Below, in pieces: positions 1 to 64,000 of a stretch of 64,000 nt of DNA. The stretch comes from Malacoraja senta (taxonomy: Eukaryota). The stretch's first letter is position 1. Each line of letters begins with the position of its first letter. The notes below the pieces were generated by a model, which was not told where the DNA came from, ran no database searches, and saw only the letters and a program-made list of their open reading frames with translations. The translations under genes and the position numbers were made by a program. The stretch is taken from assembly GCA_038087875.1 (NCBI GenBank), contig CM075989.1, positions 16,556,001 through 16,620,000 of the forward strand, read 5' to 3'.

Positions 1-1852
1 AGGTCAGCAAATTAAATTTGTCATAAATCAAAATAATGTTGTTTTATTATGTGGCACATTCAAACATCAAGCATGCAGCTCATGACTGGGCTCTTCACAT
101 TCAGGGTGTCAGTGTCTTGAGTTATTATTATTGCAAGATATCATTCTAATCACAGAGAAGGGGAAGCTTTGAGAGGTAACGGACTGCACATTTTAAAATA
201 CATTAAATTAACCTATTGGAGTTCAAAGCCTAGTTAAACCTCCTGTGATAAATACAATTATCATTAAAGATGTAACAATATCCTTTTGCACACAATAAAT
301 GATTAGGATGATTATTATTTCTCATGACATGCATTCTGCAAGCTAAGTAGAAAATTAATAGAAATTTATACCCATAACAATATTCCTTTCAAGTATATCA
401 TCAATCTATTGCATGAGAAAACAATCCAAATTATTTTGAGCAAATAGGGTGTGAAAAATATTCTTATACAAGACAGATTTGTTAATCTTTGAACCACTGC
501 AATACACATAATATATATCTTTTCTCCCATTTTGTCTTTATTTGTTTAAAAATATATATAAATATATTAAAAAATAAAGAGACAAAAAAAGTCAATATGG
601 GAGAGAAGGACCGCTGTCAACATCAAGAAATACCATGAATAGAATAACACAAGCCATAGTCTGGAATCATGGATCCATTGTATACAAATGGGCTAGTTTG
701 ACCTGGATGGTGTTGAACTTCATTAGAATTATTAATGCTGCATTCAACCAGGCATGTGGAGAGTATTCCACTGCACTCGTGATTTGTGCACATGATGGAA
801 AAACCATGTCAGGAGTCTCTCACCACAGGGTATCCAACAGCTAACATGCTCTGATAGCCATAGTACTTACATGGCTATGAGATCTCTGGTGAATGATGAC
901 TCCCGTAATGTTAATGAGACTGGGTGTAGTCCATGGTAACATCATGAAATATCAAAAGCAGCTGGTTGGACTCCCTCTTGTTAGAAAATGTCATTAATTG
1001 GCACTGTTGTGGCTGTAACATTACTTGCCCATGTTAGTAGCCCATGGCTGCACATTTTCTAGGTCTTGTTGCATGCAGACCTGGACAAGTCCATTTCCTG
1101 AAGAGCTGCAAATGAAACTGAACATTGTGCAACTATGACTGGACATCTTCATTTCTGACCTTTTCATGCAGTAACTGGTTCATCCCAGCTTCTGAAATGG
1201 TCTAGACTGAAACACAACAGATGGCACCTCATTTTTAGCTATGAAAATAGAAAATGTTGGAAACATTCAGCAGGTCAGGCAGCATCTGTGAAAAGAGAAA
1301 TTGTCAATGTTTCAAATCCTTGACCGTTCGGCAGAACTGGAAAGAGAGAAAACAAGTTAGTTTTTGTTGGCCAAGATGGTGGAAACAGGGAAGAGTAGAA
1401 CAAAAGGATTATCTTTGATAGAAGGCATCAAATCACATTTATTCTTAGATATGTTCGACGATGCTCCAGGCATAACCCTCTGTGTTTCTTGCAGAACCAG
1501 GGATTGCAATGGAATACATACCTGCATTGACACAGACCCTGGTCTGTACTTCTGACATTAAGTTGGTCTGTGAAAGCTCACAGAACTTAAAGATTACTTG
1601 CCGTTTCTGCATGCAGTTTCACCGATAAGGACTCCTTCATCCCCCCCTTAACATCAGAAGACTCAAGCTTTCATGCTCTGTAAATTTTGATTTATTGCCC
1701 CCTGGCTTGTTCAATAAAGGAAGATGAACCAAATACCTGATGAATAAACCCACCTCATGTGACCACCTTAAACGTGAACCAGACCTGTAATTCACTTTTA
1801 ACTGGTTCATTTTCCTACATCACGACTGAACACATCTTTTACGTACACTTAC

Positions 1853-2004
1853 TTTACATTTGTATTGGTGCAGATTATATATTCAATTTCATCCGAGTAA
1901 GGATTCTGGAAAGTAAAACTGCTTGTCCGTATCCATAACCATTCTCTGCCTTTTGTTCGGAAACGGTACATCACTGATAGGACTTGCCCTTTCAATTTCA
2001 CAAC
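1853..2004 (-). CDS. ARNT2: ARNT2 internal coding exon (152 bp; [51 protein letters not shown]), end of PAS-B/PAC
   Basis: aag acceptor and gtaagt donor. The peptide lies within ORF 1849..2061 and is the ARNT-family PAC segment. Confidence 0.96.
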
Positions 2005-2965
2005 CTTGATGAAAAAATAGAAAGAGTTATTAGATATATGGCATTCATGATTAATGAACATGAAACTAATGGATGATTTATAGTATAGATTTACTATAAT
2101 AAACTTGATTGTCTTGGCACATGACCTTGGCTAGGCCTCACTTTAAATGCTGTGCACAGATTTGATCTCCTTGCATTCTCTTCCACAGTAAATTTGCTGA
2201 TGTGGCAAAGCAAGTTAGGAGACTTGCAAACATATAGGGTTAGGTTAAGCAAATGGACAAAAAATTGTCAGATGAATTATAACTGTGGACTCACGGTTAC
2301 CCACTTTGGTAGGAAGGGAAAGGTAGAATGGTTAAAATGGAGTGAATGTTGCTATTCAGAGAGATCCTTGAAGTAGCTTGCAAATACAGATAGTAATTGG
2401 GTAGGAAAATGGAATATTGGCCTTTAATGAAAATGAGGCATAAAAATAACACTAAACTAGATAAACCATTGTTGAGTACAGCAAACAGATTTTGTCTCTT
2501 TATTTAAGGAGGGGATATAGTTGCATTAGAAGTTTAGCAGAAGTTTACTAGTCTAATTCCTAGCATAACAAAGTTATCTTATGATGAAAGGCTCAGCAGA
2601 TTTTGCTTATTTTCAATGATGTTTGGAAGAATAAGAGGTGACCTTACTGAAATGTATCAGGTTCTGAGGGGGCTTGACAAGATAAATGCAGGGAAAATAG
2701 CTCCATTTACGCGTCTTGAACAGGTGGGAATAGCTTTTGGACAAAGAAAACAGTTTAAGATGGAGTGCAAATCAAAATTCAAATAAAATTGCAGGTGTTG
2801 GAATCTTGATAAAAAATAAAAAAAAATTCATCCAGTCAAGCAGCATCCATGGAAAGAGAAACCAGTCAACATTTCTGGTGAGCGACCCTTGCTCAGAACT
2901 GTGGGACAGTGGAGGGTTTACAGTGTGCAAAGGAGAGCTGGATGGAGGTCTAAAATAAGAGCAAA

Positions 2966-4590
2966 CAGTGCCCCCCATAATGTTTGGGACAAAGACCCAT
3001 CATTTATTTATTTGCCTCTGTGTACTCTACAATTTGAGATTTGTAATAGAGAAAATCACATGTGGTAAAAGTGCACATGGTCAGATTTTATTAAAGGCCA
3101 TTTTTATACATTTTGGTTTCACCTTGTAGAAATTACAGCAGTGTTTATACATAGTCCCCCCCATTTCAGGGCACCATAATATTTGGGACACATTGCTTCA
3201 CGGGCATTTGTAATTGCTCAAGTGCCTTTAATTGCCTTCTTAATGCATGTATAAGAGAGCTCTCATTACCATCTTTCCTCCAGTCTTTCCATCACCTTTG
3301 GAAACTTTTATTGCTGTTTATCAACATGAGGACCAAAGTTGTGCCAATGAAAGTCAAAGAAGCCATTATGAGTCTGAGAAACAAGAATAAAACTGTTTGG
3401 AGACATCAGCCAAACCTTAGGCTCACCAAAATCAACTGTTTGGAACATAATTAAGAAGAAAGAGAGCATTGGTGAGCTTACTAATAGCAAAGGGACTGGC
3501 AGGCCAAGGAAGACCTCCACAGCTGATGACAGAAGAATTCTCTCTATAATAAAGAAAAATCCCCAAACACCTGTCCAACAGATCAGAAACACTCTTCAGG
3601 AGTCAGGTGTGGATTTGTCAAAGACCACTGTCCGCAGAAGACTTCATGAACAGAAATACAGAGGCTACACTGCAAGATGCAAACCACTGGTTAGGCATAA
3701 AAATAGGATGGCCAGGTTACAGTTTTAAAAGAGCAACCACATGTTCTGGAAGAAGGTCTTGCGGACAGATGAGACGAAGATTAACTTATATCAGAGTGAT
3801 GGCAAGAGCAAAGTATGGAGGAGAGAAGGAACAGCCCAAGATCCAAAGCATACCACCTCATCTGTGAAACACAGTGGTGGGGGTGTTATGGCCTGTGCAT
3901 GTTTGGCTGCTGAAGGTACTGGCTCACTTATCTTCATTGATGATACAACTGCTGATGGGAATAGCATAATGAATTCCGAAGTGTATATATACATCCTATC
4001 TGCTCAAGTTCAAACAAATGCCTCAAATCTCATTGGCCGGCAGTTCATTCTACAGCAAGCCAATGATCCCAAACATACTGCTATAGCAACAAAGGAGTTT
4101 TTCAAAGCTAAAAATTGGTAAATTCTTGTGTGGCCATCTCAATCACCCGATCTGAACCCAATTGAGCATGACTTTTATATGATGAAGAGAAAACTGATGG
4201 GGACTAGCCCCCAAAACAAGCATAAGCAATACAGGCCTGGCAGAGCATCACCAGAGAAGACACCCGGCAACTGGTGATGTCCATGAATCGCAGACTTCAA
4301 GCAGTCATTTCATGCAAAGGATATGCAACAAAACACTAAACATGACTACTTTCATTTACATGACATTGCTGTGTCCCAAACATTATGGTGCCCTGAAATG
4401 GGGGGCTATGTATAAACACAGCTGTAATTTCTACACGGTGAAACCAAAATGTATAAAAATGGCCTTTATTAAAATCTGACAGTGTGCAATTTAACCACGT
4501 GAATTTTTCTATTTCAAATCTCAAATTGTGGAGTACAAAGGCAAATTAATAAACGATGGGTCTTTGTCCCAAACATTATGGAGGGCACTA
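2966..4590 (+). mobile_element. Tc1-like DNA transposon, full length, decayed, with long IR/DR-type terminal inverted repeats
   Basis: Starts CAGTGCCCCCCATAATGTTTGGGACAAAGACCCATC; the reverse complement ends at 4590 and is followed by TA. Roughly 220-bp TIRs with an inner copy of the ccataat..tttgggaca motif. Confidence 0.93.
3326..4339 (+). pseudogene. Tc1 transposase pseudogene (frameshifts and stops)
   Basis: Fragments MRTKVVPMKVKE..., TDETKINL, VKHSGGGVM, QQANDPKH (catalytic D changed to A), SQSPDLNPIEH and GYATKH* are spread over several frames. Confidence 0.9.
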
Positions 4591-5232
4591 TATGTAGGGA
4601 TAGATTAAGAAGTTTAGTGCACAGGGATGACCCTAAACTTCTTGATGCATGCTACTTTAATCTGCAATCCTACTCCCATTCTGACATCTGCCTGTGGCTT
4701 CCACCGCTGACAGGGTGAGGTTAATATAAACTAAATGAAAAATATTTTATCTTCCATCTAGGCACTTTGACACCCTCTGGAATTTACAATGAATTCTCCA
4801 ATTGCAGATAAACACTTCTCAGGTTACACAGCAGAGCATATGGTTGTGGATGCAGTAGGAAGTGTCTATGCTGTGGCACATATGTCATCATAATTATATG
4901 GAACAGGCACTGTGGGCCAAAGGGCAGTTTCTAGCTTCTGAGTGTCTGGATGTATTTGTGCCATTGATTTGATTTGATCTGTTTGTGCTGCTTTTTTCAA
5001 TTCCAAAAACTTTTGAGCTCCCTTTTCAGACATGTAGCTGCCAGACATGTTGGAAGCAACACCAATGAATGATGAACAACCTGGCAAAGTTGCAAGGCAG
5101 GATATGTGCGCTAAACTTCAAAATCAACACGCAACTGACAGAGCTAATCAAAACCACAAAGAAACAAATCAAAGAAAGCTCTGTGAGTCCTGCACATTTA
5201 TGGAGAGAAGGCAGGAGAATGGGATTAGGAGA

Positions 5233-5396
5233 ATGTGTAAGAAAGAACTGCAGATGCTGGATTAAATCAAAGGTAGACACAAAATGCTGGAGTAACTCAG
5301 CGGGAAAGACAGCATCTCTGGAGAGAAGGAATGACCCATTCCTTCTCTCCTGAGATGCTGCCTGTCCCGCTGAGTTACTCCAGCACTTTGTGTCTC
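5233..5396. repeat. Penelope-derived short repeat in inverted (head-to-head) arrangement
   Basis: gacacaaaatgctggagtaactcagcggg... is followed by its reverse complement cccgctgagttactccagcactttgtgtc. The same family recurs many times in the window. Confidence 0.6.
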
Positions 5397-6854
5397 GCCA
5401 TGATTGAATGGTGGAGTAGACTTGATGGGCCGAATGGCCTAATTCTGCTCCTATCATTTATGGCCTTATGACATGACCAAGAACATCCTTCTTCTCAAAG
5501 ATGGCAGAACACAATGAGTGAGAGCTGAAATTAAAACAGGAAACACTGCAAGTTGCTTTTTAAGGTCAAGGTTTCAAGGTCAGTTTATTGTCACATGTAC
5601 CAATTAAGGTACAGTGAAATTCGAATGACCATACAGCCAGGCACGTGCCGTCAGGGTACTGCCTACCCTGACTAAAATTATAAAATGGTAATTATTAAAT
5701 ATAAATAGTAAAGGCATGGGAGAATAATGCCTACCTAAGAGATCGATCTCTTAGGTAGGCATAATTCTCCGTGCCTTTCATCCGCAGTGCATGTAAAACG
5801 CGAAGGTCTGTGCAGCCCAAGTGTCGTCTACGATGCTTCAAGCCGTCAATTTCCAGGGGACTGAAGGCAGCTGAAATTCTGCCTTTGCAGTACTGCGCAT
5901 GTGCAGCGCAAGTTTCTTGGCTGGTTTTTCAAACATGGATTGCCATTATCTTAAGAAACAAAGAGAGAAGAATGGAGTTTGTGTACAAATGATGTGGAAA
6001 GTAGATTTCTTGGTGCTATATGTTTTTAAATACCGTATTTCCCAGCAATGAAGACGCTATTTTTTACCCAAAAATAAGGCACGAAAATTTACATGCATCT
6101 TGGAAGCCGAAGTTGGAAGGTTGTTAGCCAAGAAATATAGACTGTCCCCACCAACCCGCACATAAAACAAGCTAAAGAACACTAAAAACATACATTTAAC
6201 ACATACAAACATACAACAAAAGAAGGAAGGAACAGACAGACTGTTGGCGAGGCAGCCATTGCCGGTGCCACCCGTTTGTTTTGATGCCAATTAAGAGAGA
6301 AATCATAGCTAAGCCATGTGGAGCAGTGTAAACAGAGGAAGATGAATAAGAGCGATAACAGAGAGATAAAGGCAACACACTTGGACATAAGAGGCTAAGC
6401 TCAGTAGATGCCAGAAATAGGAAATCAACGAGAATGTGGAAACATTCAACACATCAGGCAGGTTCTGTGGAGAGAAAGAAAGCTGACAATATCACAGATG
6501 ATGAATATATCAACACAGGTCAATTGTCTGGTAATCCTGTTTTCATTTCAGAGTTTGTCTTACCGATTTTTATTTTGGATTTCCAGCAGTTTTTATTCAG
6601 GTTTTCAATTGCATGCACCTGTAACATTAACTCAGTTTTTCCTCTCCATTGAGCAACATAGATCGCAAACTGTTTCCATAAATTACTTTAACTTCAGTTT
6701 TCCATTATGTATTATGCACCACTCAATTCTGGCATGTGAATTTTCCTTTCTCTAACTGCCCTTATTCAACTCCCTCTATTAATCTCCTCCAATCAGATCA
6801 GTTATGATTAACCAACATTCATTCCCATTGGGCAGCATAAAAGCAATATCTCAC

Positions 6855-8945
6855 AGATTTTCACTTTTGCTCTCCTTATCCCTTTCCCCCTCTGCCACTT
6901 CAAACATAGTTGTTTTCTCACTTTTTCATTCCTGATGAAAGGTCAATAACATCAAGTCAGAAATGTATTTATGTCACATGTACTGAAATCCTTACTTGCT
7001 GCCACTTTACAGGCACATTAGACTCAACAACAAAATATACAGTAAATTATCAATATTTCGAAGTAAACTAGACCATATTAGTACGCGGAGCAACCAGAGT
7101 ACTGCAAAGTCCACAATGGTTTGGTGCTGAAGTAATGTTGTGGTTAGGTTTGTGCAGGCTGGTTGATGGGAGGAACTCCTGATGGGAGCTCCTGAAACCT
7201 GGAGATAACAGTGATTCTCTGTCCCTTGTACCTTCCTCCCAATGGGAGCAGTGGGTAGAGAGATTGGCCAGGATGGTGCAGGTTTGAGATAATATTACCC
7301 TTCTTCTTGAAGGAGCGCTGCCTGTAGGCCCCTTCAATGGTGGGAAGGTCAGTGATGTTCTCGGCAATGTCCACCAGTTTCTAAAGCCTCCTTCATTCAA
7401 AGTTCTGAACCAAACCATGATGCAACCAGTCAATATGCTCTCCACAATATACCTTTGGAAGTTCAATAGAATATTCGGTAAGATGCCGAATCTCCTCAAA
7501 ATCTGGTGTGTTAGTCTTGTTGGTAAGACAGGATGTACCAAAGGAATGTAACTGAAGAGTCCGGTAGATTATCTCTGTGGAATCAGGGCATGAGCAATGC
7601 CTTGTTAGGCTTTTGCTTGACTGGTCCGACTAACTTGACTAACTCTTCTTATTTATAAAGAAGTCCCCAAACATTTGTGAGGATAATGCAAAATCAACTG
7701 GGTTTCGAGTGAATTTGATGTCTGCATTCGGTGCCAGTGTAAGTGCTTTAGGGTGCCAGAAAAGTGAATCACTAACCACAGGATACACAGTGTCTGATCT
7801 GCTCTTACAGCCACGATGTAAGTGTGACTGGTCCAGTTAAGCAACATGCCTGATGTTCCAAGCAGTTTTATTCCTTTTGCTTCAATGTAGTAATAACAAT
7901 ATAACCGAGTAGTTTGTTAGACCAGTTCAGAGCGTATTAAGAGGCAATCATTTGGGGTGGCCTGGAGTTATATGTGGGTCACAGCAGAAAGATGGCAAAT
8001 TTTCACAGCCATCATTATGAAGACTGGTTGGTGCTTTATCTCCAGATAACAGATTATTAACAGAATTCAAATTCCATGGCTTTGATGGTGGGATTTGAAC
8101 TTGGGTCTCTGGATCTTTACTTCAGGCCTCTGGATTACTCGTCTGGTAAATTAACTGCTCCATACCTTAGGGAGAAATAAAAGGCAGGTCCAGTAGGAAT
8201 GTGTGACGAGATGCAAATTTATGGTTAAAGTGATAGACTGAGGAGACTTTTGATTAGGATAACAGTGACAAAGTTAAGGGCTTCAAGGAGAGAAGTCAAA
8301 ATAAAATAATTATGAAATATGCTGACACCACAAGTCTGATGAAAGGTTTAGTATCTGAACTGTTAATTATTTCTTTTTCCATTGAAGTTGCTTGACCTGC
8401 TGAGTATTTTCAGCACCTTCTGTTGTTATTACTATAGTGTTGGGTTGGCATTATTGGCAAAGATAGATTTTGAAGCACATATGTCTTTCCATTTAATCAG
8501 TCTATCCCCTTCTGAAGTCTGTTAAAATTCTCCTCATTATTTCATTTCATATGGAAACTAGCATTTTATTCTATATCCTCATGTCCAGGACATTAATATA
8601 TGTCAATATATCAAATACCAAGGTCCTTCATAGAAGCCGTATCAAATACAATTCTAGCCATATAAAACAATAGTAGGTGAAATGGCCAAAAGCTTTATCA
8701 AAGAAACAGGTTTGAAAGAGTGGCTTCATAAGAGATTGAGAGGTAGATATTTGGAAGGTTTTTCTGAAGGAAACAAAGAGCTAAAGGGATTGGCATTTGA
8801 AGGGAAAGCAGCAAATAGTGATGAAAATTGGGAATGTCAGGGTTTTCTGAAGGTTGAATGGCTGAAGAGGTAGAGGGTAGCAAGGAAACAAACAGCAGAT
8901 CCGTAAGGTGAACAAATGTTGAATGTAGTGATATAGAGCTGAAGA
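6855..8945 (+). repeat. 2,091-bp direct repeat, copy 1 (immediately 5' of the L1)
   Basis: Matches 13555-15645 at a constant offset of 6700. I found only two differences by eye: 7241 A vs 13941 G, and 7908 A vs 14608 G. Confidence 0.97.
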
Positions 8946-11900
8946 CACATATATAAATTGTAACTGGGTGAAATAGAACTGAATTGGAAACGGTAATGAC
9001 CCCATAGATTTTGGGTAATAAATACAGCGGGGCTAACTTTATACCAACTACGCCGGAAGCGTTATGGATGTCGTACCCCACAGACGAGTGGGCCACTCAC
9101 TACGGTGTTGAAATTTTAGACACCGTAAATTTATTTGATTTATATATATTTTTTTTAATCACAATATGTCACATCTGTGTGTTTTTTCTTCAAGGACAAT
9201 CGCGCAGGAGAACTACCAAGGAAGTCTATAATAGAAATACTCCCAAAATAACCAGAGTCCGGAGGTATGAACGCACCACAATAATTAAGGTCATTAAAAC
9301 TGGTAAAAATGCATGACGACAATCAAAAGAAAATAGGAGGAATCACATTATGTAGTTGGAATATAAGGGGGATTAATGAACCTATTAAAAGGGGCAAGAT
9401 ACTAGCTCAGTTGAAATCATACAACACGGACATTGCGTTTCTACAGGAAACACATCTTAAACAGCAAGATCAGACAAGACTGAGGGCGAACTGGATAGGC
9501 CAAACATTTCACTCTTCATTTACCTCCAAATCTAGAGGTACTGCAATTATTATTCGTAAAGGAATTCCATTTAAATCAAAGAACACTATTTTAGATAAGG
9601 AAGGGAGATATCTTATAGTAGCAGGGGAGATCAATAATATGCCAATTACGCTGGTAAACATATATGCGCCCAACTTTGATAACCCTCAATTTTTTAATAA
9701 AATTCTGAATATAATTGCAGAATCTAATTATCAAAATGTTATAATCGGAGGAGATTTTAATTGTGTTTTAGATCCTTATTTAGATAAATCGATGCAAAAA
9801 CAAAAAGGTCAGACGAAATCTAAAACCAGTGAACTCTTACACACATATATGGAAAACACAAATATAACAGATGTATGGAGGATTGCAAACCCGACGGGAA
9901 GGGATTACTCGTTTTATTCAATGGTGCATAAAACATATTCACGGATAGACTATTTTCTTGTGGATACAAAATTAATTTCGCAATCTCTGAATCCTAAATA
10001 TCATATTAATGCGATCTCAGATCATTCTCCGTTAACTTTTGTTCTAAAACTAGAAGGAATGTCTATGAATAAACCGTTCTGGAGGTTTAACTCACAAATT
10101 TTAAAAGACCCTCAAGGGAGTATCTATCTAAAAAAACAGATGGATCTATTTTTTGAGTTAAATGATACACCAGAGATATCCCCCACGTTATTATGGGAAT
10201 CCTTCAAAGCATTTATAAGAGGAGTCATTATTTCATTTCAAGCTTATCAAAATAAAAAGAATAAGAATGAACAAAGACACTTAGAAGATCAAATAAAACA
10301 GTTAGATATAGATAATGCTAAAGACCCAACTATGGATAAACATAATAAAATACTACTACTGAAATTTCAGTTAAATAAATTACTGTCAGAGAAAGTTATA
10401 ACATTATTTCAAATCACAAAACAAGAACACTTCGAATTCGGGGACAAACCCCACAAACTTCTAGCACGACAACTTAAAAAACGGGAAAAAGAGAATGCAA
10501 TATTAAAGATTAAATCAGATAGAGGGGAAGTATTAACACTACCCAAGGATATTAATAAAAGATTTGCTCAATTTTACCAGAATCTATACACATCTAAAAC
10601 GTCAATAGACAATAATAAAATCTCAGAATTTTTAGATAATTGTAATCTACCACAATTAGAACGCAGGGAACAAGAGGAACTGGGAGCACAAATTACTTCT
10701 AAGGAGATAGAAGACACAATAAAAACACTAAAAAATGGAAAAACACCAGGACCAGACGGATTCAGTAATGAATTTTATAAATCTTTTTATGATATAGTTA
10801 CTCCACGATTACAAAAAATGTATACATATGCTTATAAAGAGCAAAACCTACCTGAAACACTAGCGGAATCAACGATCATATTAATACTTAAAAAAGATAA
10901 AAATATAGAAGAACCAGGATCATATAGAGCTATTGCTTTGTTAAATACGGATCAGAAAATAATAGCAAAAACTTTAGCCAACAGATTAAGCAAGTATGTT
11001 AGTAGACTAATACATGAGGATCAAACAGGATTTATACCTAAGAGACACTCATTTAATAATTTGAGACGTTTGCTTAACATAATGCATTCACATAAATCTG
11101 ATGACCAAGAGTTAGCTATCATCTCACTGGACGCAGAAAAAGCGTTTGATCAAGTAGAATGGGACTATATGATCAAAGTATTGCAAAAATTCCAATTGGG
11201 AGAAAACTTTATTGCATGGATAAAACTACTATATAACAAACCTACGGCTAGAATACTAACTAATAATATATTATCTTCAAAATTCGAATTATCTAGGGGC
11301 AACAGACAAGGATGTTCACTATCACCGCTGTTATTTGCTTTGGTAATTGAACCCCTTGCTGAAAAAATAAGAACACACTCGAATATTCACGGTTATAACA
11401 CAAAATATTCAAACAACAAACTATCCCTATATGCTGATGATGTACTACTGTACATCACAAAACCACAAATTAGTATACCAAATATATTAAACTTAATTGA
11501 GGACTTTGGATCCTTTTCAGGATATAGAATAAATTGGAACAAAAGTGAAATTATGTCGATTAAACCAAAAGACTCAACACATCTCAGGAAATTCCCTTTT
11601 AAAATAGCTATGGAAAAATTCAAATATTTAGGAATTGAGATTACTAGAAATTACCATGATATGTTTAAAGCTAATTATAATCCCCTACTTAAGAAATTAA
11701 ATAATCTGATTAAATTTTGGAAAACACTTCCGATGTCCTTAATAGGTAGGATAAATGCTATAAAAATGATTTTCTTGCCACAAATCCTTTACCTATTTCA
11801 ATCAATACCTATATATCTCCCAAAAAAGTTTTTCAAAAAACTGGACTCAGACATTACAAATTTTATATGGGATTACAAATCCCACAGAATACAAAGAACA

Positions 11901-13555
11901 CACCTTAACAAACGAAAAGAGTTGGGGGGTCTAGCGCTCCCTAACTTTATGTATTATAACTGGGCAGTAAATATTAAAAATATGATTCACCTGCTGGACA
12001 ATTCTGCCCAGCAGGTGGACTGGATTATAATGGAAAAAGGGGATTGCTCCCCGAATAATATAGGAGCGATTATTCTCTCTCCAATAAATTTGAATAATAA
12101 AAATTATAATAAAAATCCAATTATATATAGCACTATTAGAACATGGAAGCAAATAAAACAGAATCTAAAATTAAGAAACCTATCTCTCTTAATACCAATA
12201 GTCAATAACCCATCGTTTAAACCTTCAATCATAGATAAAGCATTTATACAATGGGAAAGAATGGGAATTAAAACGCTCGAAGATCTGTATGAATTAGAAA
12301 AATTACTATCATTCCAACAACTACAACTGAAATATAATTTGAAAAATAATCAATATTTTAAATATCTACAAATCTGTGACTATTTGAAAACACACACAAA
12401 AGATTATTATAATATGCCTTCCGACTTACTAGATGAAGCAATGAAGACAAAGGCGGAATCAGTTAATTTAATATCATACTTATATAATATCATCTTAAAT
12501 ATAGAAATACCCACAACAGATGGAATTAGAAGAGATTGGGAACAAGATCTAGGTATAAAAATTTCAAAAGAGAGTTGGGATAATCATTTATTACAGGTGC
12601 ATAAATGCTCGATCAACGTACGACATACGCTTATCCAATTTAAAACATTACATAGATTATATTATTCAAAAACCAAACTAAATAAAATCTTTCCTAACGT
12701 CTCACCAATCTGTGATAAATGTATATGTCAAGAAGCTACCATAGCACATTCTTTTGTTTTTTGTACAAAAATCCAAAAATTCTGGTTTGAAATATTTGAT
12801 ATTTTTTCAAAATTAATCAAAATAAAACTGGTACCAAAACCAGAATGGATTATTTTTGGAATATCGGAAGGTATTCCTGAATTAAACGTGTATCAGAAGA
12901 ATTTACTCAATTATGGGCTAATAATGGGAAAAAAGCTTATACTTAAATTCTGGAAAAATGCGCCCACACCAACAATAAAAATGTGGACATCAAATATGTT
13001 GGAAACATTACATCTGGAAGAGATGAGATTCCTCCTAGTAGGCAAAGTAGATCAATTTCAAAAGACGTGGTCTACGTTTTTGGACCTATTACAAGCATGA
13101 GGTGCAATAGTAATTTAGAAAAACAAATAAATAAATAAAAGGTATCTGGACCTGGTAATGGGAGGTAAAATAAAAACAGACTTGGTTGGTAGTTCCTTCT
13201 CTATGAAGTATGGTATAAGAATTATAATAGAGCGATTGTTCCTTCTTTCTTTCTCTTTTTTTTTCTAGGGTCTATTTTCTAACTTTACTTCCTTCTCTAA
13301 CTTCTTTTCTAAGGGGCTTTCTTTTCCCAACACTCTTTTGCACTTCACAACCTTTGTGCACTTTCTTCACTTTTCTTACTTCTTTCTTTTTCTTTCTTAA
13401 AGTTTAAAAAAGTGAAGCGGTACAAAAAATGTATTAATATATACGTGTTGTACATTACTGTAATCTACCGTACTTCTAAAAAATAAAAAATAAAAAAATA
13501 AAAATAAAAAAAAAAAAGAAAAAAAAAATAAAAATAAAAAAAAAAAAAAAAAAAA
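8946..13555 (+). mobile_element. L1-clade LINE, 5'-truncated (ORF1 absent), with intact ORF2, 3' UTR and an A-rich tail of about 78 nt
   Basis: ORF2 at 9309-13100, T-rich 3' UTR, A-rich tail at 13478-13555. Antisense to ARNT2. Confidence 0.95.
9309..13100 (+). CDS. L1 ORF2p (APE endonuclease, reverse transcriptase and C-terminal CCHC), 1263 aa, uninterrupted
   Basis: Endonuclease motifs SWNIRG, LQETH, GGDFN, SRIDY and SDHSP; RT motifs PGPDGF, SLDAEKAFD, RQGCSLSP, YADD and KYLGI; zinc knuckle CDKC...H....C. Confidence 0.96.
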   Translation: MHDDNQKKIGGITLCSWNIRGINEPIKRGKILAQLKSYNTDIAFLQETHLKQQDQTRLRANWIGQTFHSSFTSKSRGTAIIIRKGIPFKSKNTILDKEGRYLIVAGEINNMPITLVNIYAPNFDNPQFFNKILNIIAESNYQNVIIGGDFNCVLDPYLDKSMQKQKGQTKSKTSELLHTYMENTNITDVWRIANPTGRDYSFYSMVHKTYSRIDYFLVDTKLISQSLNPKYHINAISDHSPLTFVLKLEGMSMNKPFWRFNSQILKDPQGSIYLKKQMDLFFELNDTPEISPTLLWESFKAFIRGVIISFQAYQNKKNKNEQRHLEDQIKQLDIDNAKDPTMDKHNKILLLKFQLNKLLSEKVITLFQITKQEHFEFGDKPHKLLARQLKKREKENAILKIKSDRGEVLTLPKDINKRFAQFYQNLYTSKTSIDNNKISEFLDNCNLPQLERREQEELGAQITSKEIEDTIKTLKNGKTPGPDGFSNEFYKSFYDIVTPRLQKMYTYAYKEQNLPETLAESTIILILKKDKNIEEPGSYRAIALLNTDQKIIAKTLANRLSKYVSRLIHEDQTGFIPKRHSFNNLRRLLNIMHSHKSDDQELAIISLDAEKAFDQVEWDYMIKVLQKFQLGENFIAWIKLLYNKPTARILTNNILSSKFELSRGNRQGCSLSPLLFALVIEPLAEKIRTHSNIHGYNTKYSNNKLSLYADDVLLYITKPQISIPNILNLIEDFGSFSGYRINWNKSEIMSIKPKDSTHLRKFPFKIAMEKFKYLGIEITRNYHDMFKANYNPLLKKLNNLIKFWKTLPMSLIGRINAIKMIFLPQILYLFQSIPIYLPKKFFKKLDSDITNFIWDYKSHRIQRTHLNKRKELGGLALPNFMYYNWAVNIKNMIHLLDNSAQQVDWIIMEKGDCSPNNIGAIILSPINLNNKNYNKNPIIYSTIRTWKQIKQNLKLRNLSLLIPIVNNPSFKPSIIDKAFIQWERMGIKTLEDLYELEKLLSFQQLQLKYNLKNNQYFKYLQICDYLKTHTKDYYNMPSDLLDEAMKTKAESVNLISYLYNIILNIEIPTTDGIRRDWEQDLGIKISKESWDNHLLQVHKCSINVRHTLIQFKTLHRLYYSKTKLNKIFPNVSPICDKCICQEATIAHSFVFCTKIQKFWFEIFDIFSKLIKIKLVPKPEWIIFGISEGIPELNVYQKNLLNYGLIMGKKLILKFWKNAPTPTIKMWTSNMLETLHLEEMRFLLVGKVDQFQKTWSTFLDLLQA

Positions 13556-15645
13556 GATTTTCACTTTTGCTCTCCTTATCCCTTTCCCCCTCTGCCACTT
13601 CAAACATAGTTGTTTTCTCACTTTTTCATTCCTGATGAAAGGTCAATAACATCAAGTCAGAAATGTATTTATGTCACATGTACTGAAATCCTTACTTGCT
13701 GCCACTTTACAGGCACATTAGACTCAACAACAAAATATACAGTAAATTATCAATATTTCGAAGTAAACTAGACCATATTAGTACGCGGAGCAACCAGAGT
13801 ACTGCAAAGTCCACAATGGTTTGGTGCTGAAGTAATGTTGTGGTTAGGTTTGTGCAGGCTGGTTGATGGGAGGAACTCCTGATGGGAGCTCCTGAAACCT
13901 GGAGATAACAGTGATTCTCTGTCCCTTGTACCTTCCTCCCGATGGGAGCAGTGGGTAGAGAGATTGGCCAGGATGGTGCAGGTTTGAGATAATATTACCC
14001 TTCTTCTTGAAGGAGCGCTGCCTGTAGGCCCCTTCAATGGTGGGAAGGTCAGTGATGTTCTCGGCAATGTCCACCAGTTTCTAAAGCCTCCTTCATTCAA
14101 AGTTCTGAACCAAACCATGATGCAACCAGTCAATATGCTCTCCACAATATACCTTTGGAAGTTCAATAGAATATTCGGTAAGATGCCGAATCTCCTCAAA
14201 ATCTGGTGTGTTAGTCTTGTTGGTAAGACAGGATGTACCAAAGGAATGTAACTGAAGAGTCCGGTAGATTATCTCTGTGGAATCAGGGCATGAGCAATGC
14301 CTTGTTAGGCTTTTGCTTGACTGGTCCGACTAACTTGACTAACTCTTCTTATTTATAAAGAAGTCCCCAAACATTTGTGAGGATAATGCAAAATCAACTG
14401 GGTTTCGAGTGAATTTGATGTCTGCATTCGGTGCCAGTGTAAGTGCTTTAGGGTGCCAGAAAAGTGAATCACTAACCACAGGATACACAGTGTCTGATCT
14501 GCTCTTACAGCCACGATGTAAGTGTGACTGGTCCAGTTAAGCAACATGCCTGATGTTCCAAGCAGTTTTATTCCTTTTGCTTCAATGTAGTAATAACAAT
14601 ATAACCGGGTAGTTTGTTAGACCAGTTCAGAGCGTATTAAGAGGCAATCATTTGGGGTGGCCTGGAGTTATATGTGGGTCACAGCAGAAAGATGGCAAAT
14701 TTTCACAGCCATCATTATGAAGACTGGTTGGTGCTTTATCTCCAGATAACAGATTATTAACAGAATTCAAATTCCATGGCTTTGATGGTGGGATTTGAAC
14801 TTGGGTCTCTGGATCTTTACTTCAGGCCTCTGGATTACTCGTCTGGTAAATTAACTGCTCCATACCTTAGGGAGAAATAAAAGGCAGGTCCAGTAGGAAT
14901 GTGTGACGAGATGCAAATTTATGGTTAAAGTGATAGACTGAGGAGACTTTTGATTAGGATAACAGTGACAAAGTTAAGGGCTTCAAGGAGAGAAGTCAAA
15001 ATAAAATAATTATGAAATATGCTGACACCACAAGTCTGATGAAAGGTTTAGTATCTGAACTGTTAATTATTTCTTTTTCCATTGAAGTTGCTTGACCTGC
15101 TGAGTATTTTCAGCACCTTCTGTTGTTATTACTATAGTGTTGGGTTGGCATTATTGGCAAAGATAGATTTTGAAGCACATATGTCTTTCCATTTAATCAG
15201 TCTATCCCCTTCTGAAGTCTGTTAAAATTCTCCTCATTATTTCATTTCATATGGAAACTAGCATTTTATTCTATATCCTCATGTCCAGGACATTAATATA
15301 TGTCAATATATCAAATACCAAGGTCCTTCATAGAAGCCGTATCAAATACAATTCTAGCCATATAAAACAATAGTAGGTGAAATGGCCAAAAGCTTTATCA
15401 AAGAAACAGGTTTGAAAGAGTGGCTTCATAAGAGATTGAGAGGTAGATATTTGGAAGGTTTTTCTGAAGGAAACAAAGAGCTAAAGGGATTGGCATTTGA
15501 AGGGAAAGCAGCAAATAGTGATGAAAATTGGGAATGTCAGGGTTTTCTGAAGGTTGAATGGCTGAAGAGGTAGAGGGTAGCAAGGAAACAAACAGCAGAT
15601 CCGTAAGGTGAACAAATGTTGAATGTAGTGATATAGAGCTGAAGA
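13555..15645 (+). repeat. 2,091-bp direct repeat, copy 2 (immediately 3' of the L1 poly-A tail)
   Basis: Begins at the last A of the tail (agattttcacttttgc) and ends ...gagctgaaga, the same boundaries as copy 1. Confidence 0.97.
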
Positions 15646-17444
15646 TGGTCAAAGTGAGGCTGCACAGAATTTGAAAGTGAAGATATTATAAACTGAATGA
15701 ACTCCCCAAACTATCCCCTTTAAAAAGGAAGATAAAATTCTACTTGTCTTGTCAGTCATGTTCTTTGTTCCCAGATTGATTACAAAGAGTGTCTTTTGAT
15801 TTTCAAAACTTGCGATTAGAGGCTCGAAAAAACGTCCCTTGACCAACACCCTTGAAAGAACAGAAACAGACACTGCGCCCTTTCACAGGATCACAAAAGA
15901 CACACGAATTCTGAGTTCCCAGATCAAGGGCTTCCGATTACACAACAGATAAATCTGATGATACCGTTCCATGTTATTCTTGGCCCCAAGTATGCAATAC
16001 ATAGGTCCAAGTTTCCCACTGCAGTTCATATCGTTTTCTTTCCTAGGAAAATAAACGTGAACACAATGCTTACAGGTTCAAAACCAGATGTCCATTTGTT
16101 TCACATTCCTCTCTTCCTCGTTGCATGTTATCAAATCTCTGATAACACCAGCAGCTCAGGCTAGGTCAGAAATAACTTTATGGATGCAAGAACAAAGTGT
16201 TGAATGAGGGGCTCGGATAAAATTTGTATTTTTCTCCAGCTACATTGTAACGCCAGTGAAAACAACATTGCCTACAGTGCTGCTCTCCAAACTAAGCACG
16301 GTGTTTTAACTGATAAGATTGGTGTATAATGGAAAGATTGAATGAGACGCATGCTCAATAATAAAGTGCATGAATATATTGCCGGATGCATTATGTTACA
16401 AAATAGATTGATTAAAGACACTGTAGTTAAGGAATCTGTTGAATTCAAGGGTGCTGGTCAAGGTTGTTTTGGCTGAAACAGCATTCAGGGCCATTATTTC
16501 ATCTTAAAAAATGGGGAAAAAAGGGAAAATAGGAAAATTGAAATAAATTATACTTAAATATCAGGAGAGGAGGGCTTAAGGTTGTTTACAAACAATTAGG
16601 TAGTTTAGATGTTTTGCACAGGATACAGGACATGATATATGGTAGCCTATTTGCAGAAAGTAAGATCCTACAAATAGCATTGAGATAATAGCCATGCTCG
16701 CCTATGCCTCTATGCTCCTTGCTGGTCAACTTGACTTCTGTGCTGGGGCTTTGAAAAAGGTCAAGTCAGCGGCATGAAGAAGGCTAGATGCAAGCACATT
16801 TGACCTTCCACTCTATAGCTGGGCTCCCCTTTAAATCCAGTAGCACTGCAATAACTGCTGAGCTAAGAGACCAGACACATTTTGTTGAAATGCCTCAGTT
16901 TTATGCGAGCAAATTAAGGGCAGTGCAATCCGTGAAGGAGTCAGAGCTTATTCATTTTACTTGATTCTATCTTAATGTTGTTAATTATTTCTAATTATTT
17001 CAAGTAGTTTACTTCATTTTTAAATTAAATTGCTTTACATTTTTACTTTATTTGGAAACATTTCCAATAGTCTTAAATGTCTCCAATTATCCGATCCAGG
17101 ATTGCAACCCTGTTATAAACCATCACAGTGTCTGTGATGGATCCCATTGGAGGGCTAGTCACCACTTGTGACCTGCTCCAGCTCGAGAGGGGCTTGCCAA
17201 GTACAGAAGATTGCTAGTAAGATTAAACGAGAACTTACCTAAGTTTGAAGTTTGATCTTTATTTTATGAGGAGTTACGTAGGTGATTACGTGAAGAACCC
17301 CGCCAGTGCGCCTGCGCGTCAATCTTCAAAGCAGCGGTGTGAAATCACAAAAAACAACAACCGAAGTAATATAGTCTCATAATAAAACGAGTAATACAAG
17401 AACTTCCATCTGACCTTTATGATAGAGGGTAGGGTCGTGGTGGG

Positions 17445-17558
17445 CACGTAATCACCTACGTAACTCCTCATAAAATAAAGATCAAACTTCAAACTTAGGT
17501 AAGTTCTCGTTTAATCTTACTATTTTACTTCGGAGTCACGCGAGTGACTACGTGAAGA
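17445..17558. repeat. DIRS internal complementary region (ICR)
   Basis: 17445-17522 is the reverse complement of 17215-17292. 17522-17558 is the reverse complement of 21902-21938 with one mismatch. Confidence 0.93.
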
Positions 17559-17726
17559 TTTTAAAGCTTTGTGATTTCATGCCGTGGATCAATCCCGGCT
17601 TCTCACTGCATAGATTGACTCGGAACGAGAATAATCAATCATGCATTCATAATAACATTTGTACCACAAATGCAGTAATTCATTTCAATAATGAAATGAA
17701 TCAGATCCCCTTTAAACCAGAGGAAT

Positions 17727-18660
17727 TTACACAGAACTTAAAATAGTTTCTGCAAACAACCCCGCATTAACAATAGGCCGATGGTAAAAATGTTGAAACA
17801 TCAACTCATTGGACCACCCGGCGGCTGCGAGGATATGGTCGACGGGGCCATCTTTTGCCCTGGCCGCCGACGTTTCTGCTGCCCTAGTCGAGTGAGACGT
17901 AAAAACATAAGTGTTAATACCAGCAGCTGTTAAGACTTCTTTTATCCATCTGGAAATAGTCTGTATTGAAACTCTCTTGTGTGGTTTCTTGTGTGTGATC
18001 AACAACCCAGTTTCCGTATTCTCAAATTCTTTGTGACCTCAATGTATTGTAATAAATATGTCTTAATACAGAGACATGGATCATTTGGATATGCTGCTAG
18101 CATAATTTTAAATCCTGTCACACCTGGCCTAATTTACTTTAGTAGGTCATAGATATAGAATGTAACCTTGTCTTCAGTTACTTCCATACTATCTATTTGT
18201 AATTTTCCAAGTGTTTGCACTCGTTGTGCTGTCACTCATGCCATAAGCATGAATACTTTCATACTGAACTTGACCAAAGGTAAAGACACACTTGATGACC
18301 ATTCACGAAGTAGTTTCAGTACCACACTTACATCCCAGATTGTCACGTACCTAGGTTTCGGTGGTTTGGAATTAAAGATTCCTTTCATTAGTCTGGAAAC
18401 AATTGGGTGTGACCCAATTGCGTTTCTTTCTGAATCCAGAACCAAATATGAGGACAATGCACTTCTGGCTGAATTAATTGCACTACAACTCAGACCTTCA
18501 TCATAATAAAGTTTTGACAGAAATTCTAAACATTTGAAATATCTGCAGTACTTTATTGCACATTCTTTTGTACACAGAACTCTTCCCATTTCTTAATATA
18601 AGAAAGGTACTATTTTTGAGTGCTCTTCCTCCCGGCTGCCGTAAGCATGTCCACAGTATG
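17727..18660 (-). pseudogene. DIRS tyrosine recombinase, frameshifted
   Basis: INSARSALS, HPIVSRLMKGIFNSKPPKPRY..WDV, TISRWIK, FTSHSTRAA and AAAGWS...F..FY motifs. Confidence 0.88.
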
Positions 18661-18797
18661 CTCAGACAGTCCTCGTCCCAGAAAAGGCATTCTTAAAATC
18701 TGCAAATCAACAAATCCAAACGATGATATAATGGATGTTGTTACCCTGTTACAGGGTGCAGCAATAAATTACTCCTTTTTGGGACTTTCATCAACAT

Positions 18798-20200
18798 TTA
18801 TGTTGTTAATTCTAATATCAACATATACCATGGCTGTATAGGCCAATCTGGTACTACCAACACCCTTGAAGCAGCATCTTGCCTGATTTTAAGCAAACAT
18901 TGGCTTATGAGGCAGAAAGGTGGAAATATATATGAAAACATACCACCCCAATGTAGCGAGAAAGCATCAATCGCCACTGCTCCTGGATCTGGTTTCCATG
19001 AGACATATCTCGATAGCTCATGATTCAAGTCGATGTCGGTCATTCCAAATCTGATTACTATATCATTGAATACCTCTTGATTCAACATCCATTCTTTATT
19101 ATCATGGAACTTTTCGTGACCAGGTGTCTGCTATCATGTTCATTCTACCTGGTAGATAGATAGCTGAAATCCAAATGTTCTTTTCAATACACCAAGACCC
19201 AAGTTGATTTAACCATTTTGTCACATGACACCGACTTAATTCCACCCATATCATTAATATAGGCAACTACTGTTGTATTTATTAATTTGAACTTGAACCT
19301 TCCTTTTAGTTGTGTTAGAACCATAAGCTTGGAGTCCATAGAAACCTCTTAAAAGCTCCAAATAGGTAATTCCCCATGTCTGCAGTAACACTAACTTTTC
19401 CTGATTCCATCTGCCTCCGCAGCTCCATGTTAAGTCAGTTGCACCCCATCCTAGTGCACTGGCATCAGTTTGTAATATCATGGAAGGTTGTTCAATCAGC
19501 ACTTTGCCTGAACTGCTTGAGACATGTAGAATCCACCACTGCAGCTTAGAAACAGCATTTGTTGTTACTTGCATGGTTCTATCAAAATGACCAGCATTTA
19601 CTCTCAGTGCCTGTTCTTTAATTCTCTGCAGCTGTTGATAATGTAATTGTCCATACTGGACTGCTGGGAATCTACTAATTTTCCCAGTACTCGAGCCACC
19701 TGTCTGATTAGAGGTTTTTGCTCGTTTAACAGATTACTGTAATCTTTACTCAACTCCACCCTTTTTTCACTGGGCAAAGTAATTTGCATTTGGGCTAACT
19801 CAATTGTGAACCCCAAATAATCAATCGAGGTACATGTTTTTAACCTTGATTTCTTTGGATGAATTTAGAAACCCCCAAACTTTCAAAAGTTTGATTTTAT
19901 TACTGCAACCGATGCTTCTGTTGACTGTTTTGTCCTTCCTATAATCAGGACATCATCCAGGTATGCCATTAGTACATGCCCCTGGCTCTCAGCAACCCCA
20001 GAATTGATTTTTATGAATATTCTGGAAGGGACGTTAACCCTTTAGGCAGAGCTTTGAACTGCCCTAATTGGTTCATCCATGTAAATTTAAAATACTTCAT
20101 ATCTTGCAAATGAACAGACACTGAACAAAAGGATTCAGACTTGTCAAGTCTATAATAATCCTACATCCTCCATCCTTTTTTGATCGAGGGAATATATTTG
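18798..20200 (-). pseudogene. DIRS pol remnant: RT, RNase H and DNA N6-adenine methyltransferase-like domain (left boundary from the ORF track, right boundary approximate)
   Basis: MAYLDDV near 19960, LQTDASALGWG (RNase H), and DAFSLHW...YIFPPF...VVPDWPIQPWY (MT-like domain typical of DIRS1). Confidence 0.85.
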
Positions 20201-20282
20201 ACCCAAATTGGTGAATTTGGTAGACTGATTCTTTAATAACACCTTTTATATATAGGGTTTTGAAGCGCAACTTGAACCTCCA

Positions 20283-21727
20283 TTACTTCGCAAAGTGTAG
20301 AGTTCTGCTAGGAACATGCTGGACAGGCAAATCATAATTTGGATTGAATTCAATTCGAAATCCTTGTATATTATTCAGAATTACCACATCTGAAGTACTC
20401 TTCTTCCAATGTTTATAGAAGAGACGTAATCTGCCTCCAACTTTTGGACTTAATCCAGTTAGTATGTTCCCCTGAGAACCAGGTCCACCTACCTCTTGAG
20501 TCATTTGAGTATTCTGAGATCCCTGGATTCTCCCAGAAGCACAACCACTGGTCCTTACTCCCGCTGCAGGCCGCCAGCTACGTCCCTGCGTTGATGAGCG
20601 ACTTGGTCCTGGTCTAGGATCCGTATGACGTCTGAAAGGATACTTCCTCTTTACAGACTTTGCAACCATTGATGTATTTATCAATCCTGTTTTCGCTTCA
20701 TCTTCCAACTCTTTAATAAGTCTCCCGAGATCCTCTCCAAAGAGTAAGTTGGGTAATTGTATATTACTTGGTTTGCAGAGTGCTGCGAATTTTGGATTCA
20801 TAGTAGGCCGTATAGCACTTTCCTCAGATAATTGATCTCGAAGTGGGTGCTGCATAGCAACCCCAGTGCTTGCTGATGCAACTTCGTCATCTTTTGGTTG
20901 TTACCTGCTATTCTGGTAAAAGCAGTTATTCCAGAACCCAGCAGCTTTAATATTCTATGCAACTGATTCCAGATAATTTGGTTCACTGCTGCTGCTTTCA
21001 GCAACCCACAGTTACTTCTTGCAGTCTCATCCATTTCCTGCTGTTCCAGCTAATGGTAAACCAAGTAATTTATTAAGGAGGCCAGTTCTTCTCCTAATGG
21101 CTCTCCTGACCCTGACGGGGCAGCGAATCCTACTGCCAGGGGTGGAACATCTGGCAGCTGCCGTTCATCGCTTTGTACAGCCTCACCGTCAGAGTCGGGG
21201 TCTGAAATCTCATGACCCGTAGCACGCTCCTCATTCCTGAGGGTGCATTCCATCAGCCCTGAGCCAGGTGCTGTTAAGCTGCTCCTGCAGCTTGGATTAC
21301 AGTACACTCCTTCCTGAGTGAACTTTGCTCCAACAGCCTATAAAAAAGGCTTTCTATTTGGGCAATACGCTCGAAAGCAGTATCTAGCCCTGTACCAGGA
21401 GCTGTTTGAGCTGTTTCCAACAGCTTGGCTTTCAGTACACTCCTCCTTGAGTGAACTTTGCTCCAACAGCCTGTGTAAAAGGCTTTCTCCCTAGAGCTAC
21501 TTCCATTGCCTGGGACTCCCTCCGTGGGCCGTTGGGATTTAAACGTTGTCTTTTGCCCGACAGGCGCTGACTGTGTTTTCACCAGCCCCAGGTCCACAGT
21601 CGCTATGCTCACCGCTGGCGACTGTACCGGGGTTTAGAGGCGGTTGGTCTCTAACCGCGGACTCCCGACTTTCCCGACTTTCTGTCGGCTGTGTCGCTCG
21701 CCTCTTCCCCCTGTCCGTTTTTTCCAT
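20283..21727 (-). pseudogene. DIRS gag-like ORF1 remnant, fragmented
   Basis: Sits 5' of pol. Fragments AVNQIIW, IRPTMNPKFAALC and LLFGEDL resemble DIRS ORF1; VGGRLRLFYKHW marks the start of pol. Confidence 0.7.
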
Positions 21728-22011
21728 GGCGTCTGTGGAAAAAATCCGCATAGACCCACAGTAAACGGACCTGGAAAACATGAAAAAAGTTTTTACTTAC
21801 CTTGTAGTTGAAAAACTACAAACCACTGTAGGAGCTCTGCTCCTCACGTCCGTTTGCGTCAAGGCGTCTGACGTAATGACGCGCAGGCGCACTGGCGGGG
21901 TTCTTCACGTAGTCACTCACGTGACTCCGAAGTAAAATGCTCTGTATCTGGATCAAGTTGGCGCAGTGGGCCAGGTCCAGTACAATCCGACCTAACCTGT
22001 TTAAAGACTTA

Positions 22012-22487
22012 AGGGCCTGTCCCACGAGCATGCGACTGCATGCGGCAAGTGCGACCTAACCGGAAGCGGGGGCCGCGCGGAGGTCGAGTGATCCCCATAC
22101 AGGGCCGGTCCCACCAGCATGCAACTGCATGCGGCGAGCGCGACCAAACCGGAAGCGGGGGCCGCGCGGTGGTCGAGTGATTGACGTGAAGATCGAGCGA
22201 AGTCCGTGGGAAGTTCACGCGTGACGTACGGCGTCAAGATGCTGCGCACGCCCGTCAAGGCGGTGCGTACGGCGTCGAGGCGGCTGCGGGCCGGCAGCCC
22301 ATTGCCGCGCGGGATTTTTGAACAGTGTCAGTTTTTCGGAGCCCCACGCGATGTTGGGACCAGCTCCGCACAACTCCATACGGCTCTGGCGATCGAAGTG
22401 GGACAGGCCCCGCGAGGCCGTACGGCTCAAGCGACCACGTTAGGTCGCGCTTGCCGCATGCAGTCGCATGCTCGTGGGACAGGCCCT
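22012..22487. mobile_element. GC-rich MITE, PIF/Harbinger-like, with TTA TSD
   Basis: Termini AGGGCCTGTCCCACGAGCATGCGAC... and ...GTCGCATGCTCGTGGGACAGGCCCT, with TTA on both sides (22009-11 and 22488-90). Contains an internal repeat of the subterminal unit. Confidence 0.85.
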
Positions 22488-22490
22488 TTA

Positions 22491-22600
22491 TCTGATAAGT
22501 GCAGCACTCCCTCATTACTGCATTGAAGTGTCAGCCTGGGTTATGTGTTCAGAATTTTGGAGTGGGACTTGAGCCATGACCGTTAGTCTCAGAGGGGAAA
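22491..22600 (-). mobile_element. Deu-domain SINE remnant (SacSINE/AmnSINE-like)
   Basis: gtgcagcactccctcattactgcattgaagtgtcagcctg...gagtgggacttgagcc resembles the reverse complement of the DeuSINE core, as recalled. Confidence 0.6.
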
Positions 22601-22985
22601 AAAACACAAACTGCGTAATTAAAATGTTGTATGTTGGAATAAGGAACAAACCTCTTTAATCACTCGCTCATCATGTGCGAAATCTGCCAATGGTTTGATA
22701 GTAGATATTGATATATTCCTCAAAATTGATTTAGGAAAATAACAGTGCTCCAAATGATAGTTGGTACATATATACCAAATCAATCTGAGATGAAAGTAGA
22801 CCAGTAATGAATCTTTTAAAGGTTAAATATTTGTGCTAGGTTCTTAACCATAAGTAATGAAGTCACTTTAAAGTTTAGTTTAAGAGAATTGTTTGCACAT
22901 AATGTGCACTCAAGCTTGAGTTGTGGGATCAGGTATTTCACTCACAATTGTATTTCACTCATAACACCAATTCTAAAAATAGGTT

Positions 22986-24582
22986 TTCATACCCCTTGAA
23001 CTTTTCCACATTTTGTCACATTACAACCACAAACGTAAATGTATTTTATTGGGATTTTGTGATAGACCAACATAAAGTGGTGCATAATTGTGAAGTGGAA
23101 GGAAAATGATACATGGTTTTCAAATTTTTTTACAAATAAAAAACGGAAAAGTGTCGCGTTCAAAAGTATTCAGCCCCCCTGAGTCAATACTTTGTAGAAC
23201 CACCTTTCGCTGCAATTACAGCTGCAAGTCTTTTGGGGTATGTCTCTACCAACTTTGCACATCTAGAGACTGAAATTTTTGCCCATTCTTCTTTGCAAAA
23301 TAGCTCAAGCTCAGTCAGATTGGATGGAGAGCGTCTGTGAACAGCAATTTTCAAGTCTTGCCAGAGATTCTCAATTGGATTTAGGTCTGGACTTTGACTG
23401 GGCCATTCTAACACATGAATATGCTTTGATCTAAACCATTCCATTGTAGCTCTGGCTGTATGTTTAGGGTCGTTGTCCTGCTGGAAGGTGAACCTCCGCC
23501 CCAGTCTCAAGTCTTTTGCAGACTCTAACAGGTTTTCTTCCAAGATTGCCCTGTATTTGGCTCCATCCATCTTCCCATCAACTCTGACCAGCTTCCCTGT
23601 CCCTGCTAAAGAAAAGCATCCCCACAGCATGATGCTGCCACCACCATCTTTCACAGTGGGGATGGTGTGTTCAGGGTGATGTGCAGTGTTTGGTTTCCGC
23701 CACACATAGCGTTTTGCATTTAGGCCAAAAACTTCAATTTTGGTCTCATCTGACCAGAGCACCTTCCTCCACATGTTTGCTGTGTCCCCCACATGGCTTG
23801 TGGCAAACTGCAAACGGGACTTCTTATGGCTTTTTTTCAACAATGGCTTTCTTCTTGCCACTCTTCCATAAAGGCCCGATTTGTGGAGTGCACGACTAAT
23901 AGTTGTCCTGTGGACAGATTCTCCCACCTGAGCTGTGGATCTCTGCAGCTCCTCCAGTGTTACCATGGGCCTCTTGGCTGCTTCTCTGATCAATGCTCTC
24001 CTTGCCCGGCCTGTCAGTTTAGGTGGACGGCCATGTCTTGGTAGGTTTGCAGTTGTGCCATACTCTTTCCATTTTCGGATGATGGATTGAACAGTGCTCC
24101 GTGAGATGTTCAAAGCTTGGGATATTTTTTTATAACCTAACCCTGCTTTAAACTTCTCCACAACTTTATCCCTGACCTGTCTGGTGTGTTCCTTGGGCTT
24201 CATGATGCTGTTTGTTCACTAATGTTCTCTAACAAACCTCTGAGGCCTTCACAGAACAGCTGTATTTATACTGAGATTAGATTACACACAAGTGGACTCT
24301 ATTTACTAATTAGGTGACTTCTGAAGGCAATTGGTTGCACTGGATTTTATTTAGGGGTATCAGAGTAAAGGGGGCTGAATACTTTTGCACGCGACACTTT
24401 TCAGTTTTTTATTTGTAAAAAAATTTGAAAACCATGTATCATTTTCCTTCCACTTCACAATTATGCGCCACTTTGTGTTGGTCTATCACATAAAATCCCA
24501 ATAAAATACATTTACGTTTGTGGTTGTAACGTGACAAAATGTGGAAAAGTTCAAGGGGTATGAATACTTTTGCAAGCCACTG
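22986..24582 (-). mobile_element. Tc1-like DNA transposon with intact transposase; one TIR tip missing
   Basis: Right end ...TTTTGCAAGCCACTG followed by TA. About 200-bp TIRs. The left copy starts at ttcatacccc and lacks the outermost 18 or so bp. Confidence 0.94.
23184..24203 (-). CDS. Tc1 transposase, DD34E, 339 aa, uninterrupted
   Basis: Paired-like HTH with GRPPK, then WSDETK, QQDNDPKH and SPDLNPIE. I counted 34 residues between the second D and the E. Confidence 0.95.
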   Translation of the reverse strand: MKPKEHTRQVRDKVVEKFKAGLGYKKISQALNISRSTVQSIIRKWKEYGTTANLPRHGRPPKLTGRARRALIREAAKRPMVTLEELQRSTAQVGESVHRTTISRALHKSGLYGRVARRKPLLKKSHKKSRLQFATSHVGDTANMWRKVLWSDETKIEVFGLNAKRYVWRKPNTAHHPEHTIPTVKDGGGSIMLWGCFSLAGTGKLVRVDGKMDGAKYRAILEENLLESAKDLRLGRRFTFQQDNDPKHTARATMEWFRSKHIHVLEWPSQSPDLNPIENLWQDLKIAVHRRSPSNLTELELFCKEEWAKISVSRCAKLVETYPKRLAAVIAAKGGSTKY

Positions 24583-24691
24583 TATGTTTGGAGATTTAAG
24601 ATGAACATGGAAAATTCATGAAAAGAACATAACAAGAAATTGTTCACCCAAAGATGAGCAGATGCACCACACATGAAGGTTGCCCTTGTAG

Positions 24692-24880
24692 AGACACAAA
24701 ATGTTGGAGTAACTCAGCGGGACTCAAAGTCTGAAGAAGGGTCTCGACCCAAAACGTCACCCATGCCTTCTCTCCACAGATGCTGCCTATCTCTCCAGAG
24801 ACTCAGAGTCCCGCTGAGTTACTCCAGCATTTTGTGTCTATCTTCCATTTAAACCAGCATCTGCTGTTCCTTCCTACACA
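24692..24880. repeat. Penelope-derived short repeat with inverted segment and hammerhead-like motif
   Basis: agacacaaaatgttggagtaactcagcgggactc ... gagtcccgctgagttactccagcattttgtgtct flank ctgaagaagggtctcgacccaaaacgtc. Confidence 0.65.
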
Positions 24881-24906
24881 GGGTTGTCCATGTATGCTAT
24901 AAATAC

Positions 24907-24981
24907 CTGCTGAAAACTGTCCCGCACATGGGTTTGATCTTCAGGATGGCAAAAGTCTACGATATCCTTTCCCAGAAGCTC
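24907..24981 (-). CDS. ARNT2: ARNT2 internal coding exon (75 bp; [25 protein letters not shown])
   Basis: cag acceptor and gtattt donor. PAS-B FCHPEDQ motif; phase 0 at both ends. Confidence 0.95.
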
Positions 24982-25944
24982 CTGATGAGAAATAAAAAAA
25001 TCATGCACTTAAGTAACAGAACAGCTTATTATTCCTAACAACAATTCTTGCAGGAGGTGGCTGTGTTGTAATCCAGCATATTTCCTGATTCTAATTTTAA
25101 TCATGACAGATCAGAACTGGTATATATACTTAAATAAATAGAAATCCAAGGGGAATGAAAACAACTGAAGGGTCCCAACCCAAACATCGTCTATCCATGT
25201 CCTCCAGAGGTGCTGCCTTGTGTTTTTCTCTTAATGAAGACAACAAATTGCCTTGAATGTTTTTTTCTATCCATCTGTGTTTCTATAAATGACTTTGCTA
25301 CCCCTATCTCTTTGTGGATGTAAGATTCCCATCTTCCTTTCCCCCTTTCTCTGTATGCCCAACATACTTCAACTTGTATCAACTTCAGCTGTGAATTGCA
25401 AGCTACAGTTAGATTAGTCAGAAGGGCTTGGGTGGTTTTCACACAAAAACAGTGGCATTGCTGCTGGAACTACACACAAACTAAAATAGATCAGGATAAC
25501 ACAACCCGGTATAACAACAAACCAAGGTCTAATCAGGTAAGTTCTGGACCCACCATCATCATTACCATAGTCGTTTATCAATCAACATGTGATTACTACT
25601 TTCAAAGACAAAATCAGCAAAGCTTTGATTAGATTTTCAAAATCTAAATAACTTAACAGAAACTGGCATCGACCGGATGCCACTCATGAAGGAGATCTCA
25701 AGTAGTTAGATATATAACCAAGTGGAGTCCATCTGGTCCTTTGTAATATTTAAAACCAGCCAAAAGTCTTTCATCAGATCTAAAATTATTATACACTGTC
25801 TGCATCTGCTGAAATTTTCAGTGATGACTTTTGGAATGAAAAATGTCCCACCATATTCTGGATCAAATTAAACAGGGGAACTCCTTGGGTTGGTCAAATA
25901 TTAACTCAGATTCATTGTCAATTGCTAATGAATTGCTAATACAA

Positions 25945-27130
25945 GCCCAGTCGACCCATTCTTTCATCATACGTCTGTCCCGCCATCCCAGGAATTAACC
26001 TGGTGAACCTATGCTGCACTCCCTCAATAGCAATAAGGTCCTTCCTCAGATTAGGAGAGCAAAATTGCACACAATACTCCAGGTGCAGTCTCACCAGGGC
26101 CCTGTACAACTGCAGTAGGACTTCCTTGCTCCTAAACTCAAATTCACTGCCTGCTGTACCTGCATGCTTACTTTGAGTGACTGATGTACAAGCACTCCCA
26201 GGTCTCGTTGCACCTCCCCTTCTCCTAATCTGACAACCATTCAGATAATAATCTACCTTCCTGTTCTTGCCACCCAAGTGGATAATCTCGCATTTATCCA
26301 CATTATACTGCATCTGCCATGTTTCTGCCCACTCATCCAACCTATCCAAGTCACCCTGCAGCCTCAAAGCATTCTCCTCGCAGCTCACACTGCCACCCAG
26401 CTTTGTGCCATCCGCAAACTTAGAGATGTTACATTTAATTCCCTCATCTAAATCGTTAATATATATTGTAAATAACTTGGGTCCCAGAACCAAGCCTTGC
26501 GGCATCCCATTAGTCACCGCCTGCCATTCTAAAAAAGACCCGTTAATTCGTACTCGTACGCTTCCTGTCTGCCAACCAGTTCTCTATCCATGTCAATACC
26601 CTACCCCCAATACCATGTGCCCTAAATTTGCACATTAAGCTCTTGTGTGGGACCTTGTCAAAGGCTTTTTGAATGTCCAGATACACCACATCCCCTGGCT
26701 CTCCCTTATCCCTTCTACTTGTTACATCTTCAAAAAAATTCAAAAGATTAGTCAAGCATGATTTCCTCTTCATAAATCCATGCTGACTTTGATCGATCCC
26801 GTCACTGCTTTCCAAATGCGCTTCTATAACATCTTTAATAATCGACTCCAGCATCTTCCCCAAGGCTGTGTAGGAAAGAACTGCAGATGCTGGTTTAAAT
26901 CAAAGGTAGACACAAAATACTGGAGTAACTCAGCGCGTTAGGCAACATCTCTAGAGCGAAGGAATGGGTGACATTTCGGGTCGAGACCCTTCTTCAGACT
27001 AACTTCCCCAAGGCTAACTGGTCTATAATTCCCCGTTTTCTCCATCCCTCCTTTCTTAAAAAGTGGAGTTACATTGGCTACCCTCCAGTCTACAGGAACT
27101 GATCCAGAGTCGAGAGAACATTGAAAAATT
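25945..27130 (-). mobile_element. CR1-type LINE RT fragment, decayed, interrupted by a short insertion
   Basis: DWRVANVTPLFKKG, NYRPVSL, QHGFMKRKSCLTNL, YLDIQKAFDKVPH, PQGLVLGP, KFADGTK and LEYCVQF. Confidence 0.9.
26868..27002 (-). mobile_element. Penelope-derived short element with a 13-bp TSD, nested in CR1
   Basis: cttccccaaggct on both sides (26855-26867 and 27003-27015). Carries ctgaagaagggtctcgacccgaaatgtc on the minus strand. Confidence 0.75.
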
Positions 27131-27139
27131 ATGATGCCG

Positions 27140-27400
27140 TACAGTGCCAGAGACCCGGGATCGATCCTGACTACAAGTGCTGCCTGTACGGAGTTTGTAC
27201 ATTCTCCGTGACCGCGTGGGTTTTCTCCGAGTGCTCTGTTTTCCTCCCACATTCCAAAGACCTGCAGGTTTATAGGTTAATTGGCTTCTGTAAATGACCC
27301 CTCGTGTCTAGGCGAAGACTAGTGTATGGGTGATTGTGGTCGGCATGGTCTCGGTGAGCTGAACTCTGTTTCCACGCTGCATCTCCAATCTAAACTAAAC
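27140..27400 (+). mobile_element. tRNA-derived V-SINE-like element (HE1-type); relatives near 30900-31040(-), 38210-38365(-) and 48500-48845(+)
   Basis: B-box-like gggatcgatcc, core ggagtttgtacattctccgtgaccgcgtgggttttctcc...ttcctcccacattccaaaga, and a (taaac)n tail. Confidence 0.7.
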
Positions 27401-30400
27401 ATTGCCAAACCTTATTGGGGAGGTTTAGCTTTCAGCACCTGGCAACTGAGGTAGTAGGAGTGGGAAAGGTAGATTCAAAGGTGGAGGGTGCGATGTGAGG
27501 AGGCAGTCATGTATGCTGGGGAATTCAACAATTGTCCAACAGTATTAACCCACCTTTTTTGGAATTGTTTTCCTTTGCTGAATTCTGAGCTTTTCCAGTT
27601 CTATCAAGCTTGCTACTCCTTTTGGATTCATTCCTCTCCATAATATTATCAAATTGTTTTCATGGTTGGACCACTTTTACCATTAGGCATTTGTATTTTG
27701 AAGTAATACATATTTCACAGAAACCACACACACATTCTAGGCATTGTTTGCTTTTAAATAGTCTCTTTGAATACTTTTAGCTTTTAATAGTCTCAGTCGT
27801 CCATGGTCAGCACACAAATCTTACTTTGGCACTTTGCGATGTTTAGATTTAAGACCCTGTTTTCCAATTGAACAAAATCATCATTGACCTTAACATGACT
27901 CCTTCCTGAGGGCTACTTAACTACACAATTTTCAATGCACTGATCCAGAAAACCAGTATAATTGCCAAGTCCAGTGGCAGAATACACCGGGAAATCAGCA
28001 GTAGAGTGTAGCCTGTGAGATTGGGAGTCCCAAACCTGCAGTGGGAAACTACTGGCAGTTCACCACAGAACTATCAGAATTCTGATAGCAAGTTCCGGCC
28101 TACTGATTCTATTAATAATTAATAATCCTCGATTAAACCCACTGCAACATTCTCCTTTCAAGAATGTTTCTGCTGCTGATTTCCCAGCTGTCCAGCCTTT
28201 CATGATTGGTAATCTTCCATTTCTGGTACCTTTCTAACCATGCTTTTGTTTTATTACACTCACTTGGTTAAGGTTTATTGATTACCTAATTATATTGACA
28301 TGCTACTTTTATTAATTTGTACAGAAACAATCAGAGCTTCCTTTGTTTTCCATCTCCCTCACTGTTTTTTGCTATTTTTCCTACCCTATGTAATATCTCA
28401 CACAGATCTCTTTACATTTAGACAATAGACAATAGGTGTAGGAATAGGCCATTCGGCCCTTCGAGCCAGCACCGCCATTCAATGTGATCATGACTGATCA
28501 TCCCCAATCAGTACCCCGTACCTGCCTTCTCCCCATATCCCCTGACTCCGCTATTTTTAAGAGCCCTATCTAGCTCTCTCTTGAAAGCATCCAGAGAACC
28601 GGCCTCTGAGGCAGAGAATTCCACAGACAATTTATTTGCCAATTATATGTCATTACCGCAAATTAAAGAATTGTTATTTTCTAATGTGTGACAGCTTGTC
28701 CCAATATTAACTAATACCATGCTATCAAGTTTGATGTCAACATTACATATGGGAATTGTTATTTGGGATTATATGGGATTCATGACCTATATTATTAAAT
28801 CCAATCTGGCCATGCCAAAATTAAATTCCTCTCTTTAACTTGCTAATTCAACCACAACCTGATTGCTTGTGCCTTAACATTCTGGGCCAGCCTGCCATGC
28901 AGGACTTTGTCAAAAGCCTTATCAAACCCTCCCCACCTCCCTCCCTACCTCCCCCACTTCCTTTTTCCCACTTGGACTCACATTCATCTCTCCCATTCCC
29001 CTCTCCTTCCACCTACATTCCTTCCTCCAGCTTCACAATTCACAACATTTATATCCTTATCTCACACCTTAAGTCTTTTAATCTCTGGCCTTTGTCCAAC
29101 CATCTGCCTATCCAAAACCCTCATAACCTGTATCCACCAAACATTTGCCAGGCCTCCTCTCTTCCAGCTCTCATCCTCCAACACCACAATCAGTCTGAAG
29201 AAGGCATCCCTGGCCTGAAAAGTCACCTTTGTTCTCCAGAGAAGCTGCATGACCAGCATCCTTGTTCCTTGTTTCGACACCGTACTAAATTCCAGGTAAG
29301 TCACATCTACCACTCTGCCTTCAATAATTGTCATATAACTCCTCAAAAAACTTCAGATTTATGATATGGGATATGTCTTGCAGACTTGTCCTAATCAGTA
29401 CCTGCCTTTCCAAATGAACAAAAATCCTGTCCCTTAAAATCTTCTCCAATAAATTCCCTACCACTGATGTAAACTCACTGGCCTGGACCTTCCTGGCTTA
29501 TGACCATTGCCCTTTTCAAACAAGGGGATAACAAAGATGCACAAATCTCTGTCAGAGCCTCAAAAATCTCCTCCCTTTCTTCCTTAGCATCGTGGGATAG
29601 ATTATGTCAGGATGTTAATGTGTGACACTATCTCTTACACTTCCTACCACTCTAACATGACTGGTTAGAATGCAACGAAAGCTTTGTCATGTGTACCAAG
29701 GTACAGTGAAATCAACTGCATTTCCTTGATTGCAATAATATCATAATCCCATTTGCTGATCTATCCTCTCAGCTCGGGCCACCTGATCTGTGAGGCTCCT
29801 GACATTCCAGTAAATGTAGTTAAATTTACTAGCCTTCTCATGCTTCCCACCAGTCTCCATCTGCTCTGCCCACTAGACTTGCTTTTTCTATTTTCTGCAC
29901 ATGGGTCAGCCTCCCTGCCAGCTGGTCCCACCTACCTGCTTCACTGGTTGAAACCCTCCCAACCAACTTCCCTGCAATGCAACATTTCCTCTTTGTACTG
30001 GTCACCCCTGTCCCAGAAGCGATTCCAATGATCCAAAAACCTGAAGACCCGAAGCACTCCTCCATCCGCACCTGCTTTTTAACATTCATCTGCCCTATTT
30101 TTGTCTTATTGATGTTTGTCACAGAATTCTGCGAATAAATTGCAGCCATGATTATGTTCCCCACTGACTGCCACAAAACGCCATCTGGTTGTGGGTGTGG
30201 CTTTTGTATACGGTCTTTAATGCTGGACTCTGTAATTAGCCGTTGAGTGTGTGCATACATCCTCAATCCTAAAGAGCACTAAAATATCCTGAATAGTGTA
30301 AAATCAGGCAAAAATAATTATAAACAAAGTTAAATAAATGTAGGATTCATTTCAGAGAGTATTTTTTCTTAAAAGGGAAAAGATAGTCCAATGTGGAATT

Positions 30401-31483
30401 GGTCATGATATTTTTTGGCCTTAAACTAGTTAATTTCACTGAACATTCTCAACAATTTAAAGAAAGTGTTTAAGGGCTAGATTACTGATCTCACAAATAC
30501 ACACGTAGTCTGGAGATCGCAGATGATCAGGAGATTACAACACTCCAGGAAACCTCTGTGGTTGAAATTTTCTTAAACTGGTAAAAAAAAAAGTATTCGA
30601 TTTTTACAGTTCTTATTGTCCATTGACTAAAATCAGACAACAATCAGTGCATATATTTTAGAATTATAGAATCACACAGCACAAACAGGCCCCAGCCTAA
30701 GTGTTCGTATTGCACCCATCTGCACCAGTCTGAAGAAGGGTCTCGACTCGAAGCGTTACCGATCCGTGTTCTCCAAAGATGCTGCCTGACCTGCTGAGTT
30801 ACTCCAGCACTTTGTGTTCTTCTGTGCACTAATCCTACTCTCGTGCCAATTTACTCTCTCCACATTCCCATCAACTATCCCCAGATTATACCACTCATCT
30901 CAGCTATGGGTATTGGACATGTCTTTCGGATGTGGAAGGAAACTAATACATCCAGAGGAAACACCTGCTGTCAGAGGGGGGAACATGCAAATTCAACACA
31001 AACAGCATTTGTGGTCAGAATTGAATCTACTAGCTGTGCCACAGGGTGAAGACATTTCTTAAGCAAAAGACGATCCCTTGCCATGTGTGGATGGATGGGA
31101 ATTAGCTGTTAGGAGTAGGATAAGCCTGTCAGTGCTTCTTTTAAACTGACACGTTGACATTTGCTAGGTCTGAACGTATTTGGTTGACAGACAAGATTAC
31201 CACAGCCCACGGCACTTTCATGATTTACAACCATCAGCAAAGCCATAAAAACCATGTAACTGGCTCTGTATTCAGACCGTACTTCTCTAATGCTGCCTCC
31301 ATCCTATATAAATAAATATTTGCCCTCCTCAAATACCTTGCTGCAGTGCTAATACTGTACTTCAGTACTGTAAAGAGTTGATGAGATCAGGATAAATTTC
31401 AGACTTTAAAGCTATGGAAAAGAGCATTAATCAATGAAGAGATATTTGTAAAAGATTGTAAATACATGAGCAGAGGAACTAAC

Positions 31484-31618
31484 CTGCGGTTGATAGCCAA
31501 TGACAGTGATGCATCTGTGATCCACAAACGTGAAGAGTCCATCGGAATTATGTCTGGACAAGAACTCTGTGGGGATGGCGTGGCCATTCATATCCATGCA
31601 CACCGGTGAACTGGTGAC
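31484..31618 (-). CDS. ARNT2: ARNT2 internal coding exon (135 bp; [45 protein letters not shown]), start of PAS-B
   Basis: cag acceptor and gttagt donor. VCMDMNG and [10 protein letters not shown] favour ARNT2 over ARNT1. Confidence 0.96.
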
Positions 31619-34600
31619 CTGAGAAAGATTGTATCAGAATTAAAAGAAATGGAGTTGCAATCCCGCATTCAAAGTGTGTTCATTTACCTCTCAAGTTTCA
31701 AGCAAAGATTCAGTTGGGCAGACAGCCTCATTTTCAATACAAAAAGCAAGGCCTTGCCTTGTTAGACCGCAAAACCCTAATGAGAATTGAGCTGTCATCA
31801 GCTGAGATCATCATAAAAAACATTGATTTTTACAGTATCTTTATATAGTAGCTAAATACTTCAAAAAAAGGCAGAAATCCAAGCTTAGCTTCGTGAAGTA
31901 CTTGCCAAAACGTTTCCCCTTCCTTACACTACTGTGTGGAGGGAAAGTGATTCAGAAAACAGTGGGTTGTCCTTTTGTACAAATTGCACTCTAAGTGGGC
32001 ATATTTTCATTGCCTCACAATTATCGGCACCCGGCTGCTTGGAGAGAAATATAGGAAATAGAAATATAGCCATTCAAATCACCTCGCTTGATAAGATCGT
32101 AACTCATCTGCTTCCTAACTGTCTACCTGCCTTGTTGCTGCAGCCTTAATACAATCGGATTTGCAGAAACGAGGTGAAATAGAAAGCCGTCAAGATCAGT
32201 AGAAGCAGTAAAAAAGATATTTATGTGAAAATAAAATCAAGATAATCTATTCCTTTGACACTTTAATAGGCCGATGTATCTGTATTATTGAAAACATTAC
32301 AGAATACATGATTTTGCCATTTGAACATATGCTGAGTCCAAGTGTACGTTGTTTTGAATACTTTCTTACGACACATGTAAACAATACCAATGATTGTGAG
32401 AATCCTATTATTTGCAGGTTAGCTCACAATCTGTTCTATTAACATCTATCATGCTTGAAAACAGCCATATATGGATGTCAATCCCTCTGTACTTCATTCA
32501 CTTTCCGTCTCTCTCCACTTTGATAATAATCCACCTGCTGGCTTTGCAGGCTGGATGTGGCTGCAACTGGTAGAATACCCCAGGCATCAGTACTTGGCCC
32601 TCAATTATTTATGATTTATCGCAATGAGCTGGAGGAGGAGGTAGAGTGTAAGATATCCAAGTTGTCAATGATATTAAAACAGGTGGGAAGTCTGCTGCCC
32701 ATGTCCTTCTTAGTGGAAGAGATCACAGATTTGGGCAGTGCTATTGGAGTATCCTAGATGAGCTACTATAGTGCATTTTGTAGAGAACACACCAAGCAAC
32801 AGTGTGCCACTGGAAAGGGGAATTAATATATAGAGTGGCTGATCAGGTGCCAACACAACACTTGTTCTGACCTGGATGTTGTCAAGGAAATTCATTTTAT
32901 TGGAGCTGTGCTCAACCAGGCAAGTGGAGAGTGTTTCATCAGACTCCTCACACGTCTTTATTTGGGGATGAAGGTGAGATACCCAGCATCTGATCTTCTC
33001 TTACAGCCACAAACTTTGTGGCTGGTTCAGTTGAGTATCCACTCAATGATGACCCCTCAGGATGTTGATGGTATGTATGTTGATGTTGATAGGCAACAGT
33101 ACTGCAAGGGTGTCTCTCAGTTGCCATCGGGAAGAAGGAGCTTGAAATCAGGAACATCCAGGTTCAGGAACAGCTTCTTCCCCACAGCCATCAGGCTATT
33201 AAACTCACCATCAAACAAACTCTGAACAATAACAGCCTATTGCACTTTATCTGTTTATTTATTGTGTATATATATGGTCTATGGTATATAGACCCACTGA
33301 ACTTTTATCTCCTGTTCTGTATTATGTTTACATATTCTGTTGTGCTGCAGCAAGCAAGAATTTCATTGTCCTATCTGGGACACATGACAATAAAACTCTC
33401 TTGACTCTTGGGTTGCTAGATGATCTCTTGCAGGAGATACTCAATGGTAGTTTTGAGGTGCAACTGTTATTTGCCGCTTATCATCCCATGTCCAAACATG
33501 GTCTAGGTTTTGTTACACACAGGCATGTAACATCATTTACGGGGTAGTTGCGAAAGCAATTAAACATTGTGCAAATCATAACTGAACATCACAACTTCTC
33601 ACCTTATACTGGAAGGTCATGAGTGAAACAAACTGGTGGTGAGTCTAGGATACTATCCCCAGGAACTCCTGCAGCCATATCCTCAAGCTGCATTGAATGG
33701 CTGGAAAAGCCACAAACATCTTCATTTGAGCAAGGTATGACTCGAACCCTTAATACCCATTGACTTCAGCTTTATCAAAGCACCTTGATGCCACAGTTAG
33801 TCAAATATGATGTTGATGTCATCTCATCTCACACTGAAATTCCACTCTTTGGTTTATATTTTGACCAATGTTATGAAGAAGTTTGGAACTATGCATTACA
33901 GCAAAACCATCTGGGCATTGATAAGTTTGTTCTGCATGTCCAAGTGCCATTTCTTAGTTATATTTTACATTATTCTGCTTACAATTGAAAGTTGACTGAT
34001 TGAACATTACTTAGCCTTGTAGGATTGATCCTAATATTTGTGAATGAGCATACTTTGGAAATCTTCCAATGTTGGATAGATGCCAATGTTGTAACTAAAC
34101 TGCAGCATCTTGGCAAAAGGCACGGCAAGCTCTGCAATGCAAGTCTCAGTACTAAAGCCGCTTTGTGATCTGGTATTCCACAAATTACAGCGCACCATTT
34201 AGGGAGCCCCAAAATGGCCATAACCACAGACTGCTGAAAATAGAGTGCCCGCAACCTAATTACCCTTCATTATAATTCACACAACTGTGTGGAATTGTAT
34301 TCTGAATAATGCTATTCATAGAATATTAGAGTTCACTTATGGGACATGGGAAAGATTGGCATACTCAACATTTATTGGCCATCTCTTATTCACATTAGGA
34401 AGATTGATGGTTACTTGTTTTTTCAAACTGTTGCAATACATGAGGTCAATGTATTTTTTACACATGTTGGGTGGAGTAAACAATTTTGCCCAATAGTAAG
34501 AAGTCAATTTTCACATCCCAAAATATTGCAAAAACGGTTTCAAAGTTCCATTAGCCTTGATTTTCTCTTGTAGATCTGAACTGAATAATGGTTCAGTTAA

Positions 34601-35584
34601 GTTAAATGTATCCTTTTTCAGTCTATCAATATTCTCACAAGGGTGGTTGCTGGTGTTATTGGGAAGTATTTGAACCAGAATGATGGTGTTATAGGAATAA
34701 CCTGAGCGGGGAAACTGAAGTAGAGGAAAACCTAGCAAACCTGAGGATTGGAAGCAATTTAGGATTCAGCAAAAGTGGACCAATGGATTAGAGGCAAAAT
34801 AGAATATGAATTTGAAGAAGGGTTTCGGCCCGAAACGTTGCCTATTTCCTTCGCTCCATAGATGCTGCTGCACCCGCTGAGTTTCTCCAGCATTTTTATG
34901 TACCTTAGAATATGAGTAAGCTTGTAGAGAACATAAAAAGTAGTTATAATTGCTTCTACAGATAATGTGAAGAGAAAAAACATTAGTGAAGACAAATGTA
35001 ACTCTCATATAGAAATATGGGATTTTTAATGGGGTGTAAAGAAACAGCAGACCAATTAATTACACATTTTGATTCTGTCTTCACAAAGTAAGATACAATT
35101 AACCTCCCAAGATTGTTGGAGAACAAAGGGTCTAGTGAGAGGGAAAACGAATTGAATTCAGCATTAGTAGGGAAACGGCGTTAGGAAAATTGAAGGTATT
35201 AGAGATAGATTCTTTAGTCCGTGGAATGGTTCCAATGGATTGGAGGGTAGCTAATGCAGCAACAATATATTAAAAAATGGGTTAGAGATAAATAATGTGG
35301 TTAGCCTGACAGTGATGGCGGGGATAATAGTGGAGTCCATTATAAAAGATATACCAGATCATGGTGAAGAATGACAGGATTGGACAGGGTCAACATGTAT
35401 TTGTGAAAGGAAAATCATACTTAATATATCTATTAGAATTTTGTGAGGAAGTAACTAGCAGAATAGATGAAAAAGAACCAGAGAATCGGCATTTTGGATT
35501 TTTGGAAATCTTGTGGTAAGGCACATGCTAAAGATTAGTCTGCAAAATTATGGGACATCCTCATGCTCCTATTTTCTGGTTTTA

Positions 35585-37890
35585 TTTGCTACACGTGGAG
35601 AGAATACGCTGGACCGGGTCTACAGTAACATCAAGCAGGCTTTCAGAGCAGTACCCCGGCCTCACCTCGGCTCCTCTGACCACCTCTCTGTAATGCTCAT
35701 CCCAGCCTATAAGCCCCTGCTGATCAGAGAGAAACCCACTGTGAAGCAGGTTAGAGTCTGGTCTGAGGGAGCTATAGAAGCACTCCAGGACTGCTTTGAG
35801 TGCACGGACTGGGACATGTTCAGGACAGCAGCCACTTACAACCAAAACATCAATGTGGATGAGTATGCCATGTCTGTGTCGGGATACATACAGAAGTGCA
35901 TGGAGGAAGTCACTGTCATCAGGAACATCATAACCCGGGCCAACCACAAACCTTGGATTACTGCAGAGGTGCGTGCCATGCGGAAAGCACGGAATGCGGC
36001 TTTTAAATCTGGTGATTTGGGGGCTCTGAGAACAGCGAGAGCCAACCTTAACCGTGAAATAAGGAAAGCAAAGCGCACCCACGGACAGAAAATCCAGGGT
36101 TTCTTCCAGGATGATACCAACACCAGGAACATGTGGGAAGGCATCCGGCCATAACAAACTACAAGGACCCTCAGATGTCTTGTAAGGATGACACAGACTT
36201 TCTCAATGAACTCAATAATTATTTGGGCAGGTTTGAGGCACTGAACACCACTACAGTGAGGGAATTAGAGCCTCAACCAGGAGAACAGACACTGTCTTTT
36301 GAAACTGCTGAAGTCCGCAGAATCCTGGAGGGCATTGACAAGCGAAAGGCAGCCGGACCGGATAACATACCGGGGCGTCTGCTTAGGGGATGTGCCGACC
36401 AGCTGGCCCTGGTTCTGACAGACATTTTTAACACCTCCCTGAACCAGGCCATTGTTCCATCATGTTTCAAGACAGCCACCATCATACCAGTTCCCAAAAA
36501 GTCTACAATAACCTGCCTGAATGATTACCGCCCCGTAGCACTCACATCAATAATAATGAAGTGCTTTGAGAGGCTTATTAAGCAGCACATGGTCTCTAAA
36601 CTACCCCCCAGCTTTGACCCGTTCCAGTTTGCTTATCGCCCGAACCGCTCCACAGAGGATGCTATCTCCTCTGCAGTCCACCTGAGCCTACAACACCTGG
36701 AGGAGAAGAACACCAACGTGCGGATGCCGTTTGTTGACTTCAGCTCAGCATTCAATATGATAATCCCCCAGCATTTGGTGAGCAAACTGGCACCCCTAGG
36801 ATTCAATACCACACTATGCAACTGGATCCTGGATTTCCTTTCTGAAAGACCCCAGTCTGTGCGGGTCGGGAAGAACACCTCCTCGGTCATCACACTGAGC
36901 ACCGGCTCCCCTCAGGGCTGTGTCCTGAGTCCGCTGCTCTTCACATTGATGACACATGACTGTGTCGCCAAGTCCACTACTAACCATATCATCAAATACG
37001 CGGATGACACAGCTGTAGTGGGCCTCATCCGCAACAACGACGACCAGGCATACAGAGAGGAGGTGGAGCAGCTGGAGCAGGAACAACCTTCTCCTAAATG
37101 TGGACAAAACCAAGGAGATGGTCGTCGACTTCAGAAAGAAAAATCAGCCCAGTCACACTCCGCTGTGCATCAACAACTTAGCAGTGGAGCAGGTGAAAAG
37201 CATCAAGTTCCTGGGTGTGCATATAACGGATACCTTAACTTGGACTACAAATATCACATCTCTGGTAAAACGGGCACAGCAGCGTTTGTACTTCCTCCGC
37301 AGGATGAGAAGATCACACCTCCACCCTCCCATCCTCACCACATTCTACAGAAGTACCATTGAATCAGTCATGACCAGTCATGATCTCTATGTGGTGCGGC
37401 GGCTGTACAGCTGCGGACTGGAAGTGCCTTCAGAGAGTGGTGAGGACAGCGGAAAAAATCATTGGGACTTCTCTTCCTTCCATCATGGACATTGGTTACA
37501 AACGCTGTTTGTCAAGAGCTAAGGGCATTACCAGAGCCCCCACACACCCACAATATGGTCTGTTTACACTGCTGAACTCTGGGAGGAGGTACCGCAGCAT
37601 GAAGGGCCGGACAACCAGGTTCTGCAACAGCTTCATCCCCCAGGCCATAAGATTATTGAACTCACAGTCAAACCAATGCAAAAAACTTTCTTATACATTG
37701 CCACTTTTAAAAACTTTCCTTTTTTAACTATGCACATGAAGCACTTTTTTATGGACACACTAAGCACTTTTACTGATCGCTGTTACTTTGAAGAGTCAAT
37801 GCAACGAAATTTCGTTCAATGTGCACTGTGTCTATGTGTATACCTGAATGACAATTAAAGTTATATTCATTCATTCATATTCATTCATAT
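35585..37890 (+). mobile_element. Rex1/Babar-like LINE, 5'-truncated, about 3 frameshifts, (ATTC)n tail
   Basis: [69 protein letters not shown] and NSFIPQAIRLLN. Confidence 0.88.
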
Positions 37891-39749
37891 TTAAGCTTCT
37901 ACGTAATGCGTTATAAATTTAGAAACATTTCCAGAAAACCAGCAGCATGGCAACAATTTTCTTTTGCAACATCATTTTTTTCCCCTAATGTCAGTATCAT
38001 TGTCTAGAAATTTAACTGCACATTGTTTTTTAGTGACATAAAACTAAGAAAAGTCATAGAGAGATACAACACAGAAACAGGCCCTCTGAGTCTTACCAAC
38101 CATCGACAATGCATTTAGAGTAATCCTACATTAATTCCATTTTTAATTCTCCGCACACTATTAGCTGGGTTCAGTTGCTACCACTAGATCACTAATTTTA
38201 GAGCGGCAATTAACCCACCAACCTGATCACCTTTGGGATGTGGGAGGAGGCCCACGCAGTCACAGGGAGAATGTGCAAACTCCACAGAGACAGTACCCAA
38301 GGTCAGGATTGAATCCAGGTCTCTGGTGCATTAAGGCAAATGCTCCATCAACTGCTCCACTGTGCCTCATCACCACCTTTTATCCATGCCACTCCATGGA
38401 ACCCGTTATCTCCCAAAGTTCAGTTCCCTAAAATGTTGGAAATATTCAGCAGGCCATCTCTGGAGGGAAAAAGAGCTAACATTTGCCCCTCCAACAGACG
38501 CTGCCTGCCCTGCTGAGTATCTCTAGCATTTTCTGTTATTATTTCAAATTTCCAGCAGCAGCAGACTTCTGTATTTCAACTATCCATTACTGCTGGGCCC
38601 CAAAGGGACAGGGTCCCAAAGCCAATGTCACCACCTTCCATCCATCAGTGCCCACATCCCATCCTTTCCCACTAATCACTGCTGGGTTCCTATATCCTCC
38701 TACCCCATCCCATCTGAACACCTATTATTGCTGGGCTCCCATGATCACTATCTCATCCCATCCCATCCTTTACTATCCATCAGTGCTAGGGTCCAATGTC
38801 TTCTTCCACCTTGCTCCAGTTTTCAGCCCAAATGCCTCAGTAGAAAATGCCTCAGTCTGGTCTCGACCTGAAACGTCACCCATTCCTTCTCTCCAGAGAT
38901 GCTGCCTGTCCGGCTGAGTTACTCCAGCATTTTGTGTCTGCTTCGGTAGGGACTGTCTCTGTGGTGTTTTCACATTTTCCCAATGAATCTGTGGGCTTTC
39001 CCTGGGTGCTGCCGTTTACACCACGGTATAGATGAGTGGTAGGAGGATCAGGATGGGGCTGATGGGCATGTGAGACTAGAAGCGTTACAAGGAAATGTGT
39101 GGGGGGGACAGGGTTGATGGTATTTTTTTGATAACCATCATAGATTTAATAGACTTGAAAGGACCTGACATCTTCTAGGCTGTAATATTGCCCTACAATG
39201 AAACAACTAGACACAGATGGTACTCGGTTCCGTACTTCACTTCAGTTAGGCTGGGCTATGGAAGAGATAAATATTAACCAGGTTTTCTGTTTTGCAGCGA
39301 TACCATTAAATCATTGTCTTCCTGTGAATGTGAATGAGAGGATTGTGCTTGGTTATTAGTATTTGTTGCCTGAACTGAAAGATGAAAATCAGGAATCTGG
39401 ATAAATGATCAAAGCTTACAAACGTTACCAGAAGGTGCCTGAGATAATCACCGCCAACAGGTTCCCTTCTAAGAGGCACACAAATGTCAACTGGAAACTT
39501 CATTGATACTGGCTCTAAATATTGGAGGACAGGCGCTATTCATTCATGATAACAGTTTGTTCATGATACAGATAATCAGTTTCTCACGGTCAATTAGGGA
39601 TGGGCAATATTTACTAGCCTTGCCAAGTGCACGTAGATCGTGAAAATGATTTTTTTTCAAAAGGAACTTTTGACAACTTGAGGATTACTCACCAAGATAG
39701 ATGGGAAGATGTATAATTTCAAATAAATAATTGTGCAAGACTGCCTCAG

Positions 39750-40460
39750 GTTGTGTCTCAGAGAGACCATTTTTTACGAAATCATTAGCAAAAACATTAA
39801 AGTGAAGTCCAAGGCAGTTGTGAAGGGTAGGGCAGATGGGAATAAGGAAGCATGGATGATGAGATAAATTGAGGCGCTGGTCAGGAACAAGGAAGAGACA
39901 TAGGACAGGTATAGGCAGCTGAGATCAAGTGTATCCCTGGAGGAGTTTCGGGAACAGGAACATACTCAAGAAGGAAATCAAGAGGGCAAAAAGGGAGCAG
40001 GAGGTAGCTCTGGCAGATAATATTAAGGAAAATCCAAAGAGATTTAATGTACAGTAAGGGAAAGAGGGTAACTAGAGAGAGAATGAGGTGTGTGCGATCT
40101 TATAGAGGTGTATAAGAGCGTGAGGAGGATAGGATGAATGCACAGAGTATTTTACCCAGAGTAGGGGTATCAACAACCAGAGGACATAGGTATAGGGTGA
40201 GAGGGGAAAGATTTAATAGGAACCCGAGGGGCAACGTTTTCCACACAGAGGGTGGTGGATCTATAGAATGAACTGCCAGAGGAGGTAGTTGAGGTAGTTT
40301 AACAACACTGAAAAGACATTTGAAAAGATACATGGATAGGAAAGCTTTAGAGCGATGAACAAACACAGGCAGGTGGGACTAATGCAGATGGGACATCCTG
40401 GTCGAAATGGACAAGTTGGACCGAATGGTCTGTTTCCCTGCTGTATAGTTCTATGATTCA
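39750..40460 (+). mobile_element. CR1-type LINE remnants, including the 3' end
   Basis: gatcttatagaggtgtataa...accagaggacatagg...ttccacacagagggtg, ending ctgtatagttctatgattc. Boundaries approximate. Confidence 0.75.
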
Positions 40461-41361
40461 AAAGTATTAAATTAAAAATGATGTGCAGCGTTAGAACTAT
40501 TTGAAAGGGTACAAATAAATGATAATAACCTAGTTGTAAAGTTCAACAAAAGCTCTTACGAAACTAAATCATTTTTGTCCACAAATATTTACAACATAAC
40601 TTCACATACCAGAAGGAGATGACCATGTGTTAGGGGCCATTCAAAGTTAATGAATATCTGATGTAGGTTTTGTTGGATCCCTTTTCAATGCGTGTACAAT
40701 AATAGACTCACGATAACGTGCAAAAAAACTCAACTGGCAGCTGTTTTGGGATCAATAGGTATTTAAAATTGATATTAAAAACACATGCAGTGGCTACATT
40801 TTGTGCAAGCTTTAAGGCTTAGGAGAAACATCAAAAGTACACTGGACTTTTCCCCCCCAATTAAAATAGAAGAATGTAAACTATCAAACCAAAATACCAT
40901 CTAACAAGCAGAATGACAGGAAAAATGTTACAGATTGGGAGCAAAGATGCCAAATATAAAACATCATTAAAACATGAGACCATCAGAGGAAAGCACAGAT
41001 ATGTATCAACATATTTTCCAAAAAGAAAAGCATTAGCAGTGCTGGATTTTGTACAGCAGGAGACTGCTTTGCACAACAAAAAATCCACTATAACTGAGAA
41101 TTTAATCATCCAAAGCAAACCTTAAGAGATTAGAGTAAGTGAAGGATAATTTTAGACATGCTACTTATGTGCACGAGATGTGGGCAACAAGCATCTTCTG
41201 GGCTCTCTCCACATGAACCAGTCTCTACTCCCATACCTCTATCACTCAAACGCCTGCTGTTTCAATTATCGCATATTGCTATGCACTGTGTCCTGCAGTT
41301 TTTACAATGTTGGAAATTCCTGTTCCCATTCTGCAGAATCAATTGCTTCAAATACCAGCAG

Positions 41362-42580
41362 TAAAATGCTGTCAAACCTCTTGAAATTTGTGTTATTTGC
41401 AGATGACACTAATATTTTCTGTGATGGGGACAATTTGCAGCAGCTTTTGGAGGTGGTCACAGCAGAAATGAGTAAACTAAAAACATGGTTTGATTTGAAT
41501 AAATTATCATTAAATTTAAACAAAACCAAACTTATGCTGTTTGGAAAACGCAAAATAAATACACAAGTAAAAGTAATGATAAATAATGTTGAAATAGAAA
41601 GAGTGTATGAAAGTAAATTTCTGGGTGTGATTCTTGATCACAAAATCTGCTGGAAACCCCATATAAAACATGTGAGAGCAAAAGTAGCACGGAGTATTGG
41701 AGTGATGGGGAAAGCAAGGCATGTTTGAATGAGAGAGAGCACTGTATATTCTGTACAGCTCACTTGTGTTACCATATTTAAATTACATTGTGGAAGTATG
41801 GGGCAACACCTACAAAACCACCTTACAATCACTAAGCACACTACAAAAAAGAGCTATTCGTATAGTAAACAATGTAGGATATCATGAACACACCAATATA
41901 CTGTATTTAAAATTACACACCTTAAAGATTAAGGATCTGGTAGAATTTAAGACTGCACAAATAATTTATAAAGCAAAAAATAAACTGCTACCTGTAAACA
42001 TACAAAAACTGTTCAGACAGAGACGGAATGGTCTTGATGAAACGATTAAACAAAGTATGAATATAATGCAATTTAAAAAATGTACAAAAGATATATCTTT
42101 GAAAAGTACAGTAATGAGGAAGGAGAATGTAAATCTCACAGATGTTAATGGTGCTTGTTCTTTTTGTTCTTTTCTTTTTTTGTTCTTTTTTCTTAATAGC
42201 TTGATTGGAGTAGTTTTAATTGAATTGTCTGTTTAGTTTATTTTATTGAATTTTGCATTTGTTAATGGTGAAGAATGGGGGTAGGACTTGACAAGCATAG
42301 GCTTCTTCCTATCCCTTTTCGAACAAGTCTAATGTGTATTATGTTGAAATTGGCTTTTGATTTTTTAATTTATGTATGTACATATATGTTATGTATATGT
42401 GTATGTGTGTATATGTGTATATGTATGTATATATGTACATGTATATGTATGTATGTATGTATTTATGTATATATATGTATATATATAATTTTCCTTTATT
42501 TATTATTCATTTTCATCTTTTCTTTTCTTTTTTTAATCGTTCGTTCGAAATAAAAGATATCAAATCAAAATCAAATCAAA
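41362..42580 (+). mobile_element. L2/Crack-like LINE 3' fragment with a (TATG)-rich microsatellite in its 3' UTR and a (TCAAA)n tail
   Basis: LFADDTNIF, KLSLNLNKTK, KFLGVILD..WKPHI and LPYLNY..EVWG..LQKRAIR. Confidence 0.8.
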
Positions 42581-44308
42581 AAATAAAGATGAAGAGCAAC
42601 GTGGGTAGCTGAGAATCCAGGCACAGCACCAGGATGGAAATGGGGAAGAGGCATGATATTTATTGGGGTAATAGGCGCAGATAAGGAGAATTTGAACTAT
42701 GCAGTGATGTCAAGGTTGCTGGAGTGAAATCCAGGAAGGAGTGAGAGTGCTTTTTGTAGATAGTACACATTGCAGCCTGTGTATTCTGGTGGGGATAAAC
42801 ATGCATGCTGAGGGTGGCTGGATTAAGGTGCAGACTGCTTTGCCCTGGATGGTGACAAGCTAGTAAATGTGACATGATACACTGCAAAGTATATTTCCTG
42901 TGAATGGCAATGCAGTTTGGGGAACTGGAATCATGGACAAGTGGCAATGGCATTTTCCAGGCTGGCTGAAAACCATTGATCAGACTGCAGTGATCTTCAG
43001 TCCTCCAGGCCAGGTTTTGATTGGCTTGCAAATACTGAATTCACTTTCGCACACAAGCATGATGAAAAAGTAACTAACAGCTTTCTTAGAGTAAATCAAT
43101 AAAATTAACAGGCTACTTCTAAACTGTACGAGTAGAGTAAAATATCCAAATTACACAGTAGGTGTTGTGTCCCAACAGGGAAGTGGAGAGTCTTCCATCA
43201 CACTCCTGATTCGTGCCTTGTGGGTGGTGTAAAAGCCATGGGCTTGTCAGGAGACAGCAGAACAGCAGAAACTCAGTGGACTGAACAACCTCCATTGTAA
43301 GAAAATATGAACATGTTACCCAGCCTCTGACAATTCTTGTAGCCACAATATTTACATGGCTGGTCCAAATGAGTCTCGAATCAATGGTGACCTCACGATT
43401 TAGCTGGTGAGACATCTACAGTGAGTTGCAATTTGCAATGCTAAAATGATGATGTGAAACATTCAACTGTGACATTAAAATCTGTACTGAATACACACTT
43501 GAAAATGAGAAACTTGAAGGATTGAAGCCAAATGTAGTGGGGGAAGTTAGGTAAATTGGATAGTTTTTTAGCAACAGAATAGTATGCACAGGTACATGAG
43601 TCTCAGCTACAACTGACAGGAGAAGCCCGTATTTATGGCATGATTTAAATGCATAGCTTAAAGGGTAATGGAATTTTATTATGTTAACCAGCTGCCTATT
43701 AAAATGTTTTTAATTTAAAAAAAAATCAGAATATTGGCCAATATGATGTTTCTAATTTACAATCAACCACATTGAGATCTTGGGGTTGAGTGGGAAAGAT
43801 AGAGCAGCCATGATTGAATGGTGAAGTACACTCGATGGGCTGAATGGCCTAATACTGTTCCTTTGACTCATGAACTTATTTTTATTTAAATAGCTCTTGA
43901 AACAATCATGTAACGATGAAATTGCATTTTAATATTTCTAAAACATCATCATGTGATAAATAATGAAAGAAATAGATTTTCATATATTTTTACAATTATA
44001 AAAATTCAATCTCAGTTTATTGTTTCAGTTTGACAAAACAGGGCTTCTTGGAAAATATTTTCTGATGTAGACAGACGTGTCCGAAATAAGATGGACCTAG
44101 ATTGCAAAACCACCCCATTTAACACAACTGCTTTTGAAATCTGGATGTTTTAGTGGGGGGTGTGGGAAAGGGCTGCACAGAGTTTTACCCAAAATTGGCC
44201 TCCCTCTCAGCAACAGAGATTAGTGATCAGATTGAAGATGGATTGATAAGAAGCCCTTTGATAAAAGGTTACAACCATATAATTTCCTCAATTCTCACAT
44301 TCAAGTAC

Positions 44309-44385
44309 CTGAAGGCGTCCAATTGCAACGAGGCAAAATTTACTGCTTTGTCCACCATCTGAGTCCTCCTCTGGAATGGTCATTC
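44309..44385 (-). CDS. ARNT2: ARNT2 internal coding exon (77 bp; [26 protein letters not shown])
   Basis: cag acceptor and gtactt donor. CLVAIGRLQ is an ARNT-family motif, and GMTIPEED is the ARNT2-type version. Confidence 0.96.
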
Positions 44386-44700
44386 CTGCCAAACAAGAAT
44401 ATGTCATGCTGTTATTACCAAGAAACACCACTGCTATTATTTCTGAACCCTTCAGCAGAATTTTATGGTTGTACTGCGATTGCCAAATAAAATTGCAAAA
44501 TATCAAAATATCCCACTCAACTGATACACACCCTGCAGTAACAAACAATGTGAAGACATCATATGTTTCTTATAAAGCAATGCTAAGATGGACATGATAC
44601 ACTGCAAAGAACATTTCCTGTGAATGGCAATGCAGTTTGGGGAACTAAGTTAAAACTGGAAACATGGACAAGTGGTAATGGCTGTTTCCAGGCTGGCTTA

Positions 44701-45030
44701 TGGCCCTGTCCCACGGTACGAGTTCATTCCAAGAACTCTCCCGAGTTTAAAAAAAATCTAACTCGTGGTAAGCACAGAGAATGAACGTAGCGGATACGTC
44801 GGAGCTCGGGGACGTCTCTTAGTGGCTCGTAACGCTAACGGCAGGTACTCGGGAAGACTCGCTAATGGCAGGTAAGCTCGGGAAGACTCGTGAAGATGTT
44901 TCAACATGTTGAAAAATGTCCACGAGAGCCTCGAGTAACGACGAGCGGCCATTACCGTAAATCTCCGAGTTCGAATCAGGGCAAACTCGGGAGAGCTCTT
45001 GGAATGAACTCGTACCGTGGGACAGGGCCA
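44701..45030. mobile_element. MITE, PIF/Harbinger-like, with TTA TSD
   Basis: TGGCCCTGTCCCACGGTACGAGTTCATTCCAAGA ... TCTTGGAATGAACTCGTACCGTGGGACAGGGCCA, with TTA on both sides. Confidence 0.88.
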
Positions 45031-48000
45031 TTAATTTGCTAGAAAATAATAACTGGAAGCAAGTGCTCGTTTGCCCCAATGTATTATGCACACACAATTT
45101 GTGATGGTAACTCATTAACATGTGTTGTTGTTTTCTGATCTTTAACAACTTCTGGCCTGTTACTCATAAGTTCATGTGATAGGAACAGAATTAAGCCATT
45201 CAGCCCATCAAGTCTGTTCTGCCATTCATTCATGGCTGATCTATTTTGCCATCTGAAGCCCATTTTCCTGCCTTCTCCCCATAACACCTTTACTAATCAA
45301 TAATCTATCAATCTCTGCCTTAAAAATATCCATTGACAGCCTGCACAGCCTAATGAATTCCACAGATTCACCATCCTCTGACTGAAGACATTTTTCCTCA
45401 TCTCCTTCCTAAAAATGTAGTTTTATTCTGAGGCTATCGTCTCTGGTCCTAGACTCTCCCAATACTGAGAAGCGAGTGGCAGATCTAGTTAGGTAGCATT
45501 ACTTAAAACCATCTCCGCACCTTTACAGGAAGTGTATCTTTGCTGCAGACAAAGAAGTCCTTCCTTCTGTCTTAGAGGGTCAATGGGAAAGATTATAGAA
45601 AATATCAGCAGCAAAGCTTTCCAGAACATCCTTCTACGTCGTCAAGTGTAAGACCATGGAGAAGAGAAAGATCCTTCACTGCACAGGCTGGAAATCTTAC
45701 ATATAGTAAGGTTCATAGTGGAAGTGGAAGGAGGCAAACTTCAAGGACCAGGCTATGATGCTGCAAATTGTTTCCTGATCTTTCACAAGTGCCAAGGTCA
45801 GGCAGTACGTTATCAAATCCTATCAGCCACCTATGTATCAGAGCTAGAAGCCAAGACTAAAATGCCTGCCATACACTCATTGGTACTCTGACATCTCACG
45901 ACCTATACTGTCAGCTATTTCAATCACGGCAGAGATAACATCCAAACACAATACTCTCACCCTTTCAGAAGGTGGCAAATAATTAATCTTATCATCAATA
46001 AACCGGCCAGGAACAAGGACAGCTTCAGCTAGCTCAGTCACCAAATCAACCTACCCAGCCCAAATCAGAAGTGAAAATGTTGACTGTTACAGCAATGGCC
46101 GTGACAGGCTCCAGTGCCAGTGATGGGACAGAACCCAGACCATTTGGAATTATCTTCCTTGTCACATCCCACTTCCTCCTCTCCTACTCTCTCAATAACC
46201 TCTTCTGCTTTACAAGCCACAGATGATGCAAGGCTGAATTTGTATTTTCTCTCCCCATTGTGCATTTTTCTTTTCAGGTAGCGAAAAGTTCCCACTTGGT
46301 CAGGTGATAGATGCCATGTGATGAACATAGTATGTTCCACTCACTCTGAAACTTACCAAGTTAAATACAGACATTTTAGATATTTTATCGGTTAATATAA
46401 AGGCAGGATCTGCACTTGCCGATTTATCAGTGGCCATCAGGCTGAGCTGGGGTAAAGAATACAGCAGAACCAGGTTAAGCAGTGTGAGGTCATGGACAAG
46501 TCCTTCTGCAAAGCTCTCTGAAAGGACAACTGGATGTGCACAATTAAATGCTTTGTGCATCAGTCAAAATGGCTGTGTGAAATTTCAAGGATGGGGGGGT
46601 GTCCAACAATAATCTTGCAAAAGATAGACATAAAATGCTGGAGTAAGTCAGAGGGTCAGGCAGCATCACTGGAGAAAAAGGATAGGTGACGTTTCGGGTC
46701 TTGCAAACATCTGTGCATGAAGCAGAATCTTTCCAACATAAACTAAATTGACAGCCTCACTTCACACATCTAGACCCAATCATTGTTCAGCAACTAATGA
46801 CTAAAGTCCATTCATTCAATGACTGAATGTTACGGTGAAAGGTCAGACATGTGCTTTGCAAATTCAGCCTGCAGTCTACAAATTCACTCTCCATATTTCT
46901 GTAGTGTGTGAACACCACATTCTTTGCAATCATTATGAATATGAGGTGAGAGGAAGGTCACCCTAAAAAACTCAATTCAACCCAAAATAGACTCAATTTT
47001 GCAATTTAGCATTTGATGAGAACCAGACAAATGACAAAAAGCATATATTGATGGGCCAACTGACTGGAATTTTGGAACCATTATTTAACTCACAATACCT
47101 ATCAATTTGCTAAAAGTTTGTAATTATTGAGAAATCATTGTAAAATCCTTTCAAAATGAAAACAGTTTATGTATTTTGCTGGATTCACAGAATTTAAGCA
47201 AAAAGTGGAATATTATTTGCAAATTCATAGATATTCACTAAATGCAAAAACAATTTGTTGATGAACTGTACAGTAAAGCATACTTGGCCAGCGCCACAGT
47301 TTTATGGTCCTTACTCAAGGGGAATGAAGGGAATTTCTGTCTGCAGTTATAGTCATACAAAACTTGCATTCCTCCAGCTTTGGCCTCTCATGTACCTGCC
47401 AGTTCCTTCATCACATCACTGACAGTAGAGCATTCAACTATCCAGACTTCATCTGCAATGCTAAAACTCAAACAGTGATACCCAGAGCTGAGGCCTCTTT
47501 TAGTGTTTGTTAAACTTCTGACCCTATCTGAACCATTGCAATGTCAAATTCATCTCTTATAGATAATAACTTTTCTTTAGCTAAAATCATTTAACTTTAA
47601 TTTTTCACCCTTAAATAATTAATCTCACTCAGCAATCACCATCCCTACACCTCCAATGCCTGTTTTTGTGTTTTGTCCCATTATTTGCCAAGAAAGTTGC
47701 ATGGTTTTGACCTTTTCAACCATGCTCTGATTGTCAGTCACCCTCCCACCCACCAAAATCTCACTGTGTTCTTCTCTCCTGATGCCCAGCCCCCTCCCTC
47801 ATTTCTCTCTTCAAACTCTGCCTTTCACTCCCAACACTTCCTCTACCATCTCTACTCCACAAAATGGTGGGCAAATTCTGGTGCCTTAGTCAGGATATCT
47901 GAATCTGGGAAATATTCAACATGACAACAGCGACTTTGTGCTCTTTAATTGGCAATCCAATTGGCACTATATTAAATGCCCAACCTTAATTGCTTTTCAA

Positions 48001-51000
48001 TAGTAATGGTCCTACAAATATTGATGTTGATCCTCTTCTTAAAAAGATATGTCAGTTTCAAGTTTTAATTTCCTTAAGCATGAATGTAATACAATATTTT
48101 CAAAACATTCAACTTTCACTAAGGGAATAAGAACATGCCTCTCCATCATTGAAGTATAATGTTTATTTCATATCTAATCAAATCCAATTAGGAAAATTTC
48201 TGAAAGGATAAAAAATTTCCTTGAAAATCCCAAATGGATTAGAAAAAGAATTCTCTGAGCACCAAGATCTTCAAAGAAACCCAAATGCACAGATTATTAT
48301 TTCATTGTGGTCAGGGCTCCACAAACAAACTTCTCTCAGCTGAGTTTAATTGGCCAACATTCTTTTCTGTTTTTAGTTCCAATAGCTCAAAGAAATAAAT
48401 TCCTTTTAAAGGAGTTTAAAAAAAATCTAAATTGTTAAAGCTTACTTCCAGCTATTAGATGTAGTGGGCCAGGAAAGATGATATGAGGAGAGAACCATTT
48501 GAGGGCAGCACAGTGGTGCCGCAAGTCAAGCTGCTGGCTCGCTGCTCTAGTGAACTGGGTTCGGAACTGACTTGCAATGCTGATGGAGTAAAATCTGCAT
48601 GTTCTCCCTGTGACCGCGGGGTTTCCTCTAGGTGCTCAGATTTCCTCCCACCATGCAAAAACACACGGGTGTAATCAGCCACTGGAAATTGCTCCAAATT
48701 TATCGGTAAATAATAGAATCCAGGAAACTTTGATGGGAGTGTGTGAGAGAATAACTTAGGTTAGGATTAGTGTAAAAATGGGAGGACAATAGTTACTGTG
48801 GACCCGTGAGCATGTTTCTGTGCTGCTTCCCTCCACGACTCTATAAGAAACAGAAAGTTGCCATAACTCTAGTTACCTTAACATAGGGCAGCACATTTCA
48901 AACTGAAACTATTTATTATCCATCAGGAATCATGACAGAGAAAAGTAAGAATTGAAAACACTGAGAAACTGCAATAAGAATAAATTCCCAAGAATACATG
49001 GGCTCTTTATTCTAATAGATTAAGATTTGCTCCAATGAAAAATAATCCAGGATTCCAATTTTATACTTTATGCTTTTAAGGTTAAAATTAAACTATTATT
49101 AAACATAGATTTTAGGTAAATACACTGGATGCAAATTTGAACCAAAGATGGATAAGGATGTAAATAACAATGCAAATTTTCCAAATAGTTATTAACATTA
49201 CAAAGCTATTGCAGAAGTACAAATAAATAAGTGTCAAAGTTCTGGAGCATTGTATGACTGATCAAGGTAAGTTATGTGGATCGGCATGAAGTCCCAACAA
49301 TTACACAGCTGGATTATTGGGTACATAATATCAAATCTAATTTAAACAGTTTCTCTGAAGCAGGGATGTGACCCAGTTGATCGATGAGAAAATGAAGTAA
49401 AGACATTAGCCTGAATGTTGCTTACACTATATTAACATGCGTCAGAACCACACGATTGACCTCACTGGATGAAAGTATTCCAATCAATTTCAGGGAGACA
49501 AACTCAAGTCTGAAACTTGAATCTTAAATTAAAACTCCTTTACAAAGGTATGCAGTACAAAATTGGCAAGAGAAATTAAGTTAAACTGCCTGGCAAATAA
49601 CCAGTGACAGAAGTGCAATTCCAACAAATTTGCATTCTATTGATGGCAGGGGATCCATCTGTGTTTAGGTTAGGTTTATTATTGTCACGTGTATCGAGGC
49701 ACAGCGAAAAGCTTTTTGTATGGTATTCAATCAAATCAGATAATACCAAACATAAATACCATCAAGCCAAGCACAAGTCCAATAGGTAAAGGAGAAGATA
49801 GTGTGCAGAATACAGTTCACAGCATTGTTGTGCATCAGTTCCATAGACAAAGTACAATGTCCGCAATGGGGTGGACGTGAATGGGACAGTACCCTAGCAT
49901 ATGGAAGGACCGTTCAAAAAGCCTGATAACAGATAAGATAAGTTAAGATCCAACTATATATCCTTGGGCTTCCACAGCTAACTTTATTACTGTGAACAAC
50001 TTGACTAACTTTCTCTTATCTTGCCTTCGGTAAGGAATCTGTTCTTCCTGTTTCTCTATCCCCATGCACCTACTGTAATAATGCTATTTTTCACCAAAGA
50101 CAGACACAAAATAGACCCAAAACATCACCCATTCCTTCTCTCCTGAGATGCGGCCTGTCCCGCTGAGTGGTTTCGGGTCGAGAACTGTAAAGAAGTGTTA
50201 TCGAGGCACTGTAACTTTACTTCTTTTATTCATACTGCAGCATTACAGAGAGCACTAGCTGTACGTGGTCTGTCACGGAAACTAGAGAGCGATATGTGGG
50301 TGGGGAGATTGTAATTATACTTGTGATATGGGGAGTGGTTAGTACTGATGAGGTAACTATATTAAAGGCACATGCATATCTCATCTACAAGAACCTTCTT
50401 CAGACTGTTTCTTCTCTCGTTCTCTGCAACTCAAACTTTATTTTGCTCCTAACTTGTTCCAGTTCTGGCAACATCTCATCGAGCTGAAACATCAACTTTA
50501 TTACTGTTTCCACTATTTACAGCATATTCTGTTATATTTTTAAAAGTCTCTCCCCCCACCTCTGCAGTATCCAGCATGTGAAAGAGACAGAATGAGATTA
50601 AAACAAAAGGTTTTTCAAAGTAAGAGGGTTTAGGATTGAGCAAATTTGGTAAAACAGAAAATAAATGCAGCATTGGTATTCAATGGAAGGAGAGAGAAAA
50701 AAAAACAGGGAACCACAGCGCAGTGAGCCTAACATCTGTTGCTGGGAAAATATGGAAATTCATTACTAAAGAGGCAACAACAGAGCACTTGGGAAAGCAT
50801 AAAATGATTTTATTGCAAAAGAAATCATGTTTAGTATATTTATTTGAGCATTTGAATCAGCAGGATATATAGAGGAACCAGTGGGTGTATTGGTTTGAAT
50901 TCTAAAAAGCACTTACTGTGCCACATAAAAGGAACAGATTCAGAGTCATAGAGCAACACAAACAGAAACAGACCTTTTAGTTCAACTTGTCCATGTTGAC

Positions 51001-53269
51001 CAAGTTGCCTAATTGAGCTTGTTCCACTTGTCTACTTGCCAATAACCCTCCAAACCTTTCCCATTGATGTAACACCCCAAGTGTCTTTTAAAAGTTGTAA
51101 TTGTACCTGCCTCTACCACTTAGCTCATTCCATGTATGCACCATCCTCTGTGTAAAACATGAGGATGAGGGCGATATATTACTGTGAAAAGACGACTGCT
51201 CATTAAGCACGGAACAATAGGGATAAAATGGTCATTTTCAAGTGAGTAAACTGCAACCTATAGAATGCATCAGTGCTGCGGCCTGACAATTTACAATCTC
51301 ATTCATGTCTTAGAAGAGACCAAACATAATGTATTGAACACACTCTAGGCCACTCTTCTATCTCCACCTTATGGCACCTTCCCAGTTAACACCTGCCCTT
51401 TTGCCCCATTGCTTTCCACCATCTTGGATTCCAACCATTGGGTGGATAATTTTCCAATTAGGCACGTTACAATCCTCTAGACTTATCAGTGAGGATAACA
51501 ATTTTTAGATAACCCCTATTTATTCACAAACCCCTATTTATTTATCTTCAGCTCAGCCAACGTCGGTCACATTATCCGGACAGGCGGCGGGGGATCAGGA
51601 GCTGATGTGAGGCATCGGCGATGCTCTGGAATCCTAGCCGGCCACCGCCGAGCAGCGGGGTCGAGGAGGCAGTACCCGAGAGGTGAGCGACCCGCAGTAG
51701 CTGGTACCCCTCCACACGCCGCTGGAAGAACTGATACCTCTACTCCCCGAGTCGGGCGCTGCATCCTCGACCCCGCTGCTCGGCAGCAGCTGGCTAGGAT
51801 TCCAGAGCATCGCCGAGAATGTATAGAATTCTAAAGCATGTATAGCATTCTAAAGCATACACAAATAAGTTGGTGCAGTAATTGTTTCCATTACATATGA
51901 TTAAAACTAAAATGGCCCGAGGGAACTATTTTTAAAAGTGAGATTAATCACAATTAATGCTTAAAATTACTTGACAGCTCTATAATTTACAAAGCAACAA
52001 GGTTAGTGCATACTGCTTGCAATTGGCTTTTATTCCATGTGTGAATGAGCCAACCTGCAACTGAATATACAGTTATGAAAAAAGAATATTCACAATCCTT
52101 ACGTAACACAGAAATTTGAATTAGTATAATTAATGAAACCATATCTCAGTGCGTGATGATTTAGCGCTTGAGATAAACTTATCACCTTAAAATAAAAAAA
52201 GAGCATGCACGAGGGTCAGATTTTCATGAAATCTGTCTTTCCAAACTAAAAGCCTTGTTTTTTTTATAATGAAATGTCAAGAACAGAAACAAGTATTCAG
52301 TCAAACTGTTATTTGTATTAAACCTCTGGAGGAATAGTTGTTTTTCTTTTTGTTCCAAAGCAAGTAACTACCTGGATATCATCGTGAAAAGATTTGGCAA
52401 ATACATTATATTTCCATTATTTCATTCCAACCTCCACCATGGAATTCTGACAATCTGCTTTTTGATCAATATTACCAGCCCTGCTTAGTTCTCTGTATGA
52501 CCTGTGAAGAACGAATTGCTGAGAATAAATACATCATCTTTTCAATGCTCTGTTTGCAGCTTGATCTCTCCTCATTTCTTCAATCCCACCAAATGCCCAA
52601 TTTCTACTTAATAAATAGTGTTTGCTCTCATAATGCAGTATTTTCTTCATTACTTGGCTTCATCTCATCCAGTTATTTGCTCAGCCTGTTTTTGAAGACT
52701 GATGAAGTACACATAGAAATGGCATGTATAACTGGGGAATCATATCACAAAGACACACAATTGTCAATCCCCAGTTTATATTGCAGTGAGACGTACATAA
52801 TGGGAAAATATAATGTTATTTCCTGCGAACCAAGATTTGTAATCAAGCTATCCTGTTCATCTATTTTCCATGTCCCAGATTTAGTTTTATCCACGATATG
52901 TTGTCTCATACATCAATTCATACATCTTTACTCTAACATGGCTTCTTGTTAAAAATCTTTTTAAAATCCATCTGGGAAATTATCTTGAATCCACACACTG
53001 AGTGAATAAAAACAGAAAATGCTGCAAACATTCAGCAGGTCAGGCAGAATGTATGAAAAGAGAATCCGAGCTAATGTTTCAGGGCAAAGCTGTTTCATCA
53101 AAACTGAATAACTGAAACAAAAGAGATTGTTTTAAGTTGATAAGGATGGAAATGACAAAGTGAATATCTGTGTTAGGGTGAAGTCAGGGTTGCTTTGGTC
53201 AAATGAGTTAATGGCAGCAGTTCTCATGCAATTGTGCAACTGGAGATGGGAGACCTGTCCAACTTAACT

Positions 53270-53900
53270 CTTCCCAACATCAAGGGACCCAAACAGTATA
53301 CAACATATTACTTGCTCTTCCAATTATTGCAATGTGCTCTCGTTTGCGATGAATAAGGTAAATTCAAATTGAGCTATCACTTTGCAGAGCACCTGCACTC
53401 AGGATGCAGGAGTGAACCTGAGCTTCCTGTTGTTCACCATTATATTTCTCCAGCCCACACCCACACTAACTCTCAGACTGTGGCATCCTGTACTGTCACA
53501 ACGAAGTCTAACACAACCTTGAACAACAATAATTCATCTTCATATTCCATCTGGGCACATTGCAGCCTTCTGGACTTAACACCAAATTCTCCATCTATAG
53601 GTCACGCGTTCATGTCCGTATTGGAACTGATTATTTCTGCTCTAAGTCACACATCTGGGATATTGGCCCTGTTGTTCTCTCTCCGGTTGACAGACCTGGT
53701 GAATACATGCTGGCCTCAATCTATCATGGATATTCCCACCACTTCCTCCAACACGTCTAACATATTAGTTAGTTCGCTTTCCCAGTTTTGGCAAAGGGTC
53801 TTAGATCTTAAACAGTAACTTTGTTTTTCTTTCTTTAATTGCTGCCTCATCCAGGATTTTGTTTTTATTTCAGCTTAGCAGCATCTGCAGTTTTTCTTTT
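53270..53900 (+). mobile_element. Old Penelope-like element remnant (GIY-YIG C-terminal part and 3' end)
   Basis: HFAEHLHS...PELPVVHH...H and ..LQPSGLNTKF remnants, followed by a degenerate terminal repeat. A related terminal piece lies in opposite orientation near 53005-53120. Confidence 0.65.
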
Positions 53901-54202
53901 GATTTTCCACAAAGGAGGACTTGACGATATCCATCAAGAGAAAATTCAGCTATCATCCCCTGATGTTCAATGACATTACCATCAATGAATCCCTCACAAT
54001 CAATATCCTGGGGGTTACCAATAACCAGAAACTGAATGGGAGTAACCACTACACAATGTGGCTAAAAGCAGGTTAGAAGTTAGGAATCCTGTGGCAAGCA
54101 ACTTCACTTCTAACTGCTTGAAGCCTGTCCATCATCTACAGGGCTCAATTAGGAATGTGATGAAAATCTCTCCACTTGCCTGAGTGCAATTTCAACACTT
54201 AA

Positions 54203-54825
54203 AGGGTCTGTCCCACTTGGGCGTCATTTGCGCCTCATTTACCCGTCATGTAGAAAATTGGTCGACGTGCCGTGACGCGCGGGGGTTGCGTGGGTGACGC
54301 ACGCATAGCGCATGGTGAGGCGTGGAATCGCATGTAGTGGCGTGCGGTATCGCGCGGCGCTCCAGGATTTGACGCATTGGCTACGCACGCTGACGCATTG
54401 GCTTTGCACGCTGTATCGCGTGGTGATGCATGGTTACGTCATCGTGCATCAACGTGCATAAACATGCGCCGCCCATACGCAGTCGGCCCGCCTTTTACGC
54501 CATGTAACCTCTAACCTCATCCACACAGACCTCTTCCTGGGTTTCTTGCTAGCCTTTCTTGTCGTACTTCTGCCTGGCTGATCTGTAAGCATGAGGGCTG
54601 CTGCTAACAGAAGTCTCTGTTGTTGCTGTAGCAATAAAATGTTTAGTTCTTCCATGATGGTCATGATGCAGAATAGGGAAGCAGGGTATTCTAATGACGT
54701 CACGCGCACCAGACGGCTGTACTGACGCACAATGATGCGTGATTTGCGTGTCACAGTCGCGCGTCAGTCACTACCGGCCTGTCGCGTAAATGACGCGCAA
54801 ATGACGCCCAAGTGGGACAGGCCTT
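54203..54825 (-). mobile_element. Non-autonomous PIF/Harbinger-like element with TAA TSD, inserted in an old LINE fragment
   Basis: AGGGTCTGTCCCACTTGGGCGTCATTTGCGC ... GCGCAAATGACGCCCAAGTGGGACAGGCCTT, with TAA at 54200-02 and 54826-28. Confidence 0.85.
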
Positions 54826-56196
54826 TAAGAAGCTCGACACCATATATGACATGGCAGTCCACTTGATAAGCACCCATCCACAGTCAATAACACTGATGAA
54901 CAACAGTAGCTGGTTACACCAGCAACTGGATGTATGACAGCAACCCAACAAGACTCCTGAGACAATATCTTCCAAAGGCATGATCTTTACTAGCTAGAAA
55001 GCCAAGGGTGGCAAAAGCATGAGAACGCTGACTATTATTCACCTCTAAGTTACGCTTCAAGCCACACATCTGCCAACTTGGAAATATATGGCTGTTCCAT
55101 CACCTCCAATGAATAAAAATCCCTCCATAACAGCATCGTGGGCATACCCATACCTCAAGGACTACAAATAAAATCAAAACACCAGGCTTTTCATTCATGT
55201 TGTCTATTCAATGACAGACATCTACTTTGAGTTCTGAAGGCCAGGAACGCGATGAAGGTCAGCCATTTCTCACACCTGACATCTCAGCAAAAGCTGGAGG
55301 TGATGACAGCCAAGCCTTCCAGGCAAAATTTTATATCTTGTTTTTCTGCTTCGTGCAATTTATGCCTGCACTTGAGAAAGAATGCAGTCATGAAGTTTTT
55401 TTTAAACATATTAAATTGCGAAAAGTTCACTGTTGACAAAAAATACATGTTTTGGTCACTGAAAGACATATTTAAAGGCAACATAATCAGTTGTTTTTTT
55501 TTCCACATGATTAACATGTTGGAAGATAAATTACAGAAGTTTAAAGGGAGGCTTCAGAGCATTCATTTTTAAATGTGGTTTCTTTTAAGTTCAGAAGATA
55601 AGGCCAACATGGAGAAACAGAACTAAAGTGTTTTTGTAAATTATTACTCCCAAGAATTAGAAAACAATCTTTTGGTTAACTCAAATATTGAATTCTGCAG
55701 ATACGCTGACTATTATTCACCAGAAATGAGTAAGATTAGCAAATAAACTATTAACCTCAAGATCCTCACAAACCAAGAGATTATAGATAGAACAAGTAGT
55801 ATGATGCAAGGAGAAGGATTAGCCACAAGGACCTAATCATCTAAGTTTTCAGGTCCTTCACAGAACATAATCTCAATCTTGGGAGCACTATTTTTGGACA
55901 GAACCATCACTTCAATGGGAGTAAGCTCGGGCACCTGGGCCTATTACCAACCTGTTGCATGCAGTGGCAAACAACCGCTGTCTACCTTGTCCTGCAAGCG
56001 GAAGGCAGGTATATTATAGTGTTGTGTGATGTGTTTGATTGACTGGCCAACAGTGGTTAAACAACTGGTAGCAAGTACAAATTAAGATGGCTTGCAGGTG
56101 TGGGTGAAGTGAAGCATATGCATGACAGACTTGAACAATCACTGACAGAAAACAGTTGTGGGTGAGTGACTAATGGGTTGGGGAGGCAATGAGTGA

Positions 56197-57020
56197 TAGT
56201 CATAGAGTGATACAGTGTGGAAACAGGCACTTCGGCCCAATTTGCCCACACCAGCCAACATGTTCCAGCTACACTAGTCCCACCAGCCTGCGTTTGGTCC
56301 ATATACCTCCAAACCTGTCCTATCCATGTACCTGTCTAACTATTTCTTAAATGTTGGGATAGTCCCTGTCTCAATTACCTCCTCTGGCAGCTTGTCCATA
56401 CACCCACCACTCTTTGTGTGAAAAGGTTACCCCTCAGATTCCTACATCTTTTCCCCTTCACCTTAAACCTATGTCCTCTGGTCCTCGATTCCCCTCATCT
56501 GGGCAAGAGACTCTGTGCATCTACCCGATCTATCCATCTCAGGATTTTATACACTTCTATAAGGCCACCCCTCATCCTCCTGTGCTCCAAGGAATAGAGT
56601 CCTAGCCTACTAGGACTCTATTCCTTGGACGACAGATGGCGCAATGGGCTAAGTGTTCGGCTGGCAACCGGAAGGTAGCCGGTTCGAATCCCGCTTGGGG
56701 TGCATACTGTCGTTGTGTCCTTGGGCAAGACACTTCACCCACCTTTGCCTGCGTGTGAATGCGTGTGAATGTGTGTGAATGTGTGTGAGTGATTGGTAGT
56801 GGTCGGAGGGGCCGTAGGCGCAGATTAGCAGCCACGCTTCCGTCAGTCTGCCCCAGAGCAGCTGTGGCTACAGAAGTAGCTCACCACCACCGAGTGTGAC
56901 TGAGGAGTGAATGAATAATGCGATGTAAAGCGCCTTGAGTATTAGAAAGGCGCTATATAAATCCCATCCATTATTATTATTATTATTACAACCTCTCCCT
57001 ATAGCTGACCCTCTAGTCCT
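56197..57020 (-). mobile_element. CR1-type LINE 3' end, interrupted by a SINE
   Basis: Same sequence family as 62465-63200. Continues as caacctctccctatagct after the SINE tail. Confidence 0.8.
56627..56988 (+). mobile_element. Young tRNA-derived SINE with an L2-like 3' end and (TTA)n tail
   Basis: A box TGGCGCAATGG, B box GGTTCGAATCC, core gttgtgtccttgggcaagacactt, and 3' tgtaaagcgccttgagtattagaaaggcgctatataaat followed by (tta)n. Confidence 0.88.
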
Positions 57021-58195
57021 AGCTATAGTTGAATTGAATAATAAAAATCAGATTAAATAAAAATAGAAAATACAACAAACATTTAGTATGTCAGATAGCA
57101 TATATGGAAAGGTAAAGAATGAATGTTAAATCGGTTTCAATTTGCACAGATCTTGCCTGACCTGCTGAGCTTTCCAAGCATTTTCAGTTTTTATTTCATA
57201 TTTCCAGAAATTAAGAGGACTAAAACCTGACCAATCCCCAGACCTGTTAGTCTGCCCCCCATTGATCTAAAGGAATAGACTGCAGATTTAAACTGATGTA
57301 TTAGTGGGAGACACAAAATGCTGGAGTGATTCAGCGGGACAGGCAGCATCTCTGGAGAGAAGGAATGGGTGATGTTTCAGGTCGAGCCCCTTGATCTGTT
57401 ACATTCTGGAAATTAATCCCAACAGATTCAAAGATAATGAATATAACAATGCTACTTAAGAGAGTGAAAGAAAAGATGAAATGATGAACCATTTAACCTG
57501 ACAACAATTATCTGCCAAGTCCTATAAACTATCATTAAGGACAAGTTATCAGAACGTATTGCACCGTAAGGAGTCCGCTATTCCACTGAGCAGTAAACCG
57601 TTGAAGCTCACCAACCACCTGCCTTGAACCATACAGCTTCTTACATGTGGTCTGGGTACCTACAGTTGGATAATTGCTCCTTGTACAACAGTGCAGCCCA
57701 GTGGATAGCCTGGAAACCAACTGCATTCAAGTGATTAAAACAGTACAAGATGGTGCTTTCAGGAAACAATCTAACTGTTTGATTGAGTTAGGTTGTTGTT
57801 GCGCGGAAAATGATTGAATGAAAGCTCTGCAGCTGGGTTTCCAAAGCAATGCAAACTTGAAACGCTTGTTTCAAGCTTTTTAATCAAACATGATTTAATA
57901 TTAGGAACATTTGAAGGCACTGCGATGTACTTTGCAAATTTTACAAAACGTTCAATGTGCAAGGCAAAAAGCTGCAGATATTGGATATGTGAAATAAAGA
58001 CAGAAACTGTTGGCTTCTTCTTCTCCTTGCATCTTACTACTTGTTCTATCTATAATCCCTTTTGGTTTGCATGGTGCAACATGCATCCTTTATTTATCTG
58101 CTCCCTTTTACTTAGTATAGCTCCACCCATGCTATTCTCTTCTTTCCACAAATGGTGCCTGACCAACCGATAGGAATGTGGGGAAAATAAAAGGT

Positions 58196-58467
58196 CAAGT
58201 CAAGTCAAGTCAAGTCACATTTATTTATATAGCACATTTAAAAAACAACTCTCGTTGGCCAAAGTGCTTTACATTTGTATAAGAATAGTATAACAAACAA
58301 ACTACATACATATAGCCCTCGCTCAGAGGACGTCAAGAAAGGCTTGGGAGTACAGATGGGTTTTTAGTCTTGACTTAAAGGAGTCGATGGAGGGGGCAGT
58401 TCTGATGGGAAGAGGGATGCTGTTCCACAGTCTAGGAGCTGCAACCGCAAAGGCGCGGTCGCCCCTG
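58196..58467 (-). mobile_element. L2-like LINE 3' tip with (ACTTG)n tail and a 6-bp TSD
   Basis: caagtcaagtcaagt..atttatttatatagcacattt; aaaggt at 58190-95 and 58468-73. Confidence 0.7.
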
Positions 58468-58523
58468 AAAGGTGACTTTTGAGTCTATATAAAAAAATAA
58501 CACTTCTGTTTGCACTCATTTAC

Positions 58524-58609
58524 CTGCAGGTGGCCAGGCCTTGATATATCCAGTGCAATGTACCACTGAGTACTGCGACTCTCCTTCCTTCACAGGTCCC
58601 AAACCATTC
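58524..58609 (-). CDS. ARNT2: ARNT2 internal coding exon (86 bp; [28 protein letters not shown])
   Basis: cag acceptor and gtaaat donor. [13 protein letters not shown] is the ARNT-family end of PAS-A. Confidence 0.96.
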
Positions 58610-58865
58610 CTGTAAATACAAGAATGGATAACAGTTTCATTTAACTAGAATAAAAATGTAGTCAAAGTCATTAGTGTTTAATTGTCATATGTACCGACAA
58701 TGAAATTCTTACTTGCATAACTGTTATTTAATTCTTACTTGCATAACTGTTATTTAAATGATGAAATAAAGGAATGTACAGAATCAGTAGATTTTCGTAT
58801 GCATCTAAATGGTTGTTTATACTTGATGTTCAAATATGTACGATTAATAAATATGTATGAATTAC

Positions 58866-58931
58866 CTGTATCTTTTTCGAAGAACAGTCAGTCGACTTAA
58901 TGAAAGGTGTTCCAGAGGAGCTGTTCCATAC
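58866..58931 (-). CDS. ARNT2: ARNT2 internal coding exon (66 bp; YGTAPLEHLSLSRLTVLRKRYR)
   Basis: cag acceptor and gtaat donor on the minus strand. The peptide resembles the ARNT2 PAS-A region as I recall it (CGNAPLDHLPLNRITTMRKRFR). Phase fits the next exon. Confidence 0.9.
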
Positions 58932-60129
58932 CTGCATTAAAATGTCATTTATAGTTAATCGTTGCTAACATGTAAACAGTGCTTTTATATTTTCGGCTGT
59001 CTGAATAACTATAGCCAATTTAACACTTTTGTAGATCAGATTTCTTACCAGCCATTTTCATTTGGGCAAAATGAAAATTCCCATGAGGAAGCTAATGCTT
59101 CCAATGTCATGAAATATAAGCAAATGTAAAAAAGATGTAATCATGTACAACAGGGTGGGTACTAAAATGTACTACTAGTTCTTCAACTGAAATCTCCCAG
59201 AATAGTCAATATGTTCTCCAGAACACTTTCAATCAACAAGCAGCATGATATAGAACTCTTAACAACGAGCTTCACCAACCTGTGTTTCATCAACATATCA
59301 AGCCAAGAAGGAAATCTAAAAGTAGTATATTGTTTTGTAAGGAAATGATACTTGAGGGGGCTTTAACGAGTAGACTAGCAGCAGAGATCTACAGGAGTTC
59401 CAACCATGAAATCAATGTCCTTGACCATACTGAGATTAAAATGAATGCATAAGAGGCTAGACTAGAGAACTGCAGGATGCAAGAGAGCACAATGGCAAAT
59501 TATCTCTTCCAAAGAAAGCCAGTTCACACCCACACCAGACACAGAGACAGAGACACAAAAAGTAATTACAAGACAACAAATGTGATTGTTGCATTTTATC
59601 TTCTGGAATAAAGTTACAAGAAACAAAAGAATATCCCGGTCAACAGGAAAGTGCCCCGTCTTCACCTGGAGCTGAATCAGACTCGAGCAGAGGGTGCACC
59701 TCCAAGTGGGACACCAGGACAACCAAACAGTAGGAGTGGAATGAACTCTAAAACTCCTTAGCATGCAAGAAACAGAAGTAAAAAGTTTGAATAACTTCAT
59801 TTTTCTTTTTTTTTCACATTGATGAACTGTATGTAGACTTAAAGGGACTAATAGAATAGTTTATTAAATTATAAATTGGAGCCCAAACAAAAGGTTAAGT
59901 GGCATTATAGTGAATAAAGTAGACCTCTTTTAGCTTGGTCTGGGAGCCAGGCAAATTCCATAATGTCAAACATGCACTGCTTAGAGGAAGTCTGGGATGT
60001 GGTTAATTTGTTTGCATTTCCACATTTCTCAACAGGAGGGATTTGGAAATATTGACTGCATGACTAATTTTTTTTGTCCAAAGATTTTATATAAAATAAA
60101 ATGGATGCCTTCATTATGCCAGCATGGCT

Positions 60130-60510
60130 CGGTGGGAACGATGGCAGCAGCACTCTTGTCTCAGCCAGAAGGTCACGGGATCAAGCCCCACCGCATGACT
60201 TCAGCACATAATCCTGGATAACTATCCATGCAGTGCTGGGAAAGTGCTCCTCTACTGGGTGTGCCATGTATCAGATGGAACATTAAGCTATTTATTTAGC
60301 TGGACAGAAGAAAACCACATTAATCAAAGACCAGGAAGCTCTTCCTGTGTCCGGTCCAACATTTATCCCTCTACTAATATACACATTGATGTCCATGGGA
60401 ACTTGGCTGCTGAATAATAGTAACCAAGTTTCAGGTAAGTACTTAATTTTACTGTGAAGTGTGACAAGATGTATTTAATGTATGAAAGGCAGCATATAAA
60501 TGTGACCTTA
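60130..60510 (+). mobile_element. Deu-domain SINE (SacSINE/AmnSINE-like), old
   Basis: cagaaggtcacgggatcaagcccc..gacttcagcacataatc..cagtgctgggaaagtgct..tcagatggaacattaa, and tail gaaaggcagcatataaatg. Confidence 0.6.
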
Positions 60511-60827
60511 TATTTTTTCTAGTTGCAAAAAATCTGATTTGACAAATATTAATTAAGGAACAATGAACGAAAGATGTACATTTACATAGATGTATTTCTT
60601 CATTCATTCATTTTCTGGGATGTGTGAATGGTTGAAAAGGCCACTGAAAACATCCTCCTAGAGGTGACAATGTCTACCTCAAACCCAGAGAATCGCACAG
60701 CTCTTTGACAACACTACCTCCTACCCCATTTCCGCTATGGACTTCCCTCAAGGAGGTGGTTGTGAGCCACCTTCTTAAACTCTACCATCCTTCTGGTGAA
60801 GAGTTCTAGGATTTTGACCAGTGACAA

Positions 60828-61146
60828 TTTGTGGAGTCCAGAACCAGGGGTCACAGTTTAAGAATAAGCGATAGGCCATTTATGACTGAGATGAGGAAAA
60901 ACCTTTTCATCCAGAGAGTTGTGAACCGGTGGAAATCTCTGCCACAGAAGGCAGTGGAGGCCAATTCATTGGATGTTTACAAGATAGAGTTAGATTTAGC
61001 TCTTAGGGCTAAAGGAATCAAGGAGCAATTGGGAAAAAGCAGGAATGGGGTACTGATTTTAAATGATCAGCCATGATCATATTGAATGCAGTGCTGGCTC
61101 GAAGGGCCGAATGGCCTACTGCTGCACATATTTTCTATGTTTCTAA
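60828..61146 (+). mobile_element. CR1-type LINE 3' end (relatives at about 28420-28630 and 45160-45460 on the minus strand)
   Basis: ESRTRGHSLRI...FIQRVVNRWKSLP, then ...gaagggccgaatggcctact...tttctatgtttcta tail. Confidence 0.8.
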
Positions 61147-62464
61147 GTTCATATTTGGTTGGAGGAGAACATATTAGTGGTGGTGCTCCCATGCACTAAC
61201 TGACGTCTTCCTTAATGGTTGAGTTCATAGGATTGAGAGAAGCTATTGGAGTAGCCTGTGTGTGTAACTACAGTGCATTTTGTATGATACATAAAGCAGT
61301 TACAGTGCACCAGTGGAGAGAATACGTTTCCAGAATGTTAATAAGATGCTAATAAAGCTTTGACCTTTATGATGATGAGCTCCTTGAGAGTTGTTGGAGC
61401 TCAACATTCAAATGAGTGGACCATATTCTACCACTAGCCCTTGCATAGGCAGTGTAAAGGCTTCTGGTATCTGAGGAGAAGCACTTGCAACGACATACCC
61501 AAGCTCCTAGCCAGGTCTTGTAGCCTCTGTATTTATATGATCCATCCAATTTGGTTTCTTATTAAGAGGGACCACCAAGATGTTGATAGTGGGCAATTCA
61601 GTGAGGGGAGTACAACTGAATGTTATGGGTGGATGGCTAGGCTCTTTCTTGTTGGAGATGGTCATTGCAACCATTTCTCTCCCAGCTGCTGTCTGACCTA
61701 TTTAGTTTTTATTTCCGATATCTAGCATCTATAGATTTTTTTTGTTTTTTGAATGATAAGCACTCACATCAGTCAGATAGACATCTGAGCTATGATTCAT
61801 TTTAAAAAAATCTTGCAACTGAACTTTTCATATTGAATAAAAGACTGCCAATGATAACATCTTTTAACGTTCTGCCATGTAATCAGCTTGTGGCAGGAAA
61901 GCACCGTTTATGCCATTCAACATTGTCCTTACCTCATTCTACAAATAAAGGAACGCCTAGATCCCATGCACATTCTCATGGAAGATTGCTGCCCTTCCTT
62001 TTTAACTGTCCCAGTTTTGAGATCCAGAATACGACCTATGTTTGAAGAGGAAACAAAATAGATTATGGAAAATTACCTCCAGAGCTGTTAATTCTGGAAG
62101 CCCAGACTATGGGCTGAGATAAGGTTACATACAACAAATGGTGCAGATGCATCAACAATAATTGCAATAATTTGCATTCATGTAGAACCATTAAGATAGT
62201 AACATGTCCCAAGGTTTTGTCACAGGCTTTATCAGAAACAAAAACAAGATAAAGGAATGATTTAAGGACAAGATGGGCCTAATTGGATTGGAATTTTACA
62301 TTCATCTGGATACAATATTGCATTTAGCAATTTGAAATCATTTTCTTCGTTTTTTTAGATGCTGGGTGTTAGTCCCAATATTGCCAGTGTCAACCTCCTG
62401 TTAATTCATTTTTTGTAGCTTTACCTGTCTATTCTCATCCCCATTTGCCCTCAATTTTACTTAT

Positions 62465-63200
62465 AGAGTCATGGAGTGATACAGCATGGAAACAGGGTCT
62501 TTGGCCCAGCTTGCCCACACCGGCCAACATGTCCCAGCTACACTAGTCCCACCTGCCTGCGTTTGGTCAAAATCCCCCCAAACCTGTCCTATCCTTGTAC
62601 CTGCCTACCTGTTTCTTAAACGTTGGGATAATCCCAGCCTCAACTACCTCCTCTGGTAGCTTGTTCCATATATCCACCACCCTTTGTGTGAAAAAGTTAC
62701 TCCTCAAATTCCTGTTAAATCTTTTCCCCTTCACCTTAAACCTATGTCCTCTGGTCCTTCGATTCACCTACTCTGGGCAAGAGACTCTGTGCATCTACAT
62801 AATCTATTCCTCTCATAATTTTATACACCTCTATTTGATCACCCCTCATCCTCCTGCGCTCCAGGGAATAGTCGCAGCCTACTCAACCTATAGCTCAGTC
62901 CCTGTAATCCTGGCAACATCTTCGTAAATCTTCTCCGTACCCTTTCCAGCTTGACATCTTTCCTATAACATGGTGCCCAGAACTGAACACAAAACTCTAA
63001 ATGCGGTCCCACTAACGTCTTATACAACTACAACATGACCTCCCAACTTCTATACTCAATACTCTGACTGATGAAGGCCAATGTGCCAAAAGCCTTTTTG
63101 ACCACCTTATCTACCTGCGACTCGACCTTCAAGGGACCATGCACCTGCGCTCTTAGATCTCTCTGCTCTGCAACACTCCCCAGAGACCGACCATTCACTG
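62465..63200 (-). mobile_element. CR1-type LINE 3' fragment
   Basis: YKTLVGPHLEFCVQFWAP, LERVRRRFTKM and RTRGHRFKV...FFTQRVVDIWNKLP. Confidence 0.88.
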
Positions 63201-64000
63201 CGTATTGTTTACTCCTTCACATGATATGAGCGTTGATAATGAGGTCATGAATATTGCCAGTGTCTACGATATGAGACGATAAAACTTTATTCATCCCTGG
63301 AGGGAAATTGGTCTATGCCATTTCTGATGATAAATCGAGTAACGATGGCAACGAGAGATGTTCTTCATTTAAGACATTCAAATGGGTTTTTACAGCAATC
63401 TGGTGCTTCATGGTCGATCTTACTGATGCATGCAATTCATATGAGATTTATTTCACGTTTTCATTTAACTTCCTCGGCTTCCATTGAACCACAAAAGATT
63501 CACGGAAACCATTTGAACCCAACTCTCTATTGGAGTAATCCAAATAGTCCTACTCCACCATCCATTCACTAAAGTCCAACAATATATGAAAATCAAAAGA
63601 ACCACGAGTGCTTTAAATTTAAAATAAAAACAGTTGAAGACGGAAACATTAACTCAGTTTCCCTTCCAATAGAAGAGTATTTCCAGCATTTTCTACCCAA
63701 CAATTTGTGTTTTCTAAAGAACTTATTCAGGTCTTTTTTCAATGTCTTCACTGAAGTCTCAACAACTCCCTTCTATTCACTTGTGGCAAGGAAATATTTT
63801 GCTCAAGCTACATTAGACTCTTTTGCAAATCACCTTCTGGTCAATGTTTTTCTACTGCAAACTGTTTCACTCTTCATTCACATCCTTCAAAACTTTAAAT
63901 ACCATTATCAAATTTATGCGCACCATCCTGTATTCCAAACAGGACATCAGATTCTCCAGTCTACTCGCATATCTAAAATTACCTGCTCCTGAAATCATAT

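Follow-up and report, generated by a model that had tools for sequence, protein, structure and literature searches.

Long target-site duplications at young L1 insertions in the genome of Malacoraja senta

Large target-site duplications (TSDs) have been described for engineered human L1 elements in HeLa and related cells (Gilbert 2002/2005 and Symer 2002, as cited in PMC5223499, PMC4805530, PMC2912911, and PMC4245944), and the excerpted text of PMC5223499 states that at most about 10% of the TSDs of HeLa L1 inserts exceed 100 bp. Those insertions resemble the ones reported here in having an endonuclease-type first nick, an A-tail, TSDs of hundreds to thousands of base pairs, and a rate of up to about 10% above 100 bp. 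They are cultured-cell events, however, whereas the copies studied here are endogenous and inherited (polymorphic, and ageing), and all six full-length HeLa inserts mentioned in the relevant section of PMC2912911 have TSDs of 10–17 bp, whereas two of our long-TSD cases are full-length. NER-deficient (XPA, XPC, XPD) cells also yield TSDs of up to several kilobases at typical endonuclease sites, as here, but 57%–91% of their TSDs are longer than 100 bp according to the same part of PMC5223499, compared to 10.5%, with an intact canonical peak, in our data. L1 tandem duplications of 1–10 kb in cancers and L1-induced clones have the structure seen here and are termed large TSDs in the available summary of 10.1101/2024.12.14.628481, which proposes break-induced replication as their origin; they are somatic, and rarer than deletions in that material, whereas those described below are inherited. 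Zebrafish ZfL2-2 in chicken DT40 cells gave a 1,228-bp TSD in one of 25 inserts (PMC2666801, in extract), kilobase-scale as here, but this was a single event in cultured cells involving an element of the L2 clade, not a recurrent outcome of L1. Inherited oversized TSDs have been noted for HERV-K (HML-2) as well (250 bp and 111 bp in the extract of PMC5488345), but these are isolated cases of an integrase mechanism and far shorter than ours.

The excerpt of PMC4805530 reports TSDs above 50 bp at an appreciable rate in HeLa only, and nothing but canonical TSD sizes for human insertions, whether inherited, de novo, or somatic. Extracts of other studies give TSDs of 8–18 nt for 51 de novo Alu insertions in sperm (PMC12633430) and place the nick made by ORF2p itself 7–19 nt away (PMC7617806). 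In the sections at hand, a genome-wide human survey collected TSDs of 5–30 bp only (PMC2912911) and a long-read survey reports only the TSD median (PMC12350158). The portions of the literature covered by our search, including PMC5381506 and 10.1101/522623, contain no comparable long-TSD rate for inherited copies; human surveys often capped TSD length, and an in vivo survey in fish may exist.

The locus that led to this study lies in a 64-kb window (the whole stretch of M. senta DNA that was analysed; all features are on its forward strand), whose sequence contains zero N. Self-alignment of the window confirmed the structure given in the initial annotation: a 2,091-bp stretch of host sequence containing decayed repeats occurs twice in direct orientation, at 6855–8945 and 13555–15645, and the two copies, which form by far the longest self-match of the window, differ at two substitutions (7241/13941 and 7908/14608, both A/G) and no gaps. 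Between them lies a young 5′-truncated L1 body (8944–13477, start at 8944/8946) without 5′ UTR and ORF1, carrying an open ORF2 of 1,263 aa (9309–13100) with APE endonuclease, reverse transcriptase, and a C-terminal Cys/His motif, and followed by a 78-nt A-rich tail (13478–13555) whose last A is the first base of the downstream copy. The duplication begins at the end of the A-tail and stops at the L1 5′ junction, where the TSD and the truncated element overlap by a 2-nt microhomology (GA, 8944–8945). The first nick would have fallen at CTCAC/AGATTT (6850–6860), which fits the relaxed pyrimidine/purine, A-rich preference of the family; its score puts this site at the 34th percentile for the family and at the 97th for random sites. 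The annotation had stressed that this junction is not TT/AAAA, and CAC/AGATT does differ from that motif, but this is nothing unusual here, as only five of 83 short-TSD sisters have exact TT/AAAA. Its statement that the repeat is not an LTR holds: for the terminal 646 nt of the repeat, the assembly has only three matches, the two window copies and one on contig C4592, which carries the empty allele, and sister copies are each flanked by different repeats. A repeat that neither travels with the element nor recurs at its sisters is ruled out as an LTR.

Aligned to a full-length sister of 6,581 nt, the window element covers bases 2042–6576 and is 99.85% identical (seven mismatches). Pfam recognizes Exo_endo_phos and RVT_1 in ORF2, which matches human L1 ORF2p (8sxt) across residues 12–1257 with an E-value of 1e-186, versus only 2e-22 for R2. 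The full-length sister L073 encodes a 331-aa ORF1 that matches human ORF1p (2ykp; E = 4e-6), and a Pfam search of this ORF1 gave no match. Family copies have a 3′ A-rich tail and variable 5′ truncation, eight of them with a 5′ inversion. ORF2 homology, ORF1, A-rich tail, truncation, and a modal TSD within the 7–20 bp range all fit an L1-clade non-LTR retrotransposon, and this is what the element is. The family is large and young, with 1,162 exact 3′-end matches in the 1.94-Gb assembly (alternate contigs counted in) and, in a separate comparison, 40 hits at 100% over 771 nt.

An empty allele is present in the same assembly. Contig C4592 is colinear with window positions 1–8945 and 13555–22645 (99.3%–99.7% identity); it contains the repeat once and lacks the L1. 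Short-read contigs from two runs of the best-matching organism (X19 and X20) and from two relatives that are about 95%–97% alike (X1 and X4) likewise run past position 8945 into non-L1 DNA, which indicates an ancestral empty state and a polymorphic insertion; X19 and X20 have only the empty site at this locus. Ten differences from C4592 are common to both window copies, and each copy further carries a single private change (at 7241 in the upstream copy, a G>A within a CpG; at 14608 in the downstream copy, an A>G). Had two haplotypes been merged, one of the copies would agree with the other allele; as neither does, such a merge is excluded. The kilobase-scale TSD that had been called apparent is therefore real, and the single-copy, L1-free allele proposed as its check exists on C4592 and in contigs of four public runs. 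The window repeat is confirmed as a true target-site duplication, with its filled junctions known from the assembly alone.

We surveyed TSD length in 118 sister insertions, namely the 38 best matches and 80 copies on C1 taken in position order (17 of the first 100 positions in the match listing being left out). Four were set aside (L030, the same locus as L029; L108 and L109, in a duplicated cluster beside a gap; and L112, with a gap at its 5′ junction), so that 114 were counted. Canonical TSDs of 8–19 bp, peaking at 14–15 bp, are found in 83 of these, and five have TSDs of 30–64 bp (one doubtful, within a satellite). TSDs longer than 100 bp flank 12 insertions (10.5%; 95% confidence interval, 5.6%–17.7%), at 160, 308, 356, 398, 447, 452, 902, 1,172, 1,230, 2,767, 3,252, and 3,891 bp, so that five exceed 1 kb. 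All 12 align end to end, and the 13 cases including the window show nine mismatches in 17,426 bp. The rate is alike in the two samples (4/37 in the best-match set, 8/77 in the position-ordered C1 set), and it is a lower bound because for 11 full-length C1 copies the upstream sequence extended to only about 1.85 kb. The other 14 copies have no assigned TSD class; no long repeat was found for ten of them in 8–20 kb of upstream DNA, several appearing by eye to have short TSDs, blunt ends, or small deletions, and L094, L144, and L127, with only 1.8–4 kb upstream, have short TSDs by eye or alignment. Above 25 bp, TSD lengths fit a log-uniform spread (KS p = 0.74) with no second mode, and the mean duplicated host DNA is about 135 bp per insertion.

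The reproducible excess of TSDs over 100 bp that had been suggested as a test is thus present, but the conjecture that sister copies do the same does not hold as a rule, given the 83 canonical cases. Long TSDs are a heavy tail of ordinary L1 insertion and no fixed trait of the family. Among 90 ORFs taken from the long TSDs (11 TSDs in full, and half of L073 and L103), Pfam picked up just two weak transposon matches and no exon, so that the exon duplication envisaged earlier was not seen in the TSDs scanned.

Other samples bear on one further locus, L123, with its 1,172-bp TSD. Contig depth inside the repeat is 51–56 in X20 versus 30.8 on a single-copy contig, and 4.9–5.9 versus 3.57 in X19; the relative X1 has 20–26 versus 30.4. 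One X19 contig terminates exactly at the repeat edge and one X20 contig crosses it unbroken; none of the contigs listed spans the L1 junction by 31 letters in each direction. Depth is not copy number, and the values of about 1.4–1.8 times single-copy in X19 and X20 are only suggestive of two copies in those samples. Searches of the assembly itself recovered no alternate alleles of L089, L103, or L123.

The junctions give some indication of how the two classes arise. Short-TSD sisters have a pyrimidine/purine first-nick site in 73 of 83 cases, and the first-nick motif score is 3.1 in the long class and 3.4 in the short class (p = 0.55), versus −4.7 for random sites. The site being common to both, both classes start with the L1 endonuclease. 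The distal end of the long TSDs has no endonuclease-like motif (p = 0.67, n = 13), and none of the 13 long-TSD junctions has an extra short TSD. Among filler-free truncated copies, 5′ microhomology averages 3.0 nt in the long class (n = 9) versus 1.2 nt in the short class (n = 55; p = 0.005), and it is absent from 0/9 versus 22/55 copies; over the long-TSD cases, junction homology ranges from 0 to 7 nt. At L089 the junction contains 63 nt of filler whose template lies 25–90 bp to the left of the nick, at a distance of 2.8 kb from the join, which shows a polymerase switching template at a long-TSD junction.

Long TSDs also go with long inserts. They flank 12 of 69 inserts of at least 2 kb and none of 45 shorter ones (p = 0.003, for a 2-kb cut-off chosen post hoc), all 12 inserts being longer than 2.1 kb, and raising the cut-off weakens the effect (p = 0.03 at 2.5 kb and 0.13 at 3 kb). 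Exceptions are a 61-bp TSD on a 137-nt insert and a 138-bp TSD on a 549-nt older L1, and TSD length is not correlated with insert length among the 13 long cases (rho = 0.31, p = 0.30). Two of the 12 long-TSD sisters are clean full-length copies ending at the true L1 5′ end. Inversions are not significantly depleted among long-TSD copies (0/12 versus eight, p = 0.6), and the two classes do not differ in age (p = 0.77).

In a tree of 3′ 2-kb sequences, long-TSD copies are scattered beside identical or near-identical short-TSD sisters. A second L1 family, about 80% identical and with 3,496 exact ends, has long TSDs (433 bp and 199 bp, both on long inserts) in two of 28 distinct copies (30 fetched, including two near-identical pairs; a 92-bp match at L199 that ends at a gap was not counted). 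Two more L1 copies met in flanking DNA have TSDs of 399 and 138 bp. The lineage-specific mechanism put forward in the annotation is accordingly not upheld. CR1 served as a weak control: no TSD above 100 bp was seen in 26 young copies or among 63 ends with at least 2 kb of upstream sequence; two cases were not counted as TSDs (at L236 the element end is part of a 2.6-kb tandem duplication, and L218 lies inside a tandem SINE unit). Because CR1 copies are short and only about nine reach 2 kb, this control does not separate element from host.

The reading that we favor, at a probability of roughly 60%, is that a long TSD follows a normal start of insertion, with a microhomology-guided template switch in slow or long events and host repair or replication synthesis across the interval. 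ORF2p would nick the bottom strand and reverse-transcribe as usual. In a minor share of insertions, chiefly where the cDNA is long, cleavage of the top strand at 8–19 nt would fail, and the cDNA end would instead pair through 1–7 nt of microhomology with a distal host strand end 0.1–4 kb downstream, sometimes after a short templated detour. Displacement or break-induced synthesis would then copy the stretch between nick and pairing point, so that the L1 ends up with this stretch on either side.

The strongest competitor, which we consider unlikely but well short of negligible, is a failure of the proximal second nick, with an unrelated top-strand nick 0.1–4 kb downstream used in its place and the duplex opened by helicases or displacement, in a host with weak germline NER-type processing of TPRT flaps. 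Such a model is proposed in the consulted part of PMC5223499 for NER-deficient cells, where the median TSD is 1,495 bp; it accords with the lack of a motif at the distal end, and its end product is identical to that of template-switch synthesis, so that sequence alone cannot separate the two. By itself, however, it does not predict longer microhomology or templated filler, and the NER-null state gives the 57%–91% of TSDs above 100 bp noted above (PMC5223499, same extract) rather than 10.5% with the 13–16 bp peak intact. The assembly also contains an XPC-type Rad4 exon whose reading frame is open over 321 aa; a search for XPA gave no match, but nor did its control queries. Given the dominant short-TSD peak and the intact XPC-type exon, a full NER defect is unlikely.

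Rather improbable, in our estimate, is that ORF2p acts alone, as a property of fish-type L1 proteins, the reverse transcriptase jumping after a long cDNA to downstream host DNA and copying back to the nick. The restriction of long TSDs to L1 (12/114, 2/28, and the two flank copies, with none in CR1) would agree with this, as would the two clean full-length copies among the 12 long-TSD sisters, but the CR1 copies are too short to distinguish element from host, near-identical sisters across the tree have short TSDs, and the excerpt of PMC4245944 reports that one and the same human L1 gives differing long-TSD rates between cell lines, implicating host factors. Still harder to credit is a tandem duplication that preceded the insertion or followed an ordinary one, with the L1 merely lying at its junction. 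Unrelated tandem duplications do exist in the assembly (the 2.6 kb at L236), but the empty allele and the relatives X1 and X4 hold one copy, no junction among the 13 has an extra short TSD, and it is implausible that 12 of 114 insertions should lie at a duplication junction to the base. Least probable of all is an assembly artefact in which two haplotypes or overlapping contigs were joined around a heterozygous L1: false duplications beside gaps do occur near these L1s (C1, 55.28–55.30 Mb), and the two filled junctions of the window come from the assembly, but the window is gap-free, its copies share ten differences and neither matches the other haplotype, 0–7 nt of junction homology is too little for an overlap join, two long-TSD inserts reach the genuine 5′ end of the L1, and contig depth at the L123 repeat is raised in other samples.

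Outcomes of this kind are known for L1; what is new is the setting, in which they are inherited, frequent, of kilobase scale, and shared by several L1 families of one genome. The broader proposition, on which we put about even odds, is that L1 insertion in the germline of this vertebrate is a routine source of inherited local duplications, in about 10% of insertions and about 17% of those above 2 kb, with 0.1–4 kb copied, in several L1 families, and at a rate far above that of the mammalian germline. Large TSDs have so far been treated, in the cited part of PMC4805530, as peculiar to transformed or repair-deficient cells; if the proposition is true, the "HeLa-only" pathway would be a natural and heritable mutational process. 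The resolution of the second strand in L1 insertion is an open question, and a natural genome offers a large set of in vivo junctions for testing models of it. One L1 family would provide some 65–205 young examples for dissecting this step, with an estimate of roughly 120 (1,162 × 10.5%, alternate contigs counted in). Some L1s are predicted to have been lost precisely, through recombination between the repeats. Should surveys without a length cap give the same rate in mammals, the current view of TSD size would be an effect of ascertainment. Long TSDs add a route to kilobase-scale gain in copy number, one that is invisible to short-TSD pipelines.

Besides the L1 insertion, the window carries two further transposons. 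A decayed element at 17215-22600 combines RT-like fragments and inverted terminal repeats with the remnant of a tyrosine recombinase (17730-18038; Pfam Phage_integrase, E=3e-5), and we take it to be DIRS-like. Close by, at 22983-24567, lies a Tc1/mariner transposon with an open transposase of 343 aa and inverted repeats of ~200 bp. Elsewhere in the assembly, locus L058 (G000:C5, ~1.07 Mb) has several long open frames, presumably retroviral gag/pro/pol-like judging by their appearance.

Duplications and possible irregularities of assembly were also seen at several of the fetched loci. On G000:C1:55280577-55305000 (L107-L109, L177), a 200-N gap is surrounded by two near-identical L1 copies, a 3' piece in inverted orientation and a flank repeat of 1.8 kb; this arrangement is probably a scaffolding artefact. 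Three pairs of near-identical regions lie tens of kb apart (L029/L030, at 113.39 and 113.48 Mb of G000:C2; L186/L187; and L195/L196), and they represent segmental duplications of recent origin or else haplotypes left uncollapsed. The CR1 survey locus L236 (G000:C1:2868144-2874143) holds a tandem duplication of 2,632 bp, its copies 99.9% alike, in which the duplicated unit takes in the CR1 3' end and the junction is free of L1.

Variation in L1 structure was likewise observed. At L008/L047 (G000:C10, ~23.889 Mb), ~1,381 nt of extra sequence separates an 11-bp TSD-like repeat from the L1 body. This extra sequence comprises a fragment of an older L1 plus a 5' part, in inverted orientation, from the same family, and the copy is possibly a multi-switch chimera. 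The full-length family copy L073 has a spacer of ~1.2 kb between its ORFs that contains a diverged internal repeat of 250 bp, in contrast to the short inter-ORF spacer of mammalian L1. At L140 and L171 (G000:C1, ~108.35-108.37 Mb), a tandem array with a period of ~1,360 bp includes at least eight open frames of 360 aa (mutual identity 99.4%-99.8%), which resemble L1 ORF1 from a different family. Downstream of the array is an ORF2 piece, and into that piece a young L1 has inserted.
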